Shown here: positions 1 to 64,000 of the stretch, piece by piece
How the letters are laid out: every line of letters begins with the position of its first letter
Numbering within the stretch: the first letter of the stretch is position 1
Assembly (NCBI GenBank): GCA_964611035.1
Contig: CAZSWT010000011.1
Span: 1,006-65,005 of the forward strand
Length of the DNA: 64,000 bases
Reading direction: 5' to 3'
Origin: an uncultured Desulfobacteraceae bacterium
GTDB taxonomy: Bacteria > Desulfobacterota > DSM-4660 > Desulfatiglandales > B25-G16
The notes under the pieces: model-generated
What the model was told of the DNA's origin: nothing
The model's input: only the letters and a program-made list of their open reading frames with translations
Database searches by the model: none
Program-made: the position numbers and the translations under genes

Positions 1-746
1 AAGCAAAATCGTATAGCGAGGATGAAAATCTATTGCACATCAGCCATGAGGCCGGAGTACTCGAAGATCCGGCTTATAGGCCTTCTGAAGATATCTTTTC
101 GATGTCACTCTCGCCTAAAAATGCCCCGGATAGGGAGACAATCATTGATATTTATTTTAAAGGCGGCAACCCGATCAAGGTGGTTAATAAGGATGACGGC
201 ACAGTAAAGGAAAAACCCTTAGACCTCTTTCTTTATTTGAATGAATTGGGTAGTCAAAACGGGATCGGCCGCCTTGATATGGTTGAAAATCGACACCTCG
301 GCATAAAATCAAGAGGTGTGTATGAAACACCTGGAGGCACCATACTATGGAAGGCCCACAGAGACCTTGAAGGCATAGCAATGGATAAGGAGGTAATGCA
401 TCTACGAGACAGTCTCATTCCCAAATTTTCAGAGTTATTATATTATGGATTTTGGTTTTCCCCGGAAGTTGATTTTTTGATGGCCGCCTTTAATCAGAGC
501 CAGCAAGCCATTGACGGCAAGGTCTCCGTCTGCCTCTATAAGGGAAACGTTACCATTATCGGAAGAGATTCACCTTTTTCCCTGTATGATAAAACGCTCT
601 CAAGCATGGAAATCGAAGGCGGATTTAATGCCATAGACACTTCAGGGTTTATTAATATCACCGCCATGAGACTAAAGGCGCATAATCTTATTTTACGAAA
701 AAGAAAGCCCTATCAATGGAGAGACCCCGCATTAGATGACACATAA
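1..746 (+). CDS. argG: Argininosuccinate synthase, C-terminal part (5' end outside window)
   Basis: Translation contains typical ArgG segments ([38 protein letters not shown]). The frame is open to the window start. Confidence 0.9.
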
Positions 747-772
747 TGACAAATGACGGAAAAGACTGAAGC

Positions 773-803
773 CTGCCTACCCCGTTATAATCTGGGTGGG
801 CAG
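773..803. terminator. Stem-loop between convergent argG and the ATCase-like gene, possible bidirectional terminator
   Basis: ctgcctaccc / gggtgggcag form a 10-bp stem (one G-U) with an 11-nt loop. Only a weak T-run follows. Confidence 0.4.
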
Positions 804-867
804 TCCACATTTTATGCCTATTGGGCGTAGAACAATCTAATGGAGACAAACATCCTCATCCACTCCT

Positions 868-1932
868 TTAATACCGTAGTATTTCCTCGTGAACGTTAAA
901 TATATACGCAATCAAAGCAGCCCTTGTCCACATACCGTTTCGCTCCTGCCGCCAGTACATGGCTCTTGGATCAGAATCGATAGCCACATCAATTTCATCT
1001 CTTCGCGGAAAAGGATGCATAATAACTGCGTTTGCTCTTACTTGAGACATGTCAGAGGGTCGAAGCTTAAACCTGGAAATATCAACCCTGTTTGAATCAC
1101 CAGCACTAGTATCGTGCTCATCTTGAATCCTGGTCATATAAATCGCATCGGCTTTAGAAAGCACGTTTTCGAGAGCCTCAGTTTCAACATGATACGGGAT
1201 CTTATATCGTTCCAGGAAACTGCACACATCCTCTTTCATCTGGAAGGGCTTGGGAGAAGCAAAGATGATTTCGATATCTTCAAAGTTTTTCATCAAGTAG
1301 CTTAACGATCGTACTGTTCTGCCCCTTTTAAGATCCCCGCACATCAAAATTGTTTTCCCATCGAGTCCACCCTGGTTTGCGAAAGATCTTTGCAGGGTAT
1401 ATACATCGAGTATCGCCTGGGTGGGATGCTGATCGCTGCCTGAACCACCGTTAATAATTGGGACTGGGCGGTTGGAATAAGTATTCAGCAGCCAGGCAGC
1501 ACGTTCAGCAGGGGCTTCCCCCGTATGCCTCATAATGATTAAATCAGTATACGACGAAAATGTCCGTAAGCTATCATCATAGCTTTCACCCTTAACCTCT
1601 GATGAAACACTGACATCGCGAATCTCGGAGGTTTTAATGCCTAATATGTGACACGCGCTATTAAAAGAGAGGAAAGTCCTGGATGAAGGCTGGGTAAAAT
1701 AGAGCATGGCTCGTTTGTGGCAGAGGATATTTTGCATGAAAAGTGAGCCAGCCTTACTCTCTGATATATGTCGAAGGTGATTTGTAATATCATAAATATT
1801 GTCTATAATATCGCGACTCAACTGCTGCGAGATTATCATGTCAAAAAGGCGCCCATTTTTCTCAAAACACGTAACCTTTTCCTCTGTTGGAAGCTTTTGA
1901 AATTCAGCGAATCTTTCGTCCAAGATATTCAT
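868..1932 (-). CDS. Aspartate/ornithine carbamoyltransferase-family protein, ATCase-like with N-terminal extension
   Basis: Motifs SSRTF (variant of STRTR), IIMRH, HPTQ, GDLKRGRTVRS, YMTRIQ and HPFPR. The start is moved to the ATG at 1932 because the TTG at 1944 overlaps the GGAGGA ribosome-binding site. Confidence 0.75.
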   Translation of the reverse strand: MNILDERFAEFQKLPTEEKVTCFEKNGRLFDMIISQQLSRDIIDNIYDITNHLRHISESKAGSLFMQNILCHKRAMLYFTQPSSRTFLSFNSACHILGIKTSEIRDVSVSSEVKGESYDDSLRTFSSYTDLIIMRHTGEAPAERAAWLLNTYSNRPVPIINGGSGSDQHPTQAILDVYTLQRSFANQGGLDGKTILMCGDLKRGRTVRSLSYLMKNFEDIEIIFASPKPFQMKEDVCSFLERYKIPYHVETEALENVLSKADAIYMTRIQDEHDTSAGDSNRVDISRFKLRPSDMSQVRANAVIMHPFPRRDEIDVAIDSDPRAMYWRQERNGMWTRAALIAYIFNVHEEILRY

Positions 1933-2267
1933 GTAATCCTCCAATTAAAATTTGGGTAATTATATGCCTTTAGAAAGAAAAAGACCAGTGATAGATTTCT
2001 CTGTGGGACAGATCATAGGAATAACATTGACATCTTTTTCCTTGACTCCCAAAGTTATTTACTCCTACACTTACTAATCGAAAGAGGCATTTCATTCAAT
2101 TCAATCAACCGAGTTTACCCTGTTTCCTGAGGTGAGGGAAATTCCACTTAGGCCCTTGTGTCCTCATGTTATTTCTGATCCATGCACTGAAAACAAAATT
2201 ATTGCTGGTCCTGGCCTGGACGTTCTATTGAAAGAACCTCTGTTTACATTGAAAAGGTGATGAAACA

Positions 2268-3608
2268 ATGGCAAGGAAAAATGTCATTATTTTAGGCGCT
2301 GCTGGAAGAGATTTTCACAATTTTAACACCTATTATAGGGACAATGAAGAGTATAATGTGGTTGCCTTTACCGCCACACAAATCCCAAACATTGAGGGCA
2401 GAAAATACCCCGCTGAATTGGCAGGTAATTTATATCCAGATGGTATTCCAATTTTTTCAGAAGAAAAACTGCCACAATTAATTAAAGAGTATAATGTTGA
2501 TGATTGTGTTTTCTCATATACCGACGTTCCTTACACATACGTAATGGGAGTAAGCGCGCTCATTAATGCTGCCGGTGCGAACTTTATATTGTTAGGCACG
2601 AAGGATACTATGATAAAAAGCAGCAAGCCGATGGTTGCAGTGTGTGCTGTGAGAACCGGTTGCGGTAAAAGCCAGACTTCAAGAAAAATTATTGAATTAT
2701 TGATTAAAAAAGGTTTGAAAGTAGTTACGGTGCGTCATCCAATGTCTTATGGTGACTTAGCTGCTCAAAGGGTTCAACGTTTTGCTCACATTGCAGATTT
2801 AAAAAAACATAATTGCACTATTGAAGAAATGGAAGAGTACGAACCAGACCTAATACGAGGAAATGTAATTTATGCCGGTGTTGATTATGAAGCTGTGCTA
2901 AAGGCGGCAGAACAAGATCCTGATGGATGTGACGTTGTGCTCTGGGATGGTGGAAACAATGACTTCCCGTTCTATGTGCCTGATTTAATGATAACTGTTG
3001 TTGACCCGCATCGTCCGGGACATGAATTGTCATATTATCCCAGTGAAGTTACCTTAAAAATTGCTGATGTGGTTATTATCAATAAAATGGATACTGCTGA
3101 TGCCGCTGGCATTCAAACGGTAAGAGAAAGTATCGCAAAGGTTAACCCTGATGCAATTGTCGTTGATGCTACCTCGCCTATTCGGGTTGATAATCCTGAA
3201 GTTATCAAAGGCAAAAAAGTATTAGTCGTTGAGGATGGGCCAACACTGACTCATGGTGGAATGAAGTTTGGTGCAGGTACAATTGCTGCTAATAAATTTG
3301 GTGCAGCCGCATTAGTGGACCCACGACCTTACACGGTTGGTAGGCTTTCTGAAACCTTCAAAATCTATCCTGAAATAGGAACCTTGCTGCCGGCAATGGG
3401 GTATGATCAACAGCAATTAAAGGACCTCGAAACCACGATCAACAATACAGCATGTGAGGCAGTTATTATCGGTACTCCAATAGATTTGAACAGGATTATC
3501 AACATCAAGAGACCGAGCACGAGAGTCTATTATGATTTAGTGGAGATCGGAAGCCCAAACCTTGAAGAAATCTTAAGCGATTTTGTGAAAAGACAAAATC
3601 TTTATTAA
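2268..3608 (+). CDS. COG2403-type P-loop GTPase-like protein (family usually annotated as cyclic 2,3-diphosphoglycerate synthetase), candidate arginine synthetase
   Basis: 446 aa. N-terminus VIILGAAGRDFHNFN...VVAFTATQIP, Walker-A-like RTGCGKSQ, LWDGGNND, and NKMD resembling the G4 motif. AAGGTG RBS upstream. Lies directly upstream of OTC and carbamate kinase. Confidence 0.7.
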   Translation: MARKNVIILGAAGRDFHNFNTYYRDNEEYNVVAFTATQIPNIEGRKYPAELAGNLYPDGIPIFSEEKLPQLIKEYNVDDCVFSYTDVPYTYVMGVSALINAAGANFILLGTKDTMIKSSKPMVAVCAVRTGCGKSQTSRKIIELLIKKGLKVVTVRHPMSYGDLAAQRVQRFAHIADLKKHNCTIEEMEEYEPDLIRGNVIYAGVDYEAVLKAAEQDPDGCDVVLWDGGNNDFPFYVPDLMITVVDPHRPGHELSYYPSEVTLKIADVVIINKMDTADAAGIQTVRESIAKVNPDAIVVDATSPIRVDNPEVIKGKKVLVVEDGPTLTHGGMKFGAGTIAANKFGAAALVDPRPYTVGRLSETFKIYPEIGTLLPAMGYDQQQLKDLETTINNTACEAVIIGTPIDLNRIINIKRPSTRVYYDLVEIGSPNLEEILSDFVKRQNLY

Positions 3609-3614
3609 ATTATC

Positions 3615-3908
3615 GTAACATTTTAGCTCTTTGAAATTACCTGGTGAATGAGCATGGGAATGTCTTTTTTTAACCATGCCCTCACAATGACAAGCCGGTA
3701 GGCCGCTTCAAACCAGTGCACACGGACAAAGTTCCTAGAAGACAATGACGAGTTGCTCGTGCACATGGTTTTGAAGCGGCACGCTGAGGCCCCATGTTAG
3801 AGGGCATGATGTAAAAAAAGACATCCCCATGCTCATGCGTCTCACCAAGGATAACTATGTGGCCTTTAATAAAGGCCAGGGGGAGTTTTCAAAGAGCTAA
3901 AATGTTAC
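3615..3908. mobile_element. MITE-like element, 294-bp near-perfect palindrome with GTAAC...GTTAC termini
   Basis: 22-bp perfect terminal inverted repeats (gtaacattttagctctttgaaa / tttcaaagagctaaaatgttac). Flanked by an identical 8-bp direct repeat aaattatc (3607-3614 and 3909-3916). Inner arms also pair (gagcatggg...ccatgccctc with gagggcatg...cccatgctc). No ORF. Confidence 0.7.
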
Positions 3909-3956
3909 AAATTATCATGTGCTTGACTCTCGATTATATAAAGAAAGGAGCAAAGG

Positions 3957-4958
3957 GTGACGTATCATTTAAAAAATAGAAATTTTTTGAAGTTATTGGA
4001 TTTTACACCTGAAGAAATTCAATTTTTACTGGATCTTTCTGCCGATTTGAAAAAAGCAAAATACGCAGGAAAAGAGCAGCCCACATTAACAGGAAAAAAT
4101 ATAGCCTTAATTTTCGAAAAAGCATCAACCAGGACCAGGTGTGCTTTTGAGGTGGCTTCCTATGACCAGGGAGCAAGGGTAACGTATCTTGATCCGTCAG
4201 GCTCTCAAATTGGCAAGAAAGAATCAATCAAAGATACTGCGAGAGTGCTTGGTAGAATGTATGACGGCATTGGGTATCGTGGTTTTGGGCAAAAAATAGT
4301 CGAGGAGTTGGGAAAATATACAGGTATCCCTGTATGGAATGGCCTCACAAATGAATACCATCCGACTCAGGTTCTTGCAGATTTTTTGACAATGATGGAA
4401 TATTCTGACAAGCCCTTAAGCAAGGTAAAGTTTGCGTATGTGGGTGATGCAAAAAACAATATGGGTAATTCATTATTGATTGGTGCTGCAAAAATGGGAA
4501 TGGATTTTCGCTCTGTTGCGCCTAAAAAGGTTCAGCCCAACAAAGAATTAGTCAAAGAGGCAAAAACGATAGCTAAGGAAACCGGGGCAAAACTATTAGT
4601 AACCCATGTTTTGCGAGAAGGTGTAAAGGATTGTGATTTTCTCTATTCAGATGTCTGGGTTTCAATGGGTGAGCCAGAAAAGGTATGGAAAGAAAGAATA
4701 GAATTATTAAAACCCTATCAGATCAACAATGATACTATGAAAATAACAGGCAATCCTCATGTAAAATTTATGCACTGTTTGCCTTCCCTCCATAATCGTG
4801 AGACAATTATTGGAGAGAATATTTATAAAAAATTCGGCTTAGATGGAATGGAGGTAACCGAAGAAGTGTTTGAATCAGAAGCATCTATCGTTTTTGATGA
4901 AGCTGAAAACAGGGTGCATACTATAAAAGCAGTTATGGTTGCAACTTTAGGGTTTTAG
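3957..4958 (+). CDS. argF: Ornithine carbamoyltransferase
   Basis: STRTR, HPTQ, DVWVSMG and HCLP motifs. 333 aa. GTG start 6 nt after AAGGAG. Its position next to carbamate kinase suggests a catabolic (ArcB-like) role. Confidence 0.92.
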
Positions 4959-5044
4959 TCACTATAAGGCTTATTAAAATTGTGTATATTATGGTAATAT
5001 AAAAAAATATTCCTTTGCCAAATAACTTCTCATGGGGAGTATAA

Positions 5045-6025
5045 TTGACAGAAAAAGAATCTCACATGTCACAGCCTGGCAAACTCATTGTTATCGCATT
5101 GGGGGGAAACGCAATACTAAAAGCTCATCAGATAGGAATTGTGGAAGAGCAATTAGAAAATATTCGCATCACATGGGAGCAACTCCTCCAAATGATAATG
5201 AAGGGACATAAGATTATTATTACTCACGGCAATGGGCCACAGATCGGCAATCTTCTCATACAGCAGGAAGAGGTTCATTCAACAGTCCCAGCGATGCCAA
5301 TGGATGTTTGCGGGGCTATGAGCCAGGGGCAAATCGGATACATGCTTGAACAGGTTTTACACGATTTGCTCCGAGCCAATGGAATAAACAAAGATATCCT
5401 GACAGTAATTACTCAAGTTATGGTGGATAGCGATGAGTCTGCCTTTAAGAATCCTACAAAACCTATAGGTCCATTCTACAATGCGGAAACAAAAGAACGC
5501 TACGAGAAGGAAAAGGCCTACATCATTAAGGAAGTAAAACCAGGGAATCATCGTCCCTTCCGAAGGGTGGTTCCATCTCCGAATCCTTTAAGAATTATAG
5601 AGGCCAGAGCCCTTAAACATTTGGTAGATACTGGCATCATTATCATTGCTGCCGGTGGTGGTGGTATTCCAGTGACAATGGATTCCAAGGGAAATTATCA
5701 CGGGGTGAATGCAGTCATTGATAAAGATTTGGCAGGGGAAAAGCTGGCTGAGGCTGTTATTGCTGATTTACTCATCATTCTTACAGATGTGGAGAAGGTT
5801 TTCCTCAATTTTGGCAAACCGACACAAATTGCCTTAGATATCGTTCAATTAGAAAAAGCAAAGATGTATCAGAAAGAGGGACACTTTTCTCCCGGGAGCA
5901 TGGGCCCCAAGGTTGAGGCCTGTTTACGGTTTTTGGAGTTTGGAGGGCAAGAGGCAATTATCACGTCCCTGGATAAGGCATCCTCTGCGCTTGAGGGCAA
6001 AACAGGTACTCATTTTATCCCCTAA
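5045..6025 (+). CDS. arcC: Carbamate kinase
   Basis: VIALGGNAIL, ITHGNGPQIGN and IIAAGGGGIPV motifs. TTG start after GGGGAG; the alternative ATG is at 5066. Confidence 0.9.
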   Translation: MTEKESHMSQPGKLIVIALGGNAILKAHQIGIVEEQLENIRITWEQLLQMIMKGHKIIITHGNGPQIGNLLIQQEEVHSTVPAMPMDVCGAMSQGQIGYMLEQVLHDLLRANGINKDILTVITQVMVDSDESAFKNPTKPIGPFYNAETKERYEKEKAYIIKEVKPGNHRPFRRVVPSPNPLRIIEARALKHLVDTGIIIIAAGGGGIPVTMDSKGNYHGVNAVIDKDLAGEKLAEAVIADLLIILTDVEKVFLNFGKPTQIALDIVQLEKAKMYQKEGHFSPGSMGPKVEACLRFLEFGGQEAIITSLDKASSALEGKTGTHFIP

Positions 6026-6051
6026 GGCAATCCCCAAAAGGAGAAATAGTA

Positions 6052-6990
6052 ATGTTTCATTTACTCGAGGCCCAGCAATTCACCAAGAGGAATCTTAGAG
6101 AGCTTTTTGATCTCAGCAGTCGTCTCGAGACAATTTTAGCCCAGGGGGGTGACGAATGTTTAAAGGGTAAGATTTTAGCCAGCCTTTATTTCACTCCGAG
6201 CTTGAGGACACGTTTTTCTTTTGAGGCTGCCATGCTCCGTTTAGGGGGGAGCATCCTATCTACAGAAGCAGCCGACATTTTTTCATCAGAGCTCAAAGGT
6301 CGATTCGAAGACACTATCCAGGTAGTATCCGAAATGTCCGATGTCATAGTACTGCGACATTATGAAAGCGGGTTTGCCAAAAGAGCAGCTGCAGTTTCGT
6401 GTGTCCCAATAATCAATGCCGGAGACGGTCCGGCCCAGCATCCAACCCAAGCCTTACTTGACCTCTATACCATCGATCGTCATTTAGGAGGTGTGGACGG
6501 CTGTTCCATCGCTATGGTTGGGGATCTGAGTGGACGCACTGTCCGTTCTCTGTGCTATTTCTTAGCCAAATTCCATGGAATTTCCATATCCTTTATCTCC
6601 CCCGATTTAACAGAGGTCAAAGACGACATAAAGGAGTATCTCCAGCGACATAAAGTTCGGTTCACAGAGATTACGAACCCAAAAGACGGATTAGTAGATC
6701 TGGTCAAAGAGGTTGATGTCGTGCACATCACTCAACTCTCAAAAGAATATTTTACAGATCACCTCGAGGATTACAAGCAAACTATACGCAATTATGCACT
6801 CAGCGCAAAGGCGCTACGCGCTATGAAGAGATCTGCTGTGATTATGCATCCACTTCCGCGTGCCGATGAATTGCCTGATGAATCAGACAGTGATCCCAGG
6901 GCAATTTATTTTCTTCAAAACCGTTATGGGCTCTATGTTCGCATGGCAATACTCTGTACTGTCTTGAGTTGTTATCCAAAATTTCTGTAA
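6052..6990 (+). CDS. Transcarbamylase of uncertain specificity (ATCase-fold)
   Basis: SLRTRFSFE, VLRH, QHPTQ, GDLSGRTVRS and HPLPR are present. The segment aligning to E. coli YMTRVQKER reads HITQLSKEY, so R229 and Q231 are not conserved. AAGGAG RBS. Confidence 0.75.
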   Translation: MFHLLEAQQFTKRNLRELFDLSSRLETILAQGGDECLKGKILASLYFTPSLRTRFSFEAAMLRLGGSILSTEAADIFSSELKGRFEDTIQVVSEMSDVIVLRHYESGFAKRAAAVSCVPIINAGDGPAQHPTQALLDLYTIDRHLGGVDGCSIAMVGDLSGRTVRSLCYFLAKFHGISISFISPDLTEVKDDIKEYLQRHKVRFTEITNPKDGLVDLVKEVDVVHITQLSKEYFTDHLEDYKQTIRNYALSAKALRAMKRSAVIMHPLPRADELPDESDSDPRAIYFLQNRYGLYVRMAILCTVLSCYPKFL

Positions 6991-7211
6991 ACATACCCAT
7001 CTTACATGTAATAGATAACTATTGGATGATGATCGAAATTAGAGAAACGGGGAGAGACAGAAAGGCAATTAGATAAAAGAACTTTACCAAATAGACCCTA
7101 TTATGTTAACCCTACAAAAAGTTATTGCATGAGGGTTAGCAATCCTTATTGCGCGAATGGTAACGCTCATTGAAAGATTAGAAAAAGATTGTATATAAAC
7201 TGGAGGATTAC

Positions 7212-8540
7212 ATGCTTTGTGAAACAAAAAATGATGTGTTAAAATTGGTTAAGGAGAAAAATATCAGCTTTATCCAGTTCTGGTTTACAGATGTGTTGGG
7301 GATATTAAAGAGTTTTGCTGTTACCCCGTCTGAGCTGGAAGAAGGATTAGAAGAGGGAATGGGCTTTGATGGCTCCTCTATCGAAGGCTTCGCCAGGATT
7401 GAGGAGAGTGATATGATTGCCATGCCTGATCCGAGCACCTTTCAGTTCCTCCCCTGGCGACCCCAAGACAGACCAGTAGGCAGCATATTTTGCGATATCC
7501 TTCAGCCAGATGGAAGCCCCTATGAAGGGGATTCCCGATATGTCTTAAAGAGGATGACAAAAAAACTGGCTGAAATGGGATACACAGCTTACATGGGGCC
7601 GGAGCTGGAGTTCTTCTGTTTTGAGAGCCAGGATAATCCCAAGCCTATTGATAAGGGAGGATATTTTGACAATAGACCCTTAGACATGGGCAGTGATTTG
7701 AGAAGAGAAATAATCTTTGCCCTCCAGGATATGGATATCCGTGTAGAATACAGCCACCATGAGGTCGCCCCCAGTCAGCATGAAATTGACCTCAAGTATG
7801 ACGAAGCATTGACCATGGCCGACAAGACCATGTCTTACAGGATAGTAGCAAAAGAGATTGCGAGGAAGATGGGTTATTATGCCACTTTTATGCCCAAACC
7901 ACTCTTCGGCGAAAATGGCAGTGGCATGCATGTGCATCAATCTCTGTTTAGGGGAGACATTAATGCCTTTTATGATCCCCAGGATCAGTATAATCTTTCT
8001 CAATTAGCAAAGTTATACATTGCCGGTATTATAAGACACGCACGAGAGCTTGCAGCAATAACCAACCAGTGGGTAAACTCCTATAAAAGATTGGTCCCCG
8101 GCTATGAGGCGCCTGTCTATATTTCATGGGCCAGGCGCAATCGCTCGACAATGGTTCGCGTCCCCATGTACAAACCAGGAAAGGAGCAGGCCACGAGGAT
8201 CGAGTTCAGGTCTCCTGATCCGGCCTGTAATCCCTATTTGGCATTCGCAGTTATGCTTGCTGCGGGACTAAAGGGGATTGAGGAAAACTACCCGCTCCCG
8301 GAGCCAATAGAGGAGGATATTTATGAGATGGATGAGACAGCCCGGAAAGATGCTGGAATCATCTCTTTGCCAGGAAACCTTTTTGAAGCACTTCAAGAGG
8401 TAGAGAAGAGCGAGCTTGTAAGGGAAACCCTGGGTGATCATATCTTTAATAAGTTTGTGGCCAACAAAAAGATAGAATGGGACAGATACAGGACTCACGT
8501 AAGCCAGTTTGAGATTGAAAAATATCTTCCGATTCTTTAA
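7212..8540 (+). CDS. glnA: Glutamine synthetase, type I
   Basis: 442 aa with typical GlnA blocks (FWFTDVLG, GFDGSSIEGF, MGPELEFF, NGSGMHVHQS, NSYKRLVPGYEAP). Confidence 0.95.
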   Translation: MLCETKNDVLKLVKEKNISFIQFWFTDVLGILKSFAVTPSELEEGLEEGMGFDGSSIEGFARIEESDMIAMPDPSTFQFLPWRPQDRPVGSIFCDILQPDGSPYEGDSRYVLKRMTKKLAEMGYTAYMGPELEFFCFESQDNPKPIDKGGYFDNRPLDMGSDLRREIIFALQDMDIRVEYSHHEVAPSQHEIDLKYDEALTMADKTMSYRIVAKEIARKMGYYATFMPKPLFGENGSGMHVHQSLFRGDINAFYDPQDQYNLSQLAKLYIAGIIRHARELAAITNQWVNSYKRLVPGYEAPVYISWARRNRSTMVRVPMYKPGKEQATRIEFRSPDPACNPYLAFAVMLAAGLKGIEENYPLPEPIEEDIYEMDETARKDAGIISLPGNLFEALQEVEKSELVRETLGDHIFNKFVANKKIEWDRYRTHVSQFEIEKYLPIL

Positions 8541-8552
8541 GAGAGCAACACC

Positions 8553-9788
8553 ATGAAAGATGATACAATAACAGAAATTGGTGATGCCCTGTTTGGTTTT
8601 CAGGCAGCACTCAAAGAAGGTGGCTCAAGCCTTCAGGAATATCTGGAAAAATATTACTATAAGAAGTGGATGGGAGACACCCTCCTTGCTGCCGTATCCA
8701 TACGAGCCACATTCGTGACAGCCATGCACCAATTCCTGGCTGATAAGGGTCTTTGTAATCTTGAAAGGGTACAGCTGAGCCCCCTGACAGATCCCCTGGC
8801 CCATGATGTAGAGCATGTTCCATCAATTTCGTACAAAGGCCTTCAATATGTTATGACCCATAGCATGATCTATTCCAAACTTCTGGCCTGCCACCATCCC
8901 AGAATAAAGGGTATATTCGTTGACTCCCCCAATATCAGGCTTGAGGTTGAGAGCCCTGATAGGATCCAGAGGGGGAAATATATTATTGACTTTAGCCAGA
9001 TGGATATAGAAATGAGGAGAAATCGGGGCATTGATCTTGAGACCTATCTCTCCAAGCCAGACGAGGTAAAAGAGATTCTCAAAGAGGATATGGCCGCTGC
9101 CAAGGATCTCTTTGAACGAATGCTCATCCACAGCATGACAAAGATAGCGGAGAAAAACAGAGAAGAGCTCAAGGAGCTCGGGGTTGCTCTAAAAACCCCA
9201 AAGCAGCCCTTTCCTACATTTGCCTATGACCAATCGAGAAAGAAATACAGTCTCAAAGAATATGAGGTAGGGTTAGGGAAAGAGACATCATCACAGTTCT
9301 TTTGGATTACCGGCATACCAAGAGAAAATTATGATCTTATATACCCTTACCTGAAGCCTGGTGGAAAGATAACAGCAGGTGAGGTAACTTCTGATATGGT
9401 ATATAACTATGACATCTGTGCCAAAAGCATTATCAGGGACACCGGTGAGCAGACTGAAGCACGGGAGCTGCTTTCCGGTGGCATAAGGGAATGGCTCTAT
9501 GAGACGATTGTAGAACGGCTCCTGGATAATAAGGTAATCCCTGTGAAACCTATTATAGTGGAGGGGAATATTGAAAATATCAATCACCTCGGTGGATATG
9601 GGCCATTCCTGTTAGCAGCGAGCATGAAAGATGATACGGGAAGATCAACCTTTCCGGATACCTATGGCGGAGGCATAGGAATAGAGCGGACGCTTTATGC
9701 ACTCTTGCGTGGGCCAAAGGTGAACAAAATTGATGATGTTACCTTCTTTGGCAAAAACCCGGACAGTCACCAGATATATTTATTTTAA
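8553..9788 (+). CDS. Stand-alone class II aminoacyl-tRNA-synthetase-like catalytic domain (Asp/Asn-RS or AsnA-like ligase)
   Basis: Motif 2-like IRLEVES...IIDFSQMDIEM, LLSGGIRE, and motif 3-like GGGIGIERTLYALL. No N-terminal OB anticodon-binding domain. 411 aa. Confidence 0.6.
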   Translation: MKDDTITEIGDALFGFQAALKEGGSSLQEYLEKYYYKKWMGDTLLAAVSIRATFVTAMHQFLADKGLCNLERVQLSPLTDPLAHDVEHVPSISYKGLQYVMTHSMIYSKLLACHHPRIKGIFVDSPNIRLEVESPDRIQRGKYIIDFSQMDIEMRRNRGIDLETYLSKPDEVKEILKEDMAAAKDLFERMLIHSMTKIAEKNREELKELGVALKTPKQPFPTFAYDQSRKKYSLKEYEVGLGKETSSQFFWITGIPRENYDLIYPYLKPGGKITAGEVTSDMVYNYDICAKSIIRDTGEQTEARELLSGGIREWLYETIVERLLDNKVIPVKPIIVEGNIENINHLGGYGPFLLAASMKDDTGRSTFPDTYGGGIGIERTLYALLRGPKVNKIDDVTFFGKNPDSHQIYLF

Positions 9789-10801
9789 TCCTCAATCTCT
9801 ACCTTGAGCTCTCGTGTCATTAAATCCTTAACCGCCTTCCTCGGCTCCTTTCCTCTGTAAATAACATTGTAAACTTCTGTTATGATCGGCATCTCTACGC
9901 CCATCTTTTTTGCTAAATTATAGGCAGACAGTGATGTCTTTATTCCCTCAGCAACCATCTTCATGCCAGAAACAATCTCCTTAGCAGAAATACCTTCAGC
10001 GATCTTTAATCCAACCATTCTGTTTCTGCTCAAATCTCCTGTACAGGTCAAAATGAGATCACCTATACCTGCCAGTCCTGCAAAGGTTAATGGTTGCGCA
10101 CCCATAGAAATGCCGAGTCTTGTTATTTCAGCCAAGCCTCTCGTTAATAACGCTGCTCTTGCATTAAAGCCAAAGCCGAGGCCATCTGATATGCCTGCAG
10201 CGATCGCTATTACATTCTTGAGTGCCCCTCCAAGTTCTACACCTATCACATCTTGTGTTGTATAAACCCTGAAATAGTCAGTAGAAAATAGCTCTTGTAA
10301 ATAAATAGATAGTTCTTTGTTTCTGGAGGCAAGGGTTACAGCTGTTGGGTGTTTATGACAGACCTCCCGAGCAAAGCTTGGACCAGAAAGGCATGCAAAC
10401 GTATCACCCCAATCTCCAGGCAATACAGATGCAACTACTTGAGACATAGTCATAAGGGTTTCATTCTCTATGCCCTTTGTCCCCACTATCAGGGGTGTCG
10501 CAGAAGACAAAAAAGGAGATAACTCAGTGAGGATATCTCTGAAAAAATGAGAAGGGACAACGATACATAAAAAGTCTTTTCCCCTGCTTACCTCTTTGAA
10601 TGATTGAACAGGCCTTATTGCCTTGGAAAGCGTTATTCCTGGTAAAAATGTCTCATTTATTCTTTTTCCCTTAATCTGGCTATATACATCCTCTTCCCTC
10701 ACCCATAAATCCACATTAATGCCTTTAAGGGCCATATGGTTTGCTATAGTAGTACCCCAACTGCCTCCGCCCACGACACCGATTTTGACCATTGTTGCCA
10801 C
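9785..10801 (-). CDS. gpsA: NAD(P)H-dependent glycerol-3-phosphate dehydrogenase
   Basis: KIGVVGGGSWGT Rossmann N-terminus and GALKNVIAIAAGISDGLGFG motif. The start may be the ATG at 10792. Confidence 0.9.
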   Translation of the reverse strand: MATMVKIGVVGGGSWGTTIANHMALKGINVDLWVREEDVYSQIKGKRINETFLPGITLSKAIRPVQSFKEVSRGKDFLCIVVPSHFFRDILTELSPFLSSATPLIVGTKGIENETLMTMSQVVASVLPGDWGDTFACLSGPSFAREVCHKHPTAVTLASRNKELSIYLQELFSTDYFRVYTTQDVIGVELGGALKNVIAIAAGISDGLGFGFNARAALLTRGLAEITRLGISMGAQPLTFAGLAGIGDLILTCTGDLSRNRMVGLKIAEGISAKEIVSGMKMVAEGIKTSLSAYNLAKKMGVEMPIITEVYNVIYRGKEPRKAVKDLMTRELKVEIED

Positions 10802-10803
10802 CC

Positions 10804-13230
10804 TTATGTTTCCATCAATCTGGCTACAGCTACCACCTTTTCAGGTGTTTCAAGATTTATCAGCTTTACCCCTTGAGTATTCCGCCCTATAACAGAAATA
10901 TCAGATGTTTTTATTCTAATAATCTTCCCTTTTCCTGATAGAATCATCAGCTCGTCATTCTCTGTTACCTGGTTAGCGCTTACTACAGGGCCATTTCTCT
11001 TTGATGTCTTTATTGAAAAGACACCTTTGCCACCTCTTTTTTGCGCCCTGTACTCTCTTGTGTCTGTCCTCTTGCCATAGCCATTTTCTGTAATGGTGAG
11101 TATGGTTGCGCCCTCGTTTAAGATCTCTATGCTCACCACCTGATCCTTATCTGCAAGACGAATCCCTTTATTTCCTGCGGCCACGCGACCCATCGCCCTC
11201 AGGCCCTTTTCGCTGAATCGTATTGCCTTCCCCCTTTTTGTACTTAAAAAGATATCCTGCTCTCCATTGGTCACCCTTACTCCTATTAACTCATCTCCTT
11301 CGTTTGTCTTTAAAGCAGCAACACCTGTTAATCGAGGCCTACTATAGGCAGAAAGCTTTGTCTTTTTTACCAAACCATTCTTGGTTGCCATAACAACATA
11401 CTTTCCATCCTCAAAGCCCTTTAATGACAAGATAGTGGCTATATACTCTTCTGGCTGAAGATTTAACAAATTTACGATAGCTGTCCCTTTGGCAATTCTT
11501 CCTGCTTCAGGTATTTCGTGTACCTTTCTCCAGTAGAGACGCCCTGTATTCATAAAGAAAAGAAGATAATCATGGGTTGAGGCAATAAACATGGATACTA
11601 CAAAATCCTCTTCTCTGGTCTTTGTCCCGGACACGCCCTTCCCACCCCTTCGTTGAGCCCGATAAAGGCTAATTGGGCTTCTCTTGATATAACCTGCATG
11701 ACTCACTGTGATAACCATATCCTCATCTACGATCAAATCCTCGATATCTATATCTTGAACATCTCTGATAATCTCGGTTCGCCGCTCATCGCCATACCTT
11801 TCCTTAATCTCCATCGTTTCCTTTTTTATGATATCTAACACAAGCGCATCATTGCTTAAGATAGCCTTAAATCTCGCGATATCTTTGATAGTGCTATTAT
11901 ACTCATCGGTTATCTTATCTCTTTCAAGACCGGTCAATCTTTGTAGCCTCATATCCAGAATAGCCTGGGCTTGTATATCGGAAAGTTGAAAATTCTCTTT
12001 GAGCCTTACCTTGGCCTCCGATGGGGAATGAGAAGATCGAATAAGCTCAACGACTCTATCGAGGTGTTCTAATGCAATCTTCAGGCCTTCTAAAATATGG
12101 GCCCTTGCCTCAGCCTTTTTTAATTCAAAAGATGTTCGGCGTACGACTATTTCTTCTCTGTAATTAATAAAGTGCTGTATTATCTGCTTAAGGCTTAATA
12201 TCTCTGGTCTTCCATCCACAATGGCCAGCATAATAATCCCAAAAGATACCTCCATTTGTGTAAACTTATAGAGGCGATTGAGGATTATCGCTGCATTAGC
12301 ATCTCGTTTAATATCGATTGCCACCCTTAGGCCATCACGGTCTGACTCATCTCGTATATCGCTTATTCCATCAATTCTTTTATTTTTAACCAGCTCTCCT
12401 ATGCTCTTAAGTAAATTCGCCTTGTTAACTTGATATGGTATTTCGGTTATAACTATCCGTTCTTTATTCTCTCCTATCTTCTCCACAAATGCCCGCGCAC
12501 GAATCTTTATGATGCCTCTTCCAGTGGAATAGGCCTCTTGAATGCCTTTCTCTCTATGAATATAGCCGGATGTTGGAAAATCTGGACCTGGCACATCGAT
12601 CATAAGTTCTCTTAAGGTTATCTCCGGGTTATTTATAGTATGGATAATAGCGTCTGCTACCTCCTTAAGATTATGCGGTGGTATATTGGTAGCCATACCT
12701 ACCGCTATGCCAGACGATCCGCTAATAAGTAAATTCGGTATATTGGTAGGCAATATCACGGGTTCTAACAAGGAGCCATCGTAATTAGATACAAAGTCGA
12801 CCGTTTCTTTTTCCACATCTAACAAAAACTGTTCCGCTATATCCTGCATTCTTATCTCGGTGTACCTCATTGCCGCCGCTGGATCACCGTCTACCGACCC
12901 AAAGTTGCCCTGGCCATCAATTAATGGATACCTCATAGAAAAGGGCTGAGCCATCCTTACAATAGTATCATAAACGGCTGCATCGCCATGAGGGTGATAC
13001 TTACCAATAACATCACCCACCACCCTTGCAGATTTTTTAAATGGTCTGTTATGATAATTTTTTAACTGTTCCATGGCAAACAGGACTCTCCTGTGAACAG
13101 GTTTAAGTCCGTCTCGTATGTCTGGTAACGCCCTGCCAACAATTACACTCATGGCATATTCCAGATAGGACCTTCTCATCTCTTCTTCTATGGTAACAGT
13201 ATTTGAATCTATTGCCTGTACAGGATTCAT
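10804..13230 (-). CDS. gyrA: DNA gyrase subunit A
   Basis: 808 aa. [17 protein letters not shown] (catalytic Tyr) and C-terminal beta-pinwheel repeats. Confidence 0.97.
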
Positions 13231-13261
13231 CGCATCTCCTCAATTTAAGCGATTAAAGTAA

Positions 13262-13672
13262 ACTAAAACAAAAAGTGCCTAAAGTTATAGTAGTTATGAT
13301 TCATAATTTTAGGCACTTTAGGCACGTATACCTCTGGCCCGGACCCGCCTGCCGGATGTTGGGCAGGCTTGGTGGCATTCAAGGGCTAAGTGCTTCGATT
13401 CGCAAATACTATAACGTATTCTAATGAGTATAATCTTGCGATTGTCTTCGACCCAGAGATCAGACCGAAGGGCTCAGTCGCCTCGGCTGAGCTCGTCGCA
13501 GGCAGCACTTAGTCCCGAGGGCTACGACTGAGCTCAGCCGAAGTCTAAATAAATACGTCATCGAATTTATGAATCGAGGGACTAAGTTTGATAGCTGCCG
13601 CTTAGAATTAGTAAAGCAGCATTAGGTTGTTATAATCGCGTCGCGCCAGGCGGGCTTTAGGTACTCTTCTTA
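13262..13672. repeat. Composite repeat-filled spacer between gyrB and gyrA
   Basis: Contains aagtgcctaaagtt and its inverted copies, the GC-rich hairpin gcctgcc...ggcaggc, and a segment (13502-13586) related to the reverse complement of 26299-26390. No ORF. Confidence 0.6.
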
Positions 13673-13677
13673 ATTCT

Positions 13678-16059
<2,382 letters not shown>

Positions 16060-17184
16060 TTAAACCCTCATCGGCATAATTAAACCCAGAAAACCCTGAT
16101 CTTGTTCTCCGGTAATCAGGCATGGGCTTGTTTGATCTTTAATATCTAAAAAGATTATATTGCTGTCCATCGTCTGAAGGGCATCTATAAAATATTTAGG
16201 ATTAAAACCTATCTCTATTGGTTCGCCGTCATATTTAATTTCTATTTTTTCCTCCACATCACCTAAATCAGGGTTCACAGACACCATCTCTAAATAATCT
16301 GTTCCCATGGTTATTTTTGCTCCTTGATACTGATCACCCCCTATTATCATCATTCTTCTCATGGATTCTAATAAAAGGTTTCTATTCACAGTAATAATGT
16401 TTTTTTTATCTTCTTTTTTTGGGAGGATAACGTCTTTGTAATTAGGAAATTTTGTGTCCAACAACCTTATTACAATTAAAGCCTCTTTTTTTTTGCCTAC
16501 CAGATTGTTTTGTTTTAACCCGAAAAGGATGTTTCCATTTTCTAAAGCAAGTTTATTTAACTCCAGTAAACCCTTTTTAGGAATCATAACACCTTGTTTA
16601 ATATCTATTTCCTGAAGGTTGGGTATTTTTTTATCAATTAATGAGAGTCTGTGACCGTCTGTAGCAACCATTCTTAAAAAATCCTCTTTGTCTTTATTTA
16701 CTGTTTCCATAAACACACCTGATAATTTAAAGGCAGTATCCTCTATAGTTATCGAGTAAATGGTTTTATTAATCATCTCAGTTAATATTTTACTGTTTAT
16801 TTCTATCATTATTATCCCTTCCGGCTCTGTTAAAATAGGGAATTCGTCAGCAGGAAGACAAGAAAGATTATAATGGGCTTTATTATCAGAAATATAAATC
16901 CAGTTATTTTCTTTTTCTAATATGTAAATGTTCTTACTGTTAGTTTCTCTTGTTATATCGAGAAGTTTTTTACCAGAGATGGTGATACTACCAGGCTTAA
17001 CAATTTCAGCCGGGTAACTATTTTGAAATCCGATCTCTAAATCAGTAGCTGATATTTCAATCTTATCTTGTTTTGTTGTTAAAAGTATTGTAGACAGTAT
17101 AGGCATATGACTTCTTTTTTCCAGGATTCCCTGAACACGAGACACGCCTTTTAAAAGAACATCTCTATTAATTTTGATTTCCAT
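16060..17184 (-). CDS. dnaN: DNA polymerase III beta sliding clamp
   Basis: 374 aa. Typical three-domain clamp pattern ending in LIMPMRV. Immediately upstream of gyrB. Confidence 0.93.
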   Translation of the reverse strand: MEIKINRDVLLKGVSRVQGILEKRSHMPILSTILLTTKQDKIEISATDLEIGFQNSYPAEIVKPGSITISGKKLLDITRETNSKNIYILEKENNWIYISDNKAHYNLSCLPADEFPILTEPEGIIMIEINSKILTEMINKTIYSITIEDTAFKLSGVFMETVNKDKEDFLRMVATDGHRLSLIDKKIPNLQEIDIKQGVMIPKKGLLELNKLALENGNILFGLKQNNLVGKKKEALIVIRLLDTKFPNYKDVILPKKEDKKNIITVNRNLLLESMRRMMIIGGDQYQGAKITMGTDYLEMVSVNPDLGDVEEKIEIKYDGEPIEIGFNPKYFIDALQTMDSNIIFLDIKDQTSPCLITGEQDQGFLGLIMPMRV

Positions 17185-17409
17185 TTTTGCTCCAAAATTT
17201 TAAAGTTATATTATTGTTTTTACTTTATATTACTAACAATAATAATAAAGAAGCACTATATTGTTTAGAAGCCATTTAATGTGTTTATTTAACTATATTT
17301 TTTACTATATATATTTTTTATAACTCGGGTTTTTATAACCAGTATGTGATTAAAAATATACACTCAACATTAAAGTCTCTAACCTACATACTTAATAACC
17401 GTCTATTTT

Positions 17410-17435
17410 CTACCCCGCGTATAAGCGCGGGGTAG
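17410..17435. terminator. GC-rich stem-loop just downstream of the acyl-CoA dehydrogenase gene
   Basis: ctaccccgcg / cgcggggtag form a 10-bp perfect stem with a 6-nt loop. There is no clear U-tail on the minus strand, so the terminator role is uncertain. Confidence 0.35.
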
Positions 17436-17447
17436 TTGCAACAGGGT

Positions 17448-18611
17448 TTATCTATTTGCCTTCCTTATGCCGAGTTGATCTTGTGCAATGATGAATTTAC
17501 AGATATTAGTTGATCCTTCTACCATACCATAAGGAGGAGTGTCTCTATAATAACGGGCCACCGGATACTCTGTAGAGTAACCGTAGGCCCCGAGAATACT
17601 CATAGCGTATCGAGAGGACTTGTAGGCAACTTCAGCGGCCAGATACTTGGCTTGAGCCACCTCCATATTATTTCCCAACATTCCCTGATCCTTTTGCCAT
17701 GCTGCCCTGTAGCAGGATAGTCTTGCAGCCTCGATCTCTGAGACCATCTGGGCGACCATGTCTTGATTCATTTGAAACTTCCCCACTGCCTGACCAAACT
17801 GCTCCCTCTCCATAGCATATTTAGTAACGGACTCTAAACAGGCTTGTGCCACACCAACTCCTCCGGCGGCAGCGGAGAGTCGGGAGTTAGCAAGGGAGCC
17901 GAAAATTATCTTAACCCCATCCCCTGGTTTACCTATAATGTTTTCTTTAGGGACATTGGTGTTTTCCATGATAATTTCACCGGTGGGTGTTGCATGTGTA
18001 CCTGTTTTATCTAAATCTGTGGTTGTGATTCCATTAAAGTTTTTAGGCTCAACAACAAAGGCGGACAGACCTTTCGACTTAGCCTCCCTGTCTGTGTACG
18101 CATAAACAATGACCGCATCCGCAACACTGGCATTAGAGATCCATGTCTTGTAGCCGTTTAAAAGCCAGTGATCTCCTTTATCCTCGGCAGTAGATTTCAT
18201 AGACATAACATCAGATCCGGCGTTAGGCTCTGTCATCGCGAATGCCCCTACATACTCGGCACTCACCAACTTAGGAATATATTTCCTTTTTAACTCCTCA
18301 CTGCCATAATGGTGGATGGTGAAGGCATTACCTGTTGTCTGCATATTAATCTGAACCCGCAACGCACTACAACCACGGGCAATTTCCTCAGTTAGTATTA
18401 TAGCTGCCAGCCAACCCATATTGTTTCCCCCGTATTCCTCAGAGATAACCGTGCCAAAAAAACCCAACTCACCCATCGGTTTAATAGCCTCTTCGTATGG
18501 GAAATGGTGGTTTTCTTCCCATTCATCTGCAAACGGAGAAATTTTCTCGTCTACAAAATCACGAACCATATCCTTAAGCATTTGCAGTTCTTCAGATAAT
18601 TCAAAATTCAT
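17448..18611 (-). CDS. Acyl-CoA dehydrogenase
   Basis: 387 aa. FAMTEPNAGSD, WISNA and YEGTSNI-like (VEGSTNI) signatures. Confidence 0.9.
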   Translation of the reverse strand: MNFELSEELQMLKDMVRDFVDEKISPFADEWEENHHFPYEEAIKPMGELGFFGTVISEEYGGNNMGWLAAIILTEEIARGCSALRVQINMQTTGNAFTIHHYGSEELKRKYIPKLVSAEYVGAFAMTEPNAGSDVMSMKSTAEDKGDHWLLNGYKTWISNASVADAVIVYAYTDREAKSKGLSAFVVEPKNFNGITTTDLDKTGTHATPTGEIIMENTNVPKENIIGKPGDGVKIIFGSLANSRLSAAAGGVGVAQACLESVTKYAMEREQFGQAVGKFQMNQDMVAQMVSEIEAARLSCYRAAWQKDQGMLGNNMEVAQAKYLAAEVAYKSSRYAMSILGAYGYSTEYPVARYYRDTPPYGMVEGSTNICKFIIAQDQLGIRKANR

Positions 18612-18886
18612 ATTTTCTTACCTCCTTACTTTAGCGTTAGATTGGTAAATATATCTATCGATTTTTTGAGATAGATTTAATACGTAAGGCCTGACTCTAA
18701 TGTCATCCCGGTGAAAACTAAATCTATATTCAAGACATTTTTCAACTAATACCATAAGAGCTTTAGCGTGGCCTAAAAATATAAATTAATAAATCTTTAT
18801 TCATATTGAAGTATAGAACATTAGGCTATCATTTACAATATATTTGTTACCTTTAAGCGTGACAATTGTATGGAATTATTAAGGGA

Positions 18887-20272
18887 TTATTTACCAATAC
18901 AAAATTTACTAAAAATGTTGTCCAATATCTCTTCTGTCGTTTTATTTCCCGTTATTTCATCTAAAGCATTTTTCGCCCACAAAAGATCCGCTGCTACTAT
19001 TTCCAATGGAAAACCACCTATTAAATTTTTAGATGCCTTTTCTAAAAACATAGAGGCGTTAGTTAATGTAGTTTTATGTCTTATATTAGGAACAATAGGC
19101 GCTGGATAAACATTTATATCCCTATCAACAACCTTATTAAAGATTACTTCATTTAGTGTTTCAAATCCTTCCCCCGTGAGGGCCGAAACAGCAACCCTGG
19201 GAAGGTGTTGAAAGACAACATCGATTTTTTTGTCACTTAGTTTCGCGGGAAGATCAATTTTGTTTATAATAACTATAGTGGCCCTTTTATCGACTTTTCG
19301 CAAAATATTTAAGTCGTATTGATTTAAAGGTCTGTTTCGGTCGATCACCAAAAGAGTTAGATCAGCCAGGCCAAGTTGAGTGTTTGTTAAATTTACACCC
19401 TTTCTTTCAACCTCTCCTCTAACCTTTCGCATGCCGGCTGTATCTACCAGCTTTAAAGGAAGCCCTTCGATAGTAACAGTATATTCGAGAATATCACGCG
19501 TTGTTCCTGGTATTGGAGTAACGATTGCCCTGTCCTCCTGTAAAAACCTATTTAAAATGCTCGATTTACCAACGTTAACCTTACCGACTATGACTACGGC
19601 GGTACCCTCATGCCATATCTTTCTTTGCGTATAGGCTGCTACGAGCTTTTTAATGGGCTTTATAACCTTTTCGTTTAGACGATCTGCTGTGTGTGATTTT
19701 GTTACTTCAGAAGATTCTTCATCAGGAAAATCTATTAAACACTCTATGTCTGCAAGGATTTCGATGAGCACCTGCCTAATTTCATTAATTTTTGCTTTTA
19801 ATCCTCCAATAAGCTGGCCGGTTGCCAACCTCATTGACATATCACCTTTCGCATTTATTAAGTCTATAATCGCTTCGGCCTGGGTTAAATCGATCCTCCC
19901 GTTAAGGAAGGCCCTGAGGGTGAATTCACCAGGTTTGGCCAGTCTGGCGCCCGCTTGAAGAATTATCTGGAGTATATATGACAGGATTGTGTAGCCACTG
20001 TGAGAATTAATTTCGACCACGTCTTCTCGGGTATAAGAGAAAGGGGCGTGCATTACGGAAAGCAGAACTTCGTCGACAGGAAGGTTTGATTTCGGGTCGA
20101 TAATATGGCCTAGGTAAAGACGAAAACTATCAAATGAGTTAATGGGGGACTTTGATCGAAAAATTTTCCGTGCGATGTTTTCAGCATTATACCCACTAAT
20201 CCTAATTATTCCTATGCCGCCTACCCCTATTGGAGTAGCTATAGCAGCAATGGTCTCCTCTTTATAATCCAT
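18887..20272 (-). CDS. mnmE: tRNA modification GTPase MnmE
   Basis: 461 aa. TIAAIATP N-terminus, G-domain GKVNVGKSS...DTAG...NKID, and the C-terminal CIGK motif. Confidence 0.95.
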   Translation of the reverse strand: MDYKEETIAAIATPIGVGGIGIIRISGYNAENIARKIFRSKSPINSFDSFRLYLGHIIDPKSNLPVDEVLLSVMHAPFSYTREDVVEINSHSGYTILSYILQIILQAGARLAKPGEFTLRAFLNGRIDLTQAEAIIDLINAKGDMSMRLATGQLIGGLKAKINEIRQVLIEILADIECLIDFPDEESSEVTKSHTADRLNEKVIKPIKKLVAAYTQRKIWHEGTAVVIVGKVNVGKSSILNRFLQEDRAIVTPIPGTTRDILEYTVTIEGLPLKLVDTAGMRKVRGEVERKGVNLTNTQLGLADLTLLVIDRNRPLNQYDLNILRKVDKRATIVIINKIDLPAKLSDKKIDVVFQHLPRVAVSALTGEGFETLNEVIFNKVVDRDINVYPAPIVPNIRHKTTLTNASMFLEKASKNLIGGFPLEIVAADLLWAKNALDEITGNKTTEEILDNIFSKFCIGK

Positions 20273-20293
20273 GATAAAAGAAGCAACTCGGGA

Positions 20294-20944
20294 CTAATCA
20301 TTTTGGTTTTTATCGATCTTCTTTTTGTTTGGAATAATAAACACACTCTTAAAGAAACCTTCACCATTACTTTTTGTTTGGAGCTGGTAATCTCCTTTAA
20401 GGGCGAGATGAACTATTCTTCTGTCGTGTGGGCTTATCGGATCTATCGTGACAGTTTTTCTTGTTTTTTTCGCCTTTTCGCCCATTCTAAATGCCAGTCT
20501 CTCTAAGAATTCCTCTCTTCTTTGCCTGTAATTCTCTGCATCAACAATTACCCTTACCTTTTTTTCAGATGCCTTATTTACTGCCTTATTGATAATAAAC
20601 TCCAATGCCTCTAAGGTCTTACCCTTAGGCCCTATTAGGATCCCAGGGTTATTCCCTTCTATATTTAAAACGATATCATCAGCTTTTTTCCTTGCAGATA
20701 TCTTTGTATCTGGGGATATTGATGAAATTATTTTTGTGAGTATTTCTTGGGCAAGGGCTATGCTGTCATCCCTCTTTGGTGTTGCCCTGATTTTAGCTTT
20801 CTTATTGCCTGTTAAACCAAAAATTCCAACAGATCTGGTTTCCAATACCTCTATATCAAGCTCCTCCTCTCTTAAATTAAAATGTTTACAGGCCTTTTCA
20901 ATAGCCTCTTGCGTTGTTTTAGCTTCTATTTCTGTAGACGACAT
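20294..20944 (-). CDS. jag: RNA-binding protein Jag/KhpB (Jag_N, KH, R3H)
   Basis: 216 aa. IGPKGKTLEALEFI (KH) and HDRRIVHLAL (R3H). Conserved position between yidC and mnmE. Confidence 0.85.
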   Translation of the reverse strand: MSSTEIEAKTTQEAIEKACKHFNLREEELDIEVLETRSVGIFGLTGNKKAKIRATPKRDDSIALAQEILTKIISSISPDTKISARKKADDIVLNIEGNNPGILIGPKGKTLEALEFIINKAVNKASEKKVRVIVDAENYRQRREEFLERLAFRMGEKAKKTRKTVTIDPISPHDRRIVHLALKGDYQLQTKSNGEGFFKSVFIIPNKKKIDKNQND

Positions 20945-20961
20945 AAAGTTTCCTCCTAAAA

Positions 20962-22620
20962 TTAGCCCACTTGTTTATTAATCCTATATTGTTGAGCTAT
21001 TGATAGTACATTGTTTACTAACCAATAAAGCACTAAACCAGAGGGAAAATTAATAAACAAGAACGTAAATACGATTGGCAGAAGCATCATCATCTTAGCT
21101 TGGGCGGGGTCTCCTGTAGTTGGTGTCATTTTTTGCTGGAGAAACATGGATGCTCCCATTATCAGGGTTAACACAGGAATACCGTAGGGGGGAGCCATAA
21201 AAGGAATTTGGAAGGGGAAGGAGAAAAGCCTGTCAGGTGCAGAGAGATCTTTAATCCATAGAGCAAAAGGAGCATGTCGTAACTCTATCGAGTTCGGTAA
21301 GACTCGAAAAAGGGCGAAAAAAACAGGAATCTGGACTATCATAGGCAAACAACCTCCCATGGGATTAATTTTATAGGTTTTATAAAGTCCCATGAGCTGT
21401 TTCTGCATTTCTTGCTTATTTCCTTTGTATTTCTCCCGTATCTTGGCCATCATAGGTTGAAGTTTTCTCATTTCTTTCATAGATTGATAACTTTTATGAG
21501 TGAGAGGCCAAAACAGTATCTTGATGATAATAGTGAGCAATATAATTGAAAGACCATAATTAGAGAGGTATTTATTGAAAAAGCGTAGAGTAACCAAGAG
21601 GGGTTTGGCAATAATATCAAACCAGCCAAAATTGACAGCCTTTTCGAGTTTTTTATTCAGGGCCTTTAGTATATAGAGATCCCTGGGTCCAAAATAGAGG
21701 ATAAAGTTTTCCGTTGTATTCTGGTCCTGTCTGAGATTGAGCGAAGGGGTTATGTACGATATTTTTATCTCGTCATCAGGGAGAATGCTGCTTTTTACAG
21801 TTGATTTTCTGCTCTTTTCATCGACGATAGCGGCCAAAAAATACGGTTCTTCACGAGCAACCCAGGATATTTGGCCAAGAAATTGCTTATCTTTTAGTTT
21901 TCCAACTTTAACCTCTTTTAATTTGTTTTCGAGAAGCAGGGCCATACCCTCAAAGGCGCCATAGCCCTTTTTTGTCTTTGTAGGAAGATGAAACAAATTT
22001 AATGAAAGGGTATCATCAATTAGGTATTCAGATTTATTATTTACATGTACTGACAGGTCAATTTTATAATTGTCGGCATAAAAAACAAACCTTGTTTGTA
22101 TCTCTATTCCTTCAGGTGATACACGCTCATAAATTAATTCCTTTGGTCGGTCACCCGGCCTGATTGTAATTTCTTTGCGGTTTACCTTATAAGTAGCCCA
22201 CTTGATATTGGGTATATTTTTCCCAGAGAAGCCGAGATTAAATCCGTACCCGCTCTTGTTTTTAACATGAATTAATTCTTTTAAGGGAGAGTCTTTCTCA
22301 AGCGTTGATCGATATTTTTTTAGTTTAAAACTCTTAATGAGAGGACCAGACCCAGAAAAGACAGCTATATAAAGATCTGTTTCGACTGTGATATCTCTGG
22401 TATCTCTTCCCGTCTCTAACATAAGATCTCGCTTTGGGCCTGTTGGAATCGGTCTACCTTCTAAACCGGGTTGAGATTGATCTTTTTGTTGGCTCAGCTC
22501 TTTTTTAGGTATTGACTGTTTCTCAGTTGATTTATCCGTTGGTTTCGGACCAAACAAAACGGACCATAAAAGGAAGACAAGGAATGACAGCCCTAAAGCC
22601 AACAACGTTTTTTTATCCAT
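20962..22620 (-). CDS. yidC: Membrane protein insertase YidC
   Basis: 552 aa. N-terminal TM, large periplasmic domain, and a conserved C-terminal core (INPMGGCLPMIVQIPVFFAL). Confidence 0.95.
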   Translation of the reverse strand: MDKKTLLALGLSFLVFLLWSVLFGPKPTDKSTEKQSIPKKELSQQKDQSQPGLEGRPIPTGPKRDLMLETGRDTRDITVETDLYIAVFSGSGPLIKSFKLKKYRSTLEKDSPLKELIHVKNKSGYGFNLGFSGKNIPNIKWATYKVNRKEITIRPGDRPKELIYERVSPEGIEIQTRFVFYADNYKIDLSVHVNNKSEYLIDDTLSLNLFHLPTKTKKGYGAFEGMALLLENKLKEVKVGKLKDKQFLGQISWVAREEPYFLAAIVDEKSRKSTVKSSILPDDEIKISYITPSLNLRQDQNTTENFILYFGPRDLYILKALNKKLEKAVNFGWFDIIAKPLLVTLRFFNKYLSNYGLSIILLTIIIKILFWPLTHKSYQSMKEMRKLQPMMAKIREKYKGNKQEMQKQLMGLYKTYKINPMGGCLPMIVQIPVFFALFRVLPNSIELRHAPFALWIKDLSAPDRLFSFPFQIPFMAPPYGIPVLTLIMGASMFLQQKMTPTTGDPAQAKMMMLLPIVFTFLFINFPSGLVLYWLVNNVLSIAQQYRINKQVG

Positions 22621-22718
22621 AAATAAATTCCCAATATAAAATAAAGTGAATTATAATAGCTAATGGTAAAATTATCAACCTGTGCTGCTTGATTGACAAA
22701 TAAAACGCTAAATAATGT

Positions 22719-22918
22719 GTAACTACTCAGGTTCAAAGTTCCTGGGTTCACCGTTCAGGGTTAACCAGACGAAAAAGAGGTTCGATTCCGTAACGAGAGC
22801 CGTGTTCATCCGTTTCTTGTGAAACTCCATGGTGTTCTGCACAGGAGTCCAGAGTGAGCCCTATGCAGCAATAAATACGCCTAACCGTGAACCTTGAACC
22901 TTACAACCTGAGTTACAA
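22719..22918. mobile_element. MITE-like element with GTAAC...GTTAC termini inside the yidD-yidC spacer
   Basis: Imperfect TIRs (gtaactactcaggttcaaag... / ...ccttacaacctgagttac). Flanked by an identical 8-bp direct repeat aataatgt (22711-22718 and 22919-22926). No ORF. Confidence 0.65.
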
Positions 22919-23061
22919 TAATGTTAAACACAAAAATCCTATTAAATAGATGTTTACCCTGTTAGAATGTGTCTGGATCGGGACGCTGTCAAGGAGATAA
23001 GCTTAGAGGAGATTTGTCCTTCACACGGGGCAAAAAGTCCCACCTATAATTCTAACTGGGC

Positions 23062-23292
23062 TTACTTGAGAGGATCATAGCCCCCCGGATGAAAGGGGTG
23101 GCATTTAAGGATCCTAATTAAAGCGAGGAGCCCTCCTTTTATTATACCGTATTTATCAATGGCAAGGGAGGCGTAGGTAGAACAGGTAGGCATAAAGCGG
23201 CAAGAGGATGGCATAAATGGTGATACTAATACCTGATAAAGTTTAATTAATGAAACTATGTAAGCTCGAGGCTTAAAGGAAAGGACCATCAT
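23062..23292 (-). CDS. yidD: Membrane protein insertion efficiency factor YidD
   Basis: 76 aa. CRFxPTCSxYA and HPxxPGGYDP motifs. Overlaps the rnpA 3' end. Confidence 0.9.
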
Positions 23293-23626
23293 TTTTTAGC
23301 AGTAAGTTTCCTAACTCCTCTTGTACTTTAAAAAAGGCGAACGTATTGTTTCCTTTTAAAGCAGTAATTATAAGATCATATCCTTTTGGAATCTGTTGTT
23401 TGTTTAGCCTAAAGAACTCTCTTATCAATCGCTTAATCCTGTTTCTTTTTACTGAATTTCCAATCCTTTTGCTGACCGTTATACCTAATCTGGTAATATC
23501 CTCCCTATTTTCTCTTATAATAACAACAAAATTTTTTGTATAATAGCGTCTCCCATGAAGCTTTAAAGAAATGAACTCTTTCTTTTTTAATATTCGCTCC
23601 TCTCGTTTAAAAGAAAATAATCCCAT
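23273..23626 (-). CDS. rnpA: Ribonuclease P protein component
   Basis: 117 aa basic protein ([23 protein letters not shown]) directly downstream of rpmH. Confidence 0.9.
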
Positions 23627-23692
23627 CTTAAAAGCTTGTCGCTACGATATGGGCAAAGCCTAACCCTTATAAAATACTGCTACGCATGATAG

Positions 23693-23827
23693 TCATACAG
23701 ATAGTCTTTTGCGGCCTTTTGCCCTCCTTCTCTTTATCACATTTCTGCCACCTTTACTGCTCATTCTGGCCCGAAAACCGTGCGTACGAGATCTCTTTAT
23801 GTTGCTTGGCTGAAATGTTCGTTTCAT
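23693..23827 (-). CDS. rpmH: 50S ribosomal protein L34
   Basis: Not in the ORF track (44 aa). My translation of the minus strand gives [44 protein letters not shown] followed by a stop. Confidence 0.9.
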
Positions 23828-23943
23828 AAATTAATGTGTGTTCATTAAAAAATTGATCACTTTAATAATCATAGGTGATCTAAGTTGTCAAGATAAAAGA
23901 GACATGTAATATTTTATATTTGATAAATTTTGTAAAATTAATT

Positions 23944-24256
23944 AGTATCGTTCAAAAGGTTCGGCTTTTTATTTTCAAGAGTAAAATCATAGAGAAATTT
24001 GAACCGATATTTATGAATCGGTGTGATACATATTTTTAGTCTATCTCTACTTTTGGATAGAGATGATTGCAATCATCTCTTAATTGATAAATAGCCGTAA
24101 TCATTAGGGATGTCAAGGGCGACATAAGTCGTTCATCTTGACCTTTGACATCCCTAATGATGAAGGCTTTCAATGACATTTTTTGTTTTTAATCTTATTA
24201 TCTGACTATAGAATGGTATTTAATTTTTCTAAATGCCGAACCTTTTGAACGATACC
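23944..24256. mobile_element. MITE-like element in the rpmH-mreB divergent spacer
   Basis: About 22-bp TIRs ((a)gtatcgttcaaaaggttcggc / gccgaaccttttgaacgatac(c)). Flanked by aattaatt on both sides (23936-23943 and 24257-24264). Several internal hairpins, for example cattagggatgtcaa...ttgacatccctaatg. Confidence 0.6.
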
Positions 24257-24367
24257 AATTAATTATGTATAGTGGGTTATAAATTAAAATTATGTACCTG
24301 CTCAATAAAGAAGCAATAAATTGCCACAGGATTTTGAGCAATTACAAAATCATGGAAAGGAGACTAA

Positions 24368-25402
<1,035 letters not shown>

Positions 25403-25426
25403 TTAAAACGGTTAGGTTTAAAATAA

Positions 25427-26269
25427 TTGACCATTTTTTTAGAGCATAGGGCAAAATGGATTTCCTATATTTTTATTCTCTTATCCCTAATCCTGCTGTC
25501 TCTCAGTATTGGCAAGGGACGGGAATGGAATCCTGCAGAAAAGCTTGCGATTGAGATTATTGCCCCCTTTCAAAAAATTTTTATCGGAACAATATCCACA
25601 GCAAGGGATATATGGAAGAATTATTTTTTCTTAGTCGAGACACGTCAAGAGAACTTGCATCTCAACAAAAAGATAGACCTCCTCGTGATAGAAAACAGCA
25701 GATATCAAGAACTATTGTTGACTAACCAGCGCCTGCAACAACTCCTTAAATTTCAAGAAAATACCGAAGAGACCTTTTTGCCAGCGATGGTCATTGGATG
25801 GGATTCAAGCGTATTGTTTAAATCCATAATTATTGGTAAAGGGGAAAACGATGGTCTTAAGATAAACATGCCGGTGGTTAATTCAAAAGGAGTTGTGGGA
25901 AGGACAGTTTCTGTCTCACCTAATTACGCACAGGTATTATTGGTTACAGATCAAAACAGTGCTGTTGATGGATTGGTTCAGAGATCAAGATGCAGAGGCA
26001 TGCTTAAAGGAAGAGGATTAAGTGAATGCTCCTTTGATTATGTAATAAAGACATGTGATATAGAAACAGGTGACGCAGTTGTAACCTCAGGATTGGGGAG
26101 AGCTTTTCCCAAGGGTCTTTACCTGGGTACAGTTAAAAAGATAAAGGATTCTCCTGATAAACTATTTAAGGATGTCATGGTAGTTTCAGCCGTAGATTTC
26201 TCAAAACTGGAAGAGATTCTCGTAATTTTGAGATCAGGTTTTATACCAGGGGAACGAATGAATGATTGA
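25427..26269 (+). CDS. mreC: Rod shape-determining protein MreC
   Basis: 280 aa. N-terminal TM, coiled coil (LENSRYQELL), and a C-terminal beta domain (VVTSGLGRAFPKGLYLGTV). TTG start. Confidence 0.85.
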   Translation: MTIFLEHRAKWISYIFILLSLILLSLSIGKGREWNPAEKLAIEIIAPFQKIFIGTISTARDIWKNYFFLVETRQENLHLNKKIDLLVIENSRYQELLLTNQRLQQLLKFQENTEETFLPAMVIGWDSSVLFKSIIIGKGENDGLKINMPVVNSKGVVGRTVSVSPNYAQVLLVTDQNSAVDGLVQRSRCRGMLKGRGLSECSFDYVIKTCDIETGDAVVTSGLGRAFPKGLYLGTVKKIKDSPDKLFKDVMVVSAVDFSKLEEILVILRSGFIPGERMND

Positions 26270-26298
26270 CGATTTAAGGAGTGGGAATCTAAAATTCA

Positions 26299-26390
26299 CG
26301 ACCCTGAGCACGTCGATTCATTAGTTCGATGACATACTTATTTTCTCCATTCGGCCCGAGCTCATGGCCGAGGGCAGAACTTAGTGTTGC
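26299..26390. repeat. Dispersed repeat copy in the mreC-mreD spacer
   Basis: Its reverse complement aligns by eye with 13502-13586, with substantial but imperfect matching (I did not compute a percentage). Shared blocks include gtcatcgaa...atgaatcga and gagctc..gccgaa. Confidence 0.5.
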
Positions 26391-26444
26391 ATAAACAACA
26401 TTGCTAAAACAAGCTGTCAAATACATAAACGTATTTGTGGATTG

Positions 26445-27026
26445 ATGTACTACGGTATCGGATTGAAAATTAGTAAATTTTTAAAGTTATGGAAAGAGGA
26501 CAGGATATTTTTTTATCCTTTAATCTGGTTGACATGTGGTTTTTTTGTAATTTTAAAGGGAAGCATAAACCATTTTTTAAGGATCGAATGGTTAGATCTT
26601 GATATCGTCCCTATCTTCCTGATATATCTTGTCGCAAAAGATCAAGATTATAAGGCTAATTGCCTTGCTTTTTTCATGGGGATATTGACAGATATCTTTT
26701 CTCCATGTCAGCTTGGTTTATTTGCTTTTACCTATTCTGCTATTCTTCTTGGAGTTAATCAGTGTCGACGATTTTTAGATTTCAACAATATCAAGACCTC
26801 AATGTTATTGGTGGTCTTTTTTCTTTTGGCTAAGTGTTTGTTTCTCCTGATTGTAGTGAGATTTCTCCCTATAAGGCAATTTATCGCCTTGACTTCTTTT
26901 ATTTTTGTATCCGTTTCTATTGTAATAACGAGCCTGATTACCCCACTTTTATTTTATTTCCTAAATTTGCTAAGAGGAAAAGAGAGCCAGGATAGCGCCC
27001 AAAAAGGATCTCTGGCCTATTTATAG
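26445..27026 (+). CDS. mreD: Rod shape-determining protein MreD (polytopic membrane protein)
   Basis: Hydrophobic multi-TM protein in the conserved position between mreC and mrdA. The start is uncertain (TTG 26442, ATG 26445 or a later codon). Confidence 0.65.
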   Translation: MYYGIGLKISKFLKLWKEDRIFFYPLIWLTCGFFVILKGSINHFLRIEWLDLDIVPIFLIYLVAKDQDYKANCLAFFMGILTDIFSPCQLGLFAFTYSAILLGVNQCRRFLDFNNIKTSMLLVVFFLLAKCLFLLIVVRFLPIRQFIALTSFIFVSVSIVITSLITPLLFYFLNLLRGKESQDSAQKGSLAYL

Positions 27027-27046
27027 CTATTTTTGAGGGATAATTT

Positions 27047-28885
27047 ATGATATGGCGTTCCAAAATTAACCCTATAGAGGCTGAAACATATCAGAAGAGA
27101 CTAAAAAAGCTGACTCTCTTTGTCGTCATTATGGTTGGCATTTTGTTTGTACGGTTATGGTTTTTACAAATCATTAGTGGGGCCCAATATAGGAAAAAAT
27201 CAGAGAGCAACAGAATAGATTTAAGAGATATTTTACCTGTGAGAGGGATGATCTTTGACAGAAACGGTGACCTTCTGGTCGACAATAGAGCATCCTTTGC
27301 CTTGGGAGTGATCCCAGAGGATATTAAAAACCTTGATGGGCTAATAGATGATATAGGCAGATTGATAGAGATCGATGGCCTGTCTGCTAAAAAAAAAATA
27401 AATGAAGGCTTACGGCAGAACCCATTTAATTCTGTTTACATAAAAAAGGTCCTCACAAGAGATGAGTTAGCGAGAATAGAAACTAACGTTTTTCATATGC
27501 CAGGTGTAATCATCGAGGTAAAGCCGAAAAGACACTATATATATGGTCCTCTTGCGGCCCATCTCATCGGCTACCTTGGCGAAATTGACAAAGAACAGCT
27601 TAATAAGGAGGTATATAATGAGAATAAGGGCGGTGATTTTGTAGGAAAATTTGGCGTAGAAAAAAAATGGCAAAGATATTTGAATGGTATTAGGGGAGGA
27701 CAACAGGTTGAGGTAGATGCGTCTGGCAGAAGATTAAGGGTGTTATACCAAAGGGCGGCAGAGCCAGGATTTAATATATATCTCACAATAGACAAAGATC
27801 TTCAAATGCTGGCAGAGCGTTCCCTCAAGAATGGAGCAGGTGCTATTATTGCCATGAATCCAATGAGCGGAGAGGTATTAACTATGGCAAGTAGCCCGAG
27901 CTTTAACCCTAATGACTTTGCCAAAGGAATAGACGAAAAGGGATGGAAAAGATTGGTTTCTAATCCTCGCTTTCCACTACAAAATAGGGCAATCTCAGGC
28001 CAGTATCCACCAGGCTCTCTTTTCAAGATAGTAGTAGCCATAGCGGGATTAGAAGAAGGAGTTATTGATCCCGATGAAAAAGTCTTTTGTGGAGGAAGCT
28101 ATAGCTTTAGAGGAAGGCTATATCGTGATTGGAAAAAGGGAGGACATGGCTATGTTGATTTACACAGGGCATTAGTTGAATCATGCGATGTCTACTTTTA
28201 TAAAATGGGCCAGAAGATAGGGATTGATACTATCGCCAGATATGCAAAGAGCCTCGGTTTTGGCTCTAAAACAAACCTCCAATTAGGAGACGAAAAGGAA
28301 GGGCTTATTCCAAATAGGGCCTGGAAGCTAAGACGATGGCATGTTCCGTGGCAGGAAGGGGAGACATTGTCCGTGGCAGTTGGACAAAGCTTTGTACTTA
28401 TAACGCCTATCCAAATGGTCAGATTTGTATCAGCCCTTTTTAATGGGGGTGTTCTGTTTAAACCACAGGTAACCAAATGGATAGAGAAAGATGACAAGGA
28501 GAAAATATTTAAATTCAAGCCGAATTCATCACAGCGCTGGAGCATAAAAAAAGAAAACATGGAGTTGGTAAAAAGGGCTTTAGTTGGTGTTGTAAATGAG
28601 CCCCGTGGAACGGGAAGAAGGGCAAGGCTTGATCAGATAAGGGTTGCCGGTAAAACTGGCACTGCTCAGGTAATTGCTTTGCCAGAGGAAAGAGAATTAG
28701 CAAGGGAAAGGGAAGTTCCGTATAAATTTAGAGACCATGCATGGTTTGTGGCTGTTGCGCCTGCTGAAAATCCGACGATAGCATTAGCCATCCTTATGGA
28801 GCATAGCGGTACAGGAGGAAGTGTAGCGGCGCCGATTGCAAAAAAAATAATCGAGTGTTATTTGAAGAAGGCAAGAATGTTATAG
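27047..28885 (+). CDS. mrdA: Penicillin-binding protein 2 (elongasome transpeptidase)
   Basis: 612 aa. SxxK (PGSLFK), SCD (ESCDVYF) and KTGT motifs. Confidence 0.93.
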   Translation: MIWRSKINPIEAETYQKRLKKLTLFVVIMVGILFVRLWFLQIISGAQYRKKSESNRIDLRDILPVRGMIFDRNGDLLVDNRASFALGVIPEDIKNLDGLIDDIGRLIEIDGLSAKKKINEGLRQNPFNSVYIKKVLTRDELARIETNVFHMPGVIIEVKPKRHYIYGPLAAHLIGYLGEIDKEQLNKEVYNENKGGDFVGKFGVEKKWQRYLNGIRGGQQVEVDASGRRLRVLYQRAAEPGFNIYLTIDKDLQMLAERSLKNGAGAIIAMNPMSGEVLTMASSPSFNPNDFAKGIDEKGWKRLVSNPRFPLQNRAISGQYPPGSLFKIVVAIAGLEEGVIDPDEKVFCGGSYSFRGRLYRDWKKGGHGYVDLHRALVESCDVYFYKMGQKIGIDTIARYAKSLGFGSKTNLQLGDEKEGLIPNRAWKLRRWHVPWQEGETLSVAVGQSFVLITPIQMVRFVSALFNGGVLFKPQVTKWIEKDDKEKIFKFKPNSSQRWSIKKENMELVKRALVGVVNEPRGTGRRARLDQIRVAGKTGTAQVIALPEERELAREREVPYKFRDHAWFVAVAPAENPTIALAILMEHSGTGGSVAAPIAKKIIECYLKKARML

Positions 28886-28920
28886 TTGCTCAATTCTTGT
28901 TAAGAAAACAGGAAACAAGC

Positions 28921-30027
28921 ATGTTTGATCGTCGATTGATAAATAACTTTGATTGGATACTGTTAGCTATATTAATATTTATAGGATTGTTGAGCGGATT
29001 TAATCTTTACAGCGCCACCCATTCAATTGGATCTATGGGAGGCAGCCAAGTGTATATTAAACAAATTTGTTGGTATGCCATAGGTTTTTTTATTCTGCTT
29101 TTAATGACAACTTTTGACTATCATGTGTTAGATAGACTTGCATATCCATTATTTTTTATTTCCCTGATTTTTCTGTTGGCTGTTCTAAAGTATGGTAAAG
29201 TTAGTTATGGCTCTCAACGCTGGTTGAGTTTAGGTTATTTTTCTATCCAGCCTTCTGAGATGGTTAAAATTTCCATTATTATTGTTCTTGCTAAATATTT
29301 CTCTAGCTCAGAAAGGACGGAAAATTACAGACTTAGAGATCTGTCGAAGCCGTTAATATTAATTGCCATTCCTTTCGTAATGATAGTTTACCAGCCTGAC
29401 TTAGGAACGGCGCTGATATTGCTCATAGTATCCCTCTCGATTGTTATTTTTGTTGATGTTAATTGGAAATCAATAGCAATTTTTTTATCCATAGCTTTTC
29501 TTTCGGCACCGTTTTTCTGGATCACCCTTCAAGAATACCAGAAGAAACGGATAATAACATTTTTAAGGCCTGATTTGGATCCGTTGGGTGCTGCCTATCA
29601 TGTTACCCAGTCCAAGATTGCTATTGGTTCAGGCCTTCTTTGGGGGAAAGGTTTTCTTAAAGGGACCCAGACAAGACTACATTTTCTCCCCCAACAACAT
29701 ACTGATTTTTCGTTTTCTGTGTTAGCAGAGGAGTGGGGTTTTGTAGGCTCAGCCATGCTTTTGCTTGTCTATCTGTTTTTAATACTATGGTGTCTCAACA
29801 TAGCCAAAAATAGCAAGGATAAGTTTGGCACTTTTATTGTTGTTGGTATTGCTGCATTAGTTTTCTGGCATCTCATTATAAATGTCAGCATGGTAATCGG
29901 TCTCCTCCCGGTAGTCGGGATACCATTAGCCTTGTTTAGCTATGGTGGATCCTCTGTAATTTCAACTATGGCTGCTATGGGATTGGTAATGAATATAAGC
30001 ATGAGAAGGTTTATGTTTCAGGAATGA
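28921..30027 (+). CDS. rodA: Peptidoglycan glycosyltransferase RodA (SEDS)
   Basis: FDWILL N-terminus, SEMVKI, QPDLGTA and LPVVGIPLALFSYGGSS. The ATG at 28921 is preferred over the overlapping upstream start at 28855. Confidence 0.92.
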   Translation: MFDRRLINNFDWILLAILIFIGLLSGFNLYSATHSIGSMGGSQVYIKQICWYAIGFFILLLMTTFDYHVLDRLAYPLFFISLIFLLAVLKYGKVSYGSQRWLSLGYFSIQPSEMVKISIIIVLAKYFSSSERTENYRLRDLSKPLILIAIPFVMIVYQPDLGTALILLIVSLSIVIFVDVNWKSIAIFLSIAFLSAPFFWITLQEYQKKRIITFLRPDLDPLGAAYHVTQSKIAIGSGLLWGKGFLKGTQTRLHFLPQQHTDFSFSVLAEEWGFVGSAMLLLVYLFLILWCLNIAKNSKDKFGTFIVVGIAALVFWHLIINVSMVIGLLPVVGIPLALFSYGGSSVISTMAAMGLVMNISMRRFMFQE

Positions 30028-30158
30028 TTAATAGACAGGATCGATATTTCAAAGAATTTTTTAAAATCAACCTTATTGAGTAGATGTTTTTTCTTGCAAT
30101 CATCTATTCAATAATGGTATTAAGCCGCTGGAAAATATATAGACGAGGTTAGAAATCA

Positions 30159-30560
30159 ATGAAGAAAACAAAAGATGAGATTAACGCTTTCTTAGGCAGG
30201 GATACAGAATTTGAGGGTAAATTTTCCTTTACTGGTGCTGTAAGGGTAGATGGAAAAATTTCTGGAGAGATTTTTTCAAATGGGACTTTGATAGTAGGGG
30301 AAAGCGCAGTCATTAAAGCGCAGATTCATGTTGCTGATATAATAATAAGCGGAGAGGTTCATGGTGATATACTTGCAGAGAAGAAGATCGAAATAACTGT
30401 CCCAGGTAAACTCTTTGGCAATATCAAGACCCCAAAACTGGTTTTAGAAGAAGGAGTTATTTTTGAGGGTAACTGCAAAATGAAAGATCTAAAAGAAGAG
30501 ACAAATAATGATCATGCCGTATCCCAAAAAAAAACTGAAGGCCTCTCTGTTTTGAAATAG
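30159..30560 (+). CDS. Bactofilin-family polymer-forming protein
   Basis: 133 aa. Repetitive beta-helix pattern (FEGKFSFTGAVRVDGKISGEI...IISGEVHGDI...LEEGVIFEGNC). Confidence 0.85.
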   Translation: MKKTKDEINAFLGRDTEFEGKFSFTGAVRVDGKISGEIFSNGTLIVGESAVIKAQIHVADIIISGEVHGDILAEKKIEITVPGKLFGNIKTPKLVLEEGVIFEGNCKMKDLKEETNNDHAVSQKKTEGLSVLK

Positions 30561-30610
30561 CTGCAATATCTCTCCTTTATACAATTTTTAATTAGCATTA
30601 GAGGTTTAGC

Positions 30611-30922
30611 ATGATTTTAGAATCCTTACATAAGATAAAAAAGGCCGAAGCTGAGGTAAAAGAGAGGATAGAGAATTCCAAAGGAGAGGCAACTCGCATA
30701 ATTGAGAAAGCTAAGGCAGAGGCAGAAAAATTATTAGCTGAAAAGGCGAAAAATTCTCAAAGACAAGCTGAAAAGATGAGAGAGGATGTTGGAGAGGAGG
30801 CAAAAAAGGAGGGCCTGAACATTGCTAATAAATGGACAAAGGAAACCCAAAAACTTAGCAAGAAGGCCCAAGAGAACCTGGAAAAGGCCAAAGAGTTTAT
30901 TTTACGTTCATTATTAGGGTAG
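30611..30922 (+). CDS. V/A-type ATPase peripheral-stalk subunit (G/H-like)
   Basis: 103-aa charged coiled-coil protein, first gene of the V-ATPase operon. Confidence 0.6.
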   Translation: MILESLHKIKKAEAEVKERIENSKGEATRIIEKAKAEAEKLLAEKAKNSQRQAEKMREDVGEEAKKEGLNIANKWTKETQKLSKKAQENLEKAKEFILRSLLG

Positions 30923-30927
30923 AGATT

Positions 30928-32874
30928 ATGTTACAACCAATCCGGATGAAAAAGATACAAATACTTGCTCTCGAAGCATTGAGATATCAGGTAATTAAAA
31001 AACTACAAGCGCTTGGCACTATCCATCTCACTGATTATTCTGAAAAACTCGAAGATCCTACCTGGAAAAACCTGCTAAGACCTCACCCACCATCTACAAA
31101 TATCAGAAAAATAGCGGCTGTTAATATAGCAATAAATCGATTTTTAGATCTTTTTGAACGATATGATCCTCAACAAAAAGAGGGTTTTATAAAAGGGATC
31201 TTTGCACCTATGCCGCCAAAAAGGATTAAAACGAGAGAGGTATACGGCAAAGAGCTCATCAATACTGTTGACGATATAATAGAAAAGATTGAGATAGAGA
31301 CAGAAAAACCAGTTAAAAAATTAGAAAAAATTGAGGAAGAGATTATAGAATCAGAGAGAGTTAAGGGCCTATTGGAAATGATTTTAAACTTAGAGATAGA
31401 TCTAAAAGACGTCGGTGAATCAGACTTTTTGTCAACCTTTTTAGGTATTATTCCAAAGGAAGAGACGGATACTGTACGGGAAAGATTAGAGGAATTGACG
31501 AAAGGTAACTTTTATCTTGGTGTAAGGGAGACATCTGAGAATAAGCTTGTAACACTGTTAATCTGTCTCAAAGAACAAGCATCGCTGGTATTGGCCAATC
31601 TTCGCCGCATAAGCTGGGAAAAGATTGAAATAGTGGGCCAACAAGGAACACCAAACGAGGCAAGAGATTCGATTAATAAAAAAATTTTGGCATTAGTTGA
31701 AGAGAAGACAAAAAAAGAGGCAATGGTTGTTGATATAGCGAAAAGATGGCGAGATGAGCTTGAAAAGTACCGGGAATTTTTAGCGATGGAGCGACAGAGA
31801 GAGGAAAGTCAGAATAAATTTGCTCAAATGGAGCATGTTGTTGCAATTCAGGGTTGGGTCCCAGAAAACTCAGCAGCCCAGGCCGCTAAGGAGATAGGAG
31901 ACGTCAGCAATGGGGCATGCGTGGTCGAGATATCGGATCCTGAAGAGACGGATGATGTGCCAGTGCTATTAAAAAACCCTAAATTTATCAGGAGTTTCGA
32001 GCTATTAACACGTCTTTACGGTATGCCAACCTATAATGGCGTTGATCCAACCCTGCTTTTAGTTCCGGGCTTTCTGCTGTTTTTTTCAATCATGTTAACT
32101 GACGCAATGTATGGGGTAATTGCCCTTGTTTTGGGCCTGTTATTGGTACGAGGGGGAGGGCAATATAATATATTCATTAAGGATGCCGGTGTTATTTTAT
32201 CATCAGCAGGCGTGGCTACTATTATTATTGGCGCCCTTGCCGGGGGATGGTTCGGCGATTTTGGACTCAATGTACCTGCACTAAAAGCTATGCAGGTATT
32301 TGACCCCATGGTCCAGGTAACAACATTCTTGCTGATCGCCCTCATTATCGGTCTGATCCATGTCAATCTAGGTGTAGTGATTAATGTTTGGAGCAGGCTA
32401 AAGAGAAGGCAGGCATGGAAGGCCTTAACTGGCAATCTGTGGTTTTTGTTTGCTCAGCTAGGTATTTTTTTCTATTTAGTAGGCTATAAGTCGGTGGGGT
32501 TAATATTTATAGTTATCTCTCTCGTACTGCTTTTCCTTGGGCATAAGGCCATGGCCATGTTTCAAGTAACTGGATTCATGGGGGATGTTCTTTCTTACGC
32601 CAGGCTTATGGCTTTGGGCTTGTGCACAACAGGAATTGCTATGACAGTTAATGTCCTTTCAAATATGCTTTATGCTGGCAGTTCAATCGGAATCTTTTTT
32701 GCTATCGTTGTGTTTTTTATTGGGCATCTATTCAATTTTGTCATCAATGCAATGGGAGCCTTTGTTCATGGTCTCCGGCTGCATTATGTAGAATTGTTTA
32801 CCAAATTTTTTGAAAGCGGGGGCACTGAGTTTACACCCCTTGAGACAAGGTATGAAGTAGTAGAGATTAAATAA
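30928..32874 (+). CDS. ntpI: V/A-type ATPase subunit I (a-subunit homologue)
   Basis: 648 aa. Soluble N-terminal half plus a multi-TM C-terminal half with LSYARLMALGL (essential Arg helix). Confidence 0.9.
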   Translation: MLQPIRMKKIQILALEALRYQVIKKLQALGTIHLTDYSEKLEDPTWKNLLRPHPPSTNIRKIAAVNIAINRFLDLFERYDPQQKEGFIKGIFAPMPPKRIKTREVYGKELINTVDDIIEKIEIETEKPVKKLEKIEEEIIESERVKGLLEMILNLEIDLKDVGESDFLSTFLGIIPKEETDTVRERLEELTKGNFYLGVRETSENKLVTLLICLKEQASLVLANLRRISWEKIEIVGQQGTPNEARDSINKKILALVEEKTKKEAMVVDIAKRWRDELEKYREFLAMERQREESQNKFAQMEHVVAIQGWVPENSAAQAAKEIGDVSNGACVVEISDPEETDDVPVLLKNPKFIRSFELLTRLYGMPTYNGVDPTLLLVPGFLLFFSIMLTDAMYGVIALVLGLLLVRGGGQYNIFIKDAGVILSSAGVATIIIGALAGGWFGDFGLNVPALKAMQVFDPMVQVTTFLLIALIIGLIHVNLGVVINVWSRLKRRQAWKALTGNLWFLFAQLGIFFYLVGYKSVGLIFIVISLVLLFLGHKAMAMFQVTGFMGDVLSYARLMALGLCTTGIAMTVNVLSNMLYAGSSIGIFFAIVVFFIGHLFNFVINAMGAFVHGLRLHYVELFTKFFESGGTEFTPLETRYEVVEIK

Positions 32875-32889
32875 AAGGGAGGTGTTTGT

Positions 32890-33375
32890 ATGGAATTATC
32901 ATCAGGAATGGTATTGGCAATTATTGGCGCGGCTATCTCTATGGGTGTGGCTGCTATTAGCTCAGGGATAGGAGTCGGGTTGGCTGGTATTGCCGGAGCA
33001 GGCGTTATATCAGAGGATCCAAAAAAGTTTGGACCTGTTTTGGTTCTCCAGGCCCTTCCACAAACGCAGGGAATATATGGTTTTTTAGGGGCCGTTTTGA
33101 TACTCATCGGTGTCGGTGTACTTGGCGGAGAGGTTAAGGCAATCCCTATAGGAATGGGTTATGCTGCGCTTGGAGGGGGAATTGTGATTGGTTTAAGTAG
33201 TGCCACGGCTATTGCCCAAGGAGCTATTGCTGCCAGTGGCATGGGTGCTGTAGCCAAGAGGCCGGAAACGTTCGGGCAGGCAATTGTCCTTGCTGTCATG
33301 GCAGAGACATTTGCTATTTTTGGTCTCCTTATAGCTATCCTGATCTTTGTTGGAACCAAGATTATGGGAGGTTAA
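32890..33375 (+). CDS. ntpK: V/A-type ATPase proteolipid subunit K (duplicated, 4 TM)
   Basis: 161 aa. LQALPQTQGIYGFL, AIAQGAIAASG and AVMAETFAIFGLL closely parallel Enterococcus hirae NtpK. Confidence 0.9.
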   Translation: MELSSGMVLAIIGAAISMGVAAISSGIGVGLAGIAGAGVISEDPKKFGPVLVLQALPQTQGIYGFLGAVLILIGVGVLGGEVKAIPIGMGYAALGGGIVIGLSSATAIAQGAIAASGMGAVAKRPETFGQAIVLAVMAETFAIFGLLIAILIFVGTKIMGG

Positions 33376-33385
33376 GATTAAAGAA

Positions 33386-33483
33386 AAGTGCCTAAAATGA
33401 CTAAAGTTGTAAAGTGCCTAAAGTTAGTGATTTTGAACGAGGCATTCTATCCCACTTTTAACTTTATCTCACTTATTTTAGGT
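33386..33483. repeat. Short dispersed GTGCCTAAA(G) motif cluster / hairpin element between ntpK and ntpE
   Basis: aagtgcctaaaa (33386) and aagtgcctaaagtt (33412), plus an inverted partner cacttattttagg. The same 14-mer occurs at 13273 and, reverse-complemented, at 13307 and 39444. Confidence 0.5.
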
Positions 33484-33496
33484 AAAAAGGAGAATT

Positions 33497-34147
33497 ATGT
33501 CAGATAAAGGGGTTGATAAGATAATATCCCATCTTGAGGCTAAGGCCGAGGAGGAGATATCTGAGACACTTCTTAAGGCTCGAGCAGAGGCAAATGCTAT
33601 TATAAAAGCTGCTCAGGAAAAAGCAGACAGAGAGGCAGAGAGAGTTCTTTCAAACGGGGAAAGGGTTGCCTCTCTCGAAGGGCAAAAAATAATTGCCGAA
33701 GCTCGAATTAATGTGAGACGAAAGAGGATGGATTCCCAGGAAGAAGCAATTGTTGCTTCATTTGAAGCCGCTAAAAAGGCCTTGGAAGAATTGGCTGAAA
33801 AGGGGAAACGAGACAACCTTACATATAAGGATATCATGTTTAACCTGATTGTCTCTGCCTCTGAAATTGTTGCTGGAAACAAGCTTGAGTTGGTTTTTAA
33901 CCAAAGGGATAGCAAAACCTTCAACAAGGAGATGCTGAGAGAAGCACGTGAATCAGTTAAGAAGAGGACAGGAAGAGAGATTTCCCTGTCTTTAACTGGA
34001 GATGCTATCCAGTGCCTCGGGGGTGTAGTGGTGAGGGATTTGGAAAAGCAAGTGGAGGTTGATAATACCCTTGAAACCAAATTAAACCAGCTTAAAGAGA
34101 ATTTAAGGGTAGATGTGGCCAAGATTCTATTTGGGGACAGGATATGA
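33497..34147 (+). CDS. ntpE: V/A-type ATPase subunit E
   Basis: 216 aa. N-terminal long charged helix plus a C-terminal globular domain. Operon position. Confidence 0.85.
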   Translation: MSDKGVDKIISHLEAKAEEEISETLLKARAEANAIIKAAQEKADREAERVLSNGERVASLEGQKIIAEARINVRRKRMDSQEEAIVASFEAAKKALEELAEKGKRDNLTYKDIMFNLIVSASEIVAGNKLELVFNQRDSKTFNKEMLREARESVKKRTGREISLSLTGDAIQCLGGVVVRDLEKQVEVDNTLETKLNQLKENLRVDVAKILFGDRI

Positions 34148-35187
34148 TTGGAGACACCCTTTCATACCTTTATGTTAATGCAAAGATAATGGCAAAAGAG
34201 GGAAAGTTTATTTCCTCATCAAGATGGGAAGATCTATGGGGATGTACATCACCTGGAGAGATAGCCTCTCTTTTAGAGGGAACAGACTATTTTCCTTACC
34301 TATCAGAAGGGGCAGTGAGTGACTCAAAAGAATTGGAGAAAGCTGTTTTAGAAGAATTTTCTTCTTTAGGGAGGGAGATATCCACAATTATTCCAAAAGG
34401 GTCATGGCCAATAAAAGAATATCTCCTTAAGAAGTGGGATGTTATCAATTTGAGAGCTGTTATGAGAGGAATCCATGGAGACGCAAAGAAAAAAGATGAA
34501 ATAGCGGATTCCTTTATTGAGGGAGGCGAACTGGACGTTGCTTTTGTTAAGACCCTCATCGATGCAGAAAGCATGGATGATTTTGTTGCTCTCTTGGCAA
34601 AGACCCCTTATCAATCGCTGATAGATGGACTGAGTAAATATAATGACACTAAGAATCTCTTTTTTTTAGAGGCCTTATTGGATAGAATTTTCTGGGAGGA
34701 TATATGGTTAAAGGTTTTAAAGATAAAAGGAATTAAAGAATTCAGAGAGTTTATAGTGGTATGTGTCGAAACACACAACCTTAAAATTATTTTGAGGGCG
34801 AAAAATGACGGACTTTTATTAGAAGATATTAATCCTTTTTTAATCCCTGATTGCACAGCCCTGATTGCATTGCTTTCTGCTTTTGACGAAGAGGATTTGT
34901 CAGACTTCATTCCTCTTCTGGAAGACACAATATATTTTGAACCCCTATTAAGCGCTCAGCAAGAGTATGAGAAAACTGGCTCTATTTTAGTTTTTGAGCA
35001 GGCGCTCGATAATCTGGTGCTCAAAAAGGCAGAAGATATTAGAAAGAAAAAGCCTTTTGGTTCAGGACCCCTCGTCGGGTTTCTTGTATCAAAGGATGCA
35101 GAGGTAAAAAATCTTTTGACTATTGTGAGGAGTACCGAGGTTGATCTGGATAGGAATGAAATCAGAGAAGCACTTGCGAGGAAATGA
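34144..35187 (+). CDS. ntpC: V/A-type ATPase subunit C (V0 d-like)
   Basis: 347 aa helical protein. Overlapping stop/start codons with its neighbours. Operon position. Confidence 0.8.
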   Translation: MIGDTLSYLYVNAKIMAKEGKFISSSRWEDLWGCTSPGEIASLLEGTDYFPYLSEGAVSDSKELEKAVLEEFSSLGREISTIIPKGSWPIKEYLLKKWDVINLRAVMRGIHGDAKKKDEIADSFIEGGELDVAFVKTLIDAESMDDFVALLAKTPYQSLIDGLSKYNDTKNLFFLEALLDRIFWEDIWLKVLKIKGIKEFREFIVVCVETHNLKIILRAKNDGLLLEDINPFLIPDCTALIALLSAFDEEDLSDFIPLLEDTIYFEPLLSAQQEYEKTGSILVFEQALDNLVLKKAEDIRKKKPFGSGPLVGFLVSKDAEVKNLLTIVRSTEVDLDRNEIREALARK

Positions 35188-35510
35188 TGGAAATTGCACT
35201 GATCGGAGATAAGCACACAATTTATGGTTTCAGACTGGCAGGCATAAAAAAAACATTCTTGATTGAGGATAGTAGGCAGGAAGATATTAGAGGGATACTG
35301 AAGGGTCTATTTGAGGATAGCACCGCCTTGATATTAATTACTGAAAAGATAGCTGCAGAAATAAGGGGTTTATTAGAAGAGGCGAATAGATTTAGGAAAG
35401 GTATAATGCCTATAATTTTACAGATTCCGGATAGTGGAGGCCCCTTGATCTCTAAGGCTGATCCTATGCGGGAGCTTATTAAAAGAACTGTTGGATTTGA
35501 AATAGAATAG
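35184..35510 (+). CDS. ntpF: V/A-type ATPase subunit F
   Basis: 108 aa. [18 protein letters not shown] is typical of subunit F. Confidence 0.85.
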
Positions 35511-35520
35511 CGAGGAAATT

Positions 35521-37290
35521 ATGGCAGATCAGAAGACAGGAAAGATCAAAAGCATTGCTGGCCCACTCGTAATCGCCAAAGATATACGAGGTTGCGAGAT
35601 GTATGAGGTTGTGAGGGTTGGCCAGGAAGGTCTCATGGGAGAGACGATAAAGCTCGTAGGGGATTTGGCGTATGTACAGGTTTATGAGGATACCACCGGG
35701 CTCAAACCAGGAGAAGAGGTTGTGAGAACTGGCGCCCCTGTCTCAGTGGAGCTTGGTCCGGGAATTATTACAAATTTCTATGATGGGATACAACGGCCTC
35801 TGGTTGGAATTAAAGACCAGGCAGGGGATTATATAACGAGAGGGGTTAACATTCCCAGCCTGGATCCTGAAAAAAAATGGGACTTCAACCCACTGGTTAA
35901 AAAGGGTGACGAGCTTGTTGAAGGGGATTACGTTGGGGAGGTTCAGGAATCCAAGGTTATACTACACAAGGTAATGGTCCCACCAGGGATAAAAGGGAAG
36001 GTGGTGGAGATTAAAAGCGGGAGTTTTACCGTTAATGACATTATTGCTATTCTTGATGAGAATGGAAAAAAGCATGAATTAATGATGAAACAAAAGTGGC
36101 CGGTAAGGATAGGAAGGCCCTTAAAAGAAAAACTTGATCCCGAGGTACCATTGTTAACTGGCCAGAGGATTTATGATACCTTTTTTCCTATCGCCAAAGG
36201 TGGCACAGCAGCAATTCCCGGGGGCTTTGGAACCGGTAAAACGGTTAGTCAACATCAGCTGGCAAAATGGGCTGATTCCCAGGTTGTAGTGTATGTCGGC
36301 TGTGGAGAAAGAGGGAATGAAATGACAGAGGTGTTGGTGACCTTCCCAGAATTGGATGATCCAAACACCGGTGAGAAATTAATGGAAAGATCCACCTTAA
36401 TCGCCAATACCTCAAATATGCCAGTGGCAGCCAGAGAGGCATCTATCTATACAGGGGTTACAATTGCTGAGTATTATAGGGATATGGGATATGATGTGGC
36501 CCTGATGGCTGACTCATCCTCACGATGGGCTGAGGCGCTGAGAGAGATTTCAGGAAGGCTGGAGGAGATGCCAGGCGAAGAGGGTTTTCCAGCCTATCTG
36601 GGTACAAGGCTTGCTGATTTCTATGAAAGGGCAGGCAGGGTAGTGACATTGGGGAAGGAAAAGAGACTTGGATCGGTTTCAATTATTGGTGCTGTATCTC
36701 CACCAGGAGGTGATTTCTCCGAACCGGTTTCGCAAAATACCTTGAGGGTAGTAAGTGCCTTCTGGGCATTAGACACAAACCTTGCAGACAGAAGACATTT
36801 TCCTGCCATCAATTGGTTGACGAGTTATTCACTCTATCTGGACTTTGTAAAGGACTGGTATGATAAAAATGTAGGCAAGGAATTCCAAATTCTTAGGGGA
36901 AACATGATGGCTCTCCTTGAGAAAGAGTCCGAGTTGCAGGAGATTGTCCAGTTGGTTGGTCAGGATGCGTTACCAGAATCAGATAGAGCCTTCTTAGAGG
37001 TAGCAAGGATGATCAGAGAAGACTATCTTCAACAACATGCATACCACGAAATAGATTCGTATTGCTCTAAAGAGAAGCAGTTTCTCATGCTTAAGATCAT
37101 TATGAAATTCTACCAGGAGGTGAATAAGGCAATTGAGGCAGGTATTATGGCGAGCAGAATAGCTGCCGTAAAGGTTAAGGATGAGATAGCTCGAATGAAG
37201 TACACGCCAAACCCGGATTTTCCACAGAGATATGAGGAGTTAATAAAGGCCATTGAAACTGAATTTGAATCTTTGAGGAATCAACAATGA
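35521..37290 (+). CDS. ntpA: V/A-type ATPase catalytic subunit A
   Basis: 589 aa. Walker A GGFGTGKT, the non-homologous insert region, and [15 protein letters not shown]. Confidence 0.97.
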
Positions 37291-38687
37291 AAGAGAAAAT
37301 TAAGGATATAAAATCGAGGGAGTACAGGTCTGTTACACAGGTTGCAGGCCCCCTTATGATTGTCGAAGGTGTTGAAGAGGTGGCCTTTGGAGAGGTTGTG
37401 TATATCAAGACACCCGAGGGGGATAGTAGAATGGGTCAAGTCCTGGAGTCACAGGAGAATTTGGCCATCGTTCAGGTATTTGAAGGCACAAGAGGGCTTG
37501 ATACAGATCAGACAAGGGTCAGGTTTTCCGGGGACATCATGAGGATAGCCCTGTCCAAGGAGATTCTTGGAAGGTCCTTTGACGGTTTGGGCAGACCGAT
37601 TGATGGTGGACCAGAGATCATTCCAGAGGCTCGATTGCCAATTACCGGTGCGGCCATAAACCCAACAGCGAGAGCATACCCGAATGAATTTATCCAAACC
37701 GGTATTTCCACCATTGATGGAATGAATACATTAGTGAGGGGACAAAAACTTCCGATATTTTCAGGTGCTGGATTACCCCATAATGCGCTTGCTGCACAGA
37801 TAGCAAGACAGGCTACCGTTTTGGGTTCAGAGGAACCATTCTCTGTAATCTTTGCTGCTATGGGGATAACCCATGAAGAGGCAAATTTTTTCATGAATAG
37901 CTTTGAATCCACTGGGGCATTGGAGAGGATAGTCTCTTTTATCAATTTGGCCGATGACCCGGCCATCGAGAGGATTATTACACCAAGAATGGCCCTTACC
38001 GCTGCGGAGTTTTTGGCCTTTAATTACGACACTCATGTGTTGGTTATTCTCACTGATATGACCAATTACTGTGAAGCCCTGAGGGAAATTTCATCAGCGC
38101 GAGAGGAGGTTCCTGGAAGAAGAGGCTATCCGGGTTATATGTATACCGATTTAGCAAGTCATTATGAGAGGGCAGGAAGAATCATAGGAAAGAAAGGCTC
38201 TATCACACAGATGCCAATACTCTCTATGCCAGATGATGATATAACGCATCCGGTACCTGACCTTACAGGGTATATAACCGAGGGACAATTTGTCCTCTCG
38301 CGCGAATTACACAGAAAAGGAATCTACCCTCCCGTAGATGTTCTCCCTAGCCTCTCGAGGCTCATGAATGAAGGGATTGGGGAAGGCAGGACACGGGCGG
38401 ATCATTTAGGGGTGTCTGACCAATGTTATTCTGGCTATGCTGAAGGAAGGGACGTGAGGAGTCTCGTTGCAGTTGTAGGAGAGGAGGCATTGAGCGAAAG
38501 GGATCTCCTCAATTTAAAATTTGCAGATATTTTTGAAGAGAGGTTTGTCAAACAGGGAGTGGATGAAAATAGAACTATTGAGCAAACACTTAATTTAGGG
38601 TGGGAACTTCTCTCAACACTTCCAGAGGGGGAGCTGAAAAGAATAGACGAGAAATACGTGAAACAATATTATAAGAAAGGGTCTTAA
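37287..38687 (+). CDS. ntpB: V/A-type ATPase subunit B
   Basis: 466 aa. Typical B-subunit blocks ([34 protein letters not shown]). Confidence 0.97.
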
Positions 38688-38749
38688 AAGAGAAAAATTT
38701 TCAATCTTCAATCTTCAATTATCAATAACTAATAACAAGTAACAAGCAC

Positions 38750-39406
38750 ATGGCAGAGATTCTACAAAATGTTAAGCCCACAAGGATGGAATTATTAAAG
38801 CTCAGAAGGAGGGTAAAGCTGGCTGATAAAGGGCACAGGCTTTTGAAGGAAAAGAGAGATGCATTGATTTCTGAGTTCATGGTAGTAATTAAGAAATATA
38901 AGGACGCAAGAAACAGGGCAGAAGAAAACCTAAAGGTCGCTTTTTATAATCTTTTAATGGCTGAAGTTTTGTTAGGGTCGCGGGATTTAGAACAGATTAG
39001 CGGGATAACGCTTAGAGATATAAACTTAGATTTTATGACTAAAAATATAATGGGTGTCTCAGTCCCCATTATGAGAGTCGATAATGTAATTCGGCGCGTA
39101 AATGAAAGAGGCTATGGTTTTTTAAGTACGAATGCGAAACTTGATGATGCCGCCAAAAATTTTGAGGAGTCAATTTTATCAATTGTGAAACTGGCCGAGG
39201 TAGAAGAATCTGTCAGGAGAATTGCCGAGGAGGTAGAAAAGACAAAAAGAAGGGTTAACGCATTAGAATATATTGTTATCCCCAGGCTAAAGGCAACGAT
39301 TAAGCATATAGAAATGAGAATGGAAGAAATAGAAAGAGAAAGCTTCTTAAGGTTAAAGAAGATCAAGGCCTCTCTCGAAGCAAGAAAAAAGGTAACCAGG
39401 GTTTGA
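38750..39406 (+). CDS. ntpD: V/A-type ATPase central-stalk subunit D
   Basis: 218 aa. VKPTRMELLKLRRRVKLADKGHRLLKEKRDAL is canonical subunit D. Confidence 0.93.
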   Translation: MAEILQNVKPTRMELLKLRRRVKLADKGHRLLKEKRDALISEFMVVIKKYKDARNRAEENLKVAFYNLLMAEVLLGSRDLEQISGITLRDINLDFMTKNIMGVSVPIMRVDNVIRRVNERGYGFLSTNAKLDDAAKNFEESILSIVKLAEVEESVRRIAEEVEKTKRRVNALEYIVIPRLKATIKHIEMRMEEIERESFLRLKKIKASLEARKKVTRV

Positions 39407-39813
39407 AAATCTTTCATTATCACCAACGATTCCTTAACGAAACAACTTTAGGCACTTAAACATCAACAAAATACTCAATAACTGGTAATAAAGATACAAC
39501 AGACTACTGACAACCAACTACTGACGCTATATTGCACGCAATATGACTACTGGGCTAACGAAAAGAAAAAGACCATATGAAATGAATAAGAATACCAAGG
39601 TTACGTTGTTTTACCTTTTTTTCATTGCCCAGATCTGTGCCTTGTTTGGTTTGGTCGTCGGAATCCTTTTTTTTATTTTACGATTTCTTGGAATTATTTA
39701 AGAAATAACCTCTCCTGTTTCCTCAACCCTCCCTTTACATACCTATTTTCTTATCGCTTGACTTTTTTTACAAACAAGATATACTAAAAAGGTCAAAAAA
39801 TTGATGAGTCTCT

Positions 39814-40047
39814 ATGGGATTAGACAAATTAAATCAATTTGGCCTATTGGAAGAGAAGATTGAATCGCTCATTTCACTGGTGGGCTCTCTTAATAAGGAA
39901 AAGGATAACTTAGAAAGGAATATACATGGCCAGGAGAAGAAGATTGGCTCGCTTACTAAGGAGATAGAAACGGTAGAGATTGATAGAGACGTAATACGAA
40001 AAAGAATAGCAACTCTTTTAGAAAAGATAAACGAATTTACTGTATAG
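39814..40047 (+). CDS. Small coiled-coil protein, ZapB-like
   Basis: 77-aa heptad-rich protein immediately upstream of zapA. Confidence 0.55.
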   Translation: MGLDKLNQFGLLEEKIESLISLVGSLNKEKDNLERNIHGQEKKIGSLTKEIETVEIDRDVIRKRIATLLEKINEFTV

Positions 40048-40065
40048 ACTTAATAGATATGTACT

Positions 40066-40347
40066 ATGGACGATAAGGTTACAATTAGAATAAAGGATAC
40101 AGAGTATGCTATAAGAGGCTCTGATGATAGGGAACAGATATTGAAGGCGGCAGAGTACGTGGACAAAAAGCTGAGAGAGATAAATAAGTTTAAAAAGGAA
40201 TTATCTGAAGACAAGAAGGCTATTTTAACTGCTCTTGATATAGCAGGAGATTATTTTCAGCTTATAAAAGAAAAGGAGGTTCTATTAGCCGAAATCAATA
40301 ATAGATCCAAAAGATTATTAGAACGTTTGGATTTAGCATTAAACTAA
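40066..40347 (+). CDS. zapA: Cell division protein ZapA
   Basis: 93 aa. VTIRIKDTEYAIRGSDDREQILKAAEYVDKKL resembles the ZapA fold pattern. Confidence 0.8.
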   Translation: MDDKVTIRIKDTEYAIRGSDDREQILKAAEYVDKKLREINKFKKELSEDKKAILTALDIAGDYFQLIKEKEVLLAEINNRSKRLLERLDLALN

Positions 40348-40350
40348 ATT

Positions 40351-40533
40351 ATTCCCCTGCTATGTTCGTGATTGGCGGAAGATTTTTGAGCTAACACTAA
40401 TGTAAAAGGGAATTCCCGCTTGCCCTTGTGTGTTTTTTTGATGGTAAAAAAGACCTAACGGGGTAACGGAATGCCCACCTGCGTGAGCTTAGGTTCAAAA
40501 AGAACTGCCGACACGGCATTGCAGCGGGGGAAA
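40351..40533 (+). ncRNA. ssrS: Putative 6S RNA
   Basis: About 183 nt directly downstream of zapA. The 5' end (ttcccctgctatgttcgtgattggcgg) pairs with the 3' end (ctgccgacacggcattgcagcgggggaa), with bulges. An inner stem tttttgagctaa / ttaggttcaaaaa flanks a central region. Boundaries are approximate. Confidence 0.6.
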
Positions 40534-40535
40534 AT

Positions 40536-40796
40536 AAAAAGAGTGGATTGATAGATTTAGGGCTGAGGAATGAATTGTTGCTTAACTTTATAATAGAATA
40601 GATAAAGATATTATAATCGTTGGGAAAAATTGAGTGAAAATAAATTTGGATACACAAGAAATAAATCTTATATAGGATACTTGATTCGCAAATTTCTCTA
40701 TTTTTTAAGAATACCATTTAGCGCTTTGTGTTAGTAAGTTTTGCCTAGCATCCATTATCTATCATTCCGCTAAACCTCTATCAACCCTCTCTTTTT
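40536..40796. repeat. Inverted-repeat-bounded element between the 6S RNA and rny
   Basis: 28-bp imperfect inverted repeats: aaaaagagtggattgatagatttagggc (40536-40563) and gctaaacctctatcaaccctctcttttt (40769-40796). AT-rich interior. No clear target duplication. Confidence 0.45.
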
Positions 40797-40839
40797 GCCT
40801 AAAGAAAAATCTTAATAAATAAAAGGCGGTGATGAATAT

Positions 40840-42402
40840 ATGTTAGTTACCCCGTTAGTTATTGTTGCATTAATAGCAATTATAGCAGGTGCGCTTATAG
40901 GTATTGTTGTTCGTAAAAAGATGTTAGAGAATAAGCTCGATTCCGCAGAAGACTATTCGAGAAAGCTTATCCTTGAAGCCGGCAAACAAGCAGAAACAAT
41001 TAGAAAAGAGGCTCAGCTACAGGCAAAAGACAGGCTTTATCAGATGAAACTTGATTTTGAGAATGAAACAAAGTCAAGAACAAAGGAGCTACAGAGCCAG
41101 GAAAGAAGATTGTTCCAAAAAGAGGAAACCTTAGACAAGAGGATAGAACAGATCGAGCAAAGAGAGGGACTGATTGCCAAAGAAGAAGCAGCCTTAGGGA
41201 ATAGGGACAATGCTTTGAAAAAGAAGGAGGGAGAATTCAACAAGCTGATTGAAGAAGAGAGGCAGAAATTAGAGAGGATTGCCGGTATTTCAGTAACCGA
41301 GGCAAAAGAGATGCTCGTTTCTTCTATGGAATTAGAGGCACGCCATGAGGCTTCCAAGCTCATAAAAAAAATAGAGGCTGAGACAAGAGAAATCTCAAAT
41401 AGAAAGGCACAGGAGATTTTGGCCTTGGCCATTAAAAGATATGCTGGTGATTATGTGGCTGAAAAGAGTGTCTCTGTGGTTAATTTACCAAATGATGAGA
41501 TGAAAGGAAGGATTATCGGGAGAGAAGGAAGGAACATTAGGGCCTTAGAGGCTGCTACCGGAATAGATCTTATAATTGATGATACACCTGAAGCCGTAGT
41601 CTTGTCAGGGTTTAATCCGATCAGGAGAGAGGTTGCTAAGGTGGCCCTGGAGAGGCTCATTGAAGATGGCAGAATTCACCCGGCAAGGATTGAGGAGATC
41701 GTAGAACGAGTGAGCGGAGAAATTGAGGCACACATTAAAGAGGCCGGAGAGCAAGCTACTTTTGATATCGGACTTCATGATATCCATCCAGAATTGATTA
41801 AATTAATCGGGCGCCTGAAATATAGATCAAGTTATGCTCAGAATGTGTTAGAGCATTCTATGGAGGTTGCCTTCCTGTGTGGTATAATGGCATCGGAGTT
41901 AAAGTTGGATGAGAAACAGGCCAGAAGAATCGGGCTTCTCCATGATATCGGAAAGGCAGTAGATCATGAGGTAGAAGGGGCGCATGCACTCATAGGGGCA
42001 GATTTGGCCAAGAAATACGGTGAATCTGAGCAAGTAGTTCATGCTATAGCTGCTCACCATGAGGATATTCAGGCCACATCTGTTATGGATGTCCTCCTTC
42101 AAGCAGCCGACACCTTATCTGGCGCTAGACCTGGCGCTCGAAGAGAGATGTACGAGACATATGTGAAGAGATTGGAGGATATGGAAGAGATAGCCATGTC
42201 TTTTAAAGGTGTTAATAAGTCGTATGCAATTCAAGCGGGCAGAGAGATTAGGATAATAGTAGAGAGCGATAAGGTAGATGATTTTGAATCAACAATGATA
42301 TGCAGTGAGGTAGCCAAAAAAATAGAAAAAGGCCTTACCTATCCAGGACAGATTAAGGTGACAGTCATAAGAGAAACCAGGGCTGTTGAATACGCCAAGT
42401 AA
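40840..42402 (+). CDS. rny: Ribonuclease Y
   Basis: 520 aa. N-terminal TM, coiled coil, KH ([15 protein letters not shown]) and HD domain (LLHDIGKA). Confidence 0.95.
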
Positions 42403-42674
42403 AATTTTAAAATGTTTAGCTCGCGTATTGTTAACGTTGAACAACCAAGATTGATGTAGTCTTGATATCTTTTTTGCTTATACTAAATAATATATTACTA
42501 ACCTCGTAATATCCTACCAGTTTTTTATAGGTTTGAAGTGATTGACCAGCCTAATTTAATATATCTGAATTTCTACAACTTAGTGAAATTAAAGAGTTTT
42601 TTAGTCTATTGAAACAATCTTCCCGCTGTTTCAGCGGGGATGAGAGAAGTACGTTAATTTCTATTTTTTTTAAA

Positions 42675-43325
42675 ATGATTAAACTATTTCAGGTGTATAA
42701 AAATTTTGGCTCAAAAAATCCAGCACTATTGGATATAAACCTGGCAGTAAAAAAAGGGGAGTTCGTTTTTATTACTGGGCCTAGTGGTGCAGGAAAGACT
42801 ACATTGTTAAAAATAATTTTCTGTGCAGAGAGGCCAACAAGCGGGAATGCATTAGTCGATGGAAGGAATCTTAATAGGATCAAGGATCGGGACCTTTCAT
42901 TGTTACGTCGAAGAATAGGGGTAGTCTTTCAGGATTTCAAGTTACTTCCAAGGCGTAATGTATTTGAAAATGTAGCCCTCACTCTGGAAATAATAGGGTT
43001 TCCTTTATCTATGATACGTAAAAAGGTTCATCAGACACTTAGGTATTTAAGCCTGACAAACAAAGAGGGTTACTATCCTCCTCAGCTTTCAGGTGGGGAA
43101 CAGCAGAGAGTTGCTATTGCGAGGGCAATAGTCAATAATCCTTTGATCCTCTTGGCTGATGAACCAACTGGAAATCTTGACCCTGATTTAACCATGGAGA
43201 TAATGGCTCTTTTAAAAGAGATACATATTAGGGGCACAACAGTACTCGTGGCAACACATAGCAAGGAGTTGTTAAAGGACACGACCAGAAGAATAGTTAC
43301 TCTCAATAAGGGTAGAATAGTATAA
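42675..43325 (+). CDS. ftsE: Cell division ATP-binding protein FtsE
   Basis: Walker A GPSGAGKTT, LSGGEQQR and LLADEPTGNLD. The ATG at 42675 (MIKLFQV) is preferred; the upstream TTG extension runs through a hairpin. Confidence 0.92.
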   Translation: MIKLFQVYKNFGSKNPALLDINLAVKKGEFVFITGPSGAGKTTLLKIIFCAERPTSGNALVDGRNLNRIKDRDLSLLRRRIGVVFQDFKLLPRRNVFENVALTLEIIGFPLSMIRKKVHQTLRYLSLTNKEGYYPPQLSGGEQQRVAIARAIVNNPLILLADEPTGNLDPDLTMEIMALLKEIHIRGTTVLVATHSKELLKDTTRRIVTLNKGRIV

Positions 43326-44219
43326 ATGAAGATTACACTATTTCATTATTTTATCAGGCAGGCTATGGCAAACATTCGTGAGAATCGATTAGTTCACCTG
43401 ATAGGTATAGGCACAATGTCCATAGCATTCCTTATCTTTTATGCCTTTATTCTTATTTTTGTAAACATAAATCATTGGACAGAGAAGCAGGGAAAAACGT
43501 TGACTATGTCTATTTATTTCAAAGAGGAGCCAGATGCTGCTGTAATTGAAAATATAAAAAAAGAATTATTTCTGTTCCCCGGGGTGACTGTCAAACAGTT
43601 TGTTTCCAAGGATGATGCTATGAAGAGTCTTAGAAGAAAACTAGGGGAAAAGGCTGGGCTGCTTGATGGTTTAAAGCAGAATCCTTTGCCTGCTTCTCTT
43701 GAGATTACTCTTTCGAGAGATAAAGAGGGTGACAGCCTTCCGCATCGATTGAAAACAAGATTAGAGGAAATTACTGTAGTTGATGAGGTGCATTACACCC
43801 AGGAATGGATAAAAAGATTTCAGGTTATCATGGAGGCAATAAAGATTGTAGGCATGATTTTTGGGGGACTACTTTTTTTAGCAGCCCTTTTTATCATTAC
43901 AAATACAATAAAATTGACTATCTATTCTCGAAGGGAAGAAATCGAAATACTCAAGCTTGTAGGTGCGACCAATCGTTTTGTGAAGATTCCTTTTATGATT
44001 GAAGGATCAATTCAAGGCCTACTCGGCGGTGCAGTTGCCTTATTCATTCTCTTTTTAGCGTATATAATAGCCATAACCAGAATACACATTAGCATTGGAT
44101 TTGCCTCTCTTAATATTGTCTTTCTTTCCCCTCAAATTATTCTTTTCTTGTTACTTATGAGTGTTATTATTGGTTTTATAGCGAGCACAATATCTTTGGG
44201 TCGGTTTTTTAGACTATGA
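43326..44219 (+). CDS. ftsX: Cell division permease-like protein FtsX
   Basis: 297 aa. TM1, periplasmic domain and three C-terminal TMs (EIEILKLVGAT). Confidence 0.9.
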   Translation: MKITLFHYFIRQAMANIRENRLVHLIGIGTMSIAFLIFYAFILIFVNINHWTEKQGKTLTMSIYFKEEPDAAVIENIKKELFLFPGVTVKQFVSKDDAMKSLRRKLGEKAGLLDGLKQNPLPASLEITLSRDKEGDSLPHRLKTRLEEITVVDEVHYTQEWIKRFQVIMEAIKIVGMIFGGLLFLAALFIITNTIKLTIYSRREEIEILKLVGATNRFVKIPFMIEGSIQGLLGGAVALFILFLAYIIAITRIHISIGFASLNIVFLSPQIILFLLLMSVIIGFIASTISLGRFFRL

Positions 44220-45400
44220 ATCAGATAGTTAAAGATTTTCTACCAGTTTTTTTTATACTATGTGCCATTATTTTCATTTTTTTCTTTTTAGATTTCTTAA
44301 GGGCAGAAGAGAGATTCCCTATTGAAAGCAATAACTCCCAGATTCAGCAGATAGAAAAAGATCTTGTAGAACAGCAAGGAGAGCTGCTCAGTGTTGATAT
44401 TAAAGAAAAAGGTATCCTGGGAGAGATCGAACGACTGGAAAGAGAGGTGGTTATACAAAAGCGGTCTTTAAAGGAGCTATCGAGCAGGATAAAAGAGATT
44501 TCATGCGAGATTAAGGGTGGGCAGAAAAGGATTCAAAGACTGAATGAATCTTCCAGTGCTGCCTGGGCATATTTAAACAAGCGGTTAGTAGCTTTCTATA
44601 AGTTTGGGAGGTCTGGGTATGTATGGCTTCTCGCGAGCTCTGCTACTCTACAAGAATTCCAGAAGACTATAAAGTATATGAAGGCTATTATGGCACAGGA
44701 TAGACAGGTGCTGGATATTTTGGACAGGCAGATGAGACAGGCAGAGGGCGAGTTAAGTAGACTCAAGGAAAATATGGCCAAGGGCGAGGAGTTAAAAAAG
44801 GTCAAGAATTCCAGGATGGCACTACTTGAAAAATATGTTGAAAAAAAAGTTTTTTTGTTAATGAAGATACATAGGGAGAAGGAATTTTATGCGAAAGCGG
44901 TTCAAGAATTGAAAGAGGCGACGCGGGCTTTAAGTGAGACCATGATACATTTAGAGACTAAAGAAAAGGAAAGCATGTTACCGGAAAGCTTTGCTAAAAT
45001 GAAAGGAAAACTACCTCTCCCGTTAAAAGGAAAAATACTGAGAGAGGTGAAACAATTTGGATTTAATCCATTTATGCATAGAAAGGGAATATATATCACA
45101 GGTTCTCCAGGGGAGGCGGTTAGATCTGTTTTTCCTGGCAGGATAGACTATTCCGGATGGTTTAAAGGATATGGTCAGCTGTTGATTATTGACCATGGAT
45201 ACCATTATTTTACTGTCTTCGCCCACCTTGAGGAAATAGTTAAGAAAAAGGGAGAGGCGGTTTCAGGAGGAGAAGTAATTGGTATAGCAGGAGATCCAGG
45301 CTGGCAGGTAGGCCCAGGGATATATTTTGAAATACGAAAAGGAGGAAATCATCTTGACCCCAAAAGATGGCTTAAAAAAGACACCCATGCCCTTCCTTAA
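44216..45400 (+). CDS. envC: Murein hydrolase activator EnvC-like (coiled coil + M23/LytM domain)
   Basis: 394 aa. Long coiled coil followed by an M23-like C-terminus (LIIDHGYHYFTVFAHL). Overlaps the ftsX stop. Confidence 0.82.
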   Translation: MNQIVKDFLPVFFILCAIIFIFFFLDFLRAEERFPIESNNSQIQQIEKDLVEQQGELLSVDIKEKGILGEIERLEREVVIQKRSLKELSSRIKEISCEIKGGQKRIQRLNESSSAAWAYLNKRLVAFYKFGRSGYVWLLASSATLQEFQKTIKYMKAIMAQDRQVLDILDRQMRQAEGELSRLKENMAKGEELKKVKNSRMALLEKYVEKKVFLLMKIHREKEFYAKAVQELKEATRALSETMIHLETKEKESMLPESFAKMKGKLPLPLKGKILREVKQFGFNPFMHRKGIYITGSPGEAVRSVFPGRIDYSGWFKGYGQLLIIDHGYHYFTVFAHLEEIVKKKGEAVSGGEVIGIAGDPGWQVGPGIYFEIRKGGNHLDPKRWLKKDTHALP

Positions 45401-45466
45401 CTTATTGATCATATACTAAAATTAGAAGACAAAAGCTGAAATTTTAACAAGAAAAGGAGAAGAGGG

Positions 45467-46792
45467 ATGTTAAAAACAAGACATAACCATTTTTTTTACA
45501 AGACAACTATTTTCATTGTTTTGATAGTGTTGTGTGTAATCAACAATGGTGATCAAGATATTTCGGCTGGTACAAAAGAGGTATATAAGAACATAGAGGT
45601 GCTGAGCGAAGTCTTAAACAAGATTGAAAAAAATTATGTGGAAGACACAGATCCCCAGGATGTTCTATATGGGGCTATAAAGGGTATGGTGAGAACCTTG
45701 GATCCTCACTCCTTTTTTATGAGCCCAGAAGAATACAAGGAATTGATGGTAGAGACAAAAGGAAAATTTTCTGGTGTAGGAATTGAGATAACTATCAGAA
45801 ACCACGTGCTTACTGTGGTCTCTCCTATTGAAGGGACACCTGCATTTAAGGCTGGGATAAAGGCAGGAGATCAGATAATCATGATAGGAGACAAATCAAG
45901 TAAAGAGTTATCCATTATGGATGCAGTTAAGCTCATTCGAGGACCTAAAGGGAGCAAGATTAAACTCACCATTAGGAGGAAAGAGATAGAAAAACCGATA
46001 GACTTTATGATTACCAGGGATGTAATACCAATTAAGAGTGTTCGCTCATTTTCACTTCCTTTGGATATAGGTTACATCAGGATTTCTAATTTCCAGAGCA
46101 ACACGAGCAAAGAACTCTCTAAGGCCTTAGAAGATATGGAGAATAAAAAGGCATTGGAGGGTTTGATTTTGGATTTGAGAAACAATCCTGGAGGGCTGCT
46201 GTCTCAGGCGGTAAAGGTGGCCGATAACTTTCTTGATTCAGGGCTTATTGTTTCTATTAAAGGCCGGGATAAAAAAGAAGAAGAAAGTGTCGCTCACAAG
46301 AACGGGAAGCCCAGAAAATATCCGATGATTGCCTTGGTTAATGAGGGGAGTGCAAGCGCATCAGAAATAGTGGCAGGGGCTTTACAGGATAACAAGAGGG
46401 CCCTTATCTTAGGCTCTACTACCTTTGGAAAAGGTTCTGTCCAGACACTTTTTCCACTTTCAGATGGCTCAGGATTGCGCCTCACAACTGCTATATATTA
46501 TACTCCAAGTGGAAGATCTATACAGGCACGGGGTATTGAGCCGGATATAAAGGTTGCCTTTGTACCACCGAAGGAAGAGGCTGAACCAAAAAAACCCGCT
46601 TTCATAAGAGAAGGGGATTTAAAGGGCCATATCAAAAAAGAGACTCCAGATTTAAAGAAAGAGGAAAAGAGTGGAGCTGTGCCAGATGAGGAGTCTCGCA
46701 TCCAAACTCGTATCGATAATGATAATCAGTTAAGAAGGGCGATTCAGATACTTCGCTCTTGGAACATTTTCTCTACATTAGAAAGCAGATAA
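45467..46792 (+). CDS. ctpA: Carboxy-terminal processing protease (S41)
   Basis: PDZ domain (GVGIEI...VVSPIEGTPAFKAGIKAGD), LDLRNNPGGLL and GSASASEI. Confidence 0.92.
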   Translation: MLKTRHNHFFYKTTIFIVLIVLCVINNGDQDISAGTKEVYKNIEVLSEVLNKIEKNYVEDTDPQDVLYGAIKGMVRTLDPHSFFMSPEEYKELMVETKGKFSGVGIEITIRNHVLTVVSPIEGTPAFKAGIKAGDQIIMIGDKSSKELSIMDAVKLIRGPKGSKIKLTIRRKEIEKPIDFMITRDVIPIKSVRSFSLPLDIGYIRISNFQSNTSKELSKALEDMENKKALEGLILDLRNNPGGLLSQAVKVADNFLDSGLIVSIKGRDKKEEESVAHKNGKPRKYPMIALVNEGSASASEIVAGALQDNKRALILGSTTFGKGSVQTLFPLSDGSGLRLTTAIYYTPSGRSIQARGIEPDIKVAFVPPKEEAEPKKPAFIREGDLKGHIKKETPDLKKEEKSGAVPDEESRIQTRIDNDNQLRRAIQILRSWNIFSTLESR

Positions 46793-46821
46793 GCTCAAGG
46801 ATAAAGGTATAATGTCATTAC

Positions 46822-47988
46822 ATGGCTAAATCAAAAGGCAAGAAAAAAACGAGATTTAGTTTCACCCATGTTAGCTTTGGGTTTGCAATTCTAATTGTTA
46901 TCATAGTAATAAGTTATATTTTGATACCGGATAAATCCAGACCTCCATTACCATTTGAGGAGGTGTATCTCTATTCCAAACAATTAAGTCGAGGCATATA
47001 CCTTATAGATAAGTCTATTTCTGATGGATTCTATACAATAGGAGTGCCAGAAGAAAATATTGTTTTTCCATCTGTTCTTCCGAGACAGAAAGGCAAATAC
47101 AGGTGGAATTTTAGTAGCATAGAAGTGAGGATTCCGAAACAGCTTTCTGTTTTCAAGGTGGGAGAGGAAATCAGAGAAAGGATTTCTCAACTACCAATAC
47201 CGACACAAATTACTATAGATAAAAAATCAGAAAATGAAATAATCTATGCCGTGTACTGCAAAGGCCTGCATACTCACAGATTAACAATTACGCTCGAGGA
47301 TAAAAAGAGTTCTCATCGTTTTTCATATCCCAAAATAGGTATTATAATAGATGACTTGGGCTATGACATTTCTCTTGCAAACGCCCTTTTGGAGCTCGAT
47401 TTACCCCTCACCTTTTCTGTGTTACCCTTTACCCCTAATACGAGGTTAATTGCACGTAAGGCCTGGAATGATGGTCGAGAAACAATGCTTCATCTCCCCA
47501 TGGAACCAATGAATTATCCTGCTATTAATCCAGGGGATGGGGTGTTGTTGGTATCTATGGATAGAGAAATGATTTTGGATACACTTACTAGGGATTTGAG
47601 CCAGATTCCTTTTGTTGCTGGTGTAAATAATCATATGGGGTCGAGATTTACAAAAAGCGAGGAGAAGATGGTAATTGTGCTGGCGGAGTTGAAGAAAAAA
47701 GGGCTTTACTATATTGATAGCAGAACAAGCAGTGATACCGTGGCATTTGATGTGGCAAAAAAAATGGCTCTCAGGACAGCAAGCAGAGATATTTTTTTAG
47801 ATAATCATCTCTCAGAAAATGCCTTAAAAATACAAATGGAGAGACTGCTTAGTGTCGCAAGACATAAGGGCAGTGCCATAGGAATAGGACATCCTCACAA
47901 AAAGACCATTGATTTATTAAAAAATTTCCAGACGACCCTTACTAATGAAGCCGAGGTTGTGCCTGCTTCTAACTTGGTGAATAACTAA
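46822..47988 (+). CDS. Divergent polysaccharide deacetylase family protein (YibQ-like)
   Basis: 388 aa. N-terminal TM. IGIIIDDLGY...HLPMEP...NNHMGS pattern. Conserved position after envC-ctpA. Confidence 0.8.
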   Translation: MAKSKGKKKTRFSFTHVSFGFAILIVIIVISYILIPDKSRPPLPFEEVYLYSKQLSRGIYLIDKSISDGFYTIGVPEENIVFPSVLPRQKGKYRWNFSSIEVRIPKQLSVFKVGEEIRERISQLPIPTQITIDKKSENEIIYAVYCKGLHTHRLTITLEDKKSSHRFSYPKIGIIIDDLGYDISLANALLELDLPLTFSVLPFTPNTRLIARKAWNDGRETMLHLPMEPMNYPAINPGDGVLLVSMDREMILDTLTRDLSQIPFVAGVNNHMGSRFTKSEEKMVIVLAELKKKGLYYIDSRTSSDTVAFDVAKKMALRTASRDIFLDNHLSENALKIQMERLLSVARHKGSAIGIGHPHKKTIDLLKNFQTTLTNEAEVVPASNLVNN

Positions 47989-48065
47989 TATCCAATACCC
48001 TTAAATTCAGACCTCATAAAAACTATTGATTTATTGACTGCAATCCCTTAGCTTTTAGGACTTTG

Positions 48066-48244
48066 CTCGAAAATTGGACATAAGGGTTCAGTCTGGGTTA
48101 TAAGGTTCAGGGTTCAAAGGTTCAAAGGTTTTTAACCCATGAACCCCGATTTTATCGGGAAACCGTGAACCCAAATCTTAAGTTAGAAATGTAGCCTTTT
48201 GTCCAAAATATTATCCCAAAATCGGGTAAAATTTTCGAGGTCTA
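48066..48244. repeat. Repeat element with short-period ggttca(a)agg tandem core
   Basis: Inverted blocks (tcgaaaattggacataagg versus ccttttgtccaaaata; agacctc... versus ...gaggtct) surround ggttcagggttcaaaggttcaaaggtt. The motif resembles the TIR sequence of the 22.7-kb element. Confidence 0.45.
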
Positions 48245-48267
48245 AAATTATATAAAAGGAGGTTCTT

Positions 48268-49428
48268 TTGAACATACCGCTTCTAGATTTAAAGGCCCAA
48301 TACAAATCCATTAAAGAGGAAATCATAGCAGCCACTATGGAGGTGTATCAGTCGCAGAGATTTATCCTGGGACCGAAGGTCGAGGCATTGGAGAACGAAA
48401 TAGCTGCTTACACTCAGGTCAAGTATGCGGTGGGTGTTTCGTCGGGCACAGATGCACTACTCATATCATTAATGAGTGCAAATATATGTCCTGGAGATCT
48501 GGTAGTCACTACTCCTTATACCTTTTTTTCCACTGCTGGTTCAATTGCCAGGTTAGGCGCTATCCCTGTGTTTGTAGACATAGATACCCATACCTATAAT
48601 ATTGATCCTGAGAAATTGGAGAAAAAAATTTCAACATTGAATTCTCAAGAGAGGTCGCGCTTAAAGGCAATAGTGCCTGTTCATCTTTTTGGACAATGCG
48701 CAGACATGGAAGACATTATATCCATAGCAAAGCCTTTAGATTTAGTAATTATAGAGGATGCAGCTCAGGCTATTGGAGCGGAATACGGATTTAGCGATGG
48801 ATTGTTTAAGAGAGCTGGATCTATGGGCACCTATGGCTGTTTTTCTTTTTTCCCCTCAAAAAACCTTGGCGCCTTTGGAGATGGAGGCATGGTCACTACA
48901 AATGATGAGAAAATATATCAAGGGCTTAAGATAATAAGGGTCCATGGGTCTCAACCAAAATATTACCACAGAATGATTGGTGGAAATTTCAGGCTTGACG
49001 CCCTTCAAGCAGCTATTCTGTTGGTAAAATTTAGGTATCTTGATCAATGGACTGAAAAAAGAAGAGAGAATGCACGCATTTATAGAGAGTTATTTGCTCG
49101 TAAAGGTATAGAAGAGATCGAGCCTCCTTTTGAGAATAAGGGTAGACACATATATAACCAATTTGTCATAAAGGTCGGTCGGAATAGAGATGAATTAAAG
49201 CAATATTTAATCAATCAGGGGATAGGTTGCGAGATTTATTATCCAGTGCCGCTTCATGTTCAAGAATGTTTTCAATATTTAGGTTATCGCCCAGAGGATT
49301 GCCCTATTTCCGTTGAGGCTGCAGCACAGACCATTGCATTACCAATTTACCCGGAGTTAAAATATGAGCAGATTGAATATATTGTAGAAAAAATAAGTTC
49401 ATTTTATAAAGGCAATATCAGGAGCTAA
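48268..49428 (+). CDS. DegT/DnrJ/EryC1/StrS family PLP-dependent aminotransferase
   Basis: 386 aa. Typical blocks (GVSSGTDAL, FFPSKNLGAFGDGG with the PLP lysine). TTG start 5 nt after AAGGAGG. Confidence 0.9.
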   Translation: MNIPLLDLKAQYKSIKEEIIAATMEVYQSQRFILGPKVEALENEIAAYTQVKYAVGVSSGTDALLISLMSANICPGDLVVTTPYTFFSTAGSIARLGAIPVFVDIDTHTYNIDPEKLEKKISTLNSQERSRLKAIVPVHLFGQCADMEDIISIAKPLDLVIIEDAAQAIGAEYGFSDGLFKRAGSMGTYGCFSFFPSKNLGAFGDGGMVTTNDEKIYQGLKIIRVHGSQPKYYHRMIGGNFRLDALQAAILLVKFRYLDQWTEKRRENARIYRELFARKGIEEIEPPFENKGRHIYNQFVIKVGRNRDELKQYLINQGIGCEIYYPVPLHVQECFQYLGYRPEDCPISVEAAAQTIALPIYPELKYEQIEYIVEKISSFYKGNIRS

Positions 49429-49575
49429 TTGTCAGTCAGCGGCATTGGTCCAGGTATTTAGGATAACCCTTTTAAATGAGTTTCCTGATGTACGATTTAT
49501 TTAAGAGACTATAAGCGAGATTATTTCCAGCAAAGCAGTATTGACATAAGAGAAGTATTGGGAGAATATTACATC

Positions 49576-50427
49576 ATGACTGAAGACCTCTTTACATTTT
49601 ATCAAATGCCCCCACTCCATGATCCTGTACTTATTGTTGGGTTTGGAGACTGGTCCAATGCTGGCAATGTTGCCCTAAAGTCGATAGACTACATTATTGA
49701 AAAAAAGAAGGCTACATTAATAGCTGAGATAGATCCGGACTATTTTTACCAGTTTACTCAAAACAGACCAGTAGTTACTATCAAGAAAGGAAGGCTTCAT
49801 GGTCTGGTTTTAAAAAAGATATCTTTTTATTTTTGGCCTAACAAGGAAGGAAAAAATGACCTTATTCTCTTAAAGGCTCAAGAGCCAGACTATAGATGGT
49901 CTATGTTTATTCAGGTCCTGTTTCATTTATGCAAACAATGGGGTGTTTCTCTTATCGTCAGCCTTGGGGGGATGTATGATGATGTCCTTCATACTGAGGC
50001 CATAGTCTCTGGGGTGTATCCCTTTGGGGATTGGAAAGATGTTTTTATCAAAAAAGATATTCCTCTGATTGAATATGAGGGTCCCTCCGGGATACATGCC
50101 CTTATTATGCAGAAGGCAGAAAAAGAAAGCTACCCATTTATTGGGCTTTGGGGCCGTTCACCATTATACTTGAGGGGTACAAATTTTAAGGTAGTAATCA
50201 GGATTGTTAATCTTTTGGCCTCTTTCTTTGCCTTTTATATTGATACAGATGAACTTGAGAGTTCTTTAAAGGAATTTGAGAATCAAATTGAGGAAATCTT
50301 GGAAAATAATTTAGAATTACAGGAATATATAGAGAAGATTAAAAAAATCAGGAGCGGAGAACTGAAAAAAAAAGATACCCCAAAGATTGTAAACATAAAA
50401 GATTTTATGAGGCACAGGGATTCATAA
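49576..50427 (+). CDS. PAC2 (proteasome assembly chaperone 2-like) family protein
   Basis: N-terminus LHDPVLIVGFGDWSNAGNVA plus a C-terminal coiled tail. The ATG at 49576 is preferred to the TTG at 49558. Confidence 0.65.
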   Translation: MTEDLFTFYQMPPLHDPVLIVGFGDWSNAGNVALKSIDYIIEKKKATLIAEIDPDYFYQFTQNRPVVTIKKGRLHGLVLKKISFYFWPNKEGKNDLILLKAQEPDYRWSMFIQVLFHLCKQWGVSLIVSLGGMYDDVLHTEAIVSGVYPFGDWKDVFIKKDIPLIEYEGPSGIHALIMQKAEKESYPFIGLWGRSPLYLRGTNFKVVIRIVNLLASFFAFYIDTDELESSLKEFENQIEEILENNLELQEYIEKIKKIRSGELKKKDTPKIVNIKDFMRHRDS

Positions 50428-50499
50428 TTCTTACTTTACTATGCTATTTAAAACTAACCTCGGCAAGCTGGAACCAAGACAGTTGTGATGTTGAAGTAT

Positions 50500-50672
50500 A
50501 GGGTGAACTTTGAAATACGAAACCCTAAGCACGAAATACGAAACAAATTCCAATGACCAAAAAACAAAATTCAAAACATCATGATTCTGCAGGAATTCGA
50601 ATTTTTTCACCATGGGGTGGCAGTCAATAACGTTTTGAACATTTAACATTTGAATTTCAGATTTCGAGTTTA
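50500..50672. repeat. Dispersed short-period repeat (cgaaatacgaaac type)
   Basis: gaaatacgaaaccctaagcacgaaatacgaaac plus inverted cagatttcgagttt. The only ORF through it (50431..50649 minus) looks spurious. Confidence 0.4.
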
Positions 50673-50737
50673 TTTTCTGCCAGAAAAAACATGAATATCA
50701 CAATTTAGCGTCAAAAAAGTACGCACACAGGGTTTAA

Positions 50738-52063
<1,326 letters not shown>

Positions 52064-52088
52064 TTTGATGATATAGGAAATTTCTTTT

Positions 52089-52289
52089 GGACGCAGCCTG
52101 CCCTGGCGCGACCTCCTCGGCATATATTGAAACCTCTGTGGTATCTATTGACTCAGACTATATAGCCTAAACATTGCGTGCCAGGTCTGGGCCAGGGACG
52201 GACGCAAATTATCAGGATATATAATATAACAAAATATCTGCGTTTATCTGCGAGAACCTGCCCGCCGTCTGGCAGGCGGGTCTGCGTCC
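52089..52289. repeat. GC-rich hairpin repeat cluster
   Basis: ggacgcagcctgcc... pairs with ...ggcaggcgggtctgcgtcc. The hairpin core resembles gacccgcctgcc...ggcaggc at 13341-13375. Confidence 0.4.
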
Positions 52290-52729
52290 TAATCTAAACG
52301 ATCTTTTCTTTTGGGTGGCGCTATAATAAATGTTATTATTACTGTTATTGCAAAGGCGGTATAGATTATAGTAAACAACCACCCAGGTGCATTATAAAAG
52401 AGAAGTGAGTCCACAATAGTGCCAATAAAGGAGACCTTCTCTTCAGAAAGATTAGACGCATACCTAAGCTTAAATTCAAGCACTGTCAAAGGACAATTTA
52501 CCCCTAATAATGCCTCACAAGCAACCCCAATAATAGCCAACAAGTGAGTGATACGAAAGGGAAGGTTTCTTATCCATTTCCACTTAAAAATGATGCCTGA
52601 GAAAATAAGGATAAACCCTAAGACAACAAAAGCGACGTATCCGAAATGAATGATAGCAATGATGTCAGCTAAGAATAAATAAGGCATGGCAAAAAGATAA
52701 TTAATTTTCTGTAGAAACCTTTTTATCAT
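52289..52729 (-). CDS. DUF2784-like small polytopic membrane protein
   Basis: 146 aa, four hydrophobic segments, CPLT motif (GVNCPLTVLEFKLR). Confidence 0.55.
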   Translation of the reverse strand: MIKRFLQKINYLFAMPYLFLADIIAIIHFGYVAFVVLGFILIFSGIIFKWKWIRNLPFRITHLLAIIGVACEALLGVNCPLTVLEFKLRYASNLSEEKVSFIGTIVDSLLFYNAPGWLFTIIYTAFAITVIITFIIAPPKRKDRLD

Positions 52730-52930
52730 CTAATGTTAGCATACTGTTTCGGTAATTTTCCAATTTTTATATTCATAGGAAAATCCTTGACTTTTTATAA
52801 TTTAAGAGTATAGAGATACAATACAGATGTAGCAATAATGATTTTCTCAACAATTTACTAAGGAGAGGAGGTGGGGAATAATCAATCCTTTAAAGGTAAA
52901 AATAACCTTTAGCAAAGGGAGGACTAAGGT

Positions 52931-54595
52931 ATGAATTCATTATGGGTATTATTATGGTGGGTAATAATTGTTGTTGTAGGCTACTGGGTATATGCCAGGT
53001 GGGCTGCTAAGAAAGTTTTTGAGGTTGATGCAGGAAGAGCAACACCTGCCAAGATGTACATGGATGGTGTTGACTTTATGCCTGCAAACAAAAATGTTCT
53101 CTTTGGGTTTCAGCTTAACTCCATAGCAGGGGCTGCACCTATCATAGGCCCTATAGTGGCCCTTCAATGGGGTTGGATGCCAGCACTCCTGTGGTTAGGG
53201 CTTGGCGTCTTCTTTATAGGGTGGCTCCATGACTTCTCGAGCGCTATGGTATCTATAAGAAGTGATGGCGATACCTTCGGGGCCCTGGGATATAAATTGA
53301 TATCACCCAGGGCAAGAAAGATACTTCTTACCTTCATCTACTTTTACCTGCTTCTTATAGCAACTGCCTTTGGGCATGTAATTACAAAGGGTGTAAGCGG
53401 AAATGCAGCACTCCCATTTCCCTTGCTGGTGGTTATTGCAGTGGCATTTCTGGTTGGGCATATGATCTATAAGGCAAAGGTAAACATAATTACAACTACC
53501 ATCATTGCAATTGTAGCGATCTTTGTTGCAATCTGGTTAGGCACGGTTTGGAACATTAAGGTTTCCTATACCACCGTCCTTATATGTGTGTTGATATTTG
53601 GTTATTTTAGCTCGATTCTACCAGTATGGCGTTTCATTCAGCCCTATAACTACTCCTCAGTATACGTGGTATACTTCGGGATCATAGCAGGGATTATAGG
53701 AATAATTATAGGCCATAAACCCATGACCCTGCCAGCTTTTACAAGCTGGGGTATCGGCATGGGTCCACTCTGGCCTCTTCTTTTTCTTACCATTGCCTGC
53801 GGCTCTATCTCCGGGTGGCACAGTCTGGTATCCAGTACTGCCACATCAAGACAGCTTGAAAACGAGCTGGACGTTAGACCAGTAACAGCAGGGGCAATGT
53901 TTGCGGAGTTTACCATAGCAATTATTGCGGTTATCGTATGTGCCACCGCATTTGCCGATAAGGCGGCTTACATAGCAAAGGTCAGCAATCCTGTAGGGAT
54001 CTTTGTTGGTGGCCTTGGAGGGGCAATCACCTCCCTTGGGCTTCCATTATCTTATGCCAAGGCCCTGGCAGGTATGATGATTATTATACTTGCCCTTACT
54101 ATTATAAACCTCGTGTTCCGCTTTATGAAGGTCGCAACCGCTGAGCTTCTGGGTGACACATGGGGAGTTGCAAAGAACCCTCATGTAGCAACCATTGTGG
54201 CACTTATTATCACCTTTGTACTGGTAAAAACAGGAACCTGGCTTTATGTATGGGTACTTTTTGGCGGTGCCAATCAATTGATGGCATCCTTTGCACTTCT
54301 GCTGGTAACTCTCTTTTTGGTCCAGAAGGCCAAAAATTATAAGATTGCCATCTACCCGATGTTTTTCATGTATGCTACCACCGTTTGCGGCCTGTTTTAT
54401 GTGGCCTTTTTCAAGTTGATACCGGCTGGATTTGCAGGCAAAAAGGTATTCGGAAATTTCTTTGCTGCGGCAGTAGCCATTCTGCTTATAATCCTTGCCA
54501 TTATTCTTGCATATGATGGCTGGAAGGCATTCAAGAAGTATAGATCAGGTGCGGCTGCAGAGACCCCGGCTGAGGCAGAAAAGGCACCAGCATAA
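52931..54595 (+). CDS. cstA: Carbon starvation protein A (CstA) family transporter, short form
   Basis: 554 aa polytopic protein. The N-terminal region parallels E. coli CstA (VLFGFQLNSIAGAAPIIGPIVA..., IRSDGDTFG). GGGAGG RBS. Confidence 0.88.
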   Translation: MNSLWVLLWWVIIVVVGYWVYARWAAKKVFEVDAGRATPAKMYMDGVDFMPANKNVLFGFQLNSIAGAAPIIGPIVALQWGWMPALLWLGLGVFFIGWLHDFSSAMVSIRSDGDTFGALGYKLISPRARKILLTFIYFYLLLIATAFGHVITKGVSGNAALPFPLLVVIAVAFLVGHMIYKAKVNIITTTIIAIVAIFVAIWLGTVWNIKVSYTTVLICVLIFGYFSSILPVWRFIQPYNYSSVYVVYFGIIAGIIGIIIGHKPMTLPAFTSWGIGMGPLWPLLFLTIACGSISGWHSLVSSTATSRQLENELDVRPVTAGAMFAEFTIAIIAVIVCATAFADKAAYIAKVSNPVGIFVGGLGGAITSLGLPLSYAKALAGMMIIILALTIINLVFRFMKVATAELLGDTWGVAKNPHVATIVALIITFVLVKTGTWLYVWVLFGGANQLMASFALLLVTLFLVQKAKNYKIAIYPMFFMYATTVCGLFYVAFFKLIPAGFAGKKVFGNFFAAAVAILLIILAIILAYDGWKAFKKYRSGAAAETPAEAEKAPA

Positions 54596-54650
54596 GATTG
54601 GGTTTTAGAAAACCTTTAAAGAAGGGGATATAGTACCTGGGAGAGACTTT

Positions 54651-54950
54651 GTGATCCTGGGGATGTATTCCCTTACTTTTATTTTTCAAAAAGTGAAATA
54701 CCCCTGGATACAGACTATAAAGGATTACCTAAAAGGCTTCTTTCTTTACGATTTGATAGGAGGGGTATACAAAGAAAGACGTTGTCTGGACGATCTGTTT
54801 ATGGTAAACATATGTGGTAAGATAATTGGGTTCCCTGGTCTTTTTAACTATTATCATTTGAGACTTTTCCCTTACTATGTTAAAAGACTTGGGCCATGGA
54901 AGAGAAGGGTTTTAAGGGAAAGGGATTTCTTTGACCATATAAGGGATTAA
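54651..54950 (+). CDS. Small conserved hypothetical protein, paralogue 1
   Basis: 99 aa. The C-terminal half aligns with the next ORF (LRLFPYYVKRLGPWKRRVLRERDFFDHI). GTG start after GGGAGA; the alternative ATG is at 54663. Confidence 0.55.
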   Translation: MILGMYSLTFIFQKVKYPWIQTIKDYLKGFFLYDLIGGVYKERRCLDDLFMVNICGKIIGFPGLFNYYHLRLFPYYVKRLGPWKRRVLRERDFFDHIRD

Positions 54951-54978
54951 TTTAAAAAATTTAAAAGAGATTGTAGCC

Positions 54979-55266
54979 ATGGAAGAGAAAAAGAAAGAGA
55001 AGAAAAGGAAAAAATCAGGAGGCGTTATAGGTTTTGTAAGAGATTTTACTTATGGCATGGCAACACATGGAATGGCACGTCATGCACTTAAACAACGCTC
55101 CAGCATGGAGCATCTTTTTATCCTTATAACCATGGGCGATATGCTTGGCATTCCCATACTCCCTCCTTATTATTCACTACGTTTGCTCCCCTATGTTGTG
55201 CCTCAGATCACCACATGGAAGCGCAGGATGTTGAGGGAAAAGGATTTTATGGATAGCATGTATTAG
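54979..55266 (+). CDS. Small conserved hypothetical protein, paralogue 2
   Basis: 95 aa. Lys-rich N-terminus. C-terminus LRLLPYVVPQITTWKRRMLREKDFMDSM is paralogous to the preceding ORF. Confidence 0.6.
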   Translation: MEEKKKEKKRKKSGGVIGFVRDFTYGMATHGMARHALKQRSSMEHLFILITMGDMLGIPILPPYYSLRLLPYVVPQITTWKRRMLREKDFMDSMY

Positions 55267-55353
55267 TGTTTGTTGAGTTCATTGAGTTCATTGGGTTTTA
55301 ACACAACAAACCCAAAAAACCCGAGAAACCCAATAAACTATAAAGGAGGAATT

Positions 55354-56334
55354 ATGTCTCTTGCTGATTTTTTTATACAGTATCCCAACAGAAGATACCT
55401 TATGTACGGAGGAAAGGGAGGGCTTGGAAAGACAACCTTTTCAGCGGCAACGGCCTATTATCTTGCAAAGAAAGGGAAAAGGGTGCTCGTTTTCTCTGTT
55501 GATCCCCAGGCATCGCTCAGTGATATCTTTGAGCGCGACATCTTTGGTAAAGGAAACATTGAGATAATGGAAAATCTCTTTGCCTGTGAGGTCGATGCTG
55601 ACAAGAGGATTCAGGACTATCAGGAAGAGATACGGCAAAAGATTATCTCGATGTATGGTATGAAAAAGATCCCTGAGGAAATAGAGAGTTATATAAAGGC
55701 CTCATCGGCTGAACCAGCTATGGAGGAAAGCGCCATCTTTGATGCAGTGGTTGACATTGTGGTTAAAGGAAATTTTGACTACTACATTTATGACCTTGTC
55801 CCCCTTGGCCATGCCCTTTATTATTTGAGCATGGCGTCTGTCTATGATGCATGGCTGGAGAAGATAACAAGCCTGAGGGAACAGATGAAGGAATATGACA
55901 AGGCTATTGCCACCATGAAGCGGGAAGATACGGAGCAAGACGACATATATAACGAGTTGATGTATATAAAGGATCGGATAGGAAGTTCCTCCAAGATCAT
56001 GACAGACACTGAAAAGACTGCCTTTTTCTTTGTGCTTACCCCAGAGGAGATGACCATAGTGGATACTGAAAAGGCGGCACAACTTTTTGCTAAGTATAAT
56101 GTACCTCTTTCAGGATATATAGTAAATCGTGTAATTAACAGGGAATTGTTAAAAGATAACATACCAACCTATCTAAGAAATAGGATCGGGATGCAGGCCG
56201 GTGCCCTTGAGATGATAGACCAGACATTTGGCTCTTCTGTGCTTTCATCTGTTCCGGAATTTGATTCCGAGATAAAAGGGCTTGATGTAATTAGAAACCT
56301 TGCAGAAGTGATGTTTGAGGAGAAATTGCCATGA
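55354..56334 (+). CDS. ArsA/Get3-family P-loop ATPase, subunit 1
   Basis: GGKGGLGKTT deviant Walker A, SVDPQASLSD, and a DLVPLGH switch II variant. ATG at 55354 after AAAGGAGGA. Confidence 0.85.
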   Translation: MSLADFFIQYPNRRYLMYGGKGGLGKTTFSAATAYYLAKKGKRVLVFSVDPQASLSDIFERDIFGKGNIEIMENLFACEVDADKRIQDYQEEIRQKIISMYGMKKIPEEIESYIKASSAEPAMEESAIFDAVVDIVVKGNFDYYIYDLVPLGHALYYLSMASVYDAWLEKITSLREQMKEYDKAIATMKREDTEQDDIYNELMYIKDRIGSSSKIMTDTEKTAFFFVLTPEEMTIVDTEKAAQLFAKYNVPLSGYIVNRVINRELLKDNIPTYLRNRIGMQAGALEMIDQTFGSSVLSSVPEFDSEIKGLDVIRNLAEVMFEEKLP

Positions 56335-57317
56335 AAACCACAGTGGAAGATTTTATTAAGAGTCATCCCCAGATGAAATATACCTACTTTGGTGGAAAAG
56401 GGGGAGTTGGAAAGACGGTTGTTGCCGCGGCTGTGGCACTGTGGATGGCGCAACAGGGTAAAAAAACACTCCTGGCCTCTACAAATCCTGTGCATAGCCT
56501 GTCAAACCTTTTTAAACAGGACGTCTTTGGAAAACCCGTTTTGATACCGGGAACAAATAATCTTTTTGTCCAGGAGATAGATACAAAAGACACCATAGAA
56601 AGATCAAAGAATGAGATACGGGAGAAGATAAGCTGGTTTCTTAAGTTTGCTGACATTCCTACAAAGACCGATGACTTTATAGAGTCTGCCACCATGAATC
56701 CGGCCTTTGAAGAGTCGGCCATGTTTGAGAACATGATAAATATAATGCTCGAAGATGCCTTTGAGTTTTACGTTTTTGATACTGCTCCCACAGCAAACGC
56801 CAGAAGGCTTTTAGGCATGTCAAAGGTCTATACACTCTGGGTGAACAAGATGTACAAAAGCCGGGAGGAAGCTGCAGCTATGAGGCTGAGTCTTTCCTTC
56901 CGAAAAAAGAAGGTAGCAGAGGAAGAGGACCCATTAATGGAGTATCTCAGCACCTTTAGGGATAGGATAGAACATATGAGGGTTCTTTTAACTGATGAGG
57001 AAAAGAGTGCCTTTTTCTTTGTAACCCTTCTTGAATCTCTTCCCATTGCAGTAATTCGACGCTTCATTGGCTGGTTCAAGGACTTTGGAATTCCAATAGG
57101 CGGTGTCATTATAAACGAGGCTATCGATAAATCAGAAGTAGGTAAAGATTCTGCTCAATTCATCATTAATCGGGTCAAAATGCAGGACAAATATCGGGAA
57201 GAAGTGTATAAATCCTTTGAAAATGTCTGCGGTGAGATCCCTCTTTTTGATAACGAGGTTAGAGGCGTGGATATGGTAAAAAAGCTAACTCAGGCCTTAT
57301 TTTCTTCCCCTGATTAG
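56331..57317 (+). CDS. ArsA/Get3-family P-loop ATPase, subunit 2
   Basis: GGKGGVGKTV, STNPVHSLSN, and a DTAPTAN switch II variant. 4-nt ATGA overlap with subunit 1. Confidence 0.85.
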   Translation: MKTTVEDFIKSHPQMKYTYFGGKGGVGKTVVAAAVALWMAQQGKKTLLASTNPVHSLSNLFKQDVFGKPVLIPGTNNLFVQEIDTKDTIERSKNEIREKISWFLKFADIPTKTDDFIESATMNPAFEESAMFENMINIMLEDAFEFYVFDTAPTANARRLLGMSKVYTLWVNKMYKSREEAAAMRLSLSFRKKKVAEEEDPLMEYLSTFRDRIEHMRVLLTDEEKSAFFFVTLLESLPIAVIRRFIGWFKDFGIPIGGVIINEAIDKSEVGKDSAQFIINRVKMQDKYREEVYKSFENVCGEIPLFDNEVRGVDMVKKLTQALFSSPD

Positions 57318-57477
57318 AAGCACTCACTACCATTTCCTAAAAAACTTTTGGAATAGATATCTTCTTCATCTGGGCCTTGCTCCCATGAATGACAAGAGAG
57401 CATAAGAAAAGCACAAAATACTAATTTCTCAATAATGGAAAGAAGATTCTCATAGCCATTAGGCACTTTCGCACGAT

Positions 57478-57879
57478 TTAGCCTGCATTAACAATTGGCC
57501 GTACATCTGTAATCTTGAATCGAATAGCTGCACGGATCAGATTACTGGCCTGCGTGCCTGCTGCCTTGGCGATATTATGTTTGATCTTGTCGTAAAACTC
57601 GCCGCTGGTTTCCATATCAATCGCTTCTAGATAGACTCTCGCTCCTTTCCAATCCATAACTGTTTCGCCTGGCTCCATGACAATGAAAACCGCCTTAGGG
57701 TTTCTTTGAAGGTTCCGAAAAGTTCGGTTTTCCCTAATCCCCATGACTACGGTGTTTTCATCGATCATCTGGGGTGACCCAAAAACGGCCACATTGACAT
57801 CCCCTAGTTTGTTGGCAGTACTGAGAGTGCCAATCCTGGGTTGTTTGTTGAATAGTGTCATCAACTCCTTTCGGTCCAT
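57478..57879 (-). CDS. Pyridoxamine 5'-phosphate oxidase-like FMN-binding split-barrel protein
   Basis: 133 aa. IGTLSTANKLGDVNVAVFGS...NPKAVFIV pattern. Confidence 0.75.
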   Translation of the reverse strand: MDRKELMTLFNKQPRIGTLSTANKLGDVNVAVFGSPQMIDENTVVMGIRENRTFRNLQRNPKAVFIVMEPGETVMDWKGARVYLEAIDMETSGEFYDKIKHNIAKAAGTQASNLIRAAIRFKITDVRPIVNAG

Positions 57880-58221
57880 AATACTCCTCCTTCTGAATTT
57901 GACTTCAGCTAAGCATTACTCCCCGTTTAAATAGTTAATAATAAGTTAGCCCGCCGATTAAAACCTTGAGACCTAATGGCTCGATACAGGGAGTTTATCC
58001 ACTATCAAGATATAGGATCATGAGTGAAAGGTCAAGCTCTAGAGAAACAGCTCTAGAGAAATGCCTATAATCCTTTTACTGATGAGGGTTAATTATGCTG
58101 CTTCGCTAAGCCCGCATTAATAAAATTTCCCAGGGTATATCTTGCAAAGCAACAAAAAAGAGTTATATTATTACCATTAAATAGGGCTGTACCCATCATT
58201 ATTTTTAGGGAGAGATTATAG

Positions 58222-58599
58222 ATGGATCCAATACTTCTTGAAGTGGTTGCACCCATGCTTTCTACTGTGGAAATGAATTGTCGGGGATGCGGTTTCGTTT
58301 TTGGTTATTTAGGCTTAAAGAGTAAATATCGCAATGCCTGTACTAACGAATACCCTGAAGATTGGAAATGGGCTGTGGGTTACTTGTCAGAATGGATACG
58401 CGAAGTATCCTCTTTATATCAGCACCGGATTCGTATTCGGGTAATTGATGCACAGTCTCCCCTTGGTCTCTGGAAGCAGATACGATATAAGCTCTTTCGA
58501 TTTCCTGCCTTCATCGTCGACAAAAAACGCACATACATAGGATGGGATTTTCAGCAATTAGAGTCCCTTATTGACGAACGCATCCATGAAGCTGTATAG
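58222..58599 (+). CDS. Hypothetical protein, possible thioredoxin-like fold with a CxxC motif
   Basis: 125 aa. CRGC early in the sequence and FPAFIV (cis-Pro-like) later. No confident family assignment. Confidence 0.4.
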   Translation: MDPILLEVVAPMLSTVEMNCRGCGFVFGYLGLKSKYRNACTNEYPEDWKWAVGYLSEWIREVSSLYQHRIRIRVIDAQSPLGLWKQIRYKLFRFPAFIVDKKRTYIGWDFQQLESLIDERIHEAV

Positions 58600-58625
58600 T
58601 TAAATAGAGACTCCTTCATGCACTC

Positions 58626-58652
58626 GAAAAAGGGCACCTAATGCCTTTTTAA
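58626..58652 (+). terminator. Putative rho-independent terminator
   Basis: aaaaagggca-cctaa-tgccttttt hairpin followed by a T-run, about 30 nt after the stop of the 58222 ORF. Confidence 0.45.
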
Positions 58653-58897
58653 TTCTTACTGAAACTTAGAATATTCTCGTCTGGCATCTTTTCAATCTAT
58701 ACAGAAACCTTAATATGATTTTTCATATCCACAAGAAGACAGCACTAGATTCTAATGCTTTCTCTGTTTTGCCCTTACAATATAGTTATTTTTAGTGCTA
58801 AAACTATTACTCAGTTGGTAGTATTGTAGTTTTGATAATCAATTTTCGATCTATTGCGTTCAATGAAAAACTTAGTATCTTTTGAGAAGGTGCATAG

Positions 58898-59851
58898 GTG
58901 AAAAAGGGCAGGAAGATCGGACTGGCCTTAGGTGGTGGTGGGGCAAGGGGTATAGCCCATATAGGGGTTATGAAGGTTCTGGAAAAAGAGAAGATAACGC
59001 CTGATATTATTGTAGGGACGAGCATAGGCTCAATTGTGGGAGGTGCCTTTGCAAGCGGGATGAAGATTAAAGAAGTGGAGAAGAGAGCCGAGGCTTTTTT
59101 AGAAAGTGATCTATATCAATCATCCGAGCTTAAGGCTATGGGTGATGCAGAAAGTGGAGCCGAACAAAGGCTGAGCAGGCGGATTCAGTCCTATTTTATG
59201 ACCAAGTTTCGATTGGCCCAGGCACTCTATAGGCCGAGCATTTTGCAAATAGATGAAATGCAGGAGTTTGTGAACTTTTTTATACCTGATATACAAATAG
59301 AAGAAACAATAATCCCTTTTAGAGCAGTAGCAACCGATCTAAGGAGCGGTAAATGCGTTGTCCTTAAAAAAGGCTCTTTGCGGCGCTCTATCTTAGCCAG
59401 TTCCGCTGTTCCTGGTGCTTTACCCCCGGTTGAGATTAACGGAAGACAATTGTCTGACGGTGGTATTATTTGTAATGTGCCTGTACGACATCTCTTTGAA
59501 GAAGGTGTCCAAGAAGTAATTGCAATAGTTGTGGATAGGGATATAGCTTTATGCTCGGAGCTTCAAACAGCTGTGGACATATATGTAAGGGCTGGCGAGA
59601 TACAGGGATTTCACCTGGAGAAATACAGCCTCGAAAATGCCGATATTGTTATTAGGCCACAAATAGGCAATATTCATTGGACTGATTTTTCCCGATCCAA
59701 GGAATTGATCTCCCTTGGCGAGGCAGCGGCTATGAACAGTCTTCCTGAAATACAAAGGTTGGCGAAGCGAATCTACAAGCGGGACTTAATGGAAGGGCTA
59801 AAGAGGTCGGCAAAAAAGCTTTTTAGTGTCACCCCATCAAAAAATGGGTAA
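58898..59851 (+). CDS. Patatin-like phospholipase
   Basis: GLALGGGGARG oxyanion motif, GTSIGS nucleophile elbow, and the DGG catalytic Asp motif. GTG start. Confidence 0.9.
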   Translation: MKKGRKIGLALGGGGARGIAHIGVMKVLEKEKITPDIIVGTSIGSIVGGAFASGMKIKEVEKRAEAFLESDLYQSSELKAMGDAESGAEQRLSRRIQSYFMTKFRLAQALYRPSILQIDEMQEFVNFFIPDIQIEETIIPFRAVATDLRSGKCVVLKKGSLRRSILASSAVPGALPPVEINGRQLSDGGIICNVPVRHLFEEGVQEVIAIVVDRDIALCSELQTAVDIYVRAGEIQGFHLEKYSLENADIVIRPQIGNIHWTDFSRSKELISLGEAAAMNSLPEIQRLAKRIYKRDLMEGLKRSAKKLFSVTPSKNG

Positions 59852-61178
59852 TTATGCTGAGATAGATCAGGAGTCCAAGTATATCGTTTGATGTGGTAAT
59901 GAATGGTCCTGCAGCTAATGCCGGGTCAATGTTGAACTTCCTAAGAAGAAAAGGAACAAATGCTCCAAAGGAGCCAGAGAAGAGTATTACTGTGATCAGG
60001 CTCACACCTACCCCTAAACCTAATTTGGGATCAGATAACCAGAAAGCGACTACAAGCCCTAACAATATACCGCATAAAACACCGTTTATCAATGCTACCC
60101 ATAATTCTGTTAATAGCCTTTTGCCAGTATGAACTATGCTTATATCACCTGTTGCCAGTCCCCTGATGACAACAGTGGCTGCCTGGGTGCCGGTGTTCCC
60201 ACCCATTGCCATTATTACTGGTATAAAAAAAGACAGGGCAAGTATTTTTTCAAGAGAGCCATGAAAGTGGTTAATTACGATAGCTGATATAAGCCCTCCA
60301 AAGAGACCCAAAAGTAACCACGGAAGGCGGGCCCTGGATATTTTCAATGCTGATTCTTCAGCAATTTCCTGATCCAAAACACCTGCCATCAGAGAGATAT
60401 CCTCATTTGCCTCTTCTTCAATGACATCAATGATATCATCGTTTGTAATTCTCCCTATCAGTTTGTGCTGAGCAGTAACAACCGGAATGTGGGTAAGGTC
60501 GTATTGTTTAGCGATTCTGGCCACCTCTTCCTGGTCTGTATCAACATCTACGCTCATAACATCGGAATTCATTATATCATTGATCTTTTTATCTTGCGGC
60601 TCAAGGACGAGATCCTTTATAGAAACAACCCCTACCAGTTTGCCAAAATCGTCTATCACCCAAACATAATAGAGGTTTTCGACTTCTTCCCTCTTTTTTC
60701 TAATCGTTTCTACGGCTTCTTGAATGGTAGAGTTGGCATTGACAGAAACAAACTCCAGGGCCATGATGCCGCCAGCGGTATCTGTTTCATAGCCAAGTAG
60801 TTTTTGTAACTCTTCGGATACATCAGGTTGCACCAAACTGATTATTTTTTGAGCCCTTTCCCTTGGAAGATAACTGAAGATATCTGTGGCATCATCTGAA
60901 TTTAGTTCATTTAAGATCTGGGTGATTGTCTGGTCATCAAGTTCATTAGCAATTTTTTCCTGGATTGGGGCCGATATCTCTTTCAAGACCTCGCCAGCCC
61001 TATCAGGTGTAAGAAGCTTAAACACAGCAAGTATTTCATCGCTCTCCAGGTGTTCTACTAAATCAGCAAGATCTGCTGGATGAAGTTCTTCTATTAACCT
61101 TTCCATATCTGAATATGCCTGTTCCTGGATCATATTTCTTATGTTATCAAGGAGGACTTTATAGTCGGTTTGGGTCAT
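59829..61178 (-). CDS. mgtE: Magnesium transporter MgtE
   Basis: 449 aa. N-domain, tandem CBS domains, and a C-terminal TM domain with GNTGTQ and PFITTSNDILGLLIY. Confidence 0.95.
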   Translation of the reverse strand: MTQTDYKVLLDNIRNMIQEQAYSDMERLIEELHPADLADLVEHLESDEILAVFKLLTPDRAGEVLKEISAPIQEKIANELDDQTITQILNELNSDDATDIFSYLPRERAQKIISLVQPDVSEELQKLLGYETDTAGGIMALEFVSVNANSTIQEAVETIRKKREEVENLYYVWVIDDFGKLVGVVSIKDLVLEPQDKKINDIMNSDVMSVDVDTDQEEVARIAKQYDLTHIPVVTAQHKLIGRITNDDIIDVIEEEANEDISLMAGVLDQEIAEESALKISRARLPWLLLGLFGGLISAIVINHFHGSLEKILALSFFIPVIMAMGGNTGTQAATVVIRGLATGDISIVHTGKRLLTELWVALINGVLCGILLGLVVAFWLSDPKLGLGVGVSLITVILFSGSFGAFVPFLLRKFNIDPALAAGPFITTSNDILGLLIYLSIITHFLMG

Positions 61179-61300
61179 TTTTAAGACTCGAGTTGGTTAA
61201 GGGATGATCGTTATTTGTAGCCCATCAATCCTCAATCCCTGAATCTCTACGTCCCTAAATATGGTTATGGTAGCTCTTGATATTTTTCGGTGCATCTTAG

Positions 61301-61447
61301 GTAACTTCTCAATAAGTTCGGCTTCGGTCATTGCGAGCAAAGCGAAGCAATCTCTATTATTGCAATAAGATTGCCACGTCGCACCGCTCCTCGCAATGAC
61401 GGCAAATGGCATTGTCAAGGAATTACCTGGACTTATTGAGAAGTTAC
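61301..61447. mobile_element. MITE-like element with GTAAC...GTTAC termini between thi4 and mgtE
   Basis: 18-bp perfect inverted repeat (ggtaacttctcaataagt / acttattgagaagttacc). Flanking 8-mers catcttag (61293-61300) and catcgtag (61448-61455) match 7/8. The interior carries a REP-like inverted pair, cattgcgagcaaagcgaagcaatc ... ctcgcaatgac. Confidence 0.6.
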
Positions 61448-61459
61448 CATCGTAGGGCC

Positions 61460-62251
61460 TTATTTTTTAGCCTTCAGAGAGATTATTTCAGCAACCTTCC
61501 TTCCGGAAAGGATCATTCCACCAAATATAGGGCCCATGCGAGGGCCACCAAAGACATTGTTGGCTGCCATTCCAGCTACATAGAGTCCAGGAAAGACCTC
61601 TTTGGTATTGGCTACTGTGAATTGTTCCCCTTCATTAGCCCAGAGGGACATCTCTCCAACTACACCCCCTGTTCTTGTATTTAATTTCGCATCCATTTTT
61701 TTGGTAATAATAGTGCATATATCCGCAGGATGGCCTGTTCCATCCACTATATAAGAGGCCTGGATGCTCAGCGGATCCACAAAAAGGCCCAAATGCTCAA
61801 CCGGCGACCAGTTTAATACTAACCCTGAGACCCTTTTCTTCCCCCTTTTTTCCCTGAAAAGAACATCAACTGCCTTAATGAGGTTGAAGATAGCTGTCCC
61901 TTTTTGAACACACCTGGAAATAATGGTTGAGGTTGCTTCAACCGTATCCATGGTATAATACCCACCGCCCTTATCCTTAAAGCCTATATCCATTTCCTCT
62001 AAAATAGGGAGAGCGTCAGACTGGATAACGCCCTCATTAAACATCATGGCGCCACCCCACATCCCTCCACCAGGAGCAAGTTTGGCCTCAAATATAACAG
62101 CCTTTAGATTTGCCTTGGCAAGATAATAGCCAGCGATCAGATTAGAAGGGCCTGCTCCTACGAGCGCCACATCAACAGTTAAAGACCCGAGAAGCTTTTC
62201 CATATAGGATTCAATAATAGATTTGGAAATAGTAATATCATCTATTTTCAT
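61460..62251 (-). CDS. thi4: Thi4-family thiazole synthase
   Basis: VDVALVGAGPSNLIAGYYLA, GGGMWGGAMMFN and VDGTGH. The ATG at 62251 (MKIDD) follows GGAGGG; the TTG at 62263 overlaps that RBS. Confidence 0.9.
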   Translation of the reverse strand: MKIDDITISKSIIESYMEKLLGSLTVDVALVGAGPSNLIAGYYLAKANLKAVIFEAKLAPGGGMWGGAMMFNEGVIQSDALPILEEMDIGFKDKGGGYYTMDTVEATSTIISRCVQKGTAIFNLIKAVDVLFREKRGKKRVSGLVLNWSPVEHLGLFVDPLSIQASYIVDGTGHPADICTIITKKMDAKLNTRTGGVVGEMSLWANEGEQFTVANTKEVFPGLYVAGMAANNVFGGPRMGPIFGGMILSGRKVAEIISLKAKK

Positions 62252-62646
62252 TTTTCCCTCCAAGAGAAAGCATAAACATTTAAGATTACTCCTTGATTTA
62301 TAATATAATTAGGCAACACAGGATACCCTTTTTTGATCACAAGTCAATAAAATATTGACATGTCTTTTTCCTTGATATCCAGCTATCAAATCCCCATACT
62401 CCTTCCTGCAAAAAACGAGTTTTTATCAAAAAATGCGTCATTTTTATTGCTTAACTATCATATCTTAGGTTTCTTGATGTATGTTGGATACTATAGAATA
62501 CCTGTTGCAGATTCATTGTGGCCTCTTCTGTCAAGATAAGAGAGCATTAATCTTCAAAGGGTAAGTGGGAAGGAAAGCTTGACATCAGAAATTTTTTCAA
62601 ATATTGTTTTTTTAAGGCTTTTAAACCAAAATGAAAGGAGGTTTTT

Positions 62647-62928
62647 ATGAGCACCAACCAGGAGAACGATGGCTATGGAATCTCGGTTTTTAAACCTGGG
62701 ACCCCACCGGGCGTGAAAACGAGGGGCACAATCTTTTTCATTATTCTTTGCCTGATCATCCTGATTCAGGCCTTCTATTGGCTGTTTGCTAATTCAGTCA
62801 AACCATTGGTATTGGGAATGCCTTTTGGCATGTTCTTTATCGTGCTTTTCGTTGCAATTGAATTTGTAGCGCTTCTGATCCTTTACTTCGCTGAAGCGAA
62901 GGATGTCTCGGAAGGAGGTGGTAGCTAA
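62647..62928 (+). CDS. Small two-TM membrane protein (DUF3311-like) preceding a solute symporter
   Basis: 93 aa, two hydrophobic helices. TAATG stop/start overlap with the downstream symporter. AGGAGG RBS. Confidence 0.55.
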   Translation: MSTNQENDGYGISVFKPGTPPGVKTRGTIFFIILCLIILIQAFYWLFANSVKPLVLGMPFGMFFIVLFVAIEFVALLILYFAEAKDVSEGGGS

Positions 62929-64000
62929 TGTCATGGATCACAGTTACTATAATCATTTTCATCTATCTGTTCTTTATTCTGTTTCTGGGAACCTGGGCAG
63001 GTCGTGGCAGGGAAAGCTCTGTGGTTGAATATATTGCGGCCAGTAGGAATCTTGGTTTTTTTGTGATGTACTTCTTGATGGGTGGGGCTATTTTTAGCGC
63101 CTTTGCCTACCTTGGCGGACCTGGTTGGGCGTATTCCAAGGGAGCAGCATCCTTTTATATCTTAGGTTATTGCGCTCTGGGCCTGGTGCCTTGGTGGCTG
63201 TGGGGCCCCCGAGCGCTGCGGGCGGGCAAAAAATTTCATTATGTCACCCAAGCGCAGCTCTTTACAGATCGGTTCCAATCCAAGGCCTTATCTGTGATCA
63301 TTGCGATCGTTTCTATACTGGCATTCATCCAGTATATCACGCTGCAGATGAAGGGCAGTGCATATGTTTTTGAGGTCGCGTCAGGAGGACGTATACCGTT
63401 TTGGGCCGGAGCGCTCATCGCCTATGTGGTGGTTGTCATCTACGTCTTGTACGGCGGCGTGCGAGGTGTGGCGTGGACCAACGTCTTCCAGGGCGCCTTT
63501 ATGATTACCATCGCCTGGATCCTTGGGCTCTACTTTGCCTTCAAACTTTATGGTGGACCCGGAGAGATGTTTCGGCAGATTATGGAGGCCAACCCAACTC
63601 ATCTCCTTGTTGGTCCTGGGACCAAAATGAGCTTTGCCGCATTCAGTAGTGCATTGCTGGTGTCGGTGCTGGGCTTTGCCATGTGGCCTCATTTATTTAT
63701 GAAGGCCTACACAGCGCAGAGCGAACGGGTGATCAAGCAAACCATCGTTATGTATCCCACCTTTGCTATCTTTCTGGTGCCAGTGCTCTTTATCGGGTTT
63801 GCTGGAATTATGCAGGTGACCCCCGATGTACTGGGCGCTCCTGATAGGATTTTACCGTGGATGTTCATTCACATGAAATTTCCTGCTATCATTGTAGGAT
63901 TGGTTCTAGCCGCAGCCCTTGCCGCTGCTATGTCAACGCAGGATACCATTACCCATGCGGCGGGTTCTATCTTTGCTCAGGACCTTGTGGAGCCCCTGAA
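62928..64000 (+). CDS. Sodium:solute symporter family protein (3' end outside window)
   Basis: Not in the ORF track because the frame stays open to the window end. My translation starts MSWITVTIIIFIYLFFILFLGTWAGRGRESSVVEYIAASRNLGFFVMYFLMGGAIFSAFAYLGGPGWAYSKG, which is typical of the SSF N-terminus. Confidence 0.8.
   Translation, partial: MSWITVTIIIFIYLFFILFLGTWAGRGRESSVVEYIAASRNLGFFVMYFLMGGAIFSAFAYLGGPGWAYSKGAASFYILGYCALGLVPWWLWGPRALRAGKKFHYVTQAQLFTDRFQSKALSVIIAIVSILAFIQYITLQMKGSAYVFEVASGGRIPFWAGALIAYVVVVIYVLYGGVRGVAWTNVFQGAFMITIAWILGLYFAFKLYGGPGEMFRQIMEANPTHLLVGPGTKMSFAAFSSALLVSVLGFAMWPHLFMKAYTAQSERVIKQTIVMYPTFAIFLVPVLFIGFAGIMQVTPDVLGAPDRILPWMFIHMKFPAIIVGLVLAAALAAAMSTQDTITHAAGSIFAQDLVEPL

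Follow-up and report, generated by a model that had tools for sequence, protein, structure and literature searches.

Three clustered genes in a 64-kb stretch of DNA (the whole stretch that was analysed, hereafter the window) probably encode an "arginine synthetase pathway" of the Thermococcus kodakarensis type, here in an uncultured Desulfobacterota-type sediment bacterium, a reading to which we give roughly three chances in four. In such a pathway the first enzyme, ArcE, would convert arginine, ADP and Pi to citrulline, NH3 and ATP, an ornithine carbamoyltransferase (OTC) would carry out the phosphorolysis of citrulline to ornithine and carbamoyl phosphate, and a carbamate kinase (CK) would form ATP and carbamate from carbamoyl phosphate and ADP, the carbamate decaying to CO2 and NH3. 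The net yield would be two ATP per arginine, versus one via the arginine deiminase (ADI) pathway. The precedent is experimental: the reaction of TK2200, the ArcE of T. kodakarensis, and the ArcE-ArcB-ArcC pathway were set out by Michimori et al. (PNAS 2024, PMC11032458), and the arginine synthetase activity ascribed to a family member in a preliminary description of this DNA, made from its sequence alone, was thus correct and published. Our reading draws on the observed identities of the genes, on their conserved linkage and on the orthology between this ArcE and those of the Thermococcales; that the bacterial protein catalyses the archaeal reaction is something we infer.

In the ORF list of the window, the three genes are + strand ORFs at 2268-3608, 3957-4958 and 5045-6025 (446, 333 and 326 aa), which match exactly the three co-directional genes that the preliminary description had placed at 2268-6025, and argG (its 3' part) and glnA do lie nearby, as it had noted. 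The features of the locus are:

33-746, + strand: 3' part of argG, argininosuccinate synthase (Pfam Arginosuc_syn_C, 235 bits; NF001770, 241 bits; C-terminal 237 aa)
868-1944, - strand: second ATCase-like paralogue, 358 aa (TIGR00670, 225 bits, under the cut-off of 237)
2268-3608, + strand: arcE, predicted arginine synthetase (ATP-forming arginine deiminase), 446 aa (orthology to Thermococcales proteins)
3607-3916, no strand: MITE-like insertion (inverted repeat and 8-bp direct duplication)
3957-4958, + strand: arcB/argF, ornithine carbamoyltransferase, 333 aa (NF003286, TIGR00658, Pfam OTCace_N and OTCace)
5045-6025, + strand: arcC, carbamate kinase, 326 aa (TIGR00746, Pfam AA_kinase)
6052-6990, + strand: ATCase-like carbamoyltransferase paralogue, 312 aa (TIGR00670, 254 bits against a cut-off of 237)
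7212-8540, + strand: glnA, type I glutamine synthetase (TIGR00653, 548 bits against a cut-off of 429)
8553-9788, + strand: class II aminoacyl-tRNA-synthetase-like protein resembling archaeal-type asparagine synthetase A, 411 aa (NF005054, tRNA-synt_2)

The last of these scored 134 bits with NF005054, far under its cut-off of 309, and 35 bits with Pfam tRNA-synt_2. Relatives carry argG whole (421 aa) and have glnA at the same position. A scan of 700-10000 for promoters and terminators gave sites no commoner than in shuffles, and an Rfam search of 1-10000 at E <= 0.1 gave no matches.

By sequence, the 446-aa protein and the Thermococcales ArcE are close orthologues. Aligned to enzymes of that order, the window protein is 62% identical over 440 aa to the protein of P. 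furiosus DSM 3638 (P0363) and 63% identical over 438 aa to that of a Thermococcus sp. (P0410), with the orthologues of T. peptonophilus and T. eurythermalis also at 63%; the Thermococcus proteins are nearer to the window ArcE than to homologues from the Thermoproteota/Desulfurococcales (47-55%). In this comparison P. furiosus and the Thermococcus congeners of T. kodakarensis stand in for TK2200, which was not among the 15 members listed of the 201 in the Thermococcus/Palaeococcus 90% cluster; the congeners in that cluster share 86-98% identity among themselves, so a similar closeness to the window protein is to be expected of TK2200. Homologues of arcE were found throughout the Thermococcales, P. 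furiosus included (PMC11032458). When 90 diverse homologues were aligned, the window protein kept the consensus residue at 93 of the 95 columns conserved at 90% or more, its departures being V122M and G259S. The motifs quoted for it earlier are all in the translation, i.e., AVRTGCGKSQ (aa 127-136, with the P-loop TGCGKS at aa 130-135) and INKMD (aa 271-275, with NKMD at aa 272-275), and so are an N-terminal Rossmann-like GAAGRDFH segment, WDGGNND (aa 226-232) and THGG (aa 328-331).

Homologues of this protein go by other names in RefSeq and JGI, where they are called "cyclic 2,3-diphosphoglycerate synthase" or "predicted GTPase". As neither Pfam (2025 copy) nor NCBIfam (June 2026) has a model covering ArcE proteins, thousands of ArcE genes carry such labels, and the earlier claim of wide mis-annotation holds; the GTPase mis-annotation of arcE homologues had already been reported in 2024 (PMC11032458). 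Taken at face value, the names would make the 446-aa protein a cyclic 2,3-diphosphoglycerate synthetase (cDPGS) or a CobW/HypB-type GTPase with no role in arginine metabolism. They are joined by an NKxD-like motif, by a weak match to Pfam cobW (24.3 bits over 63 residues, at profile positions 114-179 of 180 only) and by the predicted fold, the AF2 model (pLDDT 95.3) having cDPGS as its best structural match in the PDB by Foldseek (8oru/8ork; for 8oru, E 4.6e-18 and 17% identity), followed by LpxK (4ehy, E 9e-9). We nevertheless consider this identity extremely improbable. In sequence the protein does not group with genuine cDPG synthetases, its phmmer match to cDPGS 9sxb amounting to 27 bits over aa 221-376 only and the structural alignment to 15-17% identity, far from its identity to the Thermococcales ArcE; the NCBIfam CobW score was 18.6 bits versus a cut-off of 332. 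On score and coverage, cDPG synthetase and G3E GTPase (CobW/HypB/UreG) were both ruled out. The characterised family member prefers ADP, with GDP giving 8% of the activity with ADP, and its authors, who superimposed LpxK 4EHY on TK2200p, described only a low sequence similarity to cDPGS homologues (PMC11032458). The cDPGS of Methanothermus fervidus (PDB 8ork/8oru, 9sxb) is like ArcE in its distant P-loop architecture and use of ATP/ADP, but differs in substrate and reaction and is confined to hyperthermophilic methanogens, the only organisms from which cDPG is known (PMC10690619). The linkage of the family to CK, OTC, argS, pyrB and carAB also points to arginine and carbamoyl-phosphate metabolism.

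The 333-aa protein scored 565 bits with NF003286 (cut-off 515) and 429 bits with TIGR00658 (cut-off 281), and contains the STRTR, HPTQ and HCLP motifs attributed to it; its sequence does not separate a catabolic from an anabolic OTC. Its gene, called at the same 333 aa in relatives, has a GTG start with AAGGAG just 5'. The 326-aa protein matched the carbamate kinase equivalog TIGR00746 at 409 bits (cut-off 358). That no arginine deiminase is present in the window, as first described, was confirmed with an ArcA probe from P. aeruginosa, checked against PDB 1rxx and able to find the ADI genes in two control loci, which had no tblastn or phmmer match in the 64 kb at E <= 10; the ten ORFs of 380-470 aa beyond 12 kb all fall in other Pfam families. 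In bacteria, arcE homologues are widespread, complement arcA and sometimes adjoin arcB/arcC (PMC11032458), a complementary distribution that has exceptions, since ArcE and ADI occur together, at most 8 kb apart, in two loci from spirochaetes.

The predicted route would share with the classical ADI pathway, arcABC(D), its last two steps (catabolic OTC and carbamate kinase), its operon logic and the overall conversion of arginine to ornithine, CO2 and 2 NH3. The classical first enzyme, ArcA, is hydrolytic and has a guanidino-group-modifying fold, whereas that of the window is a P-loop enzyme predicted to conserve the energy of deimination as a second ATP; in addition, the ArcE-type step is reversible, and no arginine/ornithine antiporter (arcD) was found in the 64-kb window. 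Judging from other P-loop enzymes in which a carbonyl oxygen is activated, ArcE might form a phospho-isourea at the ureido/guanidino carbon as its intermediate, with Pi attacking arginine, NH3 being lost and the phosphoryl group passing to ADP. The ATP-conserving, deiminase-independent route put forward in the preliminary description is supported, as a predicted pathway, by the orthology of ArcE.

The gene arrangement is not due to chance, since it is identical in related contigs and CK genes are enriched beside ArcE homologues across phyla. The order argG, ATCase-like gene, arcE, arcB, arcC, ATCase-like gene, glnA is repeated in eight related metagenome contigs. How often homologues neighbour the other genes, a check the preliminary description had proposed, was gauged in a GTDB genome scan with a trimmed ArcE alignment, the closest species representative among the matches listed being 79% identical. 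Among the matches listed, a CK gene lay at most 8 kb from ArcE in 15 of the 80 species sampled (immediately adjacent in 13), for which the Poisson P is below 4e-9 even at an assumed density of 2 CK genes per Mb. OTC and CK were both next to ArcE in only 5 of these 80 species sampled among the matches listed, and ArcE in the Bacteroidales has pyrBI, carAB or argS as neighbours instead, so a catabolic role does not hold for every member of the family. The Bacteroidales ATCase-family genes beside ArcE were considered as N-succinylornithine carbamoyltransferases and rejected as such, being bona fide PyrB at 369-387 bits with TIGR00670.

The odd 349-nt gap between arcE and arcB is due to a MITE-like insertion. 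Directly 3' of the arcE stop codon lies a 294-nt near-perfect inverted repeat (3615-3908) with arms complementary at 100% and 96%, lying between the two copies of an 8-bp direct duplication, AAATTATC, at 3607-3614 and 3909-3916. Its RNA folds into a hairpin of -145.5 kcal/mol (z = -12.9). The element has one copy in the window and was not found in any of the 126 fetched loci; in one relative (L085) the site is empty and the arcE-arcB spacer is about 60 nt, which looks like an operon, and other relatives have a different inverted-repeat-flanked insert at the same place. The insertion lies outside the pathway as such. In this strain, the 302 nt with their very stable hairpin may decouple the transcription of arcB-arcC from that of arcE.

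The two ATCase-like paralogues bear on what the pathway is for. The gene at 6052-6990 begins 27 nt after arcC and is probably co-transcribed with it, and its product could draw carbamoyl phosphate from the pathway or feed it to the kinase. One alternative emphasis is anabolic supply over ATP: ArcE and OTC would furnish ornithine, and carbamoyl phosphate for the ATCase-like enzymes and pyrimidines, with CK only disposing of the surplus. In T. kodakarensis the carbamoyl phosphate for pyrimidines and for the maturation of hydrogenase comes from the ArcE/ArcB steps, and arcC is dispensable (PMC13260591); an ATCase-family gene stands on either side of the window's three genes; and a bona fide pyrB(-pyrI) directly follows ArcE in 8 of the 13 GTDB loci with pyrB near ArcE. 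Set against this, the downstream protein may not be a pyrimidine enzyme, since it has lost canonical aspartate-binding residues, TRIQRERF having become TQLSKEYF (R229Q, Q231S and R234Y in E. coli numbering). One residue of its carbamoyl-phosphate loop is also replaced (PSTRTR to PSLRTR), its best PDB match is Arabidopsis PyrB (6ypo, 295 bits), and its TIGR00670 score is just over the cut-off, versus the 369-387 bits of true PyrB beside ArcE in other phyla. The upstream paralogue, divergent from arcE and in the same position in relatives, keeps the aspartate-site TRIQ and has HPFPR, an N-terminal extension of about 30 aa and SSRTF in place of STRTR. We regard anabolic supply as a possibility of some weight, if not the emphasis we favour; it invokes the same direction and enzymes as the ATP-yielding reading, and the two are not mutually exclusive. 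Even with an ATP-yielding pathway, carbamoyl phosphate may partly pass to the adjacent ATCase-like enzymes, and NH3 to GlnA, a possible sink for it.

Relatives of the 6052-6990 product (48-98% identity) are encoded directly 3' of carbamate kinase in 23 of the 24 loci with enough upstream DNA, and the partner modules of this pair vary from ArcE/OTC to a TRAP transporter with an MmgE/PrpD-like gene or to AllH/FdrA-like genes. It is conceivable, though rather doubtful, that CK and this ATCase-like gene, and not arcE-arcB-arcC, form the conserved core of the neighbourhood, the ATCase-like gene encoding a catabolic carbamoyltransferase for some ureido compound. If true, the locus would be a multi-substrate "carbamoyl phosphate to ATP" island, with ArcE/OTC as one of several feeder modules.

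The ArcE reaction is near equilibrium (dG0' about -6.8 kJ/mol; PMC11032458), and its direction thus depends on conditions. Run in reverse, the same enzymes would provide a cheap, ammonia-dependent arginine synthesis, with CK making carbamoyl phosphate from NH3/CO2 and ATP, OTC making citrulline, and ArcE making arginine from citrulline, NH3 and ATP. The ArcE reaction proceeds both ways in vitro and sustains the synthesis of arginine from citrulline in vivo, and a biosynthetic role was suggested by the authors for bacteria without ASS/ASL (PMC11032458); the cluster adjoins nitrogen-assimilation genes (argG, glnA and the AsnA-like ligase), and ArcE sits with carAB, pyrBI and argS in the Bacteroidales. 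We nonetheless find this direction distinctly unlikely for the window. With argG at the locus, the canonical citrulline-to-arginine route is also there, and by the authors' reasoning ArcE would then run from arginine to citrulline; the equilibrium lies towards the breakdown of arginine, and the Ks for NH3 is millimolar (PMC11032458). Moreover, the T. kodakarensis carbamate kinase supplies no carbamoyl phosphate (PMC13260591). Given the carbamate kinase and the biosynthetic route that argG provides, the arginine synthetase pathway of the window would mainly be arginine-degrading.

The idea of the pathway is not new and would not surprise a specialist, since the concept, the bacterial distribution and the arcB/arcC linkage were published in 2024 (PMC11032458). 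As in T. kodakarensis, the window has an ArcE of the same family with the conserved residues and, in its predicted fold, the LpxK/cDPGS relatives, and has OTC and carbamate kinase as partners without a nearby arcA. The differences are considerable: the host is a mesophilic-type bacterium (a Desulfobacterota-like MAG) and not a hyperthermophilic archaeon; its three genes lie together, whereas those of T. kodakarensis are dispersed (TK2200, TK0871 and TK2158; PMC11032458); T. kodakarensis is an arginine auxotroph, whereas the window has argG; the window's conserved neighbourhood adds two atypical ATCase paralogues, glnA and the AsnA-like gene; and a mobile hairpin element follows arcE in the window. 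Activity of a bacterial ArcE was not reported in the searchable literature, and this locus, probably from the Desulfobacterota, appears to be a clean bacterial case of the two-ATP arginine synthetase pathway, its three genes all lying together, and is thereby well suited to a first biochemical test of ArcE from a bacterium. Because ArcE genes are mislabelled, the capacity for arginine fermentation and its ATP yield are under-called in models of anaerobes and metagenomes.

The best-supported reading of this locus, judged from its sequence, is the published arginine synthetase pathway, in which ArcE would convert arginine to citrulline, NH3 and ATP, ornithine carbamoyltransferase (OTC) would convert citrulline to ornithine and carbamoyl phosphate, and carbamate kinase (CK) would use the carbamoyl phosphate to yield a second ATP. 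The three-ORF cluster of the preliminary description, its coordinates and all the motifs quoted for it, was borne out by translations of the window, and it lies among the following features.

33-746: argG, 3' part, flanking the cluster
868-1944, minus strand: divergent ATCase-like gene, 358 aa
2268-3608, plus strand: arcE, ORF for the P-loop protein, 446 aa
3607-3916: MITE-like element, immediately past the arcE stop codon
3957-4958, plus strand: arcB, OTC, 333 aa (NF003286, 565 bits, cut-off 515; TIGR00658, 429 bits, cut-off 281)
5045-6025, plus strand: arcC, CK, 326 aa (equivalog TIGR00746, 409 bits, cut-off 358)
6052-6990, plus strand: second ATCase-like gene, 27 nt past arcC
7212-8540: glnA, flanking the cluster
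8553-9788, plus strand: AsnA-like class II synthetase paralogue, 411 aa

The OTC and CK identities were upheld, both products scoring above the curated NCBIfam cut-offs, and the identity of the 446-aa protein, for which Pfam and NCBIfam have no real family, came from its relatives. The suggested assignment of arginine synthetase activity to a Thermococcus kodakarensis homologue agrees with published work, in which ArcE, OTC and carbamate kinase constitute a two-ATP 'arginine synthetase pathway' (PMC11032458). In the same paper, ArcE homologues were described as earlier annotated as putative GTPases, as having low similarity only to cDPG synthetase, and as common across bacteria, including Thermodesulfobacteriota and Bacteroidota, with arcE complementing arcA in its distribution and adjoining arcB and/or arcC in some genomes (PMC11032458). 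A database search produced more than 8000 homologues of the window ArcE, the closest at 93% identity and many from Bacteroidota at 76-80%, and an exhaustive search of representatives gave 3675 clusters at 50% identity. The Thermococcales proteins were reached via searches started from archaeal representatives, and P. furiosus and Thermococcus congeners (the congeners mutually 86-98% identical) took the place of TK2200, the characterised T. kodakarensis member, in the orthology comparison. Identity to the window ArcE was 62% for the P. furiosus DSM 3638 protein (440 aa) and 63% for those of a Thermococcus sp. (438 aa), T. peptonophilus and T. eurythermalis, and that between Thermococcus ArcE and its Thermoproteota or Desulfurococcales homologues was lower, at 47-55%. 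Since Thermococcus ArcE is thus nearer to the window protein than to those two groups of homologues, the window protein is placed by sequence in the subclade of the characterised Thermococcales enzyme. In a comparison of proteins P0363, P0422 and P0532 with the window protein, Thermococcales ArcE was 61-64% identical to the ArcE of the window, of its close relatives and of a Bacteroidales-type representative; set against the 47-55% values, this pattern is suggestive of transfer between domains (apparently Thermococcales and bacteria) and of a sequence under very strong constraint.

The window protein also matched the consensus at 93 of the 95 columns conserved at 90% or more in a 90-sequence alignment. 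For its confident AlphaFold model (pLDDT 95.3), the PDB structures that ranked highest were those of cDPG synthetase (8oru/8ork, at 15-17% identity), followed by LpxK 4ehy, the structure that the authors of the 2024 paper superimposed on the T. kodakarensis protein TK2200p (PMC11032458). By sequence, the match to true cDPG synthetase was 27 bits over a partial stretch only, and a GTPase identity had in its favor just a 24-bit partial cobW match and an 18.6-bit CobW match. The Thermococcales orthology, the conserved residues and the weak cDPG synthetase score together led us to reject both annotations for the window protein. The earlier suspicion of widespread mis-annotation under these names was borne out.

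A mobile insertion accounts for the 349-nt gap between arcE and arcB. Its 294 nt (3615-3908) fold into a near-perfect hairpin whose arms are complementary to 100% and 96% (fold -145.5 kcal/mol, z = -12.9), and an 8-bp target-site duplication, the direct repeat AAATTATC, stands on either side (3607-3614 and 3909-3916). The element has one copy in the window and was absent from all fetched comparison loci; among relatives, L085 has the empty site, with an arcE-arcB spacing of about 60 nt, and in L081, L089, L090 and L110 the site is occupied by another IR-flanked insert. The empty site in L085 and the insertion in the window together point to a compact arcE-arcB-arcC operon as the ancestral layout, which supports a functional link between the three genes. 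In the window strain, the hairpin may affect co-transcription of arcE with arcB-arcC.

That ArcE homologues neighbor CK and OTC was sustained in a scan of GTDB species representatives, in which at least 599 species had an ArcE homologue and the best 80 were analyzed within 8 kb around ArcE (a Bacteroidales-rich sample, 0.95 Mb of flanking DNA). Among these best 80 loci, CK was present in 15 (immediately adjacent in 13), OTC in six and both in five, and 15 CK genes in 0.95 Mb greatly exceeds the number expected (Poisson P < 4e-9 with a background as high as 2 CK genes/Mb). The same 80 loci had bona fide pyrB-pyrI near ArcE in 13 cases, argS (arginyl-tRNA synthetase), often divergent, in nine, and carAB in three, with carA-carB sometimes between ArcE and pyrB-pyrI; such neighbors tie the ArcE family to arginine and carbamoyl-phosphate metabolism generally, beyond the catabolic triad. 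In Bacteroidales and related MAGs (L003-L005, L020, L025, L027, L028, L030, L033, L061 and others), ArcE lies away from OTC/CK and is directly followed by bona fide pyrB-pyrI, which suggests a role in carbamoyl-phosphate or arginine homeostasis there, unlike ATP-yielding fermentation. The full order argG, ATCase-like, arcE, arcB, arcC, ATCase-like, glnA, AsnA-like was repeated in eight metagenome contigs of the window's own lineage (L081, L082, L085, L090, L092, L093, L110 and L097). One related contig, L097, has an L-arginine:glycine amidinotransferase-like gene (695-1834, plus strand; 291 bits to PDB 1jdx) directly upstream of arcE-arcB-arcC.

For the window locus, the arginine-degrading direction is favored by the presence of CK, the equilibrium and the adjacent argG, which, by the reasoning of the authors of the 2024 paper, means that a canonical biosynthetic route exists (PMC11032458). 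Operation in the opposite direction would have in its favor the reversibility of the ArcE reaction, a neighborhood rich in nitrogen-assimilating genes and the occurrence of ArcE elsewhere beside carAB, pyrBI and argS. By analogy with T. kodakarensis, in which ArcE/ArcB provide carbamoyl phosphate for pyrimidines (PMC13260591, 2026), the locus may also supply carbamoyl phosphate, a role with the same direction as arginine degradation that could coexist with ATP generation. We infer that ArcE may use phospho-isourea chemistry; the 2024 paper puts forward no mechanism (PMC11032458).

The window proved to be without arginine deiminase, as first described: a P. aeruginosa ArcA probe, validated by a score of 963 bits full-length against PDB 1rxx, found none in the 64 kb by tblastn and phmmer (E <= 10), and the same probe detected the deiminase genes of loci L031 and L042. 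Past 12 kb the window has ten ORFs of 380-470 aa, each of which falls in another Pfam family, and the remaining long ORFs examined were assigned to non-deiminase families, except a 194-aa ORF (26442-27026) with no family match. In the two control loci, from spirochaete MAGs of Rectinemataceae (L031; 5038-6525, minus strand) and Treponemataceae (L042; 1305-2546, plus strand), ArcE has a classical arginine deiminase no more than 8 kb away, and the reported complementarity of ArcA and ArcE does not hold there. Beyond the cluster, the window holds origin-proximal housekeeping genes (dnaN, gyrB, gyrA, yidC, jag, mnmE, mreBC, a V-type ATPase operon and others). The origin-type genes gyrB, dnaN, mnmE, jag and yidC lie at 13678-24368, and the sign of the GC skew flips near 20-24 kb; no dnaA-sized ORF stands beside dnaN, which is followed by an acyl-CoA dehydrogenase gene. 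The V-type ATPase operon is complete (about 30.9-39.4 kb), and a 6S RNA (Rfam RF00013, 86.5 bits; 40351-40534, plus strand) lies upstream of the RNase Y gene.

The product of 6052-6990 barely passed the PyrB equivalog TIGR00670 (254 bits, cut-off 237), and its closest solved relative is Arabidopsis PyrB (6ypo, 295 bits). PSTRTR is changed to PSLRTR and TRIQRERF to TQLSKEYF, the latter entailing loss of the canonical aspartate-binding Arg and Gln. Relatives at 48-98% identity lie directly 3' of carbamate kinase in 23 of the 24 metagenome loci with sufficient upstream DNA (among L085-L119); those at 71-98% keep PSLRTR/TQLSKEYF-type substitutions, which a motif search did not find in those at 48-70%. 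The modules beside this CK pair vary (ArcE/OTC; MmgE/PrpD-like genes with a DctPQM TRAP transporter; AllH-like or FdrA-like genes). Speculatively, the product may share the kinase as a carbamoyltransferase acting on a new substrate; alternatively, it could be a pseudo-enzyme. The 868-1944 product is extended at its N terminus by about 30 aa, has SSRTF in place of STRTR, with TRIQ kept and HPFPR present, scores 225 bits, below the PyrB equivalog cut-off, and has no pyrI nearby. The 8553-9788 product is class II aaRS-like and resembles archaeal-type asparagine synthetase A at 134 bits, far below the curated cut-off of 309; a second tRNA-synt_2-family gene, also encoding 411 aa, lies upstream of argG in L082 (60-1295).

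The gene cluster observation was thus confirmed and its arginine synthetase interpretation supported. Work published in 2024 had already described the arginine synthetase system, how it is spread among bacteria and how it clusters with arcB/arcC (PMC11032458); in the searchable literature, no bacterial ArcE is characterized. The window locus is a well-organized bacterial member of this family, of value chiefly for annotation and as a candidate for experiment.

Follow-up and report, generated by a model that had tools for sequence, protein, structure and literature searches.

Which reaction is served by a transcarbamylase that is labelled as aspartate carbamoyltransferase (ATCase) in public databases and is encoded directly behind a carbamate kinase (CK)? 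Such a gene occupies positions 6052..6990 of the window examined here, a stretch of 64,000 nucleotides from a Desulfobacterales metagenome-assembled genome (MAG). Its product is referred to below as X, and the two genes together as CK-X. Three catabolic transcarbamylases with the transcarbamylase (TCase) fold, acting on ornithine, putrescine, and ureidoglycine, were regarded as firmly established in a 2018 review, and the AllFGH oxamic transcarbamylase, which has an unrelated fold, was added in 2024. Reviews ask which further ureido compounds microbes convert to ATP (PMC4581275, PMC6022934). A preliminary description of the sequence had interpreted X as a catabolic transcarbamylase for a substrate other than aspartate. 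This is partly supported: what stands is that X is not the cell's ATCase, that it has lost the aspartate motif RxQxER, and that it is linked to CK.

The locus and its host genome

The ATG of X follows a GGAG ribosome-binding site; the reading frame is stop-free over 312 aa, and a domain search of the translation reveals both the OTCace_N and the OTCace domain. The genes in this part of the window are as follows.

3..746, plus strand: argG, 3′ part (argininosuccinate synthase)
868..1944, minus strand: third ATCase-fold paralogue, 358 aa, divergently transcribed; TRIQ kept, but SSRTF; N-terminal extension
2268..3608, plus strand: probable arginine synthetase ArcE (P-loop, cyclic-2,3-DPG-synthetase-like); weak cobW and cDPGS matches; adjoins arcB and arcC
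3957..4958, plus strand: ornithine carbamoyltransferase (OTC; arcB), the genome's only OTC; NF003286, 564.8 bits (cut-off 515)
5045..6025, plus strand: carbamate kinase of the X-linked lineage, the genome's only CK; TIGR00746, 408.6 bits (cut-off 358)
6052..6990, plus strand: X, ATCase-fold transcarbamylase paralogue, 312 aa; carbamoyl-phosphate (CP) site intact, aspartate site replaced
7212..8540, plus strand: glnA, type I glutamine synthetase; 221-bp gap after X
8553..9788, plus strand: AsnA/AsnRS-like class II synthetase paralogue; under family cut-offs

ArcE homologues have been described as P-loop, cDPGS-like proteins of this type, and the enzyme is reversible, so that citrulline and NH3 can yield arginine (PMC11032458). 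The third ATCase-fold paralogue is found at the same position in a relative (G003), with 98% identity. The glnA gene, which also lies near CK-X in relatives, is probably a transcription unit separate from X.

Four transcarbamylases are encoded in the host genome. The preliminary description had proposed looking for a canonical pyrB elsewhere, and one is present on another contig (C10), followed by pyrC; it scores 392.7 bits against NF002032 (cut-off 263) and 307.7 against TIGR00670. A carB gene is likewise present, away from X. Because this genome has a canonical pyrB-pyrC pair, and carB, at other sites, X is a paralogue and not the pyrimidine enzyme. Among the six other relatives that carry X, three also possess carB, the remainder being incomplete MAGs; with carB in the host genome and in these relatives, the idea that CK-X stands in for carbamoyl-phosphate synthetase was rejected.

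Active site of X

The motifs quoted in the preliminary description (SLRTR, LRH, HPTQ, GRTVRS, and HPLPR) are all present in X, with LRH at residues 101-103. The positions of the others, and of two loops that depart from ATCase, are:

6199..6213, plus strand: SLRTR, residues 50-54, CP phosphate-binding motif; S52, R54, and T55 kept, T53L
6280..6291, plus strand: FSSE, 80s loop; Glu in place of ATCase Ala/Gly, as in 37 of 38 clade members
6439..6450, plus strand: HPTQ, residues 130-133, CP carbamoyl-binding motif; H134 and Q137 (E. coli numbering)
6532..6549, plus strand: GRTVRS, residues 161-166; equivalent of Arg167, the alpha-carboxylate ligand
6730..6753, plus strand: TQLSKEYF, residues 227-234; replaces the ATCase 240s-loop TRxQxERF
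6847..6861, plus strand: HPLPR, residues 266-270; ATCase-type motif retained, unlike the published pseudo-ATCase groups

The sequence RxQxER occurs in all known ATCases, where R229 and Q231 anchor the beta-carboxylate of aspartate (PMC4581275). HMMER alignment of X with the Arabidopsis ATCase PYRB (PDB 6ypo; 295 bits) places "vdvvhitqlskeyf" of X opposite "cdvvyqtriqrerf," from which it follows that R229 is replaced by Gln and Q231 by Ser, as had been claimed from a comparison with E. coli PyrB, and R234 by Tyr besides (E. coli numbering). E50 is Thr in X, and K84 is present. The replacement of T53 by Leu, to which the preliminary description had also drawn attention, carries no information: OTCases and YgeW-type enzymes ordinarily have S[LT]RT (PMC4016543, Table 1), and residue 53 is N, T, I, L, or M within the X clade.

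X attains 253.7 bits against the ATCase equivalog TIGR00670, just above its cut-off of 236.95, and 231.8 bits against NF002032, below the cut-off of 263, and OTC models give 125-134 bits, far under their cut-offs. Neither the DxxxSMG loop nor the HCLP motif of ornithine and putrescine carbamoyltransferases was seen in the alignment of X. The fold predicted by AlphaFold2 from a 22-sequence alignment is of low confidence (mean pLDDT 65), and the argument about the pocket is accordingly drawn from the alignment.

Phylogeny and residue conservation

The X clade comprises at least 87 protein clusters; residues were counted in 38 non-redundant members and compared with 26 sister ATCases. The clade arose once, beside the plant-type (ATC II) ATCases, whose canonical bacterial members are 53-56% identical to X. 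It is large, spans several lineages, and is uniformly mislabelled "aspartate carbamoyltransferase," a label that skews what is predicted for MAGs about pyrimidine biosynthesis. The literature search recovered no paper describing it. Its distribution is patchy and HGT-like; a search of 150 further Methylomirabilota genomes found X solely in the one MAG already known.

The CP ligands S52, R54, T55, R105, H134, Q137, and P266 are invariant (38/38), as is R167, and L267 is kept in 31 of 38. By comparison, E50, R229, Q231, and R234, which are 96-100% conserved in the sister ATCases, are retained by none of the 38. The replacements described for X itself are thus not chance drift: R229 becomes Gln, Q231 Ser, Thr, or Pro, R234 Tyr, His, or Ser, and E50 Val or Thr. 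K84 is variable (kept in 25/38). In addition to the Glu of the 80s loop, the clade has gained a Tyr at the position of N291 (32/38). Fixed CP ligands together with lost aspartate residues speak for an enzyme whose second ligand is a defined one. Plant-type ATCases, including Arabidopsis PYRB and E. coli PyrB, resemble X in fold and length, and in the "FSS" CP loop as well as the CP ligands, R167, and HPLP; they differ in the positions just listed and in lacking a four-residue insert found at 207-210 of X. X is also linked to CK, and not to pyrC or pyrI as in ATCase.

Two groups can be distinguished within the clade. In group A the 80s loop is shorter by one residue, and group B combines HPLP with Q-[ITA]-P. 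The organisms that carry them are related, their housekeeping proteins being 75-85% identical, whereas the CKs share 61% and the X proteins 55% identity. The groups are two paralogous modules, and these values fit a divergence of substrate.

The carbamate kinase partner

The preliminary description had placed X immediately after CK, and this proved to be general. The two genes are separated by 26 nt, with no terminator-like site on the plus strand between them, and CK lies directly upstream of X in 20/20 loci examined, which represent about a dozen lineages (the window, five same-family relatives, L005-L009, L102-L104, L106, L107-L108, and L187-L190). The CK tree gathers the X-linked kinases into one clade (support 100/100), to which the arc-type kinases of the same bacterial family do not belong, and the branching order of the X-linked kinases matches the one seen for X. 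The X family thus has a carbamate kinase lineage of its own, and CK-X is a co-evolving two-gene module. Genome G020 carries an OTC-CK pair, with an arc-type kinase, plus a separate, stand-alone CK-X pair, upstream of which no hydrolase or transporter was found. Transcarbamylase phosphorolysis is unfavourable and has to be drawn forward by CK, which makes co-transcription with CK the accepted mark of catabolic transcarbamylases (PMC6022934).

Genomic contexts of CK-X

The contexts of CK-X are varied, mostly concern ureide catabolism, and include IclR or GntR regulators and transporters. AllG/AllF/AllH are found beside the pair in L005, L102, and L190, with the operon order allG-allF-CK-X-allH in L005 and L102. 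Elsewhere the neighbours are dihydropyrimidine dehydrogenase-like genes and a cyclic amidohydrolase (L006), an AtzE-like amidase with TRZ/ATZ and cytosine-deaminase-like hydrolases (L103), an isochorismatase-family hydrolase nearest to BiuH/RutB (L104), and an ATP-dependent hydantoinase A/B (L106). Several of these contexts involve biuret-, allophanate-, or oxalurate-type chemistry (cf. PMC12625717). In group B, CK-X is flanked by a canonical-type pyrB on one side and by pyrE on the other; argF lies upstream, and purF is close by.

A second transcarbamylase is often adjacent: OTC in the window, argF and pyrB of canonical type in group B, and OTC-like enzymes of unassigned function in L006, L102, and L106. 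As such a neighbour could already feed CK, X appears to be an addition to the pathway-specific enzymes. It is not obviously "the" enzyme of its local pathway, nor is it tied to one pathway, and from contexts this diverse no single substrate can be named.

Comparison with characterized transcarbamylases

Close published parallels are the pseudo-ATCases that Barba et al. 2013 described (PMC4016543), which include the ureidoglycine carbamoyltransferase Rxyl_2847 of Rubrobacter xylanophilus. Like X they are ATCase-branch paralogues mislabelled as ATCase, in which RxQ is lost and STRT and HPTQ are kept; X, too, coexists with a genuine ATCase. Group 1 of these proteins is catabolic and lies beside carbamate kinase in a purine-catabolic cluster (PMC4016543). 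The three groups are characterized by HPLA with AIA/AIS/SIA, H[ST]LP with GX[SC], and HSLP with VXP (PMC4016543). X, with HPLP and Q-x-[S/T/P] (QLS in the window), fits none of them; it is set apart by these motifs, the tree having been built without Rxyl_2847.

Catabolic OTCase and putrescine carbamoyltransferase, together with their CKs, follow the logic proposed here for X, namely phosphorolysis pulled by CK towards ATP (PMC6022934), but they belong to the OTC branch (DxxxSMG, HCLP) and X to the ATC branch. AllFGH with its dedicated kinase AllK in E. coli (PMC11326118) likewise illustrates CP-forming phosphorolysis of a ureide as proposed for X, although the fold is unrelated. Where AllFGH and X co-occur, X presumably acts on a different ureide.

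Proposed function

On balance we lean, with modest confidence, towards a catabolic role for X as a transcarbamylase acting on a ureido compound that bears one carboxylate, aspartate no longer being used; its catalytic activity, the catabolic direction, and the class of substrate are what we infer. X would have been derived from plant-type ATCases and remained catalytically competent, and CK-X would constitute a self-contained module of two steps: X, with phosphate, would split the ureido compound into an amine and CP, and CK would convert CP and ADP to ATP, NH3, and CO2. A small ureido acid is predicted as the substrate, its single carboxylate adjoining the nitrogen that reacts, because Arg167 and Arg105 are kept and no clade member retains R229 or Q231, which anchor the beta-carboxylate in ATCase. 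The remainder of the pocket (K84 variable, the closure pair E50-R234 lost, Glu and Tyr gained) points the same way. Candidates would include an N-carbamoyl-alpha-amino acid, ureidoglycine or allantoate, ureidoglycolate, and an acyl-urea such as oxalurate or allophanate. In the present genome CK-X appears to have been placed behind arcE-arcB, so that a single kinase would serve both citrulline and the substrate of X. Once known, this substrate would define a new reaction of substrate-level phosphorylation in the anaerobic nitrogen metabolism of sediments and soils, and could also explain an extra gene in many bacterial ArcE operons.

The genes around X in the window weaken this reading, since argG, the only OTC, glnA, and the AsnA-like ligase would equally suit an ammonia-assimilating, anabolic role, as would a reversible arcE. 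CK would then make CP from ammonia-derived carbamate and one ATP, an anabolic action of which CKs are capable (PMC6022934), and X would carbamoylate an amine other than aspartate to a nitrogen-rich ureido product. The presence of glnA and a purF-like amidotransferase near CK-X in relatives, and the setting of the group B modules amid pyrB, pyrE, argF, and purF, are congruent with such a role. However, with carB in the genome a dedicated CK would be unnecessary for the supply of CP, most contexts outside the Desulfobacterales hold catabolic hydrolases, transporters, and IclR/GntR regulators, and beside X there is neither a conserved enzyme that would follow it nor a candidate for the ureido product; we consider synthesis rather unlikely. 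A small chance is left to a broader role, in which X would be the general partner of CK in a portable "carbamoyl salvage" module, recovering CP, and with it ATP, from some ubiquitous carbamoyl compound of small size. The source might be N-carbamoyl amino acids, products of a spontaneous reaction with cyanate or CP, or allophanate (with carbamate as acceptor or leaving group), or cyanate plus phosphate. This would explain why the pair is attached to all kinds of CP-producing and ureide-degrading operons, the pathway and the accompanying transcarbamylase varying around a constant CK-X, and why it stands alone in G020. It would also accord with a side-chain pocket that has kept the alpha-carboxylate Arg and is devoid of specific charged anchors, and with the biuret-, allophanate-, and oxalurate-type contexts (PMC12625717). 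The proposal is nevertheless purely conjectural, no such enzyme having been found in the literature searched; the newly gained Glu and Tyr, being near-fixed, point to a specific ligand and not to a permissive pocket, and the difference in the 240s loop between groups A and B suggests different substrates rather than one universal compound.

Could X be a subunit that binds CP without catalysis, channelling or buffering it for CK, or regulating the kinase? CP-channelling complexes of CK and transcarbamylase are known from Pyrococcus (PMC6022934), and X is obligately adjacent to CK, co-evolves with it, and occurs alongside other, sufficient transcarbamylases. We nevertheless judge this very unlikely, as the residues for catalysis and the second substrate (H134, Q137, and R167) are invariant, the HPLP cis-proline motif is kept, and the new pocket residues are near-fixed. 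Pseudoenzymes usually lose catalytic and second-substrate residues, and ordinary catabolic TCase-CK pairs co-evolve too. That X is an ATCase isozyme, binding aspartate by different residues and directing catabolic CP to pyrimidines, is highly improbable. Its TIGR00670 score, its identity to canonical plant-type ATCases, and the database label speak for it; against it are the replacement of R229 and Q231 in all 38 members, together with E50 and R234, the canonical pyrB-pyrC pair in the same genome, and the canonical-type pyrB right beside CK-X in group B operons.

Candidate pathways in the host genome

As regards the catabolic reading, no upstream ureide-forming enzyme, i.e., no evident source of a ureido substrate, was found in the host genome. 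By tblastn it lacks AllF/G/H and, except for pyrC, any dihydropyrimidinase or hydantoinase, a result on which the beta-alanine, dihydropyrimidine, and allantoin routes were rejected for this organism, and which, like the absence of agmatine deiminase, counts against the catabolic reading. Agmatine deiminase (PF04371) is absent from all of 41 related genomes, and X was on this ground rejected as a putrescine carbamoyltransferase. The putrescine idea had been prompted by a homospermidine-synthase-like gene, which is convergent to X in three relatives.

Transcarbamylase genes and the aspartate site

The genome is represented by a 3.7-Mb MAG (97% complete) with four transcarbamylase genes, one on contig C10 and three in the window. 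The latter, with the carbamate kinase (CK), are:

868-1944, minus strand: divergent gene resembling aspartate carbamoyltransferase (ATCase)
3957-4958: ornithine carbamoyltransferase (OTCase)
5045-6025, same strand as X: carbamate kinase, 408.6 bits on TIGR00746 (cut-off 358), ending 26 nt upstream of X
6052-6990, plus strand: X, an ATCase-fold protein of 312 residues possessing both transcarbamylase domains

The ATG of X is preceded by a ribosome-binding site, GGAG. The motifs named in the preliminary description (SLRTR, LRH, HPTQ, GRTVRS, TQLSKEYF, and HPLPR) are all present in the translation, and the CK gene lies directly before X, as was claimed. All known ATCases carry RxQxER; the β-carboxylate of aspartate is anchored by R229 and Q231 (E. 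coli PyrB numbering), in agreement with the role assigned to them at the outset, while R167 and K84 position the α-carboxylate (PMC4581275). HMMER alignment (295 bits) to Arabidopsis ATCase 6ypo, the nearest protein with a solved structure, places “itqlskeyf” of X on “qtriqrerf,” which bears out the proposed changes R229Q and Q231S and adds R234Y. A search for a canonical pyrB elsewhere in the genome located one on contig C10 (NF002032, 392.7 bits; cut-off 263), directly followed by pyrC; carB was also found. X is not the cell's own ATCase. The observation thus holds, and in outline the initial interpretation is for the most part correct, but its argument from T53L falls away, since OTCases and YgeW-type enzymes normally have S[LT]RT (PMC4016543).

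A clade of altered transcarbamylases

Gln or His occupies the R229 position in 87 of the 120 best database matches; canonical ATCases with TRIQKERF come next in the match list, at 50-56% identity. In the maximum-likelihood tree a single change of state suffices for the altered proteins (SH-aLRT 88), and the whole clade adjoins the plant-type bacterial ATCases. It comprises group A (support 100), which includes X and shows the motif T-Q-L-[STV]-K-E-[HY]-F and an 80s loop one residue shorter, group B (support 99; T-Q-[ITA]-P-x-G-S-F), and a few basal lineages.

Comparison of 38 non-redundant clade members with 26 sister ATCases reveals that S52, R54, T55, R105, H134, Q137, P266, R167, and R296 are invariant in the clade, L267 is kept in 31 members, and K84 in just 25. 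None of the 38 retains E50, R229, Q231, or R234, which the sister ATCases keep at 96-100%. Clade-specific residues are a new Glu in “FSSE” (37/38) and, where ATCases have N291, a new Tyr (32/38). The pattern is that of enzymes which presumably still bind carbamoyl phosphate (CP) and a carboxylate adjoining the reacting nitrogen, the side-chain pocket having been rebuilt.

X may be likened to the catabolic OTCase, putrescine carbamoyltransferase (PTCase), and ureidoglycine carbamoyltransferase systems, but belongs to none of them. It lacks the RxQxER that defines ATCases, and motif tests for OTCase and PTCase are negative. The clade combines HPLP with Q-x-S/T/P and falls outside the three groups of pseudo-ATCases defined by Barba et al. 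in 2013 (PMC4016543), which pair HPLA with AIA, H[ST]LP with GX[SC], and HSLP with VXP. No description of the clade was found in the literature searched on transcarbamylases or ArcE, reviews included; the family represents a CK-coupled type of transcarbamylase that has apparently not been described.

Linkage to carbamate kinase

At each of the loci examined (the window, five same-family relatives, and loci L005-L009, L102-L104, L106-L108, and L187-L190) CK lies directly upstream of X on the same strand, the gap usually being 3-33 nt and at most ~300 nt. X is carried by 7 of 25 genomes of the Desulfobacterales family, always with the X-linked CK alongside; other genomes of the family or order have a different CK, only 43-47% identical, adjoining OTC and/or ArcE. 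One relative, G020, has both: an arc-type kinase paired with OTC at 1.54 Mb, and CK-X by itself at 0.86 Mb. All 14 X-linked kinases are parted from four arc-type kinases by one 100/100 branch, and the branching among them follows the division of X into groups A and B, so that CK and X form a module of two genes inherited together. The window genome has this module behind arcE-arcB, where it supplies the genome's only CK. Its distribution is patchy, with one occurrence among 151 Methylomirabilota genomes. In metagenome contig L005 (6993-7974), CK was called as two separate genes of 190 and 110 aa, which reflects either a frameshift/pseudogene or an assembly error.

Gene contexts of CK-X

Group A, L005 and L102: allG-allF-CK-X-allH with Liv/Urt-type ABC transporter
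Group A, L006: GntR, dihydropyrimidine-dehydrogenase-like subunits, cyclic amidohydrolase, OTC-like transcarbamylase, CK-X, TRAP transporter
Group A, L103: AllH, AtzE-like amidase, cytosine-deaminase-like and TRZ/ATZ hydrolases, CK-X
Group B, L007-L009, L108, L187-L189: IclR, argF, hydantoinase/dihydropyrimidinase-like amidohydrolase, canonical-type pyrB, CK, X, pyrE-like
Group B, L106: ATP-dependent hydantoinase A/B, CK-X, further transcarbamylase
Other, L104: DDAH/ADI-like protein, isochorismatase-family hydrolase closest to BiuH/RutB, CK-X
Other, L190: AllG, amidohydrolase, ABC transporter, CK-X

The setting among arginine genes, as in the window, is just one of several in which CK-X occurs. 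The group B block that begins with IclR is conserved, with purF nearby, and may represent a fermentation of the carbamoyl-aspartate/orotate type in which ATCase works catabolically, or else a biosynthetic hub supplied by CK. Xanthine-dehydrogenase-family subunits are sometimes interleaved in it. Judging from YchF (82% identity), argF (83-85%), and a TPR protein (75%), the group A locus L102 and the group B locus L189 come from related organisms, but their CKs are just 61% and their X proteins 55% identical. A and B thus represent paralogous modules, and this speaks for a divergence in function.

Function of X

By the accepted rule, co-transcription with CK indicates a catabolic transcarbamylase, phosphorolysis being unfavourable and dependent on the pull of the kinase (PMC6022934); the regulators, transporters, and hydrolases in most CK-X contexts agree with this. 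The pocket residues would favour a mono-carboxylate ureido compound, and the varied contexts suggest N-carbamoyl amino acids, allantoate/ureidoglycine, ureidoglycolate, or oxalurate/allophanate-type acyl-ureas. On balance we lean towards X being a catabolic transcarbamylase for a ureido compound with one carboxylate. This is tempered because X in most cases accompanies another transcarbamylase as an addition, because the obvious upstream ureide-forming enzymes are missing from the genome (no AllFGH, no agmatine deiminase, and no hydantoinase/dihydropyrimidinase except pyrC), and because an anabolic, ammonia-assimilating role would fit the genes nearby as well. Agmatine deiminase was likewise found in none of 41 related genomes. 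Contig C8 (10547-23606) carries GntR, a 4Fe-4S protein, an amidase, a Peripla_BP_5/6 ABC transporter, an amidohydrolase remnant, and an AtzE-like amidase, 55% identical to the amidase beside CK-X in L103; this cluster might provide the substrate of X in this genome.

An anabolic X, which argG, arcE, the genome's only OTC, glnA, and the AsnA-like ligase in the window would fit, is unlikely, and we consider a generic carbamoyl-salvage partner of CK rather improbable. A non-catalytic CP-binding subunit is quite improbable. A true ATCase isozyme is scarcely credible. The two ATCase equivalog models are divided on X, which scores barely above the cut-off of TIGR00670 (253.7 vs 236.95 bits) and below that of NF002032 (231.8 vs 263).

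Neighbouring genes

The minus-strand gene at 868-1944, divergent from arcE (a probable arginine synthetase gene), encodes a third ATCase-fold paralogue of 358 aa with an N-terminal extension of ~35 aa. It keeps the aspartate motif TRIQDEH, has SSRTF in place of STRTR (R56F), falls below all ATCase cut-offs (TIGR00670, 225 vs 237), and occupies the same position in relative G003 (98% identical). Reviews have speculated on a catabolic or alternative ATCase, and this protein may be such an enzyme. argG (3-746) lies immediately upstream of it, and 2268-4958 holds the arcE-like gene followed by OTC. Since this OTC is the only one in the genome and argG is close by, the “arc” genes may also, or instead, run biosynthetically from ornithine through citrulline to arginine, using free ammonia.

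At 8553-9788 (plus strand), 12 nt after glnA, is a 411-aa class II aminoacyl-tRNA-synthetase-like/AsnA-like protein, far under the AsnA cut-offs (134 vs 309 bits) and conserved together with glnA in G003 (82% identity). In three relatives (G020, G024, and G009; loci L097, L099, and L100), a homospermidine-synthase-like gene (NF001980, 426 bits; cut-off 450) is convergent to X.

Follow-up and report, generated by a model that had tools for sequence, protein, structure and literature searches.

What function could unite a CstA-family permease, two small paralogous proteins and two ATPases of the Get3/ArsA fold in a single gene cluster, and is the arrangement a new one? The question is raised by a 64,000-nt stretch of DNA from an uncultured Desulfobacteraceae bacterium (hereafter the window). 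At positions 52931-57317 of the window, an ORF check confirmed five plus-strand genes, encoding CstA, CstX-A, CstX-B, ArsA1 and ArsA2. Together with the adjoining elements, they are arranged as follows:

52772-52882, plus strand: candidate promoter region 5' of cstA, with several sigma-70-like hexamer pairs (consensus scan only)
52931-54595, plus strand: CstA-family permease, 554 aa, compact form (Pfam PF02554)
54651-54950, plus strand: CstX-A, 99-aa divergent DUF7990 paralogue with a GTG start (PF25952 label)
54979-55266, plus strand: CstX-B, core DUF7990 protein, 95 aa (PF25952 label)
55354-56334, plus strand: ArsA1-type Get3/ArsA-fold ATPase, 326 aa (PF02374, TIGR00345)
56331-57317, plus strand: ArsA2-type Get3/ArsA-fold ATPase, 328 aa (PF02374, TIGR00345)
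58222-58599, plus strand: putative thioredoxin-fold protein, 125 aa, facultative sixth component (AF2 model, Foldseek)

The gaps between the five genes are, in order, 55, 28 and 87 nt, and arsA1 and arsA2 share a 4-nt ATGA overlap; the co-directional layout given in the original prediction was reproduced to the exact coordinate. An alternative ATG start at 54663 would shorten CstX-A to 95 aa, and arsA1 is preceded by a strong ribosome-binding site, AAGGAGG. A sequence scan revealed no terminator-like site within the intergenic gaps of the cluster. Upstream, cstA is preceded by a 200-nt gap after a divergent DUF2784 gene, and promoter-like hexamers lie within this gap; the top match, TTCATA-18-TATAAT at 52772-52801, comes from a consensus scan only and is weak evidence for a promoter.

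The arrangement had been thought to lack any description; it was in fact published by Castillo & Saier in 2010 (PMC2963123), who reported cstA-cstX-arsA operons in 26 organisms, both bacterial and archaeal, and proposed, from genome comparisons, that the ATPase energises CstA with CstX as a linker. Among their examples are the adjacent ATPase pair Sth1/Sth2 of Symbiobacterium thermophilum and the pair Par1/Par2 of Pyrobaculum arsenaticum, the latter accompanied by two CstX proteins. Both pairs belong to their ArsA 'cluster 15', whose ATPases are about 330 aa long, 25-31% identical to each other and not associated with ars genes. The S. thermophilum locus (L029) reads CstA-DUF7990-ArsA1-ArsA2, and through the gene at that position the CstX of Castillo & Saier is identified as DUF7990. 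The window contains the same elements in the same order, namely CstA, small CstX proteins (about 90 aa in the published operons; here two, of 99 and 95 aa, lying between the permease and the ATPases) and a side-by-side pair of ~330-aa single-domain ATPases. The region is thus an instance of the cstA-cstX-arsA-homologue operon in an uncultured Desulfobacterales-like genome, showing no difference in kind from the published ones and new as an occurrence in such a MAG. In this type of operon, a secondary carrier of the CstA family is joined by one or two CstX proteins, which are small, basic and helical, and by an obligate pair of ATPases. New here and absent from the 2010 paper are the conserved asymmetry of the ATPase pair, in which ArsA2 has Asn for the switch-I Asp, the poorly TM-like character of CstX, an accessory gene for a putative thioredoxin-fold protein that is sometimes fused to CstX, and the occurrence of CstX without an adjacent cstA. 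The finding that CstX is the most conserved part of the cluster is also new.

The DUF7990 family is present in at least 582 species genomes, and synteny was analysed in a sample of 80 species loci that spans about nine phyla. The gene order recurs in all 80 of them, disregarding contig ends and assembly artefacts, so that the small-protein family does co-occur with the ArsA pair and CstA, and the arrangement is clearly syntenic far beyond this genome. ArsA1 precedes ArsA2 in 68 of 72 loci, the misses being artefacts, and in the loci examined the CstX-B gene always adjoins that of ArsA1. In 58 of 65 loci, the gene immediately 5' of DUF7990 is a same-strand cstA, and three of the remaining loci are artefactual misses (~94%). 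In four loci from Chloroflexota, CstX and the ATPase pair stand without a CstA gene inside 7 kb, and the four share no transporter that could replace it. The distance matrices of the CstA, CstX, ArsA1 and ArsA2 families correlate with each other (r = 0.88-0.95). CstX-B is the most conserved component, with a median identity of 72% over 44 distant loci, and CstA is the least conserved (49%, versus 64-72% for CstX and the ATPases). Besides the putative thioredoxin-fold gene, no flanking gene recurs beyond close relatives in the 80 loci. The arrangement is far beyond chance, and the synteny across phyla, the correlated distance matrices and the lack of terminator-like sites in the gaps support the five genes as a conserved functional unit.

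Both ATPases match PF02374 above its cut-off (232 bits for ArsA1 and 221 bits for ArsA2) as well as TIGR00345 (226 and 213 bits, respectively, versus a cut-off of 135). They are paralogues (33% identity, E = 1e-59) and each carries the deviant Walker A motif (GGKGGLGKT and GGKGGVGKT), in agreement with the original prediction. Among solved structures, their best sequence matches are archaeal Get3 homologues (PDB 3ug6 and 3zq6; E = 7e-60 and 4e-48), the closest solved structure for ArsA1 being 3ug6, the Get3 of M. jannaschii (MjGet3). The deviant Walker A, switches I and II, the A-loop and an insert-like segment are common to Get3 and the two ATPases. The TRC40-insert region aligns to MjGet3 with a 5-residue gap only and contains Met, but, like the lid segments of both ATPases, is of higher polarity than its MjGet3 counterpart. 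In contrast to Get3, the CxxC zinc motif is absent and each ATPase has one Cys only; the motif is likewise missing from some Get3 homologues of archaea and bacteria (PMC6593721). Judged by their structure matches and the insert-like segment, the ATPases are more similar to Get3 chaperones than to ArsA.

In contrast to the Get3 homodimer, a heterodimer of diverged paralogues is predicted here, one of them without the catalytic Asp. For this pair, moreover, no receptor of the Get1/Get2 type is known, and CstX, as the candidate partner, departs from a canonical tail-anchored protein. The 76 orthologues of ArsA1 conserve GGKGGLGKTT, the switch I SVDPQASL, in which the Asp is kept, and YDLVPLGH. 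In the case of ArsA2, switch I reads STNPVHSL, with Asn aligned to the catalytic Asp of MjGet3, and DTAPTANARRL is found in place of DTAPTGHT; each of these changes is at least 90% conserved among 72 orthologues. Taking the role of the switch-I Asp from yeast Get3 (D57; PMC10248533), we predict that ArsA1 is able to catalyse ATP hydrolysis and that the site of ArsA2 is degenerate and non-hydrolytic.

The two small proteins are paralogous as expected (37% identity over 75 aa, E = 9e-20), but they are not without a recognised family as had been supposed, being catalogued as Pfam PF25952/DUF7990. The label is attached in precomputed annotation to both proteins and all listed homologues, including every one of the 4953 homologues of CstX-B. 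A first-position CstX copy occurs in 43 of the 80 loci, and 17 of the 43 form a separate clade. The conserved core of the family is GDxLGxPxLPPYYSLRLLPY..P....WKRRxLRE.D. CstX-B is basic, with a net charge of +9, and lacks Cys; the net charges of the two CstX proteins are +8 and +9, versus -14 for ArsA1. Although a single TMS was assigned to CstX by Castillo & Saier (PMC2963123), the best 19-mers of the two proteins score +7.2 and +7.5 kcal/mol, versus -2.6 to -4.8 for the CstA helices (Hessa scale), and the Kyte-Doolittle maximum is 1.2-1.5. The sole hydrophobic stretch lies about 20-50 residues from the C-terminus, includes Gly, Asp, Pro and Arg residues that are invariant, and is followed by a highly charged tail of about 20 residues (KRR..RE.D). 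With such a stretch and such a tail, CstX was rejected as a canonical tail-anchored protein. An AF2 model of CstX alone was uninformative (pLDDT 56). The cory-CC-star family (NF041419) was rejected as well, the scores being 34 and 38 bits versus an 80-bit cut-off (E = 1e-8 and 1e-9). The C-termini read ...HIRD and ...DSMY without a terminal Cys-Cys, a criterion that we inferred from the family name; at best, CstX would be a distant relative of cory-CC-star.

The permease is a CstA-family transporter of 554 aa, as had been claimed, scoring 381 bits against PF02554 (cut-off 27; E = 1e-113). Aligned over its whole length, it shares 27% identity with E. coli CstA, and loop deletions account for its smaller size. 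The pyruvate/H+ symporter CstA equivalog NF011590 was not matched (182 bits versus a cut-off of 1188); at this score and identity, the substrate can not be transferred from E. coli CstA. By analogy with CstA proteins that have been characterised, it may be pyruvate or peptide-like, though the equivalog cut-off is missed. E. coli cstA is indeed followed by a DUF466 gene, ybdD (PF04328), and both cstA-ybdD and btsT-yjiX resemble the present locus in that the gene after that of a CstA-family permease encodes a small conserved protein. However, no similarity between DUF466 and DUF7990 was detectable, the E. coli pairs lack ATPases, and YbdD ends in RCC whereas CstX does not. One fragment, a single case not traced to a contig, fuses the C-terminus of CstA to CstX.

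How the parts would work together was considered on this basis; in the searchable literature, we found no demonstration of either an energising or a Get3-like targeting role. Tentatively, we favour the reading that the ATPase pair, via CstX, drives or gates transport by CstA, a proposal that falls a little short of probable. On the evidence of their sequences, ArsA1 and ArsA2 would form an asymmetric heterodimer with a hydrolytic site in ArsA1 and an ATP-binding but degenerate site in ArsA2. This acidic dimer would bind the basic CstX proteins, probably through their invariant hydrophobic Pro/Gly-rich core and the C-terminal WKRRxLRE helix, and CstX might also touch the cytoplasmic face of CstA, so that the nucleotide state of the ATPases could drive or gate transport. 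The parallel is ArsA, which makes an ATP-driven pump of the secondary carrier ArsB, presumably by docking on it; the ATPases share their fold with ArsA, itself a pseudo-dimer of two non-equivalent halves. In contrast to ArsA-ArsB, the ATPases here are two separate polypeptides and not one fused A1-A2 chain, metalloid-binding cysteines are lacking, an insert-like segment of the Get3 type is found, the carriers come from unrelated families, and ArsA-ArsB has no counterpart of the small putative adaptor CstX. Gene order and linkage, co-variation, the asymmetric motifs aligned to MjGet3, the opposite charges of CstX and ArsA1, the conservation of CstX, the CstA::CstX fragment and thioredoxin-like::CstX fusions (see below) were counted in favour of the proposal, as was its agreement with that of Castillo & Saier, made from a separate data set (PMC2963123). 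Counted against it were the low conservation of CstA relative to its partners, the four CstA-less Chloroflexota loci, the Get3-like nature of the ATPases with their archaeal Get3 structure matches and TRC40-insert-like segment, and the autonomous H+ symport of characterised CstA and BtsT proteins (PMC7730263, PMC5847655). The Get3-like ATPases and the position of CstA as the least conserved part speak in particular against a simple ArsA-ArsB analogy.

Arsenite or antimonite resistance, with the two ATPases as a split ArsA driving a metalloid pump, is suggested by the source annotation ('arsenical pump-driving ATPase') and the PF02374 match, but is effectively refuted. The ATPases score 101 and 95 bits against the ArsA equivalog TIGR04291, whose cut-off is 650, and are single-domain proteins rather than two-domain ones of about 580 aa. 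The metalloid site of ArsA consists of three cysteines, and with one Cys per ATPase it is absent here. Moreover, the gene table of L001, an identical contig, lists no ArsB, Acr3, ArsR, ArsC or ArsD gene in the ~6 kb flanking the cluster on each side, and cstA and ars genes were never found in one operon by Castillo & Saier (PMC2963123).

Meanwhile, the ATPases could form a Get3-like capture or insertion device, in which the heterodimer is a dedicated chaperone for CstX or for nascent CstA helices, hands its cargo to the membrane or to CstA at assembly, and spends ATP on biogenesis rather than transport. The closest solved structures indeed come from archaeal Get3 proteins with tail-anchored clients (PMC6593721), and the Met-containing region aligned to MjGet3 helix-8/TRC40 insert, the position of the CstX hydrophobic stretch and its published scoring as one TMS are consistent with such a device. 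It is nonetheless unlikely: that stretch, at about +7 kcal/mol, is interrupted by the invariant residues noted above, the charged tail is unfavourable for translocation, the lids are more polar than that of MjGet3, and conservation of CstX above the ATPases is unusual in a passive client. In addition, the tight CstA linkage and the role of CstX are left unexplained. Even less expected is a self-contained cytoplasmic unit of CstX and the ATPase pair, acting as a holdase or in protection from metabolic stress, co-regulated with CstA in starvation and without action on it. Such a unit is suggested by the invariant, most conserved core, by the CstA-less Chloroflexota loci and by the sub-threshold match of CstX to the actinobacterial cory-CC-star model. 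It would recall mycobacterial BagA/BagB (Rv3679/Rv3680), two adjacent, interacting Get3-like ATPases without an arsenic link that are implicated in glycerol and NO toxicity, with no CstA linkage reported (PMC10597346). However, the similarity to BagA/BagB is at the P-loop level only (NF053622, 49-53 bits versus 400; NF053621, 28-36 versus 521), and in ~94% of loci CstA is the neighbour, its distances correlating with those of the other families at r ~0.9.

The gene at 58222-58599, overlooked in the original prediction, is a facultative sixth component of the cluster. In 24 of the 80 loci it is a neighbour of the module, in most of them at a distance of no more than 200 nt from the edge. The 125-aa protein matches no Pfam or NCBIfam family. 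Its AF2 model (pLDDT 74, pTM 0.68) has a topology that fits the thioredoxin fold, and the top Foldseek matches are all thioredoxins (TM 0.52-0.63), with E values of only 0.014 or worse. An N-terminal CRGC motif is present, and some orthologues have SRGS instead, so that the CxxC is not invariant. If the ATPase pair does act on CstA via CstX, this protein, whether encoded separately or as part of the first CstX copy, might in some lineages add a further, possibly redox, input, which is speculative. Fusions of the type thioredoxin-like::DUF7990 were found in P0129, P0176 and P0225, the last in three independent assemblies, and in loci L090-L092 the fusion occupies the position of CstX-A, the first copy.

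The five co-directional genes of the module occupy 52931-57317 (+) exactly as originally predicted, with the same gaps of 55, 28 and 87 nt and a final 4-nt overlap:

52931-54595 (+), CstA, 554 aa; Pfam CstA at 1e-113
54651-54950 (+), small protein A (CstX-A), 99 aa with a GTG start, or 95 aa with the ATG at 54663
54979-55266 (+), small protein B (CstX-B), 95 aa
55354-56334 (+), ArsA1, 326 aa, with AAGGAGG ahead of the start; ArsA_ATPase at 1.6e-68
56331-57317 (+), ArsA2, 328 aa; ArsA_ATPase at 2.7e-65

In addition to these matches, both ATPases exceed the cut-off of TIGR00345, and the predicted CstA and ArsA-type family assignments are secure. The small proteins (37% identity, E = 9e-20) and the ATPases (33% identity, E = 1e-59) are each paralogous, as had been proposed, and E. 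coli cstA is indeed followed by a DUF466-type gene, ybdD, encoding a PF04328 protein. A promoter/terminator scan of the module found promoter-like sites upstream of cstA only and no terminator-like hairpins in any of the three intergenic gaps, consistent with a single transcription unit for the five genes. The ArsA1 frame, which is also that of CstX-B, is open upstream to a TTG at 55270 (55270-55353, +), one codon beyond the CstX-B stop, and a 353-aa version of ArsA1 occurs in one metagenome gene call (locus L003); translation more probably starts at the ATG at 55354, which a strong Shine-Dalgarno sequence precedes.

The small proteins, for which the original prediction recognised no family, are catalogued: with small protein B as query, 4953 homologues were retrieved, every one of them carrying the label PF25952, which is DUF7990 according to the gene tables of the matching contigs. 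A direct Pfam scan of the small proteins gave no match because the PF25952 model is newer than the Pfam version scanned. Nor is the arrangement without a description, since cstA-cstX-arsA-homologue operons were reported by Castillo and Saier in 2010 ('Functional promiscuity of homologues of the bacterial ArsA ATPases', PMC2963123). In their SEED survey, cstA clustered with a single-domain ArsA homologue of ~330 aa in 26 bacteria and archaea, 24 of these 26 clusters also held a ~90-aa gene that the authors named cstX, and some archaea had a further gene, cstY (PMC2963123). In Symbiobacterium thermophilum and in Pyrobaculum arsenaticum, the latter with two CstX paralogues, they found the ATPases in adjacent pairs; they also showed congruent trees and proposed a model in which CstX is the coupling subunit through which the ATPase energises CstA (PMC2963123). 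The S. thermophilum genome was recovered among our loci (L029) with the order CstA-DUF7990-ArsA1-ArsA2 and ATPases of 34% identity; therefore, CstX is DUF7990. The window layout is that of their 'cluster 15' type, and the first inference of the original prediction, that the ATPase pair energises CstA, repeats their hypothesis (PMC2963123). No experimental follow-up on DUF7990, CstX, or CstA with ArsA was found in the searchable literature.

The module is thus a new instance of the operon type described in 2010, real and biologically meaningful. It adds detail and no new kind of system: beyond the 2010 account are a putatively degenerate catalytic site, the features of CstX and its conservation, an accessory gene of putative thioredoxin fold with its fusions, and a spread over at least 582 species.

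The layout is reproduced in L001 and L002, JGI metagenome contigs with an identical protein, and CstA-DUF7990(x1-2)-ArsA-ArsA occurs in a Bacillota MAG and in a third lineage. A scan of one genome per species detected a DUF7990 relative in at least 582 species, and the best 80 loci of these were used for synteny analysis, all their stop-to-stop ORFs being searched with the five window proteins. These loci belong to Desulfobacterota, Bacillota, Chloroflexota, Actinomycetota, Nitrospirota, Methylomirabilota, Spirochaetota, Alpha- and Gammaproteobacteria. The gene order on which the original prediction was built is kept across them: an ArsA1-type and then an ArsA2-type gene lie directly downstream of DUF7990 in 68 of the 72 loci whose sequence extends far enough, the other four being ORF-overlap or frameshift artefacts, and a same-strand CstA lies directly upstream in 58 of 65, three of the seven misses being artefacts or an inverted cstA. 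The four loci truly without cstA within 7 kb (L030, L074, L075 and L076) are all Chloroflexota (Thermoflexus, Anaerolineales) and still carry DUF7990 and the ATPase pair; at least as to adjacency, they contradict the 2010 statement that cstX never occurs without cstA. No substitute transporter common to their flanks was found, and their neighbours vary: one locus has glutamate synthase and a GAF/PAS histidine kinase nearby, another a Na+/H+ exchanger bearing a c-di-AMP receptor domain.

Two DUF7990 genes are present in 43 of the best 80 loci and one in 37. The copy beside ArsA1 (B type) groups with the single copies, and the divergent copy is the first one, 17 first copies forming a separate clade. 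L008, L053, L060 and L080 have a single DUF7990 gene ahead of the ATPases and another immediately past ArsA2 on the opposite strand (in L008, 10538-10840, -), so the two-copy state may be more general than the tandem-copy count suggests. Pairwise distance matrices of the module families correlate at r = 0.88-0.95, much of which reflects shared phylogeny, and their partial correlations did not reveal if CstX varies more in step with the ATPases or with CstA. Together, the comparison shows the module to be a co-inherited unit.

Among solved structures, the archaeal Get3 homologues 3ug6 (E = 7e-60 and 4e-48 for the two ATPases) and 3zq6 (3e-53 and 5e-48) outrank algal ArsA1, E. coli ArsA and eukaryotic Get3/TRC40 for both proteins. 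With one cysteine each, the ATPases lack both a three-Cys metalloid site and a CxxC zinc motif. Arsenic resistance is effectively excluded by this single cysteine, by scores far from the ArsA equivalog cut-off (101 and 95 bits against 650), and by the lack of ars genes near the module in the gene table of the matching contig. A defence system was likewise rejected, since a PADLOC scan gave similarity at the P-loop level only. In an alignment of 76 ArsA1-type and 72 ArsA2-type orthologues from the loci, the ArsA1 type retains the Asp of switch I (FSVDPQASL), with YDLVPLGH at switch II. The ArsA2 type has STNPVHSL and FDTAPTANARRL (72 orthologues), its Asn aligning with the Asp of 'STDPAHSL' in M. 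jannaschii Get3 and its ANA with GHT. Because the switch-I Asp (D57 in yeast) positions the attacking water (PMC10248533), we infer that an ArsA1/ArsA2 heterodimer would combine one hydrolytic and one degenerate site, an asymmetry comparable to the non-equivalent halves of ArsA.

A DUF7990 profile matched 457 clusters at 50% identity among 1.84 billion cluster representatives, and the alignment has a constrained core, GDxLGxPxLPPYYSLRLLPY..P....WKRRxLRE.D. A cluster look-up gave no informative names or taxonomy for the distant representatives, and a profile search of PDB sequences gave no match. At a median identity to the window of 72% across 44 distant loci, CstX-B is the most conserved component of the module (ArsA1 69%, ArsA2 64%, CstA 49%). 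Both CstX copies are basic (net charge +8 and +9), in contrast to the acidic ArsA1 (-14). Invariant Gly, Asp, Pro and Arg residues lie within their sole hydrophobic stretch; the best 19-mer averages 1.2-1.5 on the Kyte-Doolittle scale and scores about +7 kcal/mol on the Hessa biological scale, against -2.6 to -4.8 for the CstA helices, and the final ~20 residues are highly charged. By these sequence measures, and contrary to the '1 TMS' label of 2010, CstX appears to have no canonical transmembrane or tail-anchor segment; it is more likely a peripheral or groove-bound helical hairpin. An AF2 monomer model of CstX-B from a 12-sequence alignment is of low confidence (pLDDT 56) and offers no usable fold, with a helix-loop-helix outline (helix 16-56, PPYY loop, helix 75-94).

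Both CstX copies (54651-55266) also show sub-threshold matches to NCBIfam NF041419, 'cory-CC-star protein' (E = 1e-8 and 1e-9), a name that we take to mean a Cys-Cys-stop ending. YbdD, the small protein beside E. coli cstA, ends in RCC, and several CstA-associated small-protein families may accordingly be distantly related or analogous. Some DUF7990 proteins (P0140, P0144, P0146, P0155, P0207, P0229, P0001 and P0178; alignment A3) share a conserved His-rich C-terminal extension (..EHDYHLHG[LV]), possibly a metal-binding tail, which is in neither window copy. P0001 (163 aa, from an 800-bp contig) has two DUF7990 domains within one ORF, which reflects either a genuine tandem fusion of the two CstX paralogues or an artefact of assembly or frameshifting.

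A sixth component was recognised through three over-long DUF7990 representatives (P0129, P0176 and P0225), whose N-terminal domain is homologous to the ORF at 58222-58599 (+). This 125-aa product has no Pfam or NCBIfam match, and a profile search of its family against PDB sequences gave none; its AF2 model has a thioredoxin-like topology (pLDDT 74, pTM 0.68), and the top Foldseek matches are all thioredoxins, at a weak level (E >=0.014, TM 0.52-0.63). The CxxC motif is CRGC in the window and SRGS in some orthologues. The family adjoins the module in 24 of the best 80 species loci, usually less than 200 nt away, upstream of cstA in Chloroflexota, Actinomycetota and Methylomirabilota and after ArsA2 in Desulfobacterota. 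In three independent assemblies the P0225 fusion holds the position of the first CstX (CstA-[fusion]-DUF7990-ArsA-ArsA). A fragment joining the C-terminal part of CstA (Pfam positions 477-560 of 560) to DUF7990 (P0165) counts as a single unverified observation, since its contig was not found. DUF2784, PNPOx-like, patatin, MgtE, PurA, PAC2 and DegT genes were rejected as module parts because they recur only in near-identical genomes. For the same reason the convergent PNPOx-like gene between ArsA2 and the thioredoxin-like gene (57478-57879, -; 133 aa; Pfam 26.6 bits, just under the 28.1 cut-off) is probably an insertion into the module.

The published coupling model, in refined form, is the best reading of these data, and we give it a little less than an even chance: an asymmetric Get3-like heterodimer would bind the basic CstX, which would join the dimer to the cytoplasmic face of CstA and make transport ATP-driven or ATP-gated. 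No solved relative of CstA was found in a structure sequence search. Rather unlikely is a more specific version, in which the invariant, hydrophobic, Pro-rich core of the CstX hairpin would be captured and released ATP-dependently in the groove of the heterodimer, plugging or unplugging, or powering, CstA, with redox input from the putative thioredoxin-fold protein. If true, CstX would be the first physiological partner to be defined for a prokaryotic Get3 homologue, and ATP would be coupled to a secondary transporter in a new way, via a small adaptor. The module might instead act as a Get3-like device in biogenesis, its client being CstX or CstA; this idea, which we regard as doubtful, is weakened by CstX being extremely conserved, having a charged tail and being unlike a transmembrane segment. 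A self-contained stress unit merely co-regulated with CstA, like BagAB, the mycobacterial pair of adjacent Get3-like ATPases, is favoured by the four loci without cstA and by CstA being less conserved than the other parts; however, CstA is adjacent in 94% of loci, and such a unit seems improbable.

On prokaryotic Get3/ArsA-fold ATPases with roles beyond arsenic resistance, a 2019 review noted that such bacterial Get3 homologues had never been studied (PMC6593721). The module offers co-encoded candidate partners for them, namely CstX, CstA and the putative thioredoxin-fold protein. Should the coupling model hold, with CstA driven or gated by the ATPase, there would be ATP-dependent members in a family at present regarded as proton symporters, which would bear on how carbon scavenging in energy-limited anaerobes is interpreted. 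Since hundreds of species have the module, S. thermophilum and other culturable ones among them, the 2010 hypothesis is directly testable, and the incremental findings sharpen it and ease its testing.

The whole 64-kb window holds no tRNA genes and, outside the module, has a 6S/SsrS RNA gene at 40351-40534 (+), a full-length match to Rfam RF00013 (86.5 bits against a gathering score of 46.4). A PAC2-family protein (proteasome-assembly-chaperone-like, PF09754; 283-289 aa) is encoded in this bacterial context at 49558-50427 (+), between a DegT-type aminotransferase gene and purA. Downstream of the module, a patatin-like gene (58898-59851, +) and an MgtE gene (59829-61178, -) are convergent, and their 3' ends overlap by 23 nt (59829-59851).
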